Shown here one piece after another: positions 1 through 64,000 of a DNA stretch of 64,000 nt. The position numbers and the translations under genes were made by a program. This DNA comes from Sarea resinae. Its lineage: Eukaryota. The DNA lies in NCBI GenBank assembly GCA_026026165.1, contig JAPEUD010000011.1, forward strand, positions 434,001 to 498,000, read 5' to 3'. The notes under the pieces are model-generated. The model did no database searches. It was not told where the DNA came from and was given only the letters and a program-made list of their open reading frames with translations. Numbering within the stretch: the first letter of the stretch is position 1; each line of letters starts with the position of its first letter.

Positions 1-1899
1 CAAGTTGGAGGTTAGAGGCAAGTTAGAGGCAAGGGAAGAGGGCAAGGGAGAGTCCCTGAAGGGGGAGAGAGCGCCCTGAAGGATGCTCGTTGCGAAGGTC
101 AAGTACTGCTGAGGTACCTCCCGACTCGGATCTACCGTGCAAGTACGGTGAAAGACTTGGTCGTGGCCAAGTACCGATGGAGTACCTGAATGACCAGGTT
201 CTGAGAGGTGTACTATTCCGTGCTCAGGTGCTCCTCCAAGTGCTCGACGATGCTTTCCATTCCTTCGAGCTCAAGAGGTTCAGTTGCTTCGACGGCGTCA
301 GACAGCGTCTCCTCGATCATATTTACGACAAGTCTTCTCTCCTTCTGAGCCATCAACCATCAACCATCAACACTCAACCCTGCTCGCGTTCAGAGTTCGA
401 AGTCGCAGATGCAGCCGTGCAGCTGCGGGCTCATTCGACACTGCAGCAGCAAGCAAGCAATCAAGCGCACGCCTGGCCACCCAACCCGTCGGGGTGGCAA
501 ATCGATCGTCAGGCGGTACCAGACGCACTCGTACTTGCAGGTGGTCGGTCCAGTACCGAACATCGGAGTCGAGACTGCTATGGTAGGGGCCAAGGTACCT
601 CGCCTGGACCTTCGCTACCTACTTCATAAGCTGCAGCATCCCCTTGCCTTGAGCCGTTCGCTTTCAAGACGACGGGCCAACGAAGGTACCCGGACTACTT
701 CACGCTTCAGCAGTACTGATGGCCGTTCTTGACTCTGTCTCTCTCTTCCAGAGCATCATCCGCCTTCGATCCGACCGCTCATCCGGCTCATTCGACCCCT
801 TGATGGAGCAAGGTACCTACTGCGTACTCCGTGGGGATCACGGTACTCCACAGTACCTTACTCATAGACTGGAGTACTCCGTAGTGGAGATGTCCTGCGA
901 GGTACCTTTTCCCAGCCAAACGGCTAAATCGACGGCATATCATCAGCAACCAATCACGCGCCTAGACCCATCACACCATCATCGGACCCACGAACGCCAC
1001 GCCCGCTAGCACCGAAGCGCTAGAAGCCTTCTCGAATCCTTCCTCGAATGATCTTCGATCCTTCTGCCACCCGCCCACACACCCTGGCCCACCCAGGCTA
1101 CCAGTTCGAGTCAGCCCAAGACATCGCGGCTCTGATCACATCGATGCAAGCCAAACCCCGTGCCCCTGCGCAGTTGATTATGTTTATGTTACACCCGAGT
1201 CTGAAGAATTGAAAATGGTTCACGGCTTACGGGCCAACTGCGATCCAGAGACAAGTATTCCATCGAAAGCGTAGAGTCTGCCTTGCATGCATGCCACCGC
1301 GATCTTCACCCTATCGAAACGCAGAATCGCCGACTTGAGATCTTCGCGATGGGAGATATCATAATTGGCACCTGCATCCAATAGGGAGCTGCTCTTACCT
1401 AGATGCCAGAGCTCTTTTCCAAGTTTCTTCATCGACGAGCTGGCAAGAACTGAATTGAATCAATACCGCATCCACTTCGAGGGATCATCCCTGTCCCCAG
1501 CTGTCTCAGCTGCTGGGTATCTGCACGATGATAACGTTGATCGTTGTGGACAGCGATGGCGGCAGCCTCGGCAGTACGACGCTGATCCCCGGTTGAGTCC
1601 AGGCATCGGCCGGCCGCATGCATACGCTGCAAGCCTGCAACGACCCGTCAGAGCGTTTGGGGCTTGCATGAGGATGGATGATCTTGTTTGAGTTTCAGTC
1701 CGACTGATGTGATAAATAAAAGGTAGGGGGCGACGAGGTTGCAACATAACGATACTGTGTCGTCTGCATGTCTTATTCTATATACGGACCCTCTAGGATG
1801 ATGATTGTGCGGCGGAAGAGAAGAAAATGAACATGACCGTAGACCCAATACAACAGTCGCCTATAGGTTATGACTTTACAGGGCTAGCAAACCAGTCCA

Positions 1900-4800
1900 T
1901 CATTCGGGCACGGCAAGCAATTTGTTCCGTCGTCGGATCTCCGTCCACCGGCTCTGCTGCCCCAGCTCAAGCACACTCATCCTGCGCATCTTGCCACTCG
2001 GATTGCCAATCACAACCGGTCGCCATTCTTCGCCACCATACGATCTCCGAGTTCCAAACACTTCGTCAGGAATGACCTGGACCTCTTTGAACCTCCACAG
2101 TACCAACACGAGCAGGAGCGTCAGTATCAAGAGCACGCCCGCTACGACGCCTGTCGCAGCCTGCGCTCCAATTCTCCTCTCGACAACGCCGCCAACGGCG
2201 GTCGCGACGGCCGCCATCAGGAATCCCATTGTCTGCGTAATGGCAAAGGCTGCACTGACGCGCGGATAGCACGAATAGCTTGTCCTCTTCCTCAAAACAC
2301 TTTCGGGCACACTTTGTCCTCGCGGCTTGCCCGTCATCCCAGGCTGGAGATCTGATGTATCATAAGTCTCCATGATAATTCCATGACACTCGGCTATGGC
2401 TAGATTCGAGATGAAGCCAATGATAGCGGCGAATATGGTCGGTACTATGTAATGGAGCGGTGGTCCTTTGGACGACAAGGTATAGGCCAAGTCGGCAAAA
2501 GGCAGGACGAGCATGAAGACGGCCCTTCGGACTAAATGCGAAGTCCATGTGACCCGCTTTTGAAAAGTCATGCTATCTGTTCGTGGTGGCTGGCGTCTCG
2601 ATCGGCTGAATAAGGAGGCCTTCTGGAACGGAATCGCTAACAAAGCACCTAGTGGGACTGCAAAGACGCAGAGTCCCACGGCGTGAGGTCGAAAGTGGTA
2701 ATACTTGGAAGTCAACGCTCCGAGAAGCTGCATCACTGGTCAACAAAGTCCGTTTTGTCACACATCCAACGGACACTTACCACAACCACTATAATGATCT
2801 GACCGTACAGCCATGCCAGGTACACTGACATCACCAGAAAGCCTGGCTGTCGTATCATCCTGATACACATAATGATTCCAGACGAAACCTCATCCCACCA
2901 CCATCCTGGTCCGGTCGACCTCAGATGCATCGTGACCTCCCCCCGAGCAACTCTTCTCGAGATATCTGTTCCTGTCCTAACCTCCGTGACCGATCGACGA
3001 TACGGAGACCGCCGAACCTCGGGAGTAAGAACATTGAGAAGGAGAACAGCAGCTATGATGATAATGGCAATCCAAAATCCCCACGCTGGTTCAAGACTGT
3101 TAATAATGAGAGCTCCTATGAGAAAGCCAAATCCAATGGAGCCAATAAAACACCAGGACCATATACCCAACCAAAGGCCCATTCCACCGCCATGGCGTCG
3201 CACATCATGCTCGTTGACCAGCTCCTGGTGGGGATTGGAGCTTTGCAAAGAAGATCCAAATAGGTCCAAAAGGGTAGCCAATAGATTTATATTTGCGAAG
3301 CCCATGGCGATTCCAGAGAAGGCCCTTGGAAGCAAGAGGCCTGTACGGAAAGTTGCTCGGTATGGTGATCTAGGGGCATTGATGGCTAGTGCTTGAGGAA
3401 ACTGAAGCGGTAGGAGCACGGCCAGCGCCATCAGAGTATACGGCTTTCGGCCATGCAGCAGAGGTAATGGCCAACAGATCAGCGTTGGAATCGCCAAGCC
3501 AAGATACAAACTATATTGCCATTAGTATGATCATGGCACGAATGAGATGATGCAAGACCTACACCACATTTCCGAGAATCGCATAATGGTGCTCGTCTGC
3601 AATTCGGTATTGTATCTTTGGCACTTCCCCGGCCTGGCTCTAATTCAGTTACTTCATCAGGCCTCAGAAAGATAATTACGTACGTATACTCCAATAAGAA
3701 ACCCGATCAGTGCTGTGCTGATGCATGCAACTGCCGCTACCGTTCGCTTTCTTGTCTTGTCCCAATCTCTTGCAATAGGTTGTCGACGGTGCGAGCGACT
3801 TAGGCTGAAGCCGTGAGGATCCCTAATGCTGAAATGATGATGGCGTCTAGAGCTGTGGAGATTTCCAGTGGACTCCAGCGGCTGGCCCTGAGTGGCTATC
3901 CCTGAATTGATGGTTGAAAGCCCCGGCCTAGGGTTCTCAGCCCCAGAAGGCGCTGGATCATTACCATGGATGACTGCCTTTTCTCGATTTCTAGAGTCAA
4001 TGGCAGCTGGTGCAGAAGCCAATGAAACTGTTCTTCCCAGATTCGAAGAGCTTGAGCGCGGGTTGATTGGCGGTTCGCGAAATATTCCGATATGCTCGCG
4101 AACGACTTCTTTGCTAGGCAAGGTAGGCGGATGGCGCGATCCTCTGGAAATTATGGTAACCTGCTCGATATCCGGGGTTTTAGCAGGAATGGGTTCAGCT
4201 GGAAGATGCAAGTGCCGGAGCCTTATTCCCGACAAGTCAATGGTCGATGAGCTGGTGTCGGTCGACGACGAAGCAGCACTGGCTACCTCCCCTCCTAGGG
4301 GATAAGCCCAATCGTAAGATCTGTAGAACCTATCAGGAGTTGGTATATTCGATATCTCCGATTGCTTGAGGGAATTGTTATCTCGACCAGTCTCTTCTGG
4401 AGATGGCGGCTGGCGGGGAGATGCCTCCAGACGGATAGGGGCGTCAGACACATTTCCAGAGGTCATAGCCGAAGCTGGTGTATATGCCGTCTTGTCATGT
4501 GCTATAGAATCTTGGCCCTCATCTTCAAATTTGTTGCTCGGTTCAACAACGGGTACGTGATTAATGGGACTGTACCCCACATGTAGGCCCTTCGAAGATA
4601 GTGACGAAGCTCTACCAGATGATGTGCTAGAGTCAGAAGAGGTTACCGGAGATTCTGTAGATGGATCAGCTTTCTTATCCTGCTCGTTCCCGGCGGCGCC
4701 TGGCTCAGAAGCACACAGTGAAGCAGGTAGTAGCTTACCGTCAGCTTTCGATATATCCACAGCGCTAGCATTATTACCCCGCAGGACAAGAGCGGCCTCT

Positions 4801-6362
4801 TCTAGTACTGCAGAAAGATCTCCTGTGTCTTCCCTTTCAGCGGCCTGTTTTGCAATGAACAACGCCTCCTGCAAAAGATCCTCAAGATCAAGGATGACTT
4901 TCGTGAAAGATTCGGATGCCAAGTCTTGCTCGTTTCTCTCCACAGTCTTAGCTTGAAAAATCGGCGGATCGATGTTTACTGAACCATCATTTGTAGCTGC
5001 GTTTTTCCCTGTAGTGAGACCTGATCGAGATCGCCTATATGGCCTTGCGGTCAAATGGGATACATATCTTCCAGAGGATGTTTTGCCGGGCTCGCGCTTC
5101 AGTAACTTCCGCATCCATCCTGTTCGTTGGGAACCGTCTTGCTTGGGAGCGGCCTCTCCGTGAGAAGCAGGTAGCGTCCCACTTGAAGTCCGGCTAGGTA
5201 CTTGGCTGGAGAACGACGGTCGGAGACTTTTGCTTGAATGACTACGTGCTGCAGATACCCGGTCGGCAGAGACGCGCTTGATGCTCAGACCACGAGCTTC
5301 CCGCACGCTACTACCGTACGACGGCACGTCATGTAGTGGCTGGTTTACTTTGTTGCTGTGTGGCGTGCTGACTTTATCGCTACGACGCTCGACACTGTAA
5401 TTAGATGAAGAAGTATCAGAAGCCTGGTTCGGTTGACTACTAGCCTCCTTTGCCGTTGCAATCGGTCCTATCTCCTTTTCTCCATTGTTTAGTTGCGACG
5501 ACAGCTTAGAGGTAGCTCCTGAATTGCCCATAGTCAAGTGCATGGGATCATGGCTAAAATATTCTTTATTTCGCCCATGAAGAACTTCCACGACTGAAGG
5601 AAGGGAGCCATCATCATTGAACGACTCAATCCCCATCGTCAGCGCAGGGGGGACTGGCAGTCCCATATCCAATGACATACCTGACGGCTTCAAGAGCATG
5701 TGGTAATGGTAGCGGTGAGACTTTAATGAGGCCGTTGGATGAACCGAAGGTCGAGGGGACTTCGACCGCAGTGATGGCATGGAACCAATAGCCCGAATGG
5801 CTGGTTCGGAGAGCAAGAAGGATTTCACTTCGTCTACTGGTGCCGTGGCAGCCAGAGGGAATTGAGTTGTAGTTTGCGTATCGGGCTGATTCTGTGCGTT
5901 CGTAATTGGATTCGGTGTTGTATCTTCACCTTCTGAGCCCATCTCCGGCTCAGATACATAGTCACTGGGAATGTTGTGAGAAGCAGGGCCAAGATCCTCG
6001 TTGATAGGTGGCAGAGCAGCTTGAGAGACTGTTTGTTGCTCATCTCCAGGACAGTCAGGGCCCTCCAATTGCTTTGGCTCCTCATGAACGGGACTGACGA
6101 CTAAAGGCGTAAGCTTCGCGGGGCTCCAAGCAACAATGCTCGAAGCTTCGCCGGTAGACAGGCGTTGTACGTTCCTTTGGTCCAGACCTGAATTGACTGG
6201 AGAGAGTATAGCATCTTCGCTCGTATCCCGCAACAAGCCAGTACCGGAATTACTGAGCTGCCTCCGAACAGCATGCATGCCGGCTTCTTCCATTGGCCCC
6301 TGAGACCCGTCGAAGGTTTTGCTAACCATGTCGGACGATTGTATGGCTGACTGAGCCAGCAT
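1900..6362 (-). CDS. Major facilitator superfamily transporter with ~870-aa low-complexity N-terminal extension; 4 exons (6362-3684, 3633-3563, 3510-2781, 2727-1900)
   Basis: Three ORF-track segments join in frame through canonical GT..AG introns (3683-3634, 3562-3511, 2780-2728), with a short exon reading AGEVPKIQYRIADEHHYAILGNVV. The C-terminal part has many hydrophobic helices and the motifs PLLHGRKPY and WGFWIAII typical of fungal MFS permeases. Confidence 0.85.
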
Positions 6363-7410
6363 TGCAATGCTCCGAGCTGGAGCAGAAGCGGGTTCGCTTG
6401 TACAGTGCTGGCTGCCAGGACTTATTGATTGAAGGGACGTGTCGAACTGTTAGACTCGGACTTGATAAGTGACTCGTGGGAAAATGGTCGGTGCCAAGGG
6501 ATGCCAAAAGTGGATGGATTGCGGTAGGGATGTCTTCGTCGATGCTGAATGTAGGCAATAGGGTAAGATCTGGACCGCATTTACGCTCATGGAATAAAGA
6601 TGATTTCTATTCATGAGAGAAATGTCCATCCATCAAGAAGCAGAGGTCATAGGGAAATGAAGGTAGAAGATGAGGAAAAGAGATAGCTGTTGAAGGGAGT
6701 ACATGAAGAAGATAAACATGGAACAGGTCGGAAGACGATGAGAGGATGCAGTGATGTAGAATATAAGATAGAGCATGAATCTGAGATAGACATAAATCGA
6801 AGATACTAAGTCCGCGAGGAAGGAGGGCAGGAAGGAAGAGGCAGTTGCCCATTCGGCAGTCGACATCGAGAGCCCCCCATTCTGAGAAGGAGCAGACGAG
6901 TCGACTGTAGTGCCGTCAACATCCTCCCTTATCTGGTTGCCAACCTACCTAGGTAGGTAAGTAATCGTGATTCGGTGTCAACTCATCCTATGGCTGTCCC
7001 GACCATTTCGTGCTGGGTCGGCCGAGCATCAGGCTACGCCAAGCAGTGATCGAGCAAGATAGTGTTTCAAGGCACATCGATGATTTGAAATAGCATCCTC
7101 TGAGTGACCGTCCATTCCTGAGATATGCCTGACTCCCCAAACTCCCGAGGTGGGAGGTGGTGACTTTCACCACCTTATCTTATCTGACCCCTCTTCGGGA
7201 TCTCCCACCCCTAGCATTCCCTACTGCGTAGGCGTATCCATGGATGTCATCATCCTCTGCAGCGACACCTCTGCCTGGAGCTCAAGGACTCGGGAGCTTG
7301 ACAACAAAACATCTGACATTCCCACGCCATTGACGAGCACAGTATCGCAATACTGTCACCATTCTCACTGTCTCGAACATCACCTCTATCTTACCGCTCG
7401 TACCTTCACC

Positions 7411-8376
7411 ATGGTATCGCTCCTCAAGAAACCTGTCAAATTGGCCCTGGTCCAACTAGCAACTGGTAATACCCCCCCTCCTCCCTGCCCCTCCCCCACC
7501 TAAGTCCACAACATCCACATCCCTAACCCTCCAACAGGCGCCGACAAAGCCGCCAACCTCGTCCACGCCCGCCAAAAAGTCCTTGAAGCCACGCGCTCGG
7601 GCGCAAAAATTGTCGTCCTCCCCGAATGTTTCAACTCGCCCTACGGCACCCAGTTCTTTCCAAAATACGCCGAGACGCTGACGCCGTCGCCGCCATCGCA
7701 AGACCAATCGCCAAGCTTCCACGCGCTGTCGTCGCTGGCAAAGGAGAGCAACGCCTACCTCATCGGCGGCTCCATCCCGGAATATTCGCCCGCGACCAAG
7801 AAATACCACAACACGTCGCTGACGTTCTCGCCGACGGGCGCGCTGCTGGCCACGCATAGGAAGGTGCACCTCTTTGACATCGACATCCCGGGCAAGATCT
7901 CGTTCCACGAATCAGAGGTGCTCTCGCCGGGGAACAAGGTCACCATCATCGACCTGCCCGAGTACGGGAAGGTGGCCATCGCCATCTGCTACGATATCCG
8001 CTTCCCCGAGCTCGCCACCGTCGCCGCCCGCAAGGGCTGCTTCGCGCTGATCTATCCCGGTGCTTTCAATCTGACCACCGGTGCCCTGCATTGGTCGCTC
8101 CTGGCGCGCGCTCGTGCCGTCGACAATCAGATATATGTTGCTCTGTGCAGCCCGGCGCGGGACATGGAGGCTAGCTACAATGCGTGGGGACATAGCATGA
8201 TTGTAGATCCAAACGCGCAGGTGGTGGCCGAGACAGAAGATAAGGAGGATATCATTTACGGTGAATTAGAGGGGCCTAAGATTGAGGAATATAGGAAGGG
8301 CATCCCGGTTTATATCCAGAGGCGATTTGATGTGTACCCTGATATCAGCGTGGGGGATGTCAAGTATGAGGAGTAA
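7411..8376 (+). CDS. NIT3: Nitrilase-superfamily omega-amidase (Nit2/Nit3-like); exons 7411-7465, 7538-8376
   Basis: Glu-Lys-Cys catalytic triad motifs VVLPECFNSPYG, HRKVHLFDIDIPG and AICYDIRFPE, plus ARARAVDNQ and AWGHS. Intron GTAATA...CTAAC...CAG at 7466-7537. Confidence 0.92.
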
Positions 8377-9092
8377 GGCTGTTTTACTAACCTCGATGAA
8401 TTGCTGAATGCATGATGAGCTTCTTACTATACTATCATAGTACTCTAATGCAAGCCTCCCAAATTTTAAGGTTACTCCATATCGCCACATATTTCGAGCT
8501 TGTTTCACCTAGACAAGTCTGGCTATTGCAAATTTGCTGGTAATTGTTTTTTAATTTCCATTGGCTATGGATTGAACGAAAGGAAAGTTGAGGTACAAGA
8601 ACGCCATTTAGTCCCGGCATCGTTATGCATATCGTAGTGGTGCTTTGTGGTCGAAGCAAGGTCAAGCAAAGGAGGAGGGCCGCCTAAAGAGGCTCGCCTT
8701 GTAATGGACAAGGACCATGAAAGGGAGATGCAGGCATCGACGAGAGTACGATATTAGGTAGAGACAGCAGAAATGTGTCAAAGAGAATCGAACGAAGGAA
8801 TTCGTCCGGGCTATGTGATGTGACGTGACGTTCAAGAATACAAAGGAAAGAGAGACAAGATTTTGTGCTATCGTGCGGGTCATGTATTCGTCTTAGCATG
8901 TCGTAAAAAAAAGAAATACGTTGCCCTCGTGCCCTCATAGGAACAGGGGTCGATTTGAAGTTTCAGCCGGAGCAGATAATACACATTAAGGAAATGATAC
9001 GCTGGGTAAGGTGAAACTCTTTTGAGCTATCATCAGTCGCACATAATCCATTATTTCAATAGAAGGATCGATTGCCGTAGACCACAGCCAAC

Positions 9093-12000
9093 TCATCTTG
9101 CCAGACCGATCACAATCATTGCCGCCACTATTCCAGCAGCCGCCGCGGCAGCGGCAGTCCAACCAATCCAGAGCGCAAACCTCTTCTCAGCATTTGCAAA
9201 ATGTTCAATTTCGCCACGAGAGATCTGGACTATGACAGCATCCATCAAGCCATAGCCATACAGCAAGAGCAGAGGCGGGAATAGGAAGCAGAGTCCGAGA
9301 ACGAGCCTTGAAAGATTGCGCTTACGCTTAGATGTAGTGGCGACAATTGATGACTCTGGACGCGGGAAGCGGTACAAGCAAGCACCGGGCCATACAACAG
9401 CAGATCGCCTCTTGGGGTTGTACAATTGCGTGGGTGAAAATGCTTCGACTGAATGACGCGAGGGATAGTCGGGGAAATCTGAGCTGCTAGAGCACTGTGA
9501 AGAGCCATCCTCACTATACTGAGATACTGACAGCAGAGATATGGAACGAGATTCGCGAACGGGTTGGAGAGGGGTCCCCCGAGCGTGGCGACCAAAAGAA
9601 CGTGGCAATAAACCATCATCAACGAGTTGCATGCGATGAGTGCTTAGACGGCTCTTAGACCATCCAGGTGGGCCATATAGTTGATCAGAGGCTAGCGTAC
9701 GGGAAGTCGAATCGACCTCACTGCATTCGTAAGGGAAGAGCTTGCGCTCAACCGGGCAGTACGCCATAGGTGGTCGAGCATGGGATTGTACGCTGCTGCT
9801 CCATTCCATGCCCGGACTGGATCCGTTTGCAAGACTGCTACCGACTTCGCGCATGCCCGTTCCACCCGGTGTACCCGTAAGGTTTCCTCGAGGCCCTAAG
9901 GGACTGGCATTGGAAAAACTCCCATTCATCTTTGGAAGGCTGATAGACGTGTCGAGTTGCGAGCCCGTGTCATCGAATATGCTCACCCATGTATCGGAGC
10001 AGTATGGATCATCATCTCCAGCAGCAGAGCAAGCCTGGAAACTAAAGCTCTCACCACAATCATCTTGCTTCGCCATCTCATCGTAATCTGCGACATCGGG
10101 TTGGGAGAGCTTGGGAGTGTGATGGTTTCCGTGGAGATCGTCGTAGCCACGATCGACCTTTTCAGGGGTGCCGATTATAGGGGGGGATGAGCTAAAGGGA
10201 TGAGTATGTTCTTTCGCCAACGGGGTTGGGTGCTGGTAACGACGATCCAACGAAGACGGCGATGGCATAGGCGTTGTCCATGCATTACGATTTGGAAACG
10301 ATGATTCTTCTGTAAAAGAATAAGTCGGTAGAAGAGCAGGAACTCCGTCAGGAGTAGTCGTCCTAACACGGTAAACATGATCGAATCGCTGATCAGCTGG
10401 ATGTCGAATGACCCTATCGGGCGGAAGGAAGAATCGTGGAGAGATAGAGGCACCATTGCTCTCCAACCTGTCGGCCGAGAGTCCAGAACCTCTTCCGTAT
10501 GCGCTGAAGACACGGCTTCCGGGTTCGGTCTCCCAGTCCGCATCATCGTCGCCACATTGATCCTCACTAAGGCCCGACCTAGGGGTTGAGCCGGTAGGAT
10601 TCATACCCAAAGGGTTGTAATCGATTTTATGATCTTCCTCATTAGAATCATAGCTTGATGATACAAGACCACTCTTGCAGCTAAATGAAGTATGGCTTCC
10701 GCTAGGTCTCGTAGGTTTGCCCTCATCATTCGTATCCGAAAATTGCCATTTGCTGTCCTCTCGCAATACGAACAAACTACCACTCATCTCGCTCAAGCCG
10801 CTCACTTGGCTGAAATGTCTTAGGTCTTGGCTGATCTCCATCTGAAGTTCTTGACTCGGCTCATGCTCAGAGGTTGAATGTGACCCGGAAGATTTATCAA
10901 TGGCAAAAATGGAGATTTTCCCGCTACTGAGACGTGAAGAGTTTCTCGTGGAGCTCGATTTCTGGCAATCGGAAGCAGAGAGGTTTCCGGGCTTCATCTG
11001 TCCAAGTTCTTTGCCTCTGCTAGGATTCGCAAGCGTGTCATTGACTGAAACCGGCTGGACTTCATCGCTCTGCCGCCAGTCGTCGTCATTGTTAAACGAG
11101 GAAAGCTTCTGGGATGATAGACCCAACAGGTTACGGGTGTTCATGATCGAGGAGCGCGAAAAGCTATCAGAGTTGATTGATAGGTCACGATAGGCTAGGA
11201 AAGAAGGTCGTTGGAAATAGCTTGGTGGGCCGCGTGGAAGGGCTCCGCTAGGTGGCGGCCCTACTACTCCCACCAGATTACCTTTTTGCAGGCCGGCACT
11301 GTCGTTACTGGGAGCCTCGTAACTCTGGTTATCCTTGATCGCGACATTGCGGCTCGCATTTTTGCAGTTCAGTACGTATGAAAGCTTCTCGTTCCACGCT
11401 TGGGGGTTTTCCGACTTGTTGGGGCTTGCCTCTTTACAGGAAGAGTCAAACGCGTAATCGGCATCAGCTCCTTCGTGCAACGATGAATTTGATGAAGTAC
11501 ACGATTTTGATGTATCCTCTAAATGACCAGCTGGTCTCATCTCCGAGGCCTTGTTACCGTCCGAATCACTGTAAACATCACGACGCGTATTGTTCGAACG
11601 GGCGGTTATCGACGTATACGCTGAAGGAAGATCCTGGAAAATGGCACGGGGTGGAGTCGGCTGCTTGTTTGTCTGTTCCTTGCCAGCTTGTGGCTGAGCA
11701 ATGGGTGCAGTCATCGTGAAAGCTTTGTCCAAGAACACTTTCACCGTTGACTCGCTCTGTCGATCACCTGAACGTGAGGACCCGAGATGGTTCCAAGTAT
11801 CGAGTGCGGCTCCAGGATGGTGTAAGTCGGGTGTCGGCTTCTGAACTGTAGCGTGGGACCCAATGGATGCTGATTGACGTTGTGAGTGTATGTCGTGGGT
11901 GAGGTATTGCTGAAATGAATTTGCTGCTGCAGGTGGCAAAGGAAAATTTGAGATGGATGGTCCAGACGAGTCTGTAAGCGTCAAGCTGTGTGCGTTGCCC

Positions 12001-12290
12001 TTGGTGCTAGTAGACCTGATGGGAGTGTCTCTCTCAGACTGATTCGGAGGAGCAGCTTCCAAGCTACGAAGGACGGCCTCGCTATCCTTCAGGAATTGAA
12101 AGGAGCGATAGTAATCCTCTTCTTGACCGGCGTTCAGTTCAGGCGTCTGAGATAATCTGTGGGTGCGCCAAAAGTCAAGCTTCTCATTCACTTCATTGTT
12201 TACATGGGAACCCTCAGTCACAGATCCACGGCTGTCGTGGGGGTGAATAGATGTCCGGAAGGACTGTCGACCAGTATGCCAACGATCCAT
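9093..12290 (-). CDS. Hypothetical ~1065-aa Ser/Pro-rich low-complexity protein with C-terminal hydrophobic (transmembrane) segments
   Basis: Uninterrupted 3.2-kb ORF; first true ATG at 12290 (the track used an alternative start at 12302). The C-terminus has LVLGLCFLFPPLLLLYGYG and ALWIGWTAAAAAAAGIVAAMIVIGL hydrophobic stretches. Confidence 0.75.
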   Translation of the reverse strand: MDRWHTGRQSFRTSIHPHDSRGSVTEGSHVNNEVNEKLDFWRTHRLSQTPELNAGQEEDYYRSFQFLKDSEAVLRSLEAAPPNQSERDTPIRSTSTKGNAHSLTLTDSSGPSISNFPLPPAAANSFQQYLTHDIHSQRQSASIGSHATVQKPTPDLHHPGAALDTWNHLGSSRSGDRQSESTVKVFLDKAFTMTAPIAQPQAGKEQTNKQPTPPRAIFQDLPSAYTSITARSNNTRRDVYSDSDGNKASEMRPAGHLEDTSKSCTSSNSSLHEGADADYAFDSSCKEASPNKSENPQAWNEKLSYVLNCKNASRNVAIKDNQSYEAPSNDSAGLQKGNLVGVVGPPPSGALPRGPPSYFQRPSFLAYRDLSINSDSFSRSSIMNTRNLLGLSSQKLSSFNNDDDWRQSDEVQPVSVNDTLANPSRGKELGQMKPGNLSASDCQKSSSTRNSSRLSSGKISIFAIDKSSGSHSTSEHEPSQELQMEISQDLRHFSQVSGLSEMSGSLFVLREDSKWQFSDTNDEGKPTRPSGSHTSFSCKSGLVSSSYDSNEEDHKIDYNPLGMNPTGSTPRSGLSEDQCGDDDADWETEPGSRVFSAYGRGSGLSADRLESNGASISPRFFLPPDRVIRHPADQRFDHVYRVRTTTPDGVPALLPTYSFTEESSFPNRNAWTTPMPSPSSLDRRYQHPTPLAKEHTHPFSSSPPIIGTPEKVDRGYDDLHGNHHTPKLSQPDVADYDEMAKQDDCGESFSFQACSAAGDDDPYCSDTWVSIFDDTGSQLDTSISLPKMNGSFSNASPLGPRGNLTGTPGGTGMREVGSSLANGSSPGMEWSSSVQSHARPPMAYCPVERKLFPYECSEVDSTSRTLASDQLYGPPGWSKSRLSTHRMQLVDDGLLPRSFGRHARGTPLQPVRESRSISLLSVSQYSEDGSSQCSSSSDFPDYPSRHSVEAFSPTQLYNPKRRSAVVWPGACLYRFPRPESSIVATTSKRKRNLSRLVLGLCFLFPPLLLLYGYGLMDAVIVQISRGEIEHFANAEKRFALWIGWTAAAAAAAGIVAAMIVIGLAR

Positions 12291-12961
12291 TGCGAATAGC
12301 ACTTCATAAAGCAGTTATGGCGTCCACTTGCCCTTTGCTCTCAGCCAAGCTATGGTGTACTCGGCATTCGATAGGCAGACACTTGGATCTGAGGCATCTG
12401 CAGTAAGTTAGTCTGAACTTTGATCGACATTGCTGCGGCATGCTGCAGCTGAACCAGCTCCAAAAGCGACATTCGAGCAAACGACCGCCGCTGCAGCCAA
12501 GCCCCGCGAACTTTTACTTACACCACCAACAGAAAACCTTAGGTTCTTCTACCACGCCCAACCTGCAGTCCGCTGCTATGGCGTTGAGGTGTATCGTCTC
12601 GAATCCGGTAATATTCAAAGTCGGAGACGCAAACAAGGAGATCAAAATAGAAAGATAGGACGGCAGTCTATAGGAACAGCAGGCTATATTACAGAGTATC
12701 AGGGCAGAGGTTATTCGTTGATTGCTGGCAGTCACGACGTACGCTTGACGGGCTCACGTTGGAAGGAGAGGAGGAGAGAGGAAGAGAAGGAAGCTCGGAC
12801 TCGTGAGGAAAGAAAGCCATTGTCTGCAAGGATCGACAGCCGACGAATTCAGCTGGGATTCAATCTTATTATACATGCATCTAAAGGCAAGATCTCCATC
12901 TCGAGATAAGGCACGGTGCGGGTGGCGGCTAGCAGGCAGGGACTGATAGGAGGATGACGCC

Positions 12962-12996
12962 GTGGACGGTGGACAGTGGACGGTGGACGGTGGACG
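12962..12996. repeat. 7-bp tandem repeat (GTGGACG/A) x5
   Basis: gtggacg gtggaca gtggacg gtggacg gtggacg read directly. Confidence 0.9.
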
Positions 12997-14259
12997 ATGG
13001 TTGCTTCCAGGATTCCCATCGTTCACAGTCTGTCGGACGTCACACTGCACTCTGGTGTGGGTTAAGGTCACCTTGATGGAAGGTACCTCACCTACTAGGT
13101 AACTTGATAGCCATCTATGGATAGTCGGCCCTGCATGGGTACGCTCATCATGGTTTGTGTGGACTGCAGAAGGTGAGGGTGGGAAGAAGTTGAAGGTGTG
13201 GTCCCCGTGCGACCCGTACGCGCTCTGCGGCCTCTCTTGAGCCTACTGTGCTGGGGTTATCATTTGCTATCACCAGGGGCGCTTGTCAGGCCCCGCCGCT
13301 CCCCCATCAATCCACCATTCAAGGCGGTAAGAAGTCTTGCAGGGAGAACGTCCCATCCGCCGCGCCCTTTCGACAGGAGATGATGTTCGAGAAAAAGCAA
13401 AAGAATCATCCATAAGGTAGGTCTTCTCGACACGGATGACGTAGACGTGAGCGGGAGCATGTAGGCGCGGTGGGGTAAGGACAGGATGGACAACTTCACT
13501 ACGAAACGCCTCTGCCGTTCAGTGATTGATCATCATACGGTAGGTACCTAATTTTGGAGCACGCGCGCGCGAAAGCCCGCAGCTACCTAGGTACCTCCAG
13601 ACGATGATCATGTCGATCTGTCCCACATGGATCCCATCCATCAAATCCAGGATCCATCCATCCAATGCGCCCTGACACCGTACCATATCTTGATATCCAT
13701 GTTCCGACAGCCCAGCTCACAACATTGAGGGCACGGCTTCGACCTTTGGCGCTATTTAGATTTTCGATATCTTATCGTCGAATATCTCACCTTTTCTTTA
13801 CACCGGATAGCTCCTTCCATTCGTGAATATCAAATGACCACTGTTCATGAACATCTAGCAAGCCTCCTTGTAGTCCATACTCCATACCACACGTAATATT
13901 GCGCACCTCCATCAGGTCCTCCGCGTCATGCAGCTCGTGCAGTCTTAAGGCTTCACCCTTTCAGCATCCAATCGCAACTTTCATGTCAAGAAGTTTTCAT
14001 GCGCAGCTAGATATAATACAGAAGAAATATCTCTCCTGGGGTGCCTCAACTCCCTCTACAATCTGATATATATCATAGTAATTCGTCGTCGTTCCAATTT
14101 ATCGTTACAGTCGTGAAATGGTCGAATGCCTCAGGTATATACCCCAACAACTCCCAAAGATCTCGAGACATTTGTTCATGCTATGCCATGCTATGCTGCA
14201 GATGTCAACCCCAAACTCGTACGCCAACTCCCCGCATGATAAGGAAAACTCAAGATCGT

Positions 14260-17200
14260 TCAATGTTTCTTATATTTCTATTGTCGGATTAGCATACCGA
14301 TAAAGCGACAGCAGTAGTAGACGGGTACTTACATCGTCCAAGCGTCTCCGGTGTTGAGGATCCAGAGAATTGGTGGCACCCATCAATGTCTGCGATATAG
14401 CCTTACTAGCTCCTATGGCAGGCCTGAAGATAACCGTGGGAGCTCTCATCAAGATAGCTTTTGCAGCACCTTGAGCACTGCCACTCTCTAGCACCTCTCC
14501 GGGTACCGCAACAATTGCGTCCTTCGCCGTCAAAAGATCCCTCTCAAGACTGGCGTACGCGCCGCGCAAGCCTTGTGCCACTCCAATAGGCTGATCCGCA
14601 TAGAGTGAGATAACTTTCTTCTCCTCTTCTATGTCATCATCGTCCCAGCCAGGAGGCTCTCCTTGACTTGGAGAATTGAGAAAGGTTTCTGCGCCTTGCA
14701 GCGCGGTCTGCGTGCCGATAGCAAGCTTTGCACCCAGCTTGACGAGCTCGCTAGTAGTTGTCCTTGCAAATGCCAATGCTCCCTTCTGAATGCTTCTTAC
14801 GATCCTACCATCCTTCTTATATTCTCGCATTGGTACAACGACTAAATCTCTTACACCTCCACCAACGTTTACCAGTGACCTAACAGGTGCGAGGCCAGCT
14901 AGTACTCCAGGTAGTTGATTACGCTTGATATCTGGCATCCATATATCGTTTAAAGTCTTCGAAAGCTTATCAAAGCCGGAGACTCCGTAGATGATTACAT
15001 GGCGTAGAACCATGTCTGCTTGGTCGAGAATGAAGAAGTTCATGAATTCGGTCGTGTGTCCAGACCGCAAGCCAGCATAGTCAACCGATTTGGGCTTATA
15101 ATCGAGTTTCAAGCGAACGGATTGTACTTCAACACGCTGCAGAAAAGGAACTTCTGAAGACGAGTTGTGGACAGGAACGGTGTCATCTTTGAATTCAAAG
15201 AATCTCGTGATGAAATCAAGGGCATCCTGGTCAACATGGAGGCGAAGTGGAAGTATGGTAGCCTTGTTCGGGTGTTAGATTTATTCAAGCATAGCAATTG
15301 TAGCTACTCACCTTTACTACTATTTCTGAGGCGGCCAAGTCGGGGACCGGCTTGACATTAAGTATTTCCAAATGAACCATATCCTTCCCGGTTTCTCTTT
15401 CGCCAGCATCACGCATATAAGTCGCAAATTTCTTCCACGTAGAAGTGGGGAGATGATCGTAGATCTCGAAGTCGTACACTCGTACATCCAAGGAACTTTG
15501 CGTCTCGCCAGACCCTTGCGGAAATACTATAAAATCTGCAGAGACTCCTTTCAGCTCAAAAGCCATCTTGTGCTGCTTGCTTCTGTGCAGTCGCAGTCTT
15601 TTTCCCCGAGCCCTTGTTTTCTGTGAGTGCCGGTTTGGCGATTGCGATATCGTGGAGGTTGGCACTGTAGATGTCGGATAACTTTCATTCTCGCTGACCA
15701 AATCATCTACGTCGTGGTTTATCCGTTCCGAGAGCTCCCGAGGGTCACGATTTGCGGGAATGCCGATGTAAATGGAATTGAAGAGGAAGTCTCCAATCAC
15801 AGACTCTTCTTCTTCATCGGAATCAAATGATGGTCGCCTATCATGTCGCGCTCGTCTTTCTGTAGCCCTATCTTCAACATCTTTGACCGCTTTGCTAATG
15901 GTATCTCGAGTTTTCGGCCAGTCGTAGCCATCAAACAGGTTCCATATGAAATGAACATTGCGTACTCGGACCTTGAGAGGACTGTCTCGGACCTTGCGAT
16001 CATTGATCGATCCATAAGTGTTTCGGGTAGAGTCCCACCTATGAGCAGTACCCTCCATAGTAGAGCCAGCATCGAAGTGATGCTCTCGAAAATCAAGGGT
16101 ATCACTATCCGACGATATTGCATAACCTTCTTGGAGGCCTTCCAAAGGAGCTTGCCTCTCAACGACGCGATCCATATCACCACCTTCAAAGCCATAGAGA
16201 TCAGTACCTGGCACGTCAATCGCTAGCCCACTAGACGAAGACCTCTCATTCCTAGGGAAATTCGTAACGTAATCAAAATTGTAAGACAGCTCATCAACAT
16301 CGTCAATGATATACTCATCTTCTGGGTCGATGCTAGTGCTGACTTCTTCGTTGTGAGCTTTGCCAGACGGTGCGAAAGCATCCCCGGATAAAGATGCAAG
16401 CATATCTTGAACGGGAATGATCTCGGTCCGATACTTGATATCCCGGCTAGGAGGCATAGGAGGTTTGAGTCCATTCATGATGCTAAGGAGCGTCTGTGTG
16501 GAATCGGCACAAGATTCGAGGACGAAAAGGTCGTCCTTCAGCTCTATATCCAAGACATTTCCCGATTCGGCCTTGCTAGAGCTAATAATGGCCATCGCTG
16601 AAGAAATGTAGCTTAGAGAGACGTATCCCGTATCACATAAAGCCGACACTTGATCATTGCCAGTCGTCGAAGACGGACTGTGGATTGCCATCCTGACTTC
16701 CTTGCGGGGTTCAACATTTGCGACATCGTCTATCGCCAACAGATACGCGCGTTTGATCTCCAGAGATGCATGAACGGCATCTGCTTTCGGCAATTGGCCC
16801 GATAGGCGTGTCTCGGCCAGTACAATGAGACCCTTGCAAGGTATGTCTCGCGGATTTAAGCCAATAACGCAGTCTCGCAGTGAAATATCGATCTTAGAAG
16901 CCCTAGAAAGAGTGCCAGACCTGTCGCAGACAGAAGATCGCTGACTGGAGGGCTCTGGCCTTGGTTGGTTTTGAAGTCCGAAGCCAGTCAAGGTCGCGGC
17001 AGAACTTAACATTTCTTTGACGACTTCTTCGGTAAGCATCTGCTCTGAAATCCCCATTGCAGCCATGATGGTTGTGACTCTGTACTCGGCACGGAGGTTC
17101 CAGATCTTGATCCTAACTGTTGGTTCCATTTCATCGCCAATCACTCTAGCCATAAACATCGGGGACGACGCTCGAGAGGCAGGCTGAGGTGAAGCAAGGG

Positions 17201-20200
17201 CTTCTCCAATAAGTTCCTCATCATTGATCCGATGTAGCGATATTTTGTTGATCGCCACAGCCACGAGCGATGGCAGACCCACATATGCTGCTTCTATGTT
17301 TTCTGAACCTAATTGCACGGATCCAAAATCTTCGCTCACAGTGACATCGAAATCGAGATTTTTTATGAGTCCTAAAGTCATGATTCCTGGTCTATCGTCG
17401 TCAGGAAGATACTTCGCAACGGTGGAAAACTTGGCCAATTCTTCAGACAGAACCCGGATATTTTCTAGGTCATCCAAGTTTGAAACACTTCCTGTGGCGC
17501 TACTGACGGTGGTCCGCAAAACTGAGCCTTGCTGTCGCTGCCGCAGCAGAGTATCTAACAAGATATCTCCATCGTGGTCGTATTTATCTTTTGAGGGATT
17601 GAGTAGCGATAGGAGTCGTCCTAGGTCTACCTCTTGCGGCTTTGGTAGATACTCGATTCTGATGTCACCAAAGTCAACATTCGCTGATGGACCCCTTCCT
17701 TCTCGCAACACTCGTGGCCCATTTAATTTAACTTTATCAATCTGCAAGCCAACGCCTTCCTCGCGGCCGACGACCTTCACAGCTGATGCTTCAAGCTTCA
17801 GTGCGCAGACTCGACCCACGAGATCGAGTAGTATTCCTCCGATTCTGACATTGGCCTTCTTCCTCCCTCCCAGGGACGGCTCTTTCGATGGGTCTTTATT
17901 AATTGAACTATCGAATCTGACAGTGCGAGAGCGCTTCGGCGGATGCTGTGTCCCACTGGAGGCTCCTATGATAGTGGCGGTAGACGCCACAGAGCTCCCC
18001 AACTCCAATATGCTGCTGAATCCCCCAAAGCAGCTAATTGTCTCATCGAGCTTGTGCAGATCCAGAGAAATATGTATAGGAAGGGTAGTAATATTGATTT
18101 GTCGATGGTCCTTACTGCTGTTGATCTCGATCGATATGTCATGCTGTGAAAGATCCTTTGTCGATGCCTTGAGTCTGAGACCCGCATCAAATGAGATAAT
18201 GTCTTCAGCAGCATAGCCGAGCCGGAATGTTTTTATAGAAAGCTTTGTCGTCGAGAAGAGTTCTTTCCCTATAGTCTTCAAAGTAGATCCCTTGACATCT
18301 GCTGAGAGTATCGTATCGGATAGCATTGTTGGAGAAACACCTGGCGAATTTTCTTCTGGCAAATACGAGTTCGGGAAGACGGTTCCTGCCTCCAGATGCT
18401 CAACCAGCTTCACTGATATGTGCTCTATCCGAACAATCGTCTGGGTTTTCTTAAGATCGGAACCCTCCTTGATCGACTGTTGCGATGGCCGGTCATTAGA
18501 AGCCAAAAGAAGTTGCTGTCCACACTTGGAAAAGAGTCGGGCAGCCCCTAAATCAACTTTCACAGAAGCTGAGCCAATGATCAACTCAATGGCTGTTTGA
18601 CAATGGCCTTCGGATTTATCATCTGGAACTGGGTTCCTGGAGCGATGACTTGCATTTGGACTGAAACTAACGCGCCGGCGCTCCTGAAGCTGCTGTGATC
18701 CGCTTCGGTATGAGCTGCTCTCTATAGGCTCTCTTCTTGCATATGTTGAAAAGGTTCCCGGGAGATTGGAAGATGGTGTACCAGTGGCTATGTGCTGCCA
18801 GTCGAGCTTATCCTTGCTCTCTTGGCTTTGTGAGCCTTCCTCCGCCTGGTCCTCCGCTGGAGCAATTCCTGAGGATGGTACAGAGAAGATGATCTGGTTG
18901 ATGAGCACAATCTCTTTCGATAAGCGAGCAGGATCCGATGTTTGTTCCGAGTTGTTTGATGCATAGCCAGATTGAGTTGGTGATGCTCTAGGCAAGGTAC
19001 CATCTATGAGGGGAATACCTCCGGTCGACGTGCGAAGACTTGGTCGCGGTGTTGCACTGCGCTCTTCCCCAATATTTCCAGAAGTAGCAGCCTTTACTGG
19101 GGAGAAGATCTTCTCGTTTTGGAGGTGGCTTTGCGAAGAATTGTCGATGGCTACCGCGGCTGCCGATATATCGCTGCTTGTGCTCGAGGGTCCCCAAGCT
19201 CCAGGGATAGTCATACGCTGACTAGGCATGCCGGAAGCATTGGTCAAAGCACTGAGATACATGCTTTCCGCTTCCTCATGACTAAAGAATTTTGATTCGG
19301 ATAGATCTTCTCCGGACGGGGATTCAGTATCGGGGCTTTCTATGTCCCTGCTCAGCTCTGACCTGGGATAGTCTCTTTGATCGTAACCGTCTCCATGGCT
19401 TGTTTCATAGACAGCATGGCTATCAAAAGCAAGGGGATCGGAGGTAGACATTTCGTTCGGCTCCTTTGCACTCGACATGCTATCAGATACTTGAGAAGAC
19501 AACAGAGCATTGCTAGAGCTACGCTCATTCTCTACCATAGATGGCGAATCACTGTTGTCAGATTTTGCGAGCCGCAAACTGCTCTGGCGGGGTTCTGAAC
19601 GCAACTCCTGGGATTGGGGCGCGAGGGCTGATGAGGAAGAGACTGATGAGGCAAGCAGTCTGGCTGTCCCTTCTTCATGAGACGAGTGCTCCAAAGCGTC
19701 GTCGAGATAGACAGAAGTGTCCAGAGCGTCCCCATCCTCAGACCTGCTGAAAGTGAGATGCTGTGAACGTGATAGAATAGCGCTGTGGTTGTCGTCACCG
19801 TCACTCGCATCTGAAAATCTGCCACTTTCACTTGGCATTACAGATCCCTCCAAGCTTGGCTGGATGATTTCTTCTTGATGCCCACGAGCAGGATATTGTT
19901 TCAGTGAATCCGTAGACGAGGAAGTAGAAGGAGCGGATGAACGACCATCTGAAGATTGAAACAAAGCATGCTCAGTTTTATCTCGGGTGTCAGGTGACGT
20001 CTGACTAGTTGATTGCTCTGTGATGCGACTTGAATGTGTAATTGTTGGCGAAACCGGCAAAGACACTGGGGATTGACCAGCAAAAAGGGATGAATCAGAT
20101 ATGAGGTGGACACGTATGTTGTAAAATGATATGAATCGACGTTCAACTGGGTTTGCCTGCTCTTGAGAATCGGTCCCATCCTCCTTGCTATGGCTATCTT

Positions 20201-21077
20201 TGTTTTTCACCGCATCAACATCCACTTTATCGACAGAGATCCGGATTGTCACATCGTTCGCCGTGCCACTGGTTGATTGGCCATCCGCGTACAGAGAGAA
20301 ATCGGCACTGATCTCAACGTCTTTGATCTTGACCACAAGCCTGTCGCCGACACCTTTTAAGAACCCTGCAAGAAATCCTGGTAACGATAGACCGGTTCCT
20401 GTCCCCATACTTACTTCTTCCTCGCCATCTTCACTCAGGGTGACCGATTGGTGAAGATATTGTGACTGTGAGGTGATCGCAGCCTGCAACTCAGCCCTCT
20501 CCGTAGGAGGCTCGGTCTCTAGGAAAGATTGTGCAAGGTGTTCCGTCGTGGGGAGGACCTCTTCGGGCAGGTCCGCGTCTCCAGAAGTCGAGTCGCTCTC
20601 CGGTACACCCGTTGTTCGACGACTTGCGCCAGATCTAGAGCTTTGGCCATCTTCAGCTGGAGAATGATGGCTCGTGGAAGAGGTCCCAGGTTCAACAATA
20701 TTGATTTGAACCACCACGCCCTCGACTTCAACAGAGATCGAACTATTATATATGTCGGCAGGAATCGTTACGCGGAGTAGTAAGATGCGTGCTTTGACGA
20801 GATCGAAACGTCCCGAGAGTTGCAATAAAGATGACAACTTCTGATAACTTTATCAGCCATAATACTAGGATAGAATAGAGCGATGTGTCGGTTCCGACGA
20901 AAGGTGAGAGCGTACCTGTAGCTTCAATCCAACATCCCTCAGCTCGACCGTGCTTCGTTTGCCCCATGCTATGTCGAGCTTCTCGAGATCTAAAGCATCT
21001 GTGTCCAGGAGCTCTAGGCGGGAAAGAGCATAGCGCAGAAGCCGCTTTTGAAACGAGGAAGGGAGAAAGTAAGACAT
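14260..21077 (-). CDS. ATG2: Autophagy-related lipid transfer protein Atg2; exons 21077-20916, 20840-15312, 15262-14333, 14277-14260
   Basis: Chorein-N-type start [24 protein letters not shown]2_CAD motif [40 protein letters not shown] and ATG_C region YADQP...RPAIGAS. The three introns splice in frame and the protein ends KYKKH*. Confidence 0.95.
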
Positions 21078-22246
21078 GACGGTAACCGTCCACGAATGTT
21101 CTCATCCGAAGAAGATATAGATCATGATGAGACGTCCGCTTCAGGATTTCAACCTTGTCGCTGTGAAGATTCGTGAGGCGTCAGAGAGATGTCGTACCCC
21201 TCCAAGGCGATGAGCTCGGAGAACGTGGCAAAGGGTCGTCAAGTACACATCGCATTGCCTCCTATGCCAAGTGATATCATAGGATAAGTGAAAGTCTTAG
21301 GAGATGAGGCGGCGGAGAGCAAAGTGATATGGCTCAGGTCAGTATGGTATGGTAGGAGTGGAGGTGCGTCGGTGTGATGCGGCTCCAGCTTGATGCTTGA
21401 GTATCGAAGTTCTTACTTTCCGTTACCTACCTACGGTAGGTATCAGACTCGATCCATGGCACTACACTAGCTACAAATGACGATCACTACAACACCACGC
21501 CTGAGGTGTGCCTACTTGGCAGAGGAGTAAGTTTGCAGTCTGGTAAGGCGCAGCAGAAGATGTGATCTGGATGGCATCTGCTGCCAGTGAAGCATGTCCA
21601 CTTGGCACACTGTCTGAACGTGAGCAGCGGACCTCTGTGATTGTTGAGCACCCGTGAGCGCCTGGGGCCTCTTGTTGCTATCAGAGTCATTCAGTCCTCG
21701 TGCACCAAGCTGTGTAAGGTACTTTAGACATGGTAACTGATGAAGTACTGTACACAGTACCACATGATATGATACGTATTACCTAAGGTAAGGCATCCGG
21801 CTCTCTTCCAGGTTGAGTGAGAGGATACCTTGCCGAGAGCTGCTGACCCGCAAGGTGGCAGCTGGAGTCTGAATACTACCGAGTACCTTAGGTACATGTA
21901 GGTAGGTACTGCCCATGGATTGTAGTACGAGGGGTACGGTCTGCGATAGGTCACGATAAGCTCGGGCTTAAAGCATGCGGGGTACGTATGGCAAGAGTAG
22001 ACGGCCGTAACTTACCTTACTTACTGCACTGGGCTCCAGCTCGTTGCTAGGCTCCAGCTACCTACCTTACATTACTCGGAGTACTCTCTTGAAGCCAGCA
22101 TCGGGTTTGTTGTTCGTGTCCGTCGGTAGTGGTTGTGGTCGACATCGTCATAATTAGGCCAGCTCTATTGCTTAGGGCAGGGCGAACTCAGCTCGGGGCT
22201 AAGATCATACAAGACCAGCAAAGTCCAAGCAGATACGCCTCTCCAG

Positions 22247-24114
22247 ATGCCCTCTTCGGCCGGGGACCAGGATTGGAGCGGTGATGATGGTGGGGACGAG
22301 GTGGCCCTGAACGAACTTCCAAGCATGGAAGATCCGTTCATTCAACGCTATCTGCAGGGTCGAGACGCGCTCATCTCCCAGGAATCGAAGCAACGAAGTG
22401 GTGCGTAAATCCTGCCTCGATTGACCGAGAATCAATATCTAACATCGCTTCAAAGACTATGCCTTTCGTCAATCATTATCGCCCATGGCAGCCGAAGCCA
22501 GCGCCATCGTGTCCAAGATTCGTGATGAAGAGCGCCGTACCATCTGGACCGAAGCCTTAGAGGCAGGCCTAAGCCAGAAGGGCGGGGAGATATATCCAGG
22601 TGCAATGTTTGCTTTGGCCAAAGAAAGGATGGAGAGCACTGTCTTGTGGAAGATCATTCAGAGAATGCCCAAGGGAGCTCTCCTACATGCGCACTTTGAA
22701 GCCATGGTCGATATCGGATGGCTTATTGATCAGGCATTTGCCACAAAAGGGATGCATATATATGCTCCTGCTGCCTTGTGTTCCCCTTCCAGTCTGGAGT
22801 CGGGCTCCGTGCTATTCAGATTTTCAACAACTACTCCACAACAGTCCTCAATGATCTGGTCCGATGATTATACGCCTTCTACCCTTATTCCCATGGATTC
22901 AGCCGCAGATAGCTTTCCGAATGGTGGCCGTTCGGGCTTTATGAGGTGGCTGAAAGATCGATGCACGATCACGGCTGGGGAATCGATTCAGCATCACCAT
23001 GGACCAAATGCCATATGGAGAAAGTTCCAATCTACATTCTTGATTCTCAATTCTATAATCCATTACGAGCCCATTCTTCGAGCCTTCACTCGCCGACTGT
23101 TTCAACAACTCGCTCTTGATGGGGTCCGATGGGTGGATCTCAGGGCTGTCTTTTTACACCCGTATTGGCGCGAGGGTTGCGACATCCCCGACCAAGGTTT
23201 TGAAGAAATGATTCGAGTTCTCAAAGATGAGCTTGTCAAATTCCAAGCAACAGAAGAGGGAAAATACTTTTGGGGTTGTCGAATGATATGGACTGTATTG
23301 CGAAGGTTGCAGACACGTGATATCATCAACAGCAAGTAACACAGGATCCTATACTGACCGCTTTTGACTGACGAACATGAAAGATATGGATCAGTGCATT
23401 GCAGTCAAAAAGGCCTTTCCTGACATGATAGCTGGCTTCGACTTTGTTGGACAAGAAGAAGCTGGGAGACCTCTCAAAGACCTTCTCCCCGAAATATTCT
23501 GGTTTCGCAAGCGTTGCGCAGAAGAAGGCGTAGAAATTCCCTTCTTTTTCCACGCAGGTGAATGCCTTGGTGATGGAGATGAGACAGATTACAATCTGGT
23601 CGATGCGATCGTTCTTGGTACACGTCGAATCGGACATGGTTTCTCTCTATATAAGCACCCTTTATTGATCGACATGATCAAAGACAAAAAAATATTGGTC
23701 GAGAGCTGCCCAATTTCTAACGAGATTCTAAGGTTCACGAGCTCTATCATGTCTCACCCACTTCCAGCGCTACTCTCTAGGGGTGTTCCAGTGGCTCTGT
23801 GCAATGATGATCCTGCTATCTTGGGACAGGAAGCTAGCGGGATGACGCATGATTTTTGGCAAGCTTTGCAAGGAATGGAACAACTAGGGCTTGAGGGCCT
23901 TGGAGCACTTGCCGAGAATAGCGTCAGGTGGGCGGCCTTTGAAGACCAAGCGGCTAAGGATTGGACAAAGGATATCAAAGACGGCACCTTTGGGGGTGGC
24001 ATCCGTGCTGCGCGAATGAAGGAGTGGCTCCGAGAATGGGAGAGCTTTTGCCAATGGGTGGTCATGGAGTTTGGCGTGGACGAGGATGGTGAAGAGGAAG
24101 AGGAAGAGGAGTGA
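22247..24114 (+). CDS. Adenosine deaminase of the ADA2/ADGF (CECR1-like) family; exons 22247-22400, 22456-23331, 23384-24114
   Basis: Metal and catalytic motifs MPKGALLHAH, AGFDFVGQEE, FFFHAGE, RRIGHG, ESCPISNE and NDDP. The first intron is GT-AG; the second fits only with a GC donor. Acidic C-terminal tail. Confidence 0.9.
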
Positions 24115-24728
24115 TAGAGCTTAACGGAGTCGATGATGCGGTTTGCAATTTATAGATCTGGATAATGGATACCCCATCTCCCGTCCAAGCTGCATTCCAG
24201 GATGTCTCAAAAGATCAAGCCAATTGTCGAATTTCTCACTTCAAGGTTCCATTTTACTATGTACACACTCGACCTGCACGGATCCGGCGCGCAGTAAAGG
24301 CAATTAGCCCTAGCCCCACAGGAAGGCAGGGTATCTTACTTTAGCAAGAGCAGCTCCTGTAGATGAGTTCGATAATATCCATGGTCAAGGACTGTACTCC
24401 GTAGAGTAGCGATCAAAGTAGGGCAAAGTGCCTACCAATTGGTTGGTCTCTACTACTAGTAAAGACTTCTACTCCGGAGTCGTACGAACATGTAAGATAA
24501 CTGGAGATTTGGATACCAGATCGGCAATCGTCCAAACCGCATGAGAGGCACCTACTCGTTCTGTCATGAGAGTCCGAGGGATTGATCGACGCCTGTACTT
24601 TGTACTGAAGTACTACTTCACTCTGGAATATCTCTGGAATATCTCCGGCAACCGACGCCACAATCGGGCTGCAACGACGAGGTGGCGCTAGTGCGACGAG
24701 AGGGCACTGTGTATTAATATTCGTAGAA

Positions 24729-24770
24729 GCTTCCAAGGCTTCCAAGGCTTCCAAGGCTTCCACGGCTTCG
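24729..24770. repeat. 9-bp tandem repeat (GCTTCCAAG) x~4.5
   Basis: gcttccaag x3, then gcttccacg and gcttcg, read directly. Confidence 0.9.
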
Positions 24771-25266
24771 ATCACGGCGCCTTTGAGGAAAGCCATCGAC
24801 GGTTACAACGGACGATGGCTGCACGCTACTGCGCCGTGCTACGAAGTCGAACGCGAGTCGAGTCCGGACACGGTTACTCTGTGCGGCCAGGTCTGCTGTC
24901 ATGCCAGTCACGCGGTCGATTCTAACCACAGTCGGTTACGGGAAAGGACCTGCCTCGACCTGGGAGAAGTACTCTGCGAGTACTCCGTAGTACGTTGCTG
25001 GCTCTCGACTCCTACGTAGTCGGCAGATCTCTTGCACGGTACGCCGGAGTACCTGCGACAGCATGACCCTGCCGTACCGTCCAGTCAGGCACGAGAAAAG
25101 CTCTTCCCACCAGGGGTCCAGCGCTGGCCTTATCGAAAATTTGCATGATCCTGTCCATCCTGTCCACACAGCGCGGGTCGATGCAGTCCGACCAGGGTCG
25201 AGTGATACGAACCCGAGGGCTGCATGCACGGCATCAAATCAATTGCTGCGTACCTAGGAGACTGCG

Positions 25267-25298
25267 AGATTGCAAGATTGCAAGATTGCAAGATTGCC
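25267..25298. repeat. 8-bp tandem repeat (AGATTGCA) x4 upstream of the CNT gene
   Basis: agattgca x3 plus agattgcc, read directly. Confidence 0.9.
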
Positions 25299-26042
25299 CA
25301 TGGGCCAGATAAAAGATAGACTCCCACTGATAATCAATCAACCCTCTTACTACTCGAGTGCGAGTACTCGTACTCGTACGTGTATTACGAGTCCGATCAG
25401 ACAAGAGAGTCCTTATCTCGCTGCTGCAGTCTCTCCACATCGGCCGTACGTACGCCGCACACCAGACCAGGCATGTGCCCAGCATAGGCCGGCAAGCCCA
25501 CCACGCGACCATGTTCTCTCTCGGGCCTAGGGCCCGTCAACTATCTCTCGCTCTCGCTCTCGTTCTCGCTCAGCTACGATGGTAGATCCCACTACTGCCC
25601 TACTCTTTGCTTGCATTCCGCCCTTTCTCATCGAGTCAGGCCAGGGTATCCGCATTATTACGACACGGCAATGAAGCTGAACCGCTTGCTGTTGCTGCTG
25701 TTCGGGTTTGGCCGGCCCTTGTGATACCAGAAACGCACCATCGAGCATGGTGCGTGTGTGGGGAGCCCAGCCGCCGTGGGTAGTCTGTAGGCTCAGTACT
25801 ATGGTAGGTCGTAGTCGCCGGCTTTTAAAACTTTCTTGCCCCTCCCAACCGCCAAGTTGTGGTGCAGCTGCCCTCCAACTGCCCTCCAAAGAGCTCCCTC
25901 CTCTCCTGGCCTCGATCTGCCATCGATCCAAGTCAGCCAGCATTCTTCCACCAGACCGGGCTGCCATTGACGTCCACCTGTGTGCCTTTTGGCTGCAGCA
26001 ATTGCCCGTCTGTGGAGCCCTCTGCGCGCCATTCCACCGGAG

Positions 26043-28432
26043 ATGGCTTCTTCGGAGATCAATGAGGTGACGGATTGGTCTGATCACAACGCTTCTGCCC
26101 AGCATGGCGTTGCGCCGAATCCAGATCCTGCCTTGAACATCTCGCGCGAACATCACCATCCTCATCTACATCACGATGCTTTCGCTGAGAAGGGCCGAGA
26201 AGATGAGGTGGTGTTCTCGAAAGGCACTTCGTTCGACAAGCCAACGATTCCGGACCAGAACCCGCATGGGCATGGACGAGCTCAATTGAACGAGTTAGAA
26301 GGTGCGAAAGGTGGCGTGGATGTGGCCGACGAGGAGAAGGGGAGCATCGGCCCCGTCGAAACCGAAGAGGAAGCCCTTCCTCAGGCGGGTTTCGGTATAG
26401 ACAGATTCTACCGAAGATATCGCGTCTTCGTCCATATATTCATCTGGCTCCTATTTACGGGGTAAGGCCTTTCATGTTTTTTGGCGGGTCCTTCAATTCC
26501 CTCCCACGGTCTATCTCCCCAGGCCAAGCAGCATTGCATTTTGAGGTTTCGTCTTACGACGAGCATCATATCAATGTGATAGGGTCATACCCTATGTCTG
26601 GATCTATCAGCCCCAGAGCTCTGCGATGCGCCCATGAGCATGGCCTTTCCCTTCTGTCTGCGCACGGGGCTTGTCGTCCCCTTCTCTGTCTCCGACTGCA
26701 AGGACTACGGTCACGGCTTGCTAACGTCGAGATAACAGATGGTGGATAGCAGGTCTCATCCTCCATCGATATGACATAGGTTGGATCAAGCCTTTCCTGT
26801 TATGGCTTGCCATAACACTGCGCCTTATCTTTTTCCACGCGCCAATCACCATCGTCACCATCCCCATGCACTTTGTGTGGAATCACACCGGCGTGCGCTT
26901 CGCGCAACTGATTCCAGACAAGCTCAAGATCCCTCTGGGGGCTCTCTTGACCGTTTCGGTCATTCTCATTGGGTCCTTCGTCAGCAAAGAAAGCCAAGAC
27001 AACACCCGTGCCAACCGCGCGGTCAGTCTGTTCGGTCTTGTCGTATTCCTTGCGGCTTTATACGCGACATCGAGGAACCGCAAAGCCATCAAATGGCACA
27101 CTGTAATCGTCGGGATGCTCACCCAATTCATCATTGCGCTGTTTGTCTTGCGGACCGGGACCGGCTATGACATCTTCAATTTCGTTTCCGGGCTGGCGAG
27201 GGATCTTCTGGGCTTTGCAGATCAGGGCACGTCCTTCTTGACCGATTCCTCGGTTCCCAAGACCGGATGGTTCCTGGTCTCTGTGCTTCCAGCCATCATC
27301 TTTTTCGTGGCTCTTGTGCAGTTGGTGAGTGCTCTGCTGCGGACTCGAGGCTCCAATATGTTCTAATAGATCCCCCTCTAGTTCTATTTCTGGGGTATTC
27401 TGCAATGGTTTATTGGAAAGTTTGCTGTCTTCTTCTTTTGGTCGATGCGAGTCTCTGGCGCCGAAGCTGTCGTCGCCGCCGCCTCTCCCTTCATTGGTCA
27501 AGGCGAATCAGCGATGCTCATCAAACCATTCGTCGCTCACCTCACGAACGCGGAGCTTCATCAGGTCATGACCTCGGGCTACGCGACCATTGCCGGTAGT
27601 GTTCTCGTCGCCTACATCAGCCTTGGCGTCAACCCTCAAGCGCTAGTATCCTCGTGCGTGATGAGCATTCCGGCCAGCTTAGCCATCAGCAAGCTGCGGT
27701 ATCCTGAGACAGAAGAGACCCTGACAGCCGGCCGAGTGGTCATCCCAGATGACGATCAGCACAAAGCCGCCAATTCGCTCCATGCCTTCGCCAACGGCGC
27801 CTGGCTCGGTCTGAAGATTGCAGGCATGATCATGGCGACCCTGCTCTGCATTCTGGGTCTGCTGGGGCTGGTCAACGGTCTACTGACCTGGTGGGGTCAC
27901 TATCTGAACATCAACGACCCGCCGCTGACGGTCGAGCTCATCGTCGGTTACATTTGCTATCCGATTGCTTTCCTCCTCGGTGTGCCGCGCAACGGCGATC
28001 TCGTCAAGGTCGGAAGGCTTATTGGGACGAAGCTGATTGCCGTAAGTATTGATTCCGCTAGTCGAGCCTTCTCCTGGAACGGAGGGAGGGACGAAATACA
28101 AGCAGTCGATGGAGAGAGATCGCTGACACAAGAGGCAATAGAACGAATTTGTCGCATACACGGATCTCCAGACGGACGCAATGTACAAGGATCTGTCACC
28201 GCGCTCTCGTCTGATCGCCACGTACGCGCTCTGCGGTTTCGCCAACATCGGCTCCCTCGGCACCCAGATCGGTGTCTTGTCGCAGCTGGCGCCGTCGAGG
28301 GGTGGGGACGTGGCGAGGTTAGCCATCAGCGCGCTGATAGCCGGAGCCATCTCCACGTTCACGAGTGCCAGTATTGCTGGCTTGCTGATCCAGAACCAAG
28401 CGGCATATTTCACGCCATCTTCGGCATCCTGA
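26043..28432 (+). CDS. Concentrative (H+/Na+) nucleoside transporter, SLC28/CNT family; exons 26043-26461, 26739-27324, 27382-28041, 28142-28432
   Basis: Motifs IKWHTVIVG, VLPAIIFF, SGAEAVVAAASPFIGQGES, MTSGYATIAGSVL, KLRYPE, GTKLIANEFVAY and YALCGFANIGSLG. The three GT-AG introns restore the frame. Confidence 0.93.
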
Positions 28433-28908
28433 GGGAGGGAGAGTCGAGCATTCGATTGGGCGGCTGGTTCTAGCAATTTACTTGTTTTGAAGGGGGTACG
28501 CATTGATCGTTGCATTTTGTTTTGATGGATGTCAATCACGAACGTTGTGTCATGTTGAAGTAAATCTCCAGTCATGAATGAAAACCATGCTTCCACGGCC
28601 TGCTTTCTCACGACGCAAGAGTTCGCTGTAATCTGTCGGCGTTTCCATTTGGGGAGTCAGGGACTTAGAAGCAAGCATATGTTTCTTAACTTTGATGTTC
28701 ATCTAGATTTCGAGTACAGCTATTATCGATACCACATATAGACACGAAAAGGAAGTGAATCTTTCATCGGTTTTCTTGGGTCAGCCAGGCGCCCCAATGC
28801 CCGTCAACACCACAAACTCCTCGCAGTTAATGCTTCGCTAGTTTAGACTGAGTGAACAAGAGAAGAAGGTGCGTACGATATAAGAGATGCAAGAAAATCT
28901 ACGGCGGA

Positions 28909-30843
28909 TCATACTAGCTCCCGAATAGGCGAAAGAACGTCAACGCCCTTAGGTTTCGAAAGCATGCCAAATCTCAAGAAAATCTCCGAGCAGGTCACAC
29001 AAATCGATAGGATGATGAGGACGATGATGATCCAGGTGATTCCTATAACGTAGAAGAAAGTATGACAGTCAGATGAAAAGTTTCCAACATCAAGTATGAC
29101 CAGCGAACAGAGTGATGATACATACTCGACATCTTGGAGTCCGCGATAGAATCACTCAATATTTCTGCCAGGTCGAGGAACACGCGACATCTTTCGTTCA
29201 AGACTTGAACCCGCGGTTTGATCTCGAGGTATTCTGCAACAGATAAAACGTCAGTGACACAAGAAAAGCTGACAAAACTTCTCGGAATCGCCAGAACGCA
29301 TGCTTACCTCGAACGGCGAAATACAGCGGGTGCAATGTCGGCTCGCTATCCCAAAAGAAATTTGGTACATCAAGCATATTAGACGCTAGGAACATATATT
29401 AGAAACTGCTCATCATCGCTCCAGGACAATAGAAGGTACTCACAGAGATTGACGTCCACTCTGCTCTTGAACAAGCGTCCAAGAATCTTGACCACTTCTT
29501 CTCTATCCATGCCAAGTTTGCCGGTAAGGGCAAGCCGACGCGGAACATACTGCGCCTCCAGCATCGTACGCGCCATGCGCTCTTCGAAAAAGGACAACTT
29601 CGTACTCTGGGCGATAGCATGAGACATGGCCAATTTGATCATATGATCACCAGATCGAAGGGTTATCATGTCGTTGAAGAGGCGCGGTCTCGGGATGTCG
29701 CTGTTATACTCGAAATGGAACTCTTCAGTCTCAAAGTCTTCTTCTATTTGCGGTCGAGACGCCAGTGATATCCCGGTTTCGGATTCGGAGAAGGTAAGGT
29801 CGGCCAAGACATCTTTTTCCTGCCTCTCCGAGAAGTTCCAGAAAACAACAACACCATAGGAGAAGACGAACATCTCGGCAAATGTCGAAGCATCAGGTGC
29901 TATTCGCCCTGGAGAATCTGACCGTGCAGAATTGCTACTTCTTCTCGACTCTGACCGTCCTTCACGATCTTCATTCCGCCCGTTCTCACCATCTTCTGGG
30001 CCCCTTACTCCGTAATGCTCTGTATCTTCGAAGTAACCCTCGTGATAGTCTCTCTGCTCACTCCTTTCAATCTCCTCATCAAGAACGGCCTTTCCTCCTG
30101 GACTTTTCAGGACTGGACTGCTTCTTAATCGATACCCGTCATTTCCAGGCAACAACGGTAAATGGTATGCTGTATAGAGACAGTCGTCGTAAAGCTTCAT
30201 CTTAGCAAAGTGTTTGTCTTTCACGAAAGCCGCCGTGGATTTCATCTTATACGCCTGAGCGGTACAATATGCCGTTACCCTTGCCAGCTTGTCTGCCCTC
30301 CGTGCTTTTGGTAAGCGCTCAGCGTATGACTTGCCCTTTAGATTGACCCGCTGGTTTCGGTGAAATTCTTCGTCATCGCGGGGAGGACCGGCCTCGTTAT
30401 CAATATCAAAGTCCCCCTCCTCCTCCTCCTGCTCGACGTCTTCCGGTGTTTCTGGTAGCAGCATCAATTTCTCCGATAATTTGGTAGATCGTGAAGGCAT
30501 GTACTGGGGTGCCAATCGGGCACCTAATTTGGGATCTGCGGAGCGGTCGGCCATTGATGGCGGCCGTCTCCCTGGAGGTCCTCGCTGCTGACCAGAAGGG
30601 ATCTCGCTCGCGTACTGTAGGACATTATCGACACTAATGAGGCGAGTTGTAGCTCTTCGATCCGGCTTCGCAGGACGTTGATGCCCCCTAGGCTGCTGTT
30701 CCCGAGAGTCGGTAACCTAGAAAGACAGCAGGATCAGCGACTGCGGTCAAGAATTGAGACTAGAGTTGCTTGATGTGAGCACATTGTCAAAAGCATACCA
30801 GAACGGTAGGGCCTCTTTTTCCAATCATGCCGGCCGGAGCCAT
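28909..30843 (-). CDS. RMD8: DUF155/RMD1-family sporulation protein, RMD8-type; exons 30843-30799, 30716-29444, 29385-29308, 29233-29126, 29042-28909
   Basis: RVTAYCTA, FVFSYGVVVFWNF, MSHAIAQSTKLSFFE and NMLDVPNFFWDSEPTLHPLY...EYLEIKPRVQVLNERCRVFL, followed by a C-terminal TM helix. The FFW-EP-LHPLY / LNxRCxVFL pattern fits Rmd8 rather than Rmd1. Confidence 0.85.
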
Positions 30844-31468
30844 GCTGCTCAACGATCAAGCACGAGTGACTATGATGGCTGCGCGACGTGTGAGTTAGGT
30901 TGATCAAGAAGATAGAATCCCGACAACCCCAGTCGACCTCTTCTCCGCAGGGAGACCTATTGTTCTGGTGCTCACGGCTATTCGTGGCAAAGAGAATGGT
31001 ACTGTGCAATGCCTACTGAAATGAGGAAAGCAGGACAGACAGCATACGGAGTACTGTAGGCACGAAGAATAATTCCAACTTATCTCCGAAGAGCAAGCAA
31101 GGAACAGGTACCAGGTACGACGATACTTTATTACATTCGTATAGAGGACTCTCGGATATATTGCGCTGTATATATAGTCCCATAGTAGATTTGACGGTAC
31201 TCTACCTTGTGTGAAGTTCAACACGGTACGAAGCATACTGATTCCGCTTTCCGGATGCACAATCAGCCTTGATGCAAGGTGACTACTTCATACTGCAGCA
31301 CTGATTGATATCTACTTTACTTCATCCTTCATGCGAAATGGCACGGCTCACGAGCTCACGTAGACGTCCACTGATGCGAGTGATGGGGTGGTCAGGTAAG
31401 ATAAGGTATGTAGGTAAGCAATGAACCGCGACTGCCAACGCCTTCTGTAATCCCTCCTAGCAATATGA

Positions 31469-32141
31469 TTAATGAGTCTCTTTCACGGCAGCACCAGGTT
31501 TTGAGCTTGGAGACTGCGCCGTGGTCGAACTATTCGCAGCCTCGCCCTCGGCCGCGAACTTCTTCAGATCGCTCATCTGCAGCTTTTCCAGCGCCTTCTC
31601 ATGTGTAGCATGGAGAAAGACTCTGCAACATTGGTAGAATTAGTGCTTGCTCTTTGCTTCATGAGACTCTTTGTTTGGTCGGGATGCTCACATAGGTACA
31701 ATTGGATCTTTATCGTCTTTCCGTGCGTCGAATGCTTCCTTCCACCTACTCGCACATAGACACCATTTGCAACCGCCTACAAGACCGGCCTGGCGAAGAT
31801 CATTACCGCGGGAGGCAGAAAAGTCGAGGAATTCATCGCTGACCACTCCTTAGTGAAACCCCTGGTATTAGCTATGTTCCATATTTCCATATCTGTGAAA
31901 CATCCTGCGCAATTCCTTTCTTACCAGCTACCGAATGGTTCCCCGCATCCTCTCCGGGCACCTCGCAGTATCCATTTCTCAAAAATCCTGTCGGGGGTGT
32001 TTGTGAGAAGAGGCCTAGAGGTTTCTTCAATACTGTGGCAGAATCAGTCCAAATAATCGCCTAAAAGCGAGTAGATGAGCATATGCAGTGACTGAGAACA
32101 CTCATACCATTGAGATTGTACGATGAAGGCTTGGTAGCCAT
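31469..32141 (-). CDS. DUF2237-family small Cys-containing protein (~150 aa); exons 32141-32108, 32032-31925, 31848-31692, 31622-31469
   Basis: Not in the ORF track. Spliced translation MATKPSSYNLNVLKKPLGLFSQTPPTGFLRNGYCEVPGEDAGNHSVAGVVSDEFLDFSASRGNDLRQAGLVGGCKWCLCASRWKEAF...VFLHATHEKAL... matches the TGFxRxGxC / GNDL / WCLCAxRW / ATHExAL signature of DUF2237. All three introns are GT-AG. Confidence 0.88.
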
Positions 32142-32909
32142 TTTATCTTGAAGCAGTAACCCTTGTTATAGGCCTGAAGAAGGGTTCGAAAGGTCGAATC
32201 GACATTTATTATGATTTGCGAGTTTGGTGATGGCCAACATCTTGTTCGGCATCTGTTTATTTCTGACAAGGTTCGCTAAGGTCATGACGTTGATATGTTT
32301 CCAGGGACGCTTGATCATTTTAAAGCCATCAATCTGTACAAGATAGGTAGGTAGTCCCTACTGTATACACTCTTGACGTCGACATCATCACAGTCGTCAC
32401 TAGGGGGTTGCCATCGAGGCCAGTCCCGCAACAATGGAAATTGTTCAGGACAACACTTCGACTAGACTCGCATATTATCAAGGCAGTCCCAGATGTTGTT
32501 TGACTGAATAACTGTAGCATGAGGTAGCAAGCATCCAGCTCGCATTAGAACCATACCAGATCGCAAGGATCGGGAAGGCAGAGAGAAACTTTGGCAAAGC
32601 GATCCAGTCGAGCTGAACGAATGGCTATATCTGTATTCGAAGGCGAACGATGACTCTAAATAACAATGCATTTTTGGCTCAAAACTCAGGTCAAAAAGTT
32701 CCAGTAGCTCATGTTCTCCAATTCCGTCCGCTGTAATGATAATCAAGATCGCCCCATGACGGACGCCAGCAAGTTCAAAACTTATTAAGCCTCTCCTTTG
32801 ATATACGAGCTCGATCCAGAGTGCGCTTGAAAGCTCTAGTAAAGATGAGGCATTTGGTAAAGAGCTCACAAACTCGAAAATTCACACGGATGTATACACA
32901 ATGCCCCCA

Positions 32910-35266
32910 TTACATCGTGCCATTTGTCTTCTTCACTGCATAATGGCGGTGTATCGCTGCCTTCATGGTCAATAGCCGGTCGTGCATCTCCAGAAGCTGC
33001 TTCATCTTGTCTGACGGTCGATGCCTCTGGCGTGAAAGCTCAAGATGCAGCTTCTCATATGCTGGATAGTATTCTTGGAATCGCTGGCCAAGCTTCAGAA
33101 TCTCATCGTGAGGAAGTGGAGCACTGCTGACATCAATATGTGCACTATCGATCGATTGTTGTGGCTTATGACGCTTGTTCGGTGGCTCGCAGAGATGGAA
33201 ATCCGTTGAACCATCGCCATATCCGTCCGCAAATTTGCCATCGACTTTCCTTTTCAACGTCATCGCTGACTCATCCTGACTTACAGGTGGACTTCGACTC
33301 GAGGAGCCTGAAGCATTCACCAGATTCGTTGGCGTATTTGCACCATTAGCGTACAAATTCATCATCGGAGAGGACGAGGACGAAGAAGCCGGGTAAGGTT
33401 GAATACCATACTCCATGTCGGAAGTGTTATTTGGTGGGGAGGATCCAAGTGGAGACGGCTGGAGCGGCTTATAAGGATTTTGCTGGGGTAGGTCATTCCT
33501 TCGCGATGGTTGCCTCGATGACTGACTGGCGTCAGAATCCCGATGCGGTGAACCAGACCCTTCCGACAAAGAGGGAGTCGGCTTGATAGAAGGTTCTTTC
33601 GACGCTACCAGACCGGAGACTTTCAGCTGGTCTCCACTAGTCTTAGGAGAAGGTCGCTGGGATTTGTCGCGAATCCGCAAAGTTTCGAGAGCTTCGGTAC
33701 TGGTAGACGAAGATATCTGAGTGTGACTCTCTGACTGAAGAGTGCCGCCTCTAGATGTGCCACCCATCTCTGCGTCCTCATCTGAGTCTTCCACATACTC
33801 CGCTGATTTGATCTTACCGACAGGCTTCGTTTCAATTCGTTCAGAGGTGCGCCGCGCCTCTACAATCGGTACTGTAGGAGTCTTGTTGGTCTTCTTGGAC
33901 AATAAGCGTTTTGACAATGCTTGCTGCCCTCCCGCCGTCTTTCGTTTATTCAAGTCAGACGATATAGAGAGACCTGCCAAGTCTTCGGCTTCAGGTGCTG
34001 TCGAAGTTGGAGCGCGTGTGTCCGTCTTGTCGCCGTCTTTTCCATGGCTCGGTATCCTTGGGTGTTCCGAACGCGGCAGCTTACCATTCGGATTTCCTTT
34101 TTGGTGTAAAGGGCCAGCATGTAAGTGCAACTTAGAAAGGATTACGCCCTTTCCCCGTTCTGATTTCGGCAACAACATCTGCCAGAGTTTGTCATCTCTT
34201 GAAACCCTCATGCGGTCAAATGCGGATATGGCGTTATCGATTGCACCTTGCCTTTCATCCTGTGAAGGATAGGCGAACGTCCAGACGTCTAGCTCTTTGT
34301 ATGCCCGATCTGTCAACTCCCAGTCTTTCGCGGACTTCGAGACTTTTCCAACCTTTTGCAGAACTTGTAGACAGTCCTCTTTCGGAGAATGAGTCATTCG
34401 TGCAAGTTCACTTTGACTAGCCGCTCGGACAGCCAGAAGATGAACTAACGGTATTCGCAGAGCTTGCGTCTTCATCTGCTTTGCAGCTCGAACCAAAGGC
34501 GCGGAGATTGCGGTATGGACGGTCGAAGAATTTGAGGGACTTTGAGCTGCGCCTAAAGAAGGGCTTGCTGGTATAGAGCGTCCAGCCCCTGTTCCCAAGA
34601 TCTGACTTCGATTGTTTTTAAAGAATCTCGTTGAATTCGTCGACTTAACGGCAGGCCTCTTTGCGGACCTTGCAGGGGGGAGATTTGAACTATCAGCGAC
34701 AAAGAGGGTCCTATGTAGATAGTAAGCGGAAGGCGCCAAGTGCCAAAAGTTGGAAGACTTTGAAAGAACATACTTTTTAGATTGCTTCTGTTGCTCAATA
34801 GCAGCCATTTGATTCTGCAGCGCCAGCATGGCTGCATCAGCACCCGCAGTAGCCTCTGTGGCATCGCGAACTTCCAGCCGATGGCTGCACAGACTTGTCA
34901 AGGAAAGCCCATTAGGTTTCTCCCGGGATGAAGACTCATATAGCTCTTCCCTCAATGGCACTTCCTTAGAATTGATATGGCGGCTCCTGTTTCCGTAACG
35001 TAATGCCTGTATGAAAGAACGGTCAGAACTTGTCTTCTTATCAGCAGGGGGAGTTGTAATAGAATCAGTCTTACCGGAGTCTTGCCAGTAGTGAGTCGCG
35101 GCAGTTTCCCGACCTTCACACTATTTACGAGTTCGCCAAGAACTCCTTCACTCATGTCGAGACGCAGGGCCTGGCTACAGGGGGATTTCATCTTGGATAC
35201 CCCAGCGCCGGCATCTGGGGAACTGTGAAGGGTGAACGCAGCTGGTTGTGGAGTTGCAGATGACAT
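32910..35266 (-). CDS. RNA polymerase II elongation factor ELL-like protein; exons 35266-35075, 35006-34774, 34710-32910
   Basis: Central winged-helix-like block LRIPLVHLLAVR...WELTDRAYKELDVWTFAYPSQDERQ, Ser-rich linker and C-terminal occludin/ELL-like helix FQEYYPAYEKLHLEL. Introns at 35074-35007 and 34773-34711 (the latter in frame). Confidence 0.65.
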
Positions 35267-37250
35267 CTTAGATGGGAGAGGTGCCCTCAATACTTCGGAT
35301 TTTGGATAGCAAGCTGCTCAGCATAAGCTCCCGAAGACCGCTGGCAGGTTTCTTTAAGGTGCGAACGTCATCAACACAACAAGAGCTGGTCGTTCGATGA
35401 AGAAAGTCGTGCTCCTGTAATGTTCAAACCTCTCTCTAACACTTCGACAGCCAGCAATCAGTGGAGAGCTGTCTGGTGGATATTAGTATGAAGCAAGGCT
35501 AGACTTCAGCTGGCGGGAAGGCAGGGCTCCTTGAGTCAAACAATGACTAAACCGAACCCTCGAAATTATGCCCTTCCCGCATACGAAGATGGGACCTCGA
35601 GAATATGTGGATATGGTTCCAAGGAAGAAGATATTATGACCGGCCAATGCACAAAGAGAGTAGCAAATCAATTTGGTTGGGTCCCGGAGGAACGTCGTGG
35701 CCTCGTTGGGGTGTTGTTGGTTCTCTTGTTGATGCTTGCCAATGACAACAGCAATCTATTATTGCGTTCAAGGCGGATTAAGTGGCGGATTGAAACCGAG
35801 CAGCGGGGAAGTCGATGATTGCCACGGCAGCCAATGTTGTGAACGCAAGAGAGGCATTCAGATACTGAGTAATGAGGATGATGTACTTGAAGTGTGTGAC
35901 GAAGCGGTTGGGGTCGAAGTGGAGGAGGATGGATGAATGGAATAACAATGAATCGGAAGTAGGTGATGTACTTGCCGTAAGGTAAGGTGAAGGCCAGATA
36001 GGTAGGTGCTTACCTTGGGTAGGAAGGTACGGTACTCAACTAGGTACTATGTACTCCGGAGTAGGTACGCATACGCGCACGCAAGTACGCAGTATACTTG
36101 GAGTAGGTAGATCAAGTACTCTGTACCTTATTCGGTGGTCTGGTAAGCGACTACTTTCTTGACGAGAGTACGTTTCAGTACTCACAGAGTACCGCAGTAG
36201 AGATCTTGGTACCTTACCTTAGGCGTCAAGGTACCAAACTCGGACTACGTACGGAAGCTAAGATTTAGTAAGTATACCTAAGAAGGTGCGATCCATTATA
36301 AGCTACTTGCCTAGTAGGTACCGCACGCTTGGGGTTCGAGACGAGACGATATCTTGCGATGGAAAGCAAGCAAGAGGAATTGCGACGGGTCAAAGAAGGA
36401 ATGAAAACTTCCCATCACGGATGCGTGCTGCACAAGGCAATAAGAACAACCTGCAAACACACGTATCTGTTACGGTAGCCGAGGGTATATTTGATTTGCG
36501 TACTGCGCAGTACATTCCTGTACTACTTCGTACAGAATCCATTGTTATGGGCTTTACATCCGCAGAGATACTCGAAAGGTGCGGAAAGATACGGCAAGGC
36601 GGCGGACAGTACATCGATGATAAATACCTGTATGATACTCGACCTTTTACTACGGAGTATGTCTGTCGTACTGAACTTGCAGCGAAACAGGCGCCTTCGC
36701 ACGGCTCTAAAAGCATAGGTACGCACTTTACCTACCTACAAGGTAGTGTTAACCTACTTCGGAGTACGCGTACCTTGAGTACCTAGTCAGAGGTAAGAAA
36801 GTAGTAGCTCCACTGGTAAGTAACGCTGGCAAGCAGTGCCGACCTCGTCCCACTAGGTACGTTCTTTGGCTAAGTCAGCGAGCAAGATAAATCGATAAGA
36901 TACTCCGTACTCCGTAGATCCACGGATACGCCATCCAAACAGGCAAATTGTTTAGTGCGAGGTTCGAGTCTTGATTGATCTGCTTGATCTTAGTTTACGC
37001 ACCGATCAGCAATATTGCCAGTCCGGGGGTTATCAACGAATCTGCTTCCAAGCTTCCACATAGCATTGTTAGTCCGCTGATCACTGTCATCAACTCAACA
37101 AATAATCTGAGGGCACATACATATAGCCAAAATAGACTCATTGGAATAAATCTGATATTTAATATAGCGATCTCTACTATATGATGGTCATTTACCCGTA
37201 CCATAAGACAGTGCGTAGTGTCACCCCTCCTCCTAATCATTTTGATCCAA

Positions 37251-39589
37251 TCAGTAGGCAATCATATCAGACAGTCCATCGAGCTCTCTCTGGTAATTCC
37301 TATGTTGCGAGATGTTGAAGGTGTAGGCATCGACAAATTCCTTTGCTCCCTTGACCAATTTAATTGCCTCTTTGAAAGTCTCAGGCTTCACTTGTTCAGC
37401 AGTAACAACCCCGTAGGAGTCAACGACATCACTACCGCTTGACATATGTATGCCCGGAAGCGAGAAGGCGTCTTTGAGCAGATTGACAGCTTCACCAGTG
37501 GCGCCAATAGTCTTCAGATGGCCAAACGCTTCGCGCACCCAGTGGATAACGCGGCCATTCTTGCGAAGAGTCTCGACATGCGAGCCACCAGGGATGAAGA
37601 TGGAGTCAAACATCGTTGATCGCATCCCTTCGAAGTGATGGTCGGGACTGACACCTTTACCGCTTCGATCCTCGCCCTGAGCGTAGACGGGGGCTCGCTT
37701 TGGTCCAATGGTGAAAGGGAAAGCCTGGGCAGCCTTGAGCGCTGCCAATATACCATTATAGGCCACTGGATCGTAGCCATCTGCTATCAAGATAGCTACT
37801 CTCCTAGTAGCAATAGTTGGTTCCTTTGGTGCGTAATATTCTTGGCTGAGAGGAGCAGATTTCCTTCCATGGTTGGGTTTATTTGCCTTTTGAGGGATTG
37901 GAGCGCCGCATTTCTCCGCAACACCTTGCGCCAATTCCAAGTCGATATCGCACAACCTTTCAACCATACGATTGTAGACCACGGGATCATCGCAGTGGTC
38001 GAGTTCAAAGCTCAAGGCATTCAAGACATGAGCTTTCTCATGTGGGGCAAGAGAGTTGTAGAAGAGCTGCGCCTGGTTGAAATGCTCGCGAAATTTTTTA
38101 CTCCTCATACGCGATTTCATGCCGACTACCTTTTGATGAAACTCCTCGTACCCACCTTCCTCCGGTTTCGCGGGCCTCGTGGCCCCGAACCGATTCGGCC
38201 AGTAGTTTGCAACGCCCTTTGTAATGGTGTGTCTACCCTGACCATCACGGTTGTGATTCATAACAGGACAGACAGGACGGTTTACCGGGAGTTCTTGCCA
38301 ATTGACACCCAAACGGGATATCTGAGTGTCGAAATAAGAGAAATTCCGACCTTGCAAAAGCGGGTCATCCGAGTGACCAATCCCGGGAACAACATGACTT
38401 GTACAGAAAGCTGCTTGCTCCACCTCCGTGAAATATTCATCCGGGTTGCGATTCAATTCGAATTCCCCAATATATCGTATTGGCACCTCGTCCTCTGGCC
38501 AAATTTTCGTAGCATCTAGAGGATCCCATTCAAAGTCCTGCTCCTTAGACTCTGGAATCGTCTGGATGCCGAACCTCCACTTTGGATAGACTCCAGCCTC
38601 GATAGCATCCCAGAGGTCCTTTCGATGAAAATCGGGATCTTGACCAGCAAGCTTAAGAGCCTCGTCCCAAACGAGTGAATGCACACCAAGAGTGGGGGTC
38701 ATGTGGAACTTCACAAATGATCGCTCACCCTTCTTATTGACGAGAGTGTAGGTGTTGACACCAAAACCCTGCATCATACGATACGAGCGGGGAATGCCGC
38801 GATCAGACTGGGTCCACAAGAACATGTGGGTGGCTTCGCTGTGCATGAATTGGAAATCCCAGAAATTGTTGTGTGCTGATTGAGCCTGAGGGACTTCTTT
38901 GTTAGGTTCAGGTTTTCCTGCGTGAACTGCATAATGTAAATATATATATTCAAGAATCACATATGGGAGTGGACAATGTCACTTACTGATATCAGGGAAT
39001 TTCATGGCATCCTGAATGAAGAACACCGGAATATCATTTCCAACAATATCCCAATTGCCCTCTGCAGCGTAAAACTTCATGGCGAAACCGCGCACATCAC
39101 GGACCGTATCCGCACTTCCCCGGCTGCCTAACACAGTAGAAAATCGAAGGAAGATGGGAGTTGATCGAGAAGTGTCCGTGAGAACTTTAGCGTGTGTAAC
39201 GTCTTCGGCACTTTCGAACAGTTTGAAAGTGCCAAAGGCGGCCGCGCCACGCGCGTGTATCACGCGCTCCGGAATACGTTCATGATCAAATCGCACGATC
39301 TGTGATGTGCATATCAGCGACTGGTCCAGGGTCAAATGAATTTTTATCAGCTTACCTTCTCCCTAGCAAAGGGATCCTCGAGAAGTGAGGGGCCGGTCTT
39401 GTCCTCACTAGCAACCCTCAGCCAGTCGTCGGTATTGGACGACTTTACACCATAGTCAGTCGTCAAAAGCACGTTTGGGTCCTGTGTGTCTTTGGTATAT
39501 TCTTCGAGCTGGGCAGTCTTCGCCCCTTCTGTTGCGCCCGTCATGGTTTGCTGGGCTTTCTGGAGACTGTTTGACACTATTGAAGACAT
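37251..39589 (-). CDS. catA: Large-subunit monofunctional catalase without signal peptide (CatA-type), with C-terminal DJ-1/GATase-like domain; exons 39589-39356, 39299-38987, 38926-37251
   Basis: Distal His motif [29 protein letters not shown], proximal Tyr motif [12 protein letters not shown], and C-terminal [10 protein letters not shown]...FIPGG...[11 protein letters not shown] domain. Two GT-AG introns. Confidence 0.93.
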
Positions 39590-39691
39590 TTATCAGGCAA
39601 TCTGATGGTCGAAAAGCTTATTTGAACTATTTATGAAGTTCTGAGGAAATTATCACGGTGGAGAGAAAAGCAAATGAGGATGTTTGGCGGG

Positions 39692-39937
39692 TTATATATC
39701 TAGGAAGCAGATAAGCGACAAACACTGTCCACGCCACCCGATTGTTACAATTTCAATTACAAGGGAATGATATCAGGGGAACAAGCTGTTTACGGCGATC
39801 GACTATGGGCGACCCGGTGCACCTTGCGCAAAGCACACCTCAGTAACGCGGATGGTACCAGGTCGATGATGGTATAGACTGCCCAGGTGGAGGTGAAGAA
39901 ATATGGATGAGGTAGTTCGCGACGCGATCATGACGTC
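39692..39937 (-). promoter_or_regulatory. Putative catalase promoter: TATA box (39692-39698) and CRE/ATF-like site (39931-39937)
   Basis: TATATAA on the minus strand ~100 nt upstream of the ATG; TGACGTC ~345 nt upstream. Confidence 0.45.
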
Positions 39938-40999
39938 TTCAGACGTTGCTTGAGAGACCAAAATCCGGTCCACACCTCGGTCTAGGCCTTACTGAAAGTG
40001 GATAAGGAGACTAAGACGATTAACGTCGATCGATGAGCTACTCTAGAGTACCGTAGAAAGTTAATCGACTTAATCGACTTTTGATTATTACCCCTAACCC
40101 TTCGTCAGTCATCGCTAAGGTAAATCCCATTGCCCTTCTCCATCCATCTCAATCCCACCTACTAGCCCCGAGCGACTCCGGTATATCAACCCAGCAGGTA
40201 AAGCTTGTATTTTAACTACCAGGCAGGTAGGTAAGGTACCTATGCAATCGAAGCAATCGAAGTCATTTCGAGCGGCAGAGTGTTCCGTCTGCGATGCTGC
40301 GTACCTTAGGTAATCAGTAGATCGTAATTCCCTTACCCAGATGGTTGATAGTAAGTCTACGGGACTCGATGCGTGCTAACGCGAGTATCGAATACGAGGT
40401 TCCTGGTTCCTCGCATGCTAATGCCTAAGAATGATTCACTTTCCATTTGGCATCTCAGCCTGTAAGGAAGGATAGGTAGGCCTACCTACCGCAGGTATGT
40501 GAGTTTTTATAAGGTACCTTACTACCCCACCTGTGGTAGATCATGTTAAGCGTGATCTACTATTGCGCGGTAAGTACCGATCAGCCCAGGGCAACTAAAG
40601 CCTCGTTTAGTACGGAGTAGAACCACGGTGTGTTGGCGATTATGATTGTTTATCATCTATAGCATCCCTAGTACCTCCAGGTCTTCTATCGACTACTATG
40701 TTGGAGATGAGCATCAAGTAGCCTCTCGAACTTGCCCTGAGTACGGGTGGCCACCCTTTTTACTCCGTTAGCAGATCACACCTCTGTAGTACTAACCTGA
40801 CCAGCGGCGAGGCTGGCCGATAGGAGGTAGATAGATGTAGTGTCGGGACTGTTCTTGTGGTAAGGAATCTTCAAAGTGTTTTCGACAGCCATTCAAGCTA
40901 CTAGGTAGCTTTGGAGATAGCGATTACCTTATGCTTTTGCACAGGGAATCTACCCGACAGAGATGTACACTAAGAAGTAGATGTCTTTTGACAACCTAC

Positions 41000-41500
41000 C
41001 TACCTAGTACCTACCTACCTTAGATGGTTTTAATAACTTGAAAAATTCGATTCTCCAAGGTTATTATACTCTAGCAGCTACTATTTAAGGTAGGTAGCCT
41101 TTTACCTAGGAGGATCTTCAAGAAGTACACCTATACATAATAACATTTTCCCGACCGCCTTGATAATTATTCAATAGGAGTGTTTTACAATTACTAATAG
41201 GACGTAGGCCTTAATAGTAAACATAAACTCTAGGTAACTATGCTACGCATCTGTTATTCCTATAATAGGTGCTAGGCACTCTAACAATTAAATCTAACCT
41301 ACCTAGGTAACAAATAAGAACGAACAAAGTGTAAGTGCAATTACACGTAGTAAGGTACAAAGTCGAAAACTATATATTAGAGCACATAGATTAATTAGAG
41401 CAACTACAATGATTTTAGATAGACTCAGAGACTTTAGAGCTAATAGATCAATCGCTATGATCTTTGGAAATACTCTTCACTTTATAAGTCCCGTTATCTT
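41000..41500. repeat. Short AT-rich, TpA-enriched relic, probably a RIP-degraded repeat fragment
   Basis: Abrupt GC drop with abundant TAG/CTA/TAA triplets, like the 50.5-64 kb block. Confidence 0.55.
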
Positions 41501-42026
41501 GTATGCAAGGGAATTTATCTTTAGATTAGACTTGATTGTTGTTGTGTCTAGCACCTTCACTGGTGGATAGTGGGTGCGTTGCGCGGGGAAGGGGAGTGAA
41601 AGGGTTACCTTACTACTGCGCAGTACGCACACAAAAATATCCAGGAGTACTCGGAGTAGGTAGGCAGCAAGAACCTACCTAAGGTACCTAGGTACCTCAG
41701 GTAACCTGGAAGTTACCCGACCTCTTCCCAATTTCTCAAATTGGAACCTTAAGCGAATGAGCAATGCTGGCAACCTGTTCAATGGAGGTTGTGCCTATGA
41801 GTGCGAAGTACATAGTAGGTAGCTCTGAGGCTCTTCCGGGCTTAACCCTAGCGATAATTTAGCCGACTTTGCTCACAATTGATAGTAGTACCGACACACA
41901 CAACGAGAGTATCAGGAGCCGACGACGACACTCGCGACAGCAACGGTCAGTATCCACGCGCAGATATCTTTGCCAGCGGTCTGAGTTGGACCTGGTCCGC
42001 TGACTATTCGACAAACCTCAATAGAA

Positions 42027-42575
42027 ATGCCGAACCAAGCCAAATCCTCAAAACGGCCTGCGGGCAAAACTGGCGGCCGCTCCGCCATTGCCGACGTCGT
42101 CGCGCGGGAATACACAATCCACCTCCACAAGAGAGTACGTTCCCAACCATATCTCGAAGATTTACTACGATGCGCCTAGCATGCTTCGGCATAGGAAAAC
42201 AACTGACTTGGGGTGGCTATGATAGGTCCACGGTGTATCCTTCAAGAAGCGGGCACCGCGTGCAATCAAGGAGATCCGGGGTTTCGCTGAGAAGGCTATG
42301 GTACGAAACCCGTTGGCATAGGAACTACGGTTTTTCGCGATGAGCGGTAGCTAAGGCATAATTTACAGGGCACATCTGACGTTCGTCTCGATCCCCAGCT
42401 GAACAAGAAGGTCTGGGAAGCTGGCATCAAGGGTGTTCCGTTCCGTCTCCGTGTTCGTATCTCGAGAAAGCGCAATGATGAGGAGGGCGCGAAGGAAAAA
42501 CTGTACAGCTATGTGCAAGCGGTCAACGTGAAGGATCCGAAGGGCCTCCAGACGGCGGTTGTGGAGGATGCATAG
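42027..42575 (+). CDS. RPL31: 60S ribosomal protein eL31; exons 42027-42134, 42226-42300, 42369-42575; probable 5'UTR intron ending at 42024
   Basis: Spliced protein ...[93 protein letters not shown]... It is not represented correctly in the ORF track. Confidence 0.97.
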
Positions 42576-42961
42576 ATTTGAGTCTGTCGTACTGGGAACG
42601 GAGTCTGGGGGCTCGACTTCTGTCGTCATGCGGCCTCTGATAGCATGTCTCTGTACTCCCCTTCTACAATCAAATTTTTTCGATGAAGAGAAGTCGTATC
42701 TGGCATGTCTATGACAGATCGAAGGGCGTGAGAATGAATGTCTTGTTGGTTACCTGCCGCGTCCTAGGCTCGAACGATCTCACACGAACTGATCTCACAC
42801 TAACTGCTTATTGATGTTTATTCATGAGCAAGGCTTCCTTGTAGAGAGATGAGAGTTATGATTTGAGCAGACACGCAGCAGATGACATCCCCCAGCTTGC
42901 ACCCAAAGCGAATACCTTTGAGATCCCAAGAAAAGACTTTCTAGGAGTTACAGCAAGCGCT

Positions 42962-44700
42962 CTATATCTCTTCACCCGGTCTGTACACACCCTCCTTACA
43001 AAGCACGACGACTCTTTTGAAGAATCTTCTCCATTCGAGGGGGTCACCTTTCGCCTTAACAAACCTTACCTCCATCAATCCTATATCTCCGAGCATTTTA
43101 TCCACCACTATATCCCCACTCAGCGCACAATGCCTTCCATCCGTTGTCTTGACTTTGATCCATGCCGTCTCATCCCGGCCAGATAACGACGATTGCGAGA
43201 CATTAGAGGCAGGGACACCCAATCGTTGAAGAGCTTCGGCAAGGAGAGGGACCAGTAGAGAAAAATTTAGGTGAGAAAAAAACCGAGTCAGAGAATGCGA
43301 GGGAATTATATCACGGAACATTCGTGCGTGCTGAGTCAAAGACTGTGAAACGGTCGGTGTGGCTGAGAATTGGGACATTGATGGGTCCTCCGATAGGCGT
43401 TCCCAAGCGTCGCTGTATTCTACTTTCCTGGTATGGTCCATTGTGGTGGGTTGGCTTGCACTCCATCCTTCATTTACCGCCACATGAGGAGGTCTCTCCC
43501 AATCAAAGAAACCGTCATCGACTGGAGTTTCCGGCTGAGTAGATGAAAGTTTGCTGTTATCGTCGGTTGTGTCCACGTCCATCGAGTCCTCGGATGTCCA
43601 TACACTCGGGGTTATGGTGAGATCTTCGTTAAAGTCTATTCGTAGACTTTCTAACATTTTAGTAGCAAGCGATATGCGATTTGAGACTCTTCCATCGCGA
43701 TCAAGATAGGCGTTGGGACGCGTAAACCATGGATGTCTTCGGACGTCCTCCAGGGTGAAGCGTGTTTCTGGATCGATTTTCATCATACCTCGCAGGAGCG
43801 ACAAAGTGGCGTTGGGAAGACGCTGCCACATCTCATCCGATGTTCGGCCATTCGTACGGACATATTCGTCAAATTCAGCGCTTGATTGAGTCGGTTGATC
43901 CCATGGCGTATTGCCCACTAAGAGCACGAAAAGGACGACACCACAAGACCAAATGTCCGCCATGTCGCCAGCGTAGCCCCCACGGCCCTCTCGTCTAGAG
44001 ATGCTTCCACAGGTGACGACCTCCGGTGCTATGTAAGGCGGGCTCCCACAGAAGAAAGTACACCTTTTTTTCTCGCCCTTATAACGAATCAGCGCAGCCA
44101 GTCCGAAATCAGCCAATTTCAAATCTCCTGTTGCAGATAGGAGGATATTTTCTGGCTTGATGTCCCGATGTGCTACATCTTTAGAGTGCATGTATCCTAC
44201 TGCACTGATCAGTTGCTTGAAGTAGATGTGCGCGATGTCCTCTCCGACCCCCTCATCTGCCTCGATTTTATCGAATAGATCGCCGCCCTCAGCCAGCTCC
44301 ATGGCTAGCCATCTCCAGGTTGGGTCCTCATCAAATAAAAATAGCTCAATGATGTTTGGATGCCGTCCGACATGGGCGTGCAGGGTAACTTCCATGGCGA
44401 TTTGTTTGGCAGAAATGCGCCCATGGTGAATCGCCGAGGCTTTGTGGATGAACTTGACTGCGATCAGAGGTTCTGGCTTATCGAGTGGAATGGCCTTTCG
44501 AATACTGTACGCGATGCTTTAGCAGCCGAAGCATTGCAATGCAGCGATAGCTGCTCACAATGCATATGCTCCTTGTCCGATCGTCTTGGAAACGATACGA
44601 AAGGGCAGATTCGCTGGCAGCGGGGCAGATTGGGACTATGATCACGTATCAGTCAACGTTGCTCGTCCTCGATAGTCGATCCCTTCACCATAGGCGGCAT
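42962..44700 (-). CDS. CHK1: DNA-damage checkpoint kinase Chk1; exons 44700-44689, 44635-44559, 44504-42962
   Basis: Gly-loop IGQGAYA, IAVKFI, GGDLFDKIEADEG, HRDIKPEN, DFG, CGSPPYIAPE, GNTPWDQP, SQ/TQ sites, LTRFF and C-terminal KGDPLEWRRFFK, which is characteristic of Chk1. The 12-nt first exon is less certain. Confidence 0.93.
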
Positions 44701-44735
44701 CGCCTCGAATGTGCTGCTTTGCACCAACGTCTACG

Positions 44736-45031
44736 ACGCGTCGTTCTTCAATGATCTGTCGTGGCGTATCGGTGTCTTGGACTAGGGACAACAGCAAGTG
44801 GTGGAAACTTATGAACCAGTCACTTAGATCTTGCCTTGAGATTTTGGATCAATACGATGGGAGAAAATGTAGTCTTTTAGCTTCGGATCAGCGAGTCGCG
44901 GGAAAGGGTGATGAAACATCAGGAGGTGCAACGAAATTCATCGACCGGATCAGCCTGAACCGTTGAGACCAACTGAGGTGCTCAAAGTGGTTTCAGAGCA
45001 CGCGTGTCGTGAGTCGCGACCTGCTGCGCGT
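44736..45031. promoter_or_regulatory. Cluster of MCB-like (ACGCGT) and CGCG elements in the CHK1/UBC11 divergent promoter
   Basis: ACGCGT at 44736 and 45000, TCGCGGGAAA at 44896, TCGCGA at 45014, GCGCGT at 45026. Confidence 0.5.
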
Positions 45032-45541
45032 AGAGCGGAAACCGGGTACACAAACTCGGGTACCTCTATACTAGTCTGTAGTCTGATCACAGCCATTTCC
45101 CGGAGATGTACTTTGTAGAAGGTCCCACGGTCCTCGGTCCCTTGGTCGTTGCTACAGCAAATATCCGAAAAGTAAACACTATACTTACCTAGGTACCTTA
45201 CTTACCTACTCAGTGCTTCGCCGAGCGGTTCAGAGCATCCATCTTCTGATTCCCTCCATCCCATCCGTCCTGCTTACCCTACCTAGGTAGCATTCAACTA
45301 TACCTCTGCAGCAATCTTTGCTATTTTCCTCCTCCGTCCATCTTCCCAGCAGCTCTTCGTTGCTCAGTCGCTTCCATTACTTCTCTTTCATTTTCTACCA
45401 CACTTTTCACTAAAATCCAATACGAACTGTGCGTAGGCCTTCAAGTCCTATCTGTCGGAAACCAGATCTCAGTAGCGGCTCTCACGCAACCAGATCCAGT
45501 CTTCCTACACACGGGTTTACTCCATACTATTATTAGCCAGC

Positions 45542-46227
45542 ATGGACTACACTACGGATACTAGACAGCAGCATGCTGTCTCTGTGTCCCAAGACAACCC
45601 TGGGTCAGCAAAGCCAGTCCCGATTCCAAATCGAAGAACAGACACGCAAAGCGTTACCAAGAGGTTCGACAGATCCCTCTATATATATGCGCGCGATTTT
45701 TTTCTTGTCGCATCCGCTCACTATTCATTGACACAGGCTCCAAACGGAATTGATGCAGCTCATGATGTCTTCAACCCCCGGGATTTCTGCCTTCCCCAAC
45801 GCAGACGGGGATCTGCTGTCTTGGACTGGCACTATCACTGGACCAGCCGATACCTATTATGAGGGCCTTTCCTTCAAGTTGTCCTTCTCATTTCCTCCAA
45901 CATATCCTTATAATCCGCCGACGGTCCTCTTCAGAACTCCGATCTATCATCCGAATGTGGATTTTTCTGGGCGTATCTGCCTCGATATCCTAAAGGATAA
46001 GTGGAGCGCAGTGTATAATGTTCAAAGTGTCCTATTGAGCTTGCAAAGCTTATTGGGGGAGCCGAACAAGTAGGTCTTAGATTCCACTCAAGAAGGTTTT
46101 TGGCATCGCTAATGTATGGTCTAGCGCGAGCCCTTTGAACGGACAAGCGGCAGAGCTCTGGGAGAATGATTCGACAGAGTTCAAGAAGCTGGTTCTTGCT
46201 AGGCACCGCGATATCGACGAGGAATGA
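45542..46227 (+). CDS. UBC11: Ubiquitin-conjugating enzyme E2-C (UbcH10/Ubc11, APC/C E2); exons 45542-45663, 45737-46069, 46125-46227
   Basis: [21 protein letters not shown], active site [26 protein letters not shown] and [16 protein letters not shown]. Confidence 0.93.
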
Positions 46228-46479
46228 TCGCGTTCTGATCCTTGGACGGATGTGTTGAAGGCCTCTGGATACTCATCCAGGCACGTCCAACTGATGTCTC
46301 ATGTCTGAATTTCGAGGCGTTGTTGATTGAGGTCTCGCGTTTCTTAAGATTGCATATCAACTAGTGTATAGGCCTTTGGTACCTACGTTATGCTGGGAGA
46401 AGGCGTGTTTAAAGGCTGAATTTTTACCATTGAATTACTCGCGCCTCTCTGTGTCCTGCAAATCTGTGAATGTGATATC

Positions 46480-47050
46480 TATAAATTAGTATACTACCGT
46501 ATAACAACAAGACTCTCTATGCGATTACAGGAAATATTCTAGCACATGTTGCTCTCTCGAGTACCTACGGTCCAGGTCTTATCACTGTATCTTAATTTTA
46601 GAACTCTAGAATGCTATAGAGTTTAAAATAAGCTGTACCTTCTTAGGTAGGTATGCAACACACATAGGAGTAAAAGGCAGCCTCGGGCTTTGGAGCTCTT
46701 ATAATAAGGTACTTATCAGCTACTAATTATCTAAATGTAAGGGCCAGTAAATAGGCAAACCTTTTCCCACGTGAGCCATCCAAAAAGACTACTATAATCC
46801 AGCTCGTCCGGGCTATGCCTATTTGCCTACTATATAGCAGCGCACCTCACACTTAACCTAAGTAGAGTTATAATACTGTAGTAGAGTAAGCCTTTTCTGT
46901 AGTCCACCTTCTACACCTTCTAAAATTACTCAGTTCTTTTAAGATTAAATTTACTATATAATTCTATTAGTAGAAACATAAGTTAGTAGTCTATGGAAAA
47001 TATCATAAGCTATACATAAGTCTATGTATTAATAAAATACTAGATAGCTA
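46480..47050. repeat. AT-rich RIP-degraded relic separating core genes from the kinase island
   Basis: Low GC with TpA enrichment and no long ORF. Confidence 0.55.
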
Positions 47051-47969
47051 GTGGGCCGCTGTTTTCAGCTTCAGGGTTTGGCGGTCCCTCGTTGGGCAAA
47101 GGTGTGCGTTGGGTGTCCGGCTCGCCGGTTTTGCGTTCAGCACTATAAAGATCGCACACTTCCTTTACGCCCTCATATGCACTCTAACATGGTTCACCCG
47201 CACTGGTATGGTCGCAGCTCACGATCGCCGCCTTCCCACAACCGCCGCAGCTCCAATGGCTCGAGCAGCTGCGGCAGCCCCGATAGCTTTAATGCTCCTC
47301 GCAATGGCTTGACAGCCGGGGTTAGTCTCTATCTATCTGAGCCCTCCTGAGGCCTGCTGATCAGGAAATCTGATGTTTGCGCCGCTGATCTGGCTCCCAC
47401 TTCGATCACAGTGCTTTTCGCTCTCTGTGCCTACTCTCTAGTTTTGGCGATCACGTCGATCCCCTGACCAATCGACAGATATTTATGTTACACTATCACC
47501 TCCCCGCGCCGGAGCATGCTCATTACGGCCCTTCATCCTGCCGTATACCGTCTATGAAGGTGCGAACTGCCTTGTCGGACTTACGTGGTTTCATGCTGGT
47601 GCGCCTAATGTGGGATTGAGGCAGACTGGCGCAGCGGACCCCAGGCCGGATGTGACCTTATGATTCTGTGGCGGAGTAGGCTGAGCGGGCGCGAGACTGA
47701 CCAATGGTACAAATGCCTCTTCGCAACCACTTCTGTCCAGACCCTGCTGCGCCGAGATGGATGTTGTGTCTACTGCGGTATGGTGTGACAGCTTCGGGCG
47801 GGCCAGAGCTGAGGTGAAACCATGCTGAGGCGGTATGAGAAGCGATAGCAAGGCACATTTCCCATTGGATCTTTGAGTGCCAAAGAGTTGGCGATGCCGA
47901 TTGTTGTAGAAGGTCACAGTAGTGCACAAGTGCATTGGGGGGAGATAATATGACCGCAGAGCAGAACGA

Positions 47970-49299
47970 TTATTCTGGAATCTTCGCATACTCGGGCAGA
48001 GCCCAGTCCCTCATCCACGCCGTCTGCAATACTTGCTTGGCAGTCGGCCGATCACTAGGCCTGAACGCGAGCATCCACCGCGTCATCGCGAAGAAAGCAT
48101 CCTTCTCCTTTTCATCAAGGGGAGCCATGCCTTTTGAAAGCCGAGGCTCTTGTATGCTGTCCTCAAAGCGCTGATCCCACGACCACACGGATCGACCTTC
48201 TACCGGCTGACCAGCGTTAGTGAATTTCCCCAACCGCGCTCCCCATCTTTCCCACCACTCCAGTGGAAGACAGCCAAGGGCATCGACATGTTCGCATGTG
48301 ATGTCATCTTGAGTCGCTAGTAGGCTATCAAACAACGATCTTTGGCCGAGAATAGCCCATACAGTGCAAGCGAGGCTCCAGATATCGGACGCGAAGGAGA
48401 GGGGCGTTGTCGGCTCAAAGCGAGCTTCTGGCGGCCGGATATCGAGTGGCGTGTAGGACTGAAACCTCGACTCTTCTGAGGGTCGAAAGGCTACCCCATA
48501 ATCTACAAGCAGGAGCCTCGCATCGGAGAGCACGACATTCTCACTGGATTTGCCAAGCCATACTGGCGAGATGGCGTGTGAAGGAACATTTGGCGAAAGT
48601 GGCTTTCCGTCTAGCCGGACGACAGGCTCGGGCTCGGGTGCTCCAAACTTGTCGTACAGCTGCTCCTCTGAGAGATGGTCAAGACCTGATGGCAAATGCA
48701 GGAGGACATTTCCTAGATGAAGGTCTGTGGAAAGAATAGTCAGACAATACACTCTGATAATGAGCAAAATATACAAAGGAAGGCCCTGATGGATACTCAC
48801 CTCCATGGACATATTTCTGGTCGTGAATTCGTGCGACAGCGATGACAAGCTGAGCGGCAAGAGCTCGAGCAACTGGGAGATGAAAAAGACCAGAATTGGA
48901 CGCCTCTTTGGTATCAGCAAGGCTACACCTTGCCGGATTTGTTACGAGGCAAAAGTGGGTTCCGTTAGGTCCACGGAGATTGAAACGATCAAGAACAACC
49001 GGGAGCAAGGGCTTGCCACGGCCTTTGCATTCAAGAGTAGAATCAGTAATGCTAGATAAGACGTCGACCTCATGATGGTCTGAGTCTGAGGTGCCCACTT
49101 TGATGGCAGCGAATGTCGATAGCTGCTGGTCCCGAGCCAGCCAAGTCGTTGAGAATGAGCCATAGCCAAGCTTGTGCACTATGCGGTATCGCCCGTGAAG
49201 ACGGTCCCCAATTAGTATTGGGTAGTATCCCCCAAGCCGGTAGTACTTTAGTCTTTCTACATCCTCGATAGGTTGGTAGACAAAGCGCGACGTCGACAT
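47970..49299 (-). CDS. Fungal SRPK-like (CMGC) Ser/Thr protein kinase; exons 49299-48801, 48724-47970
   Basis: VERLKYYRLGGYYPILIGDRLHGRYRIVHKLGYGSFSTTWLARD, AAIK, GPNGTHFCLV, spliced catalytic loop YVHGDLHLGNVLL, DYG, RPPE and SDIWSLAC. Intron GTGAGT...CAG at 48800-48725. Confidence 0.85.
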
Positions 49300-49696
49300 C
49301 CTTGAGTAAAGCGCAACAGGTACAACGTGGGCCGCAACTTGGCGGTGCTGGAAGAGGAAGTGATGGGGAGAGAGGCGACCCATGACGTCGTTACAAAGCG
49401 ACGGCCACGTTTATATGTGGGGATGAAAAATCGGCATCAACCCAGAAGGAAACAAAACGTGATCTCTCCTGCCGCGCGCCTGAAGCAAGGCAAGGTAAGA
49501 GCTATCCTCGATTGTGCAGCGTACTTATGGTCACTATATAGATGCTGGTTGCTAGTAGTTCAGCCAGAGATTCAATTATCATCACACTACATCGTATGAA
49601 CATCATACCTTAATTGTGGCCCGCGCCACCTGAAACATATCTGGTCCTGTTGAACCTCTCTTCATCAGGAAGCAAAAAGCTTCTGGCTTTCCCAGC

Positions 49697-49983
49697 TCAA
49701 CTTGAGTTGACGGCCGGAAGGAGAGTTTTAGCCGTCTGAGGTACTGATTCGGCATGATCCACTACGTCAAAAGTTGCATCCTTCTGCTCGGCAACAGTAA
49801 TGCCACCAGCGAGACCGATTTTGAGCATATCAGTGTAGTATTCGAACGGATCAGCTCCACTTGAATCAAGAATAGCTTCCTGTGGTTTAGTCTGCCCTGG
49901 TCTGGGAATGTTGTCAATGAAGAAAGGCACTGTATTATTCACAGCAAGAGCAAGCCGAAGCGAAGAGCGCTACGAGGCAACAT
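49697..49983 (-). pseudogene. Possible frameshifted small secreted-protein gene remnant
   Basis: A signal-peptide-like stretch (MLPRSALRFGLLLL* in one frame, CLVALFAS in another) abuts, out of frame, an 81-codon GTG-started ORF (VNNTVPFFIDN...). No recognisable family. Confidence 0.2.
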
Positions 49984-51772
49984 TTGGCGTACTCCTTCTC
50001 TTACTAGGGACTCTTGGCGAGCTCCCGGCGCCTGGATCTTGGGGTAGAGTGAAATAAAATTTGTTTCCTGCTCGTAGGAAAGTGGTAACAGGACGGCGAT
50101 TAGACTTTGTGATCGTTGTAAGCAAAGCCTGAAAGGACATCGAGCGGGGAAGATGCTGGTATAAACAATACGTCCCGGCCGGCGGCAGATAAGGGCAGGT
50201 CGATAGCTAGGGACTTTTAAAAGTTGGTGACAGTTTTGACTCCTATCAACGACGGTTGAGGTCACTGAAGCGCCGGGCCCAGTACATATGTAACCTTGAC
50301 TGAGTAGACTCGACCTCAAACAACAACTCGAATGTCAAAGCACAATGAAAGCAAAACATAGGACAGCCACAAATGGACGCATCAGAAAGGCTCATGTCGA
50401 GAACAAATCAAAGGCTGAAAGAGAACGTTTCTGAAGACGCAGAAATGAATTTCTTAAAGAAACTAAACGAAATGCACCAGTCCTTAAAAGGTCTAATAAG
50501 ACGAAGGAAATATGCCTAGACAGTAGGTAGGTATAAAGTACTGTTGTAGTAGGTAAGGTATGTAGTAGTTAGGCGCTGATTATTATAGATAGGATAAGAT
50601 AGGGCTAGTAATGTTGGAATTTGCCGATCCACCCTGATCATGTGACTAGGCCGGAATAGGAAATCAGGGGTTATAACCTAGTTATTATACATTATAATTG
50701 TTATTTTCTCCTGAATTATGCAGCAGAATTACACGTTTAATTGCCTTATATCTAGCTATATAGATATAGTGTATTCTAGCAATTAGTAGAGTAGTAGAAT
50801 AAGTAGTTATATAGCTAATTATTTTAACAAGTAAGGTACTATATAGTATAGAGTATATATATAAAGTACTTTAATTATAGAGTAATTCTAGCTCTACTAG
50901 TAGGTTCTTATTTAAGTAAGGTATATAAAGTAGTTCTAAACCTAATCTAATCTAATTATCTAATTCTTCTTAAAGCAGTTATTAGATTGTTTGTATCCTT
51001 TTTACCTATAGCACTCTTTACCTCTATTATTACTCTAACCTATTAGAATGCTTTTACTAGCTTAGGTTTAAGCTTAGCTACTAACTTTAACCTTAACTAT
51101 AAGTCTTAGTCTCTTTAATATAAATAGAAGAATATAGATTTTTTATATCTACTAGAAGACTTACACTATAATAATAAGTAGTCTGTATTATATCTATTAT
51201 AAGACTACTTAAATGCATGCCTACTTTAGTAGTACTCTTTAGTAAGCTTATTATATATAAATTAAATAAAGAAGGTATTTATACTAAAAATCTTATTATA
51301 TACAGTATTATTATATATAGAACAAATTCCTATAATAGTATAAGTTATAGCTTAGAGAATACACTGTTGCTAATGTCTCTATACACACTGACTTATACAC
51401 TAAAAGCAATATATTTAAGTGCTAACATAAATTTTAGTTTTATAGAGTGTAAATAATAGTTATCCTTACTATATTGTTTAAGCTAAAGACTTAGTTTAAA
51501 ACAAAAGATACTAGACTTTACTTGTATTAAAATCACATGCACTAGCGCCTTTACTATTGCTTAAATTTTTAAGATACTTATGTATTTAGAAAGAGAAGTT
51601 TAAAAAAGATAGAATAAGTTAAAGCTCTAAAAAATTTACAGTCTATATAAGTAATACAGCTACAAACCTTCTTTAAGCAGCAATTCTTTAGTTAAGTAGC
51701 AGAGAAATTATAGCTATAAAGCTTAAGGTCCTAATAATAATTCTAGCTCTACTAACATTTAAAGCAGCTGCT

Positions 51773-52081
51773 TATAAAGGCTACTACTAATAGAGGTGCT
51801 ATATGCAGCTTAGTGTAGTGTAGAGTAACTACCTAGTGTAGTTTAGCAACGTTTAGGTAAGCTAAGCAAGGTTATTAGTTATATAGATTAATAGAGGCGC
51901 TAGCTATTAAGGCTAGTGTTTAATGCAATTATAAAGTTAGTGCCTACTAGCAATATCTATATCTATAGTATTAGTTCTGTATTGCTAGAGTGATACTAGC
52001 ACGCTATAGTGTATTAGCCTATTTAATTATACTATTCCTACTTACTCTACTATAGCTAGAAGTCTAGGAGGTAGTCTAACA
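51773..52081 (+). repeat. 5' LTR (309 bp)
   Basis: Aligns without gaps to 58881-59189; by my count 23 differences, all transitions. Confidence 0.95.
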
Positions 52082-52199
52082 ATTCTAAACGCTCTACTAA
52101 TATAGTAGTAGACTAGGTAAGATAGCGACAATAAATACATGTAATACTATAAAGGCTCTTAATACTCTACTAGGTGAAGGAGCTAATAGAGATAATAGT

Positions 52200-55100
52200 A
52201 AGACAATAGCAAGCTAGGTAGAAGGCAAGGTTAAAGAGCCTGTCTCTAACTAGATCACTAATTAATTACTAGACTAAATATAGTAAGAGTATAACGCTAA
52301 AGAGTAACAAGCTTAATATTATTAACTCTAGAGAGAGATAGCCTAGTTCTATATAGAACAGCAACTATAAGCACTTGCATAAGCATTGCAGCTAGGATAA
52401 GGCCTTGCAGCCGCTACGCTAGCACCTTGTATCACTAACTAGACTAAAATCTAAGCTCTAAAGCTATTTATAAGTAAGATAATTAAGGAGCATAATAAAT
52501 TTATCTAATTCTATAAGATAGCGTTCTAACTAAGAGCTATTACAAACAAAAGTAATAATGTAGCAAAGGTGCTATATGCTATACAGTACTTAAAAGACAA
52601 ACTAGCGCTAGTATAGCACTAGGTTAAAGAATCTACTAGGAAAGACACCTATACCTAGGATAAATTTGTCTTATTCTTACTAGACTAAGTAGAAGATCTA
52701 GTAAATTAGAGTGGTTTAATATTATAGCTATACTATAACGCTACACAGGTGCTGCACTAGAGTATTAATAGCTTTATAGCTTTCTTAGAACAGATTAAAC
52801 TAGAAGTGCTAGGAGAATAAGATATCTCTAAAGAGCAGCGATACAACTTGTTCTATACTAAGATCTAAAGTGAAATTTACTAGGAACTGCTTTAAACTCT
52901 ACCTATACTACAAAAGTAGAGCGCTGCTATAGCGTTAGCAAACTAGGTAGAAGAACTCCTCTATATAAGTAATAAAGAGAATAAGAATAAGAACTCTAAT
53001 CTATCTAAGCTAGATAATAAGCAACAGCATAGCAATAGTATAAAGAAAGGAAGAAGTTAGAATAAATAAAGAACTAAATAAAAGTTTAATCCTACTAAAC
53101 ACAAGGGTAAAAGCCTACCTCTATAAGAACAAAAAACTTCTGCTTAGCCTAAGAATAATAAAGGCAATAAGACTATATAGTAGCCTTAACAGCTCTCTAA
53201 TAAGGAGTATTACTACAGGTAAGAAAGTAACCTTTGCCTAAACTATAGCTAAAAGAGCTACTTTACTTCTACTTATAAGAATAAATATAATAATAGGCCT
53301 ATACTAGCTTTATAACTAGAGCTAGAACCCTACACTATTTGCTATCTTAGTGTAAGAGAATCTTAAGGAGCTCTAACTCTAAGATTAAAGATATCACTAA
53401 CTATTTACACCTCTAGTAGTATAGCAGATAGTATTACCTTAATTGATTTAAGAGTAGAAGCTTCTTTAGTTTTACAATTATAGATTAAAGAGCATAGGAT
53501 CTCTAAGGCTAAGCTTAGGCAGCTACCTAGTGTAGTAATAGTAAATAGCTTGCAAGTAGCAATCTATAGCTAACACTAATTAGAAATACAAGTTGCTAAT
53601 AGTAATAGTATAAGAAGGATAGTGTAGTGCTAGTTCTTTACCTACAACTTTAATAGTCCTTTATTCTTGCTTAGGTATCTATAGCTATCCTTATACTACT
53701 ATAATATATGTTAGTTAGAAGGTAAATTCAGCTATATTAAGCCTATAGATAAGCCTAGGCTTAGTAAGGAACATTAGAAGAAACGTTAGCTAAACTACTA
53801 AAGGATTATAGTAGTGCTTAAACCTATAGAGGTAGTAAAGCTTTGCTAGGTTAGCGCTAGTAATAAGATACCTAAATAGTATAAGGAATTTGCTTCTGTC
53901 TTTAGTAAAGAGAAAGCTAGCTAGCTTCCTAAGCATAGCCTAGCTAACTATACTATAGAGATAGAGAGTAAAGACTCTCTCTATAGACCTATATACCTAT
54001 TATCCTAAAAGAAATTAGGTGTCCTAAGAGGATACCTTAATAATAGCTTAGTAAAGAGGTAGATTACTCTCTTTATAAGCCCTATTAGTGCGCTAATCTT
54101 ATTTATACCTAAGAAAGATAGTAGCTTATAACTTTATATTAACTACTAGGCGTTAAATAAGGTCACTATTAAGAATTAATACGTATTACCCCTTATTTCT
54201 AAGCTTATAGACTAAATAAGCAGTGCTAAAGTTTTTTTTAAAACTAGACCTAAGAGATGCCTACTACTATATAAGGATCTGCAAAGGTAATAAGTATAAG
54301 ATAGCAATCTGCACTTGTTATAGCTAGTTTAAATATAAGGTTATGCTCTTTAGATTAGCTAATGCACCTGCTATATTTTAGAGCTATATTAATTATATAT
54401 TATAAGGCCTAGTTAATGTCTGCTGTGTTATCTATCTAGATAACATTCTTATATACTCTAATTCACCTAATAAGTATAAGAAGTATATACACTAGGTCCT
54501 TAAACAGCTAGCAACCTATAGCCTATATACAAAGCCTTTAAAATATGTCTTTAGAGTGTAAGAAGTTAATTTCTTAGGATTTGTTATTAGGACTAATAGT
54601 ATTGCAATAGAGAAGAGCTAGGTAGACACTATAAAAGAGTGGCTAGCCTTTAAGACCTATTATAACCTCTAAGTCTTCCTAGGATTCGCGAATTTCTACT
54701 AACAGTTTATAGAGAAATACTCTGTTAAAGCGCTGTTATTAACTAGCCTGCTTGCTAGGAATAAGAATAGAAAGAAAAGCAGTCTATTCTACTTCTCTAA
54801 AGAAGCTAAGGAAGTATTTAAAGCCCTAAAAGAAGCTTTTACAACAGCGCCTATACTGCGCTACTATAATCTAAAGAAGTAGATATAAGTAGAAACAAAC
54901 GCTTCTAGATTTGTTGTTGCAGCAATTTTATCCTAGCTAGTTAAGGATAAATAAGGTATTATAACAGCGTTAAAGTAGCACCTAGTTGCATACTAGTCTA
55001 GAAAGCTTACTAATACTAAATCGAGATATAAAGTGTATAACTTAGAATTACTAGCTATTGTAATAGCTTTTAAGCAATAGCGCTACTACTTAGAAGAGGC

Positions 55101-57460
55101 TAATTACTCTATTAAGGTCTTAACTAACTATGCAAATCTACACTACTTTATAATAACAAAGGAGTTAACCTATTGCTAGGCTAGATAGGCTAAACAGCTA
55201 GCAGCATATGATTTTAAACTTATATATAGAGTAGAGAAAGCTAATCTAGCTAACAGGCTGTTGCAGCGCCCTAATTACAAGGTAAAGATATAGAGTCTAG
55301 AAGTAATGCTTTCTACTTTGTAGCAGAAGCTGCAGAACCTATATATGTTAAAGAGAGATAGCACTACACTAGTAATTTAAAACCTTCTTACTAGAACAGA
55401 TAATAAGTATCTAGGCAAAATAGGCGCTAATACACTAAAGGATAATATGTATCTATAAGAGATTAAAAACCTCTCTAGGTTAGAGGATAACACTCTGCCT
55501 ACTATTAATAAGCAATAGCAACGCACTAGGATAACACCTAGTTTAAGTGTAAAGGATAATATACATCTATAAAGGATTAAAACCCTTTCTAAGTTATAGG
55601 ATAAAACCTAGCCTAATGTTAAAGAGCAATAAGGAGGCACTAAAGTGACACCTAGGCCTAGCCTAAATAATAATGCTAATAAGCTAGTATTAAGAGATAA
55701 GTTTAAACACCTCTATATAAGATAAGTAGTGTATAAGGCAGCTGCTAATAAAAGAGTGTATAAGCTGCTAACAAGCTAGCTGCTTAATATTATCCTTAGG
55801 ACTTAGTAGAAAGATTATTTTACTAAGGAAAAGATTAAAAGCATTTCTACTAAAGAGGTTACAGGCTAAGAAAAGTAGAAAATAGACTCTATAGGCCTGC
55901 TACACTTAGAAGGCAAAGTATATATACTATGTGATACAGCTATTAGGTTAGAAATTATAAGGATTAACTATAATAACTTGTTTAGTAGCTACTTTAGCGC
56001 TAAGAGAATAATAAAGGTAATCTAGTGTAAATACTAGTAGACTAATTTAGCTAAGGATATTAAAGAATATATTAATAAGTGCGATATATATTAAAGGGTC
56101 TAGGTGCCTAGGCATTGCCTATATAGCGAGCTATAGTCGTTACCTATACTCTACTAGCTGTTTAAAGAAATCACTATAGATTTTATAACAGGCTTACTAC
56201 TAAGTAATATAAGAGATTGCAAGGCCTATAATATAATAATAGTAGTAGTTAACTGCTATATAAAGATAGCGAAATATATTCTATGCTAGACAAATCTAAA
56301 TGCCACTATACTTGCAGATATATTTATTAACATTATAATAACAGTGTATAGCAATCTAAAGCGCATTGTATTAGATTAGAGCAGTGTATTTACAAGTAAG
56401 TTTTAGTTAGCAATATACTATTAAATGCGAATTAAGAACTAGCTTAGCACTACCTTCTACTTACAGATAGATAGCTAGACTAAGAGGTAAAACTAGACGT
56501 TAGAACACTACTTACAGTGCTATATAAGCAGCTGCTAGGATAACTAGGCCCTACTATTACCTATAGCTAAGTATGTATATAATAATAGCATACATTTATC
56601 TATAGGAATATCACTCTTCTATGCCTTATATAGCTATAACCTAGATCTGCAACTTAATATCGCAGATAATACTATAGAGAGAGAGGTGCTAGCAGTAAAT
56701 AAGCGCCTTAATATCCTCTAAGAGGTAAGATAAAGACTAGAAGAGAATCTTACTAAGGTATAGCAGTACTAAGCTAAGTAGTATAATAGGAAATATAAGC
56801 TAATACAATATAAAAAGAGCGATAGAGTTATGCTGTTAGTGTGTAACCTTAGCACTATACACCTAAGTAAGAAATTAGAACACTACTATATAGGCCTATT
56901 TATAGTACTTAACCTTATAGGTAAGTAAGCCTACTAGTTATAGCTCTCTAAGGCTTATAGATCTATCTATCTTATATTCTATATATCGCTACTTAAGTGC
57001 TACTATAGCGATAGCAATACCTTAGACTAGCACTTTAAGCTAGTTAATAGCTAGGTTAAGTAGATTATTAAGAAAATCCTAGGCTATAGAGTACTTAAAA
57101 GAGAGCGATAATATCTAGTTAAGTAGAAAGAAGCTCTAGTAGATAACACTAGCTAAGAGCTAGTAGAGCACTTAGCAAACGCTATAGACCTAGTATAGGA
57201 TTATAAATAGTACTTACTCTCTAACTAGTATAGAGGCCTAGTAAACAAGGAATAGAATGCTAGTATACTGTTAACTAAGCCTTATAGTCAACTAAGAAAG
57301 CAACTACTTAGTGATAGCGCTATAGAGGCAATAGCTAAGAGGCTAAGAGGCTACCTAAGAAAGAATCTACTACTCTATAAGGAACCTCTAGCTAGCCTAG
57401 AGATGCTAGTAATAAAACGCCTATAAGGAAGGCTATAGAAGTATAGCCTAAAGCTATAAG
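52200..57460 (+). pseudogene. RIP-destroyed gag-pol polyprotein (ends approximate)
   Basis: De-RIPed motifs: CCHC knuckle (~53235), protease LIDSGAE (53439), RT YLDDILIYS (54433), RNase H VETDAS (54889), integrase HHCC (55966-56095), ITMDF (~56170), GPF (~56892) and chromodomain W..EKILGHR...YLVKWK...SWEP..HL (57061-57175). Confidence 0.9.
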
Positions 57461-57829
57461 TAATTGTAGGAAAGAGACTTTATAGCTGTCTAAGAAAGGA
57501 CACGCTGTTACAGCACTAGTAAGGAGCTGCTATTAGAACTCTTTCTACTTTATTTACCTATAAAGGTTTTTAGGTGGTTTTAGTAAGCTAGCAAAGGGGT
57601 AGGCCTGTAATACTATAGCGTGCTAATAGTGTATAGTCTCTATAAAGGGCTATTAGGTAATAGAGCAATAAAGCTACACAGCTACAATGCTATAGTTATA
57701 AGAGGAGATAAAGTTATAGAAAAGAAAAGTGAAATTAACCTCTAGCGCTATCCTAGCGCATAACCCACGCGATCTAGTATACAAATAAAAATAAAAAGAC
57801 TACTATTCTATTATCTAACTACTTTGTCT

Positions 57830-58509
57830 TACCTAACTCTAAGAGCTCTAATTAGCCTAATTGCTAGTATTTTTCTAAAGCGTTATTATATTATTATTAT
57901 CTTTATTATCGCTCTTACTTGCGCGTGTAATAGATAGCAAATTAAACTAGATAACTAGGTTAGCGCTGTTATATCTCTAGCGTTCTACATGCAACTTACA
58001 ACGAACTAGAGAATATTATTAAGGCTTTTAACGCTATCTACAAGTTGTTCTATTGCTATAGCTATATAGAGAGCATTATTAGATAAGTGCTTATTAGCAG
58101 TGTTTATATAGGCTTTAACCTAGCAAGTGAATCGCCTCTATAAGTTGTAGAGCGTAGCAGCTAATAGCTCCTTAATAAGGTTGTTATTAGTGTAGCTAAC
58201 TACTATATTAGCTGCCTTAGTAAGCTAGTTTAGGCGCTTACAAAAGACTATTAGCACCTTTAGCACACTAGGTTAGAGTCTAGCTAGCACTATATAAGAG
58301 TCACCTACCTAACTACACTTCTTATACAACTAAGTATATTAAGTGCACTTTGTAGCTAATAAGGGCTTTATATAGACAATATCTAGTGTAGACCTAATAA
58401 CTTTAGCGCAGCAAAGGCAGACATTCTAATTTAGTCCTATAAGCTTTTAGAGAGCAGTAGCAGGCTAGTGCACATGTAGTAAAGAGGTGGTAAAGCGTCT
58501 AGCGTTTAT
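57830..58509 (-). pseudogene. RIP-mutated antisense three-exon gene inside the retrotransposon encoding a Zn2Cys6-like protein (ends approximate)
   Basis: The minus-strand frame reads C-L-C(R)-C-AKVIRSTLDIV-Y(C)-IKPLLATK-C-T*-Y(C)-T*LYKK-C. Introns GTAGGT..CTAAC..AAG (58308-58258) and GTAAGT..GCTAAC..TAG (57999-57947) keep the frame into a helical region and an acidic tail. Confidence 0.7.
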
Positions 58510-58880
58510 AATAGGTAGATAGAGCATATAGAATATACCTAAAAACATAGTGTAAAAAGTTTAATTATACACGCGCGCACTAGATCACCTATGTTTTATA
58601 CCTACACACCTATAGTTAAGCAACCTCTAAGTAATAGAGAGAATACCTAATGCAGATAGTTTAAAGCATTTACTCTATCTATTTACTACTACTACCTTAG
58701 CGCAGTGTTTAGCAAACTAAGCAAATAGGATAAAGAACTCTCTTTATTATCTATATAAATTCACTGTTTGCAGCGAATAGCAACGCTACTAAGGTGCTAG
58801 CAAGATAAAGACTTAACACTATAATGTTATACATTGTAAATAAAGGACCTAGAGGACTAGGTCTTAAGAGAGAAGGTAAT

Positions 58881-59189
58881 TATAAGGGCTACTACTAATA
58901 GAGGTGCTATATACAGCTTAGCGCAGCGTAGAGTAACTACCTAGTGTAGTTTAGTAACGTTTAGGTAAGCTAAGCAGAGTTATTAGTTATATAGATTAAT
59001 AGAGGCGCTAGCTATTAGAGCTAGCGTTTAGTGCAATTATAAAGTTAGTGCCTACTAGCAATATCTATATCTATAGTATTAGTTCTGCATTGCTAGAGTG
59101 ATACTAGTATGCTGCAGTGCACTAGCCTATTTAATTGTGCTATTCCTACCTACTCTACTATAGCTAGAAGTCTAGGAGGCAGTCTAACA
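58881..59189 (+). repeat. 3' LTR (309 bp)
   Basis: Direct repeat of 51773-52081, preceded by a polypurine tract and followed by the TSD CTGCT. Confidence 0.95.
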
Positions 59190-62100
59190 CTGCTATAGAT
59201 ATTACTTTATTAACCTAAGTTAAGATAGGCTTAAGGCAAGTGATTTATATATTAAGTAAGCTTTATATGTTTAGCGTTCTATTAAAGATTGCAGTTATTA
59301 CTAGAGTCATACTCTATAAGTAGGTGTTAATAAGAAGAGGTTTAGTTATCTTATCTAAAGCCTTACTATAGCTTATAATAAGAGATAAATTATAGTCTTT
59401 ACCTATTATAGAATAACAACTCTTTTTAGTAAGTAGAGAAGCTACTAATAGACTAGTTAATCCTAAGATTATAAGTTCTTATTAGGAAGATTAATTAGCT
59501 TTAGTATAGAGAGAGACTTACCTCTTACTAGAATATTCCTCTAGCTACTATCCTATGCTACACTATAGGAAAATAGAGGCGCTTAGTTAATACTCTACTC
59601 TAAGGTAATGCAAAACAATAAAGAATTTACTGTCTGATTTTACTAGATCTTCTAGCTCTCTATTATTACTTATAATATAAGGTTATACAAGTAGGCTAAG
59701 AAAAGAATGTCTAAACAGACTCTATTACTTGTGTTATTAGATGTCTTTAAGAAGAATAATTTTAAAGTTATACTCTTAAAAATAAGGCTGTAAGTGTAGA
59801 CTAAGGTTAAATTTTATAGGTAGACTAATAGCAGGACACTAAGAAGATAATTTCTATTACAGACAACTAATAAATTATTAGAATTATTAGGAGATAATAA
59901 TAACGCTACTATCTAAGTAATAGGTAGTAAGAGAGATATCTTAGAGGTAGAGAGGTTAGCAACTCCTAAGGTAGTAGAAGTAAAGTTAGTAATAGAGTAT
60001 AATAATATACTAACTGAATTTAAACTAGTATTAATCCTATCTATCCTAATAAGTTAAGCTATTACTAGAGTTAAAGAGTAGAGAAAGAGAGCAGATAGAA
60101 TGTAAAGCGTTAATATAATTAAAGGTTGTTAGTATTAATAAATTTATGTTTAAAATAGAGGATCTAAAAGGAGATGCTTGCGATTTAAAGTAGAATGCAA
60201 GAATATAAACACCTTTTAAATAAAAAAAGAGGGTTATAATGTGTATAGAATTGTAGCTACTTTCTAGACAGGTTACTATTAACCTTATTATTGTATGTAG
60301 TAATACAAGTAATATTAAAGCATAAGTATAAATAGGTGTAGGAACTCTTATATAGAAGAGTATAAATTTAACATTTATAGGCTGCATTTAGAGGCTACAT
60401 TTAGGTGTTAGTGCAGGTGGCTAATAAGGACTGTAATAGGATTGTTAGGTGTCTAAGTAAACAACTAAAGGTCTAAAGGCTAAACTATATATTGTCTTTT
60501 AAGCGCAGTGTCTCTTAGTACTCTTATAACTTTAATGCCTATATAAAGTTTAAGAAATACTCTAAAGCACTTATACTACTTAAAGGAACTCACTACCTCT
60601 TTGCTTTAATACTAGGTGCAAAGTATAGTTGTAAAATTATATTCTATCTATAATTGTTCTTTATTACACGCTATATCTCTTAGTGCCCTTATAACTTTCT
60701 TTCTTGCAAATACCTGTATAAAGTACACTTGCTATTATATGTGTCCTTATATAACTTAACTATTTCTAAAGGCACTATCTTTCTAAGACTATAGCTATAA
60801 ATTTAATAATTGCATATTATTCTCTATTAAGCGCTATATCTGTTACTGCCTTTATAAGTTCTTAGCAATGCATTTATAGTTATTGTTTTACACGCCTTAA
60901 TACATAACTTAGCTTATCTTTAAAGGCGCTATCTTTTTAAGTAAACAATTGCAAATTTTAATCCTAAGCCTTTAGTTTTCTTAAGTAGAGTGTCTACTTA
61001 GGTACTTACTAGGTAGGTAGAGGTAGAAGAACCTGCCTAGGTATAGGTATTAAGTACCTATACCCTAATTAACCTGCCTAATAAGACCTAGTAGGTAGGT
61101 ATAGGTACTTGTTATATAATATAAAGATAGTAGCTAAAATAGCATAGATTGTAAGGCATGTTTTATAGAGCATTAAAAAGCCGCTATTACTCTATAAATA
61201 TTACCTATATATATTACTAAGTCTATTAAGTCTTTATTATAGACTAAGTAAAGTAAAGACTAAAGATACTAAAAGGCAAAGAAAAACTATAAGCCTCTTA
61301 TAACTTCCTATAACCTGTGACTAGAAGACTAGAAAAGCTATAATTGTATCTCTAACTGCATCTCTAATTGCATCTCTAATTGCGCTACTAGGACTAGTAA
61401 AACCTTAGAGCTAATGCTATAGAAACTTAACCTATATATCACTAGAGATCTAGATACTAAAGCCCTTTATTAAAGCCTTAATAAACTAAGTGTCTTTATA
61501 ATTAATAGTTATACAGTTCTAATAAATGCAGGCCTAAAGCACATCTAGAAAAATTAAGTATAAGATAGAAGAAGAGATTCTCACTTTTAAAGAACCTAAC
61601 TATAAAAGCCTTAGTAGCTTCTTACAAGGTATATATAGCTAATAACTAAAAACAGAGCTCTCTAGAGAGGTAGTAGTAATAAGATATAACCTTACAGACT
61701 AGGCGCTAGAAAGAGAGCTTTAGAATAACTAAATTAATAGATTTTTACAATCTCTTAATTTTATAGAGTGCAGATGCTATAGTGTTTAAATGTTACTATA
61801 ATATGTTACCTTTAGAGTTTAGAGACTAAGACTTACTGCCTAGACAAGTGTAATAGAGTTAGATTAGTTTAGATACACTATAAACCTTACTATAACTATA
61901 AAAGGCAGTATCCTTATAAACCTATGCTTTTATAGTATCTTTATAGGCCTTTTAGCGTTTAGTATATATACTAGTGTAAGGGATCAAACTAGATCGCACT
62001 AGATAAGTGCTAGACAGTTCTAAAGATATAGGAACCGCTAAATTATAATAGCGCTGCTATACTTAATAGTTGTTAAGTGTGTTACTATCTTAGGCCTTAC

Positions 62101-64000
62101 TACTAATATATCTTAAAGAACTTAAATAGGTAGCAGAATAAGTGTATCAATTAATATAAGCTATTAGCCTATAGCCTAGTAACTAAGTAATAAGAAGAAG
62201 AGAAGAAAACTAACGCGCTAACTGCTTGCTTAACTAAATGCTAGAAAAACTAATAACTCTTTAGAATGTATAAAGAACTAATAAATACTCTCTTTCTAAA
62301 CCCCTAAGGAACATAACTCTACTACTAATACCTAATAACTAAGCTGTTACTAGTTTACCCTATTATATCTATCCTCTCTATAAGAGGAAGTTAGCCTATA
62401 ACTTCTAAAAAGAAAAAGAAGATATTTAACTAAAAGAGAGTGTAGATAGGCATACTATTATTATAGGTTCTCTCTGCGTTTCTTAGTTAAGTAGTAAAGA
62501 GATAGATCTATTGCTTACTTATATAATTATAGTAGTTCACCTATTATAAGATTGTTAGAATCCTCTCTAAAGGGATTTAGCTGCAGTAAGGTTTAATTGC
62601 AAGCAGATTGTTATAGCTAGGCTGCTAAATAGTGCGATCTATTGTTAGAACTTAACTCTTAGTAGTAGCTCTCTCCTTTAGGAGTAGCTATTTCTGTTAG
62701 CGCTAGCAGATCTTCTATGCTAGGTGCAGGTAGTTCTCTTATGCTTAGAGCAAAGGACTTAGAATAAACAATTGCTAATAGAGCTATAGAGGTATATTGT
62801 TTCTTTAGTTAGTAAGGTAGAAACAGGCCTTTAGCTTTACACTTATTAGGCTAGAGAGTGCTAGTCAGGCTAGAAGATATTAGGCTAATTATGCTAAGCC
62901 TAAGCTCTAGAATAGTTTGCCTAACTTTAGCCTCTAGTAATAACTTAATATCTAGTTAAGTAGGAAATTTTTATCTAGCTAGGCTAGAAGATATCTTAAA
63001 GAGATTGTTATTATTGTTGTCCTTAAAGAGCTATAGATTGCTGTTATTGTCTTCTACTAACACATTATACTCCTTTAAATACTAATAGGACTTTTCTCTA
63101 TATAATTACTGCTTAGCTCTCTTAAACACTGCAAATACTACCTTATATTTTATAATTGCTTAATATCTCTACTTAGCTATAAAGAGCTTAGTAGTATCTG
63201 TATCTAGTCTAAAGAGAATCGCTTGCTGTTCTATAACCTCTAGATTATTATAGCAACGTTGCCTAACAAGTGCATCTAAAATAGCACTAAGCTCTATAAA
63301 AGAGACTACTACACTAAATTTGCTTAGAACTTAGCTGTGTATATTTAGGTGTCTTAACAGGCTATTTAGTAGAGGAACAAGGTTATAATATAACACTAAG
63401 AGCTGATCCTAGGTGCCTAAGCCTAATATTTCTAGCGTCTAATAGTCCTTTTTAATTGCTACTTTCTAAGAGTAGATAACATTGTACTTAGAGGTTAGTT
63501 TCTTTATCGCATTATAGATAATCTAAGGATCACTAAATCTAAGCCTAAGTTTAGGCATAGGATAGAGTGTCTTAGTGATTCTAAAATTATCTTTGTCCTT
63601 TACTATCAGCTAATTTCTATCTATCTAAGTAACATAACTATTATGTTTATAGAGCTTTAAATTACGCTCTTTTACCTCTACAGCCTAGTCACTAAAGATC
63701 TTATACTATCTAAGATATATATAGATACAGTTGTTATTATCCTTATAACTAAATGCAACTGCGCTTTGCACTATATTAATGCTAGTACTATCCTCTGCTA
63801 TTTTACAGATATTTTAGTCTAAATAGTAAAACCTTGTTTTATCCTCTAGTAATAACAACTTAGTATAGTAAGGGTAAGATATTAGGCGTTTCTTTTAGTT
63901 AGGCTAGAAGTAAATAGTTAACAAGTAGTGAAATAGATCTTAATTTAGTAGCTATTAGATAATAAAGTAGAATATAATACACACCTAGCCTAGATTTTTG

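Follow-up and report, generated by a model that had tools for sequence, protein, structure and literature searches.

Antisense genes situated between pol and the 3' LTR of LTR retrotransposons are already known, in fungi from the brtn gene of Boty and in plants from several elements. In the accessible parts of PMC8365987 and PMC7264820, which cite Zhao et al. 2011, Boty-like elements are described as carrying the antisense gene brtn, a case overlooked by the sequence-only reading of the present locus, which held that chromoviruses lack such genes. Compared by description, Boty resembles the element reported here, each being a fungal Gypsy element with a chromodomain that has, in the stretch from pol to the 3' LTR, an extra gene on the opposite strand. 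The plant genes, termed aORF-3R, include gene23 of Grande, RIRE2, ORF4 of Retand and ORF2 of PvRetro13, according to the accessible part of a review of antisense ORFs (PMC7264820). They share with the present gene its position, its orientation and its conservation among family members, and the same part of that review reports for Grande an own promoter and a nuclear protein. Their hosts, in contrast, are plants, and the accessible part of PMC11963269 assigns them to non-chromovirus lineages such as Retand. No similarity between them and the present protein was found, our phmmer scan having returned one member only of the present family, and in that family the introns are conserved. As to position, the gene described here (58509-57875, minus strand) lies, like an aORF-3R, between a chromodomain relic and a 3' LTR, within one target-site duplication (TSD). 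Our literature search on antisense aORFs in fungal Gypsy elements found plant studies only, and a search for work joining Zn2Cys6 proteins with antisense genes of LTR retrotransposons, with subscription journals mostly outside its range, found none.

HBZ of HTLV-1, a spliced bZIP regulator, offers a more distant analogy, in that the present gene may likewise encode a regulator-like protein on the minus strand, near the 3' end of an element that replicates by reverse transcription. The antisense promoter of HBZ is placed in the 3' LTR by the accessible part of PMC7264820. The two proteins differ in that they have no sequence or fold relation and belong to other hosts. A third comparison is with the Gal4-type Zn2Cys6 factors. 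The present protein has the same CxxC...C...CxxC...C order of cysteines, a canonical second half (C-x2-C-x6-C) and a comparable succession of module, helices and acidic tail. Unlike these factors, however, it is much smaller (about 200 aa), has no fungal-specific middle homology domain and is borne by a transposon.

The window, that is, the whole 64,000-nucleotide stretch of Sarea resinae DNA that was analysed, contains a single, complete Ty3/Gypsy chromovirus insertion at 51773-59189, wrecked by RIP-type C>T/G>A mutation. The 5' and 3' LTRs, of 309 bp each (51773-52081 and 58881-59189, plus strand), were delimited as a repeat pair and by alignment, the 5' LTR beginning with TA (from TG) and ending with CA. 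Over 328 aligned columns of the LTR regions there are 31 mismatches, 24 of them transitions. The TSD, CTGCT, can be read directly on either side (51768-51772 and 59190-59194). Between the LTRs, on the plus strand, Pfam recognises a reverse transcriptase relic with many stops (54226-54588; RVT_1, E=4.5e-14 on a read-through with stops as X, at residues 718-838 in the frame that begins with 52075), an RNase H relic (54796-55209; RT_RNaseH_2, 2.3e-20, and RT_RNaseH, 1e-17) and an integrase relic extending from Integrase_H2C2 to SH3_Tf2-1 (55936-57003; E=4.6e-4, under the curated cut-off, and 1.4e-9). Pol ends in what is probably a chromodomain relic (57073-57207, plus strand), which aligns to residues 1210-1258 of the pol relative P0003. 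Pfam has no match on this mutated stretch of the window copy, and it does find Chromo (E=5.8e-14) in P0003, over the part aligned to 57073-57207. A polypurine tract, AAGAGAGAAGG, is read directly at 58866-58876 (plus strand), 4 nt ahead of the 3' LTR, and its position suggests that it may have served as primer site. Reverse transcriptase, RNase H and integrase in this order, together with the LTRs and the TSD, are in keeping with a Ty3/Gypsy chromovirus, and a single TSD and a single LTR pair bracket the whole of it, antisense gene included. The sequence-only reading had correctly placed the antisense gene inside one LTR element, after pol and ahead of the 3' LTR; the gap that it put at about 1.4 kb is actually about 1.6 kb, the chromodomain ending near 57207 and the LTR starting at 58881.

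The relic found in this gap on the minus strand is that of a three-exon gene (58509-57875). Exon 1 (58309-58509) starts with ATA, derived from ATG, and contains the relic of a six-cysteine module (58315-58419). In the frame with a codon at 58419-58417 the minus-strand text of the module can be read directly as C-L-C-C-x11-Y-x8-C-x2-Y-x6-C, with four Cys codons intact and two changed to TAT, just as had been claimed. Intron 1 (58258-58308, 51 nt) opens with GTAGGT from 58308, 6 nt past the last Cys codon, has CTAAC at 58277-58273 and closes with AAG, the AG lying at 58259-58258. It is followed by exon 2 (58000-58257), relic of a helical segment, by intron 2 (57947-57999, 53 nt; GTAAGT from 57999, CTAAC at 57963-57959, AG at 57948-57947) and by exon 3 (57875-57946), relic of an acidic tail, which closes at TAG, codon 177. 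Both introns are in phase 0, as the sequence-only reading had it; its description of them as frame-preserving is true of the 51-nt intron only, the 53-nt intron shifting the genomic frame. With ATG changed to ATA, 10 internal stops and two Cys turned into Tyr, the window copy is broken, and the antisense gene in it is a dead relic. Pfam found no family in seven stop-as-X read-throughs from both strands of 57200-58870, and canonical Zn2Cys6 motifs are absent from the six frames of the window.

An intact relative exists among public proteins. P0001, of 194 aa, is entered at NCBI as 'MAG: hypothetical protein' of Sarea resinae and treated as an ordinary gene in the annotation of its 139.5-kb contig. 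When a stop-as-X read-through of 58000-58548 was compared by phmmer with 1.84e9 representative proteins, P0001 was the sole real match (E=6.7e-33); P0002 (3829 aa, E=8e-4), a protein of repetitive sequence whose match covers about 60 residues, was set aside as a composition artefact. The pattern of cysteines, with [C/Y] at each place and the spacing unchanged, has a single instance among the six frames of 50501-64000, and this, taken with so close a relative, argues that the antisense pattern is not due to chance. The spliced window model aligns without gaps to residues 1-177 of P0001 (exon 1 to residues 1-67, exon 2, also by BLASTP, to 68-153, exon 3 to 154-177), P0001 extending 17 residues beyond the TAG. 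BLASTP leaves a 17-residue gap exactly at intron 1, and intron 2 has to be removed for the alignment to be gapless, so that introns of 51 and 53 nt at the places first proposed are upheld. The 177 positions comprise 91 identities, 80 RIP-compatible differences and 6 differences of another kind. A RIP-ruined copy is thus still decodable, since 171 of its 177 codons match P0001 or differ by C>T/G>A only. P0001 has C-x2-C-x11-C-x8-C-x2-C-x6-C, all six cysteines that had been expected of the un-mutated form, and an acidic tail; the tail had been read as ESDDEDDDD, which holds letter for letter, and the helical middle segment is likewise borne out. Among the 120 pol matches listed, none is named as a Sarea pol protein numbered beside P0001. 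Pattern searches for relatives of P0001 confirmed none of 593 matches in metagenome contigs and none of 61 in viral contigs.

Homologues were found in related chromoviruses, which are contigs from metagenomes collected by searching with P0003. The Cys motif or a tblastn homologue stands opposite the pol strand in 9 of 51 such loci. Where at least 1200 nt of downstream sequence is present (20 loci), the homologue lies antisense downstream of pol in six. The layout of the window copy recurs in L001, L005, L006, L008, L010 and L011; in L007 and L018 the homologue is upstream of the pol match. The gene is absent from the other 14 of the 20, all with a pol at most 43% identical to P0003, and is therefore not needed by chromoviruses in general. 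Gene models of six loci consist of phase-0 exons only, and five of them give complete open spliced frames of 196-220 aa, the sixth (L001) being cut at the contig end. Introns measure 45-87 nt, with donors of the form GT[AG][AG]G[TC]. In all six loci the donor is 6 nt past the sixth Cys codon and exon 2 begins with [IV]-P; relatives also have an intron at the place of intron 2. The six cysteines are invariant in the seven sequences of the alignment, and the first loop is x10 in L006 and L018 and x11 otherwise. That the gene is inside the repeat unit is seen in L005, which consists of 2 x 7515 nt, and in L011, whose ends overlap by 171 nt. In L005, pol stops 220 nt ahead of the antisense gene, and no long sense ORF was found over the gene. 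Rfam gave just two matches on 5600-7600 of L005, with E about 0.9.

Open frames, invariant cysteines and substitution ratios all indicate conservation of the coding sequence among related elements, under purifying selection. The four closest elements give dN/dS of 0.19-0.26 in five of six pairs, the sixth being saturated; values below 1 among un-RIPed homologues had been suggested as a check, and the ratios are rough because dS is near saturation. For pN the range is 0.27-0.36 versus a pS of 0.63-0.75. The antisense protein changes at about three times the pace of pol (dN 0.33-0.48 versus 0.06-0.15), amino-acid identity being 51-56% for the former and 78-90% for the latter. Across a greater distance, pol of L001 is 48-51% identical to that of the L005 group, yet the intron position is common to both.

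The question arises as to what kind of protein is encoded. Its layout comprises a basic stretch, the Cys module, helices and the acidic tail. The Zn2Cys6 consensus is C-x2-C-x6-C-x5-12-C-x2-C-x6-8-C, from which the family spacing, C-x2-C-x10/11-C-x8-C-x2-C-x6-C, departs in a first loop of 10-11 residues versus 6, the other spacings fitting. Membership of the Zn2Cys6 family, as proposed by the sequence-only reading, found no support at the sequence level: none of seven members (P0001 and six exon-1 translations) matches Pfam Zn_clus (PF00172) at E<=10, and PDB chains gave no sequence or profile match at the same threshold. Only neighbours among predicted structures point towards Zn2Cys6 domains. 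AF2, run with 16 sequences, predicts one short helix per CxxC (32-40 and 56-61; pLDDT of the module 52-70) and three helices over residues 70-154 (pLDDT 72-85); a run on P0001 alone reached a pLDDT of 56 and was not used. Two residues adjoining the CxxC pairs, K36 and R57, show conservation. Residues 24-70 have as their closest neighbours in the ESM Atlas of predicted structures mostly zinc-cluster proteins, 7 of 10 rows being Zn(2)-C6 or Zn_clus-bearing clusters, with TM by query of 0.59-0.74 over 37-44 residues, a length at which TM>0.5 means little. Foldseek had no match in the PDB at E<=0.001, and the best VIA-align score against 48161 chains was a Z of 10.1, all matches falling on residues 67-157 and on generic three-helix bundles, a range uninformative for helical models; both searches were dominated by the helical part and barely probed the Cys module. 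A homodimer prediction for residues 26-158, made without alignment, scored 0.02 against a mark of 0.32. On the predicted models, we lean slightly towards a Zn2Cys6-like fold for the six-Cys module.

Taken together, the observation behind the sequence-only reading is confirmed and its interpretation is partly supported. Anatomy and function considered jointly, the locus is very probably an element-borne, spliced accessory gene with some protein-level function. Retrotransposition would leave its introns in place, since the genomic sense RNA contains them as reverse complements, which cannot be spliced, and we infer that the gene is transcribed from integrated DNA by a promoter of its own. This promoter would be found ahead of the ATG, in the direction of the 3' LTR or within it, and the transcript would then be spliced. 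In L005-type relatives the ATG is about 50-100 nt (by eye) from a purine-rich tract, so that the promoter may sit in the LTR. The six cysteines would hold zinc in a Zn2Cys6-like two-helix module. We tentatively propose that the product is a nuclear, nucleic-acid- or chromatin-binding regulator of the element's expression or silencing, in the manner of a retroviral accessory gene. A narrower version, which we regard as unlikely, is that a clade of ascomycete chromoviruses encodes a divergent Gal4-like zinc-cluster regulator that binds the LTR or host chromatin, and thereby activates the element or resists silencing.

The same anatomy could serve a protein other than a transcription factor, namely a small zinc module acting as an adaptor in the life cycle of the element, for instance in nuclear import of the pre-integration complex, in targeting of chromatin or integration sites together with the chromodomain, or in countering a silencing factor of the host. 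Contact would then be made by the helical part, with its fast evolution. The pace of the protein relative to pol is one often seen in host-interaction factors, no sequence method ties it to Zn_clus, and its helical part resembles generic three-helix bundles only. The accessible part of the antisense-ORF review likewise mentions a nuclear GENE23 in Grande and a DNA-binding SMC domain in ORF2 of PvRetro13, and sees no clear database similarity for any of the antisense-ORF proteins (PMC7264820). However, the basic/Cys/helical/acidic layout and the Zn2Cys6 neighbours among predicted structures fit a small activator at least as well, and we consider the adaptor possible, if on the doubtful side.

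Alternatively, the gene may belong to the known brtn family of Boty-like elements, from Botrytis and Sclerotinia, in which case only the host is new. Position, antisense orientation, an ascomycete host and a gag-pol of the type with a chromodomain agree with this (PMC4227169, accessible part), and BRTN proteins are deposited in GenBank (PMC5987419, accessible part). A profile search of 5.8e9 clusters, including NCBI nr, nevertheless returned 17 matches of which P0001 alone was named with an organism and none was named Botrytis, Sclerotinia or BRTN, a weak negative. The restriction of the phmmer result to P0001 is also a weak negative, the query having been a mutated copy. Identity with brtn seems somewhat improbable.

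It could also be that the conserved entity is an antisense RNA, regulating by way of double-stranded RNA, and that the reading frame is incidental. Antisense transcripts have been proposed as regulators of retrotransposons (PMC7264820, accessible part), and conservation is higher in the non-coding blocks beside the gene than within it. However, pN is well under pS for all pairings of the four closest elements, exons are in phase and open where intron lengths range freely from 45 to 87 nt, and the six cysteines are invariant across very different sequences, all of which makes this explanation very unlikely.

Other copies in the sequenced DNA bear on the origin of the segment. In the one DNA run that contains this stretch, depth is about 15000-17000 in the flanks and drops to some 2800-3300 between 57816 and 58592, a figure that is a sum over contigs, not a copy number, and hence a hint only that most family copies there are without the segment or less than 80% like it. 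One contig of the same run has 705 unlike letters, a similar length, in place of 57907-58580. The depth and the annotation of P0001 as an ordinary gene would suit a recent capture of a host gene (a transcription-factor gene in the sequence-only reading) or a nested insertion private to the family or copy, but this origin is extremely unlikely, since the element in its entirety lies within a single TSD and LTR pair, the gene and its intron position are common to elements whose pol is only about half identical (48-51%), intact homologues sit at this place and on this strand in related chromoviruses, and the 705-letter replacement looks more like a divergent version than like an absence.

The reading that we retain, a spliced accessory gene of the element acting through its protein, is of interest in that accessory genes are what distinguishes complex retroviruses from simple retrotransposons. 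According to the accessible part of PMC7264820, no antisense ORF of LTR retrotransposons has a known function yet. The present family provides a testable handle in this respect: a small protein whose six-Cys module is invariant and which has an acidic tail, kept with its introns across half-identical elements. Deposits of such genes as 'hypothetical proteins' of fungal genomes (P0001) or truncated ORFs also mean that genes of transposons may have entered counts of genes and censuses of transcription factors. If the product is a regulator, fungal retrotransposons would control their own transcription or silencing. If, moreover, the zinc-cluster clade were real, it would be a fungal retrotransposon counterpart of the retroviral accessory regulators, and the very large Zn2Cys6 transcription-factor repertoire of fungi could have been seeded by these elements or have lent to them.

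We found that the G+C content of the window falls from 42-57% to 27-38% at about 50.5 kb and stays low to the window end. Stops interrupt all frames of this AT-rich block, in which the longest uninterrupted stretch is 113 aa, and the block has the look of repeat DNA mutated by RIP (C>T/G>A). Within it, a direct repeat pair forms two 309-bp LTRs (51773-52081 and 58881-59189), whose mismatches are mostly transitions (24 of 31, over 328 aligned columns). The LTR ends are TA...CA, the 5' dinucleotide being one RIP step away from TG; five identical bases, CTGCT, flank the pair on either side, and a purine tract, AAGAGAGAAGG, ends 4 nt ahead of the 3' LTR. Pfam, applied to one plus-strand frame with stops read as X, finds RVT_1 (E=4.5e-14), RT_RNaseH_2 (E=2.3e-20), Integrase_H2C2 (E=4.6e-4, below the curated cut-off) and SH3_Tf2-1 (E=1.4e-9), in that order. 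No chromodomain is matched by Pfam in the window copy; the segment 57073-57207 aligns with a part of P0003, the closest intact pol relative, that Pfam calls Chromo (E=5.8e-14). Given the LTR pair, the flanking CTGCT, the domain order and this alignment, the element is one complete, dead Ty3/Gypsy insertion of chromovirus type, 7417 bp long, in which about 1.6 kb separate the end of pol from the 3' LTR.

Two side features of the region were seen. Between the RNase H and integrase parts of pol, 114 nt are duplicated in tandem (55436-55663, 74% alike), which repeats peptide-like text within the pol frame. Moreover, AT-rich, stop-riddled DNA extends beyond the element on both sides (50500-51767 and 59195-64000), with three 45-nt repeats, spaced at about 164 nt, in the 3' flanking block (60488-60860); these flanks are probably further degraded repeats.

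The sequence-only reading had placed an intron-containing, Zn2Cys6-like gene antisense between pol and the 3' LTR, and this observation is confirmed. Read directly, the minus strand at 58509-57875 has four intact Cys codons and two TAT codons, as listed there; a GTAGGT donor lies 6 nt past the last Cys codon, both intron-like intervals (51 nt and 53 nt) contain CTAAC and a terminal AG, the helical text is present, and the frame reached past the second interval holds an N/K/D-rich tail. The [C/Y] pattern at this spacing occurs only once in the six frames of the 13.5-kb AT-rich block, and the gene is single-copy within the window by tblastn. A search of 1.84 billion representative proteins with the minus-strand read-through of 58000-58548 (X at stops) gave two matches. 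One, a 3829-aa repetitive protein (E=8e-4), was rejected; the other, P0001 (E=6.7e-33), is an intact relative of 194 aa, the sole member of its cluster, whose source name is 'MAG: hypothetical protein M1819_005976 [Sarea resinae]'. BLASTP against P0001 leaves one 17-residue gap, precisely at the 51-nt interval, and the three proposed exons, joined by coordinates, make 177 codons that align without gap to P0001 residues 1-177 (91 identical, 80 explicable by C>T or G>A alone, 6 otherwise different). P0001 has the motif C-L-R-C-x11-C-x8-C-x2-C-x6-C and includes LQRRFTRQVE and SLNDILRF, and its structured part closes with ESDDEDDDD, so that the de-mutated peptides guessed from the window were essentially right. 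The window copy itself is a relic: ATA stands in for the start codon, ten stops interrupt the frame, and Tyr has replaced two of the six Cys.

That the segment is a separate nested insertion private to this copy is unlikely, given its distribution among related elements. With P0001 as query, no relatives were found among metagenome and viral contigs; among 51 metagenome loci fetched as encoding relatives of P0003, a homologue of the antisense protein is present in nine, each time on the strand opposite pol. Beyond the pol match, 1200 nt or more of downstream sequence are available in twenty of these loci: six carry the homologue (L001, L005, L006, L008, L010 and L011), with a pol 47-77% identical to P0003, and 14 are without it, with a pol at most 43% identical in all cases. 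In two loci, L007 and L018, the homologue is instead upstream of pol, and these may be permuted contigs. L005 contains its own sequence twice (2 x 7515 nt), and the contig ends of L011 overlap by 171 nt; since such repeats are the assembler product expected from a multi-copy LTR element, the antisense gene belongs within the element's repeating unit.

At these six loci, gene models derived from coordinates and generic splice signals have phase-0 exons only, and the spliced frame is complete and open in five. The L006 model encodes 196 aa in three exons, as in P0001, and those of L005, L008, L010 and L011 encode 213, 220, 210 and 215 aa, respectively, in four; the L001 model, on the same three-exon plan as L006 and P0001, is cut at the contig end. 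Introns are 45-87 nt long, mostly not multiples of three. In all six loci, a consensus donor lies exactly 6 nt past the sixth Cys codon, as in the window, and exon 2 opens with [IV]-P, as in P0001; the last intron comes after LRFA-, LRFQ-, LRWA- or YMAV-type ends of a similar helix. The L005 pol stop lies 220 nt ahead of the antisense gene, over which there is no long sense frame.

P0123, another relative of the antisense protein (179 aa, contig of 1356 nt, 38% identical to P0001), is open across the intron 1 position and enters apparent intron 2 sequence; either its lineage has lost intron 1 or the record represents a transcript that was spliced only in part. In L001 (6077-7105, minus strand) the last exon is open for 342 codons, and the acidic stretch is followed by a long basic, Pro/Ser-rich tail (RGRGKSRGKGRGGR..., KKKRK), which P0001 and L006 do not have.

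Antisense proteins of the four closest elements share 51-56% identity, with pN of 0.27-0.36 against pS of 0.63-0.75 and dN/dS of 0.19-0.26 in five pairs, the sixth being saturated; pol of the same elements is 78-90% identical, with dN/dS of about 0.10. By these values, purifying selection acts on the antisense gene, whose rate of evolution is about three times that of pol. At silent sites, too, the same pairs are more divergent in the antisense gene than in pol (for example, L010-L011 dS 1.58 versus 0.58), possibly through recombination between elements. A profile of exon 1 retrieved 16 further unnamed proteins without Pfam domains, most of them bacterial-style ORF calls that extend past exon 1 into the intron. 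Across the 16 aligned rows, C34, C55, R57, C58 and C65 are invariant and C31, L32, K36, P42 and C46 nearly so, apart from one truncated row and rows in which Tyr replaces Cys and which seem to have undergone RIP too. As a separate observation, the relatedness order of the elements differs between antisense gene and pol.

Contigs of the one DNA run that contains this stretch were placed on 51600-59350 at a likeness of at least 80%, and their depths summed per bin, a measure distinct from copy number: about 12000-27000 over the element body, about 42000 over the 3' LTR, 6700, 2800, 3100 and 3300 in four bins of 57557-58592, and 15000 again at 58593-58851. The drop, about five-fold, coincides exactly with the antisense gene and its 3' side, both flanks being high. 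Contigs matching the window exactly have a depth of about 420. There is a hint that most family copies in that genome are without the gene segment, or less than 80% like the window there. One contig links 57701-57906 to 58581-58792 via 705 unlike letters instead of 674 (57907-58580), which tentatively favours a divergent version of the gene rather than a deletion. A divergent version would fit the fast evolution found among relatives.

The protein resembles a Zn2Cys6 cluster in its Cys order, its second half, C-x2-C-x6-C, and its predicted helices, but the first loop is lengthened, as had been claimed, to 10-11 residues from the usual 6. P0001 has no relevant Pfam match, none of seven family members matches Zn_clus at E<=10, and neither P0001 nor the profile matches any PDB chain at E<=10. 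An AF2 model from 16 sequences (mean pLDDT 67) has short helices at 32-40 and 56-61, each starting at a CxxC, with low pLDDT (52-70), then three long helices within 70-154 (pLDDT 72-85) and a disordered acidic tail. Fold searches of the PDB matched generic helical bundles only, to residues 67-157, the Cys module lying outside. A single positive lead came from the ESM Atlas: for residues 24-70 of the Atlas's own model, seven of the ten nearest rows were fungal transcription-factor clusters with Zn(2)-C6 or Zn_clus, and in three rows the aligned part was the Zn_clus domain itself; over all ten rows TM by query was 0.59-0.74 over 37-44 residues, values that mean little for short stretches. Two rows are unnamed ascomycete clusters and may be members of the antisense-protein family. 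Our reading is of a putative zinc module resembling Zn2Cys6, rather than one that demonstrably belongs to PF00172.

With the gene's location, strand and exon structure established, along with its conservation and its constraint as coding sequence, how might it work? An intron antisense to the genomic RNA is not removable from that RNA and is thus copied back into DNA, a principle that underlies antisense-intron retrotransposition reporters. The introns of the antisense gene would be unspliceable in the genomic RNA and hence returned to DNA; because they would be retained in this way, the gene would be transcribed off the integrated copy, by its own promoter. In the window family, 371 nt lie between start codon and LTR. 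By eye, about 50-100 nt separate the ATG from a conserved purine-rich tract, possibly a PPT, in L005-type relatives (L005:6697-7100 and the same region of L008, L010 and L011), and an invariant block reading TATTTAA on the gene strand lies about 145 nt upstream of the ATG, which suggests that their antisense promoter may reach into, or overlap, the LTR edge.

On the other side of the gene, between the pol stop and the antisense-gene stop, some blocks are identical in all four elements (L005:5680-5925, L008:3740-3980, L010:3545-3795 and L011:6020-6272), one of which, about 33 nt long, contains an inverted pair, GTGG...CCAC. Their conservation exceeds that of the antisense coding sequence (mean column identity 78%), and they may act in cis as an RNA or DNA signal; Rfam found nothing in this region.

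In proteins of the P0001, L006 and L001 type, a basic stretch is followed by the Cys module, in which Lys and Arg are conserved, then by helices and an acidic tail; a small nuclear activator has such a layout. We tentatively consider the protein a putative DNA- or chromatin-binding regulator of the element. Alternatively, the putative module might stabilise, through zinc, an adaptor for some other stage of the life cycle, which we hold to be somewhat less likely. Of the earlier interpretation, the spliced antisense gene carried by the element stands, and its regulatory function is a proposal.

A class of antisense ORFs located between pol and the 3' LTR has been described (Grande gene23, RIRE2, Retand, PvRetro13, and brtn of the fungal Boty element), and BRTN proteins are deposited in GenBank, according to PMC5987419. 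Compared by description only, brtn likewise lies antisense between pol and the 3' LTR. No BRTN-named match appeared in the read-through search of 1.84 billion representatives or in the exon 1 profile search, and in the literature searched we found no paper combining Zn2Cys6, LTR retrotransposon and antisense. The gene would be new within a known class, or already known if brtn proves homologous. This family makes the old question of the function of antisense retrotransposon genes directly testable.
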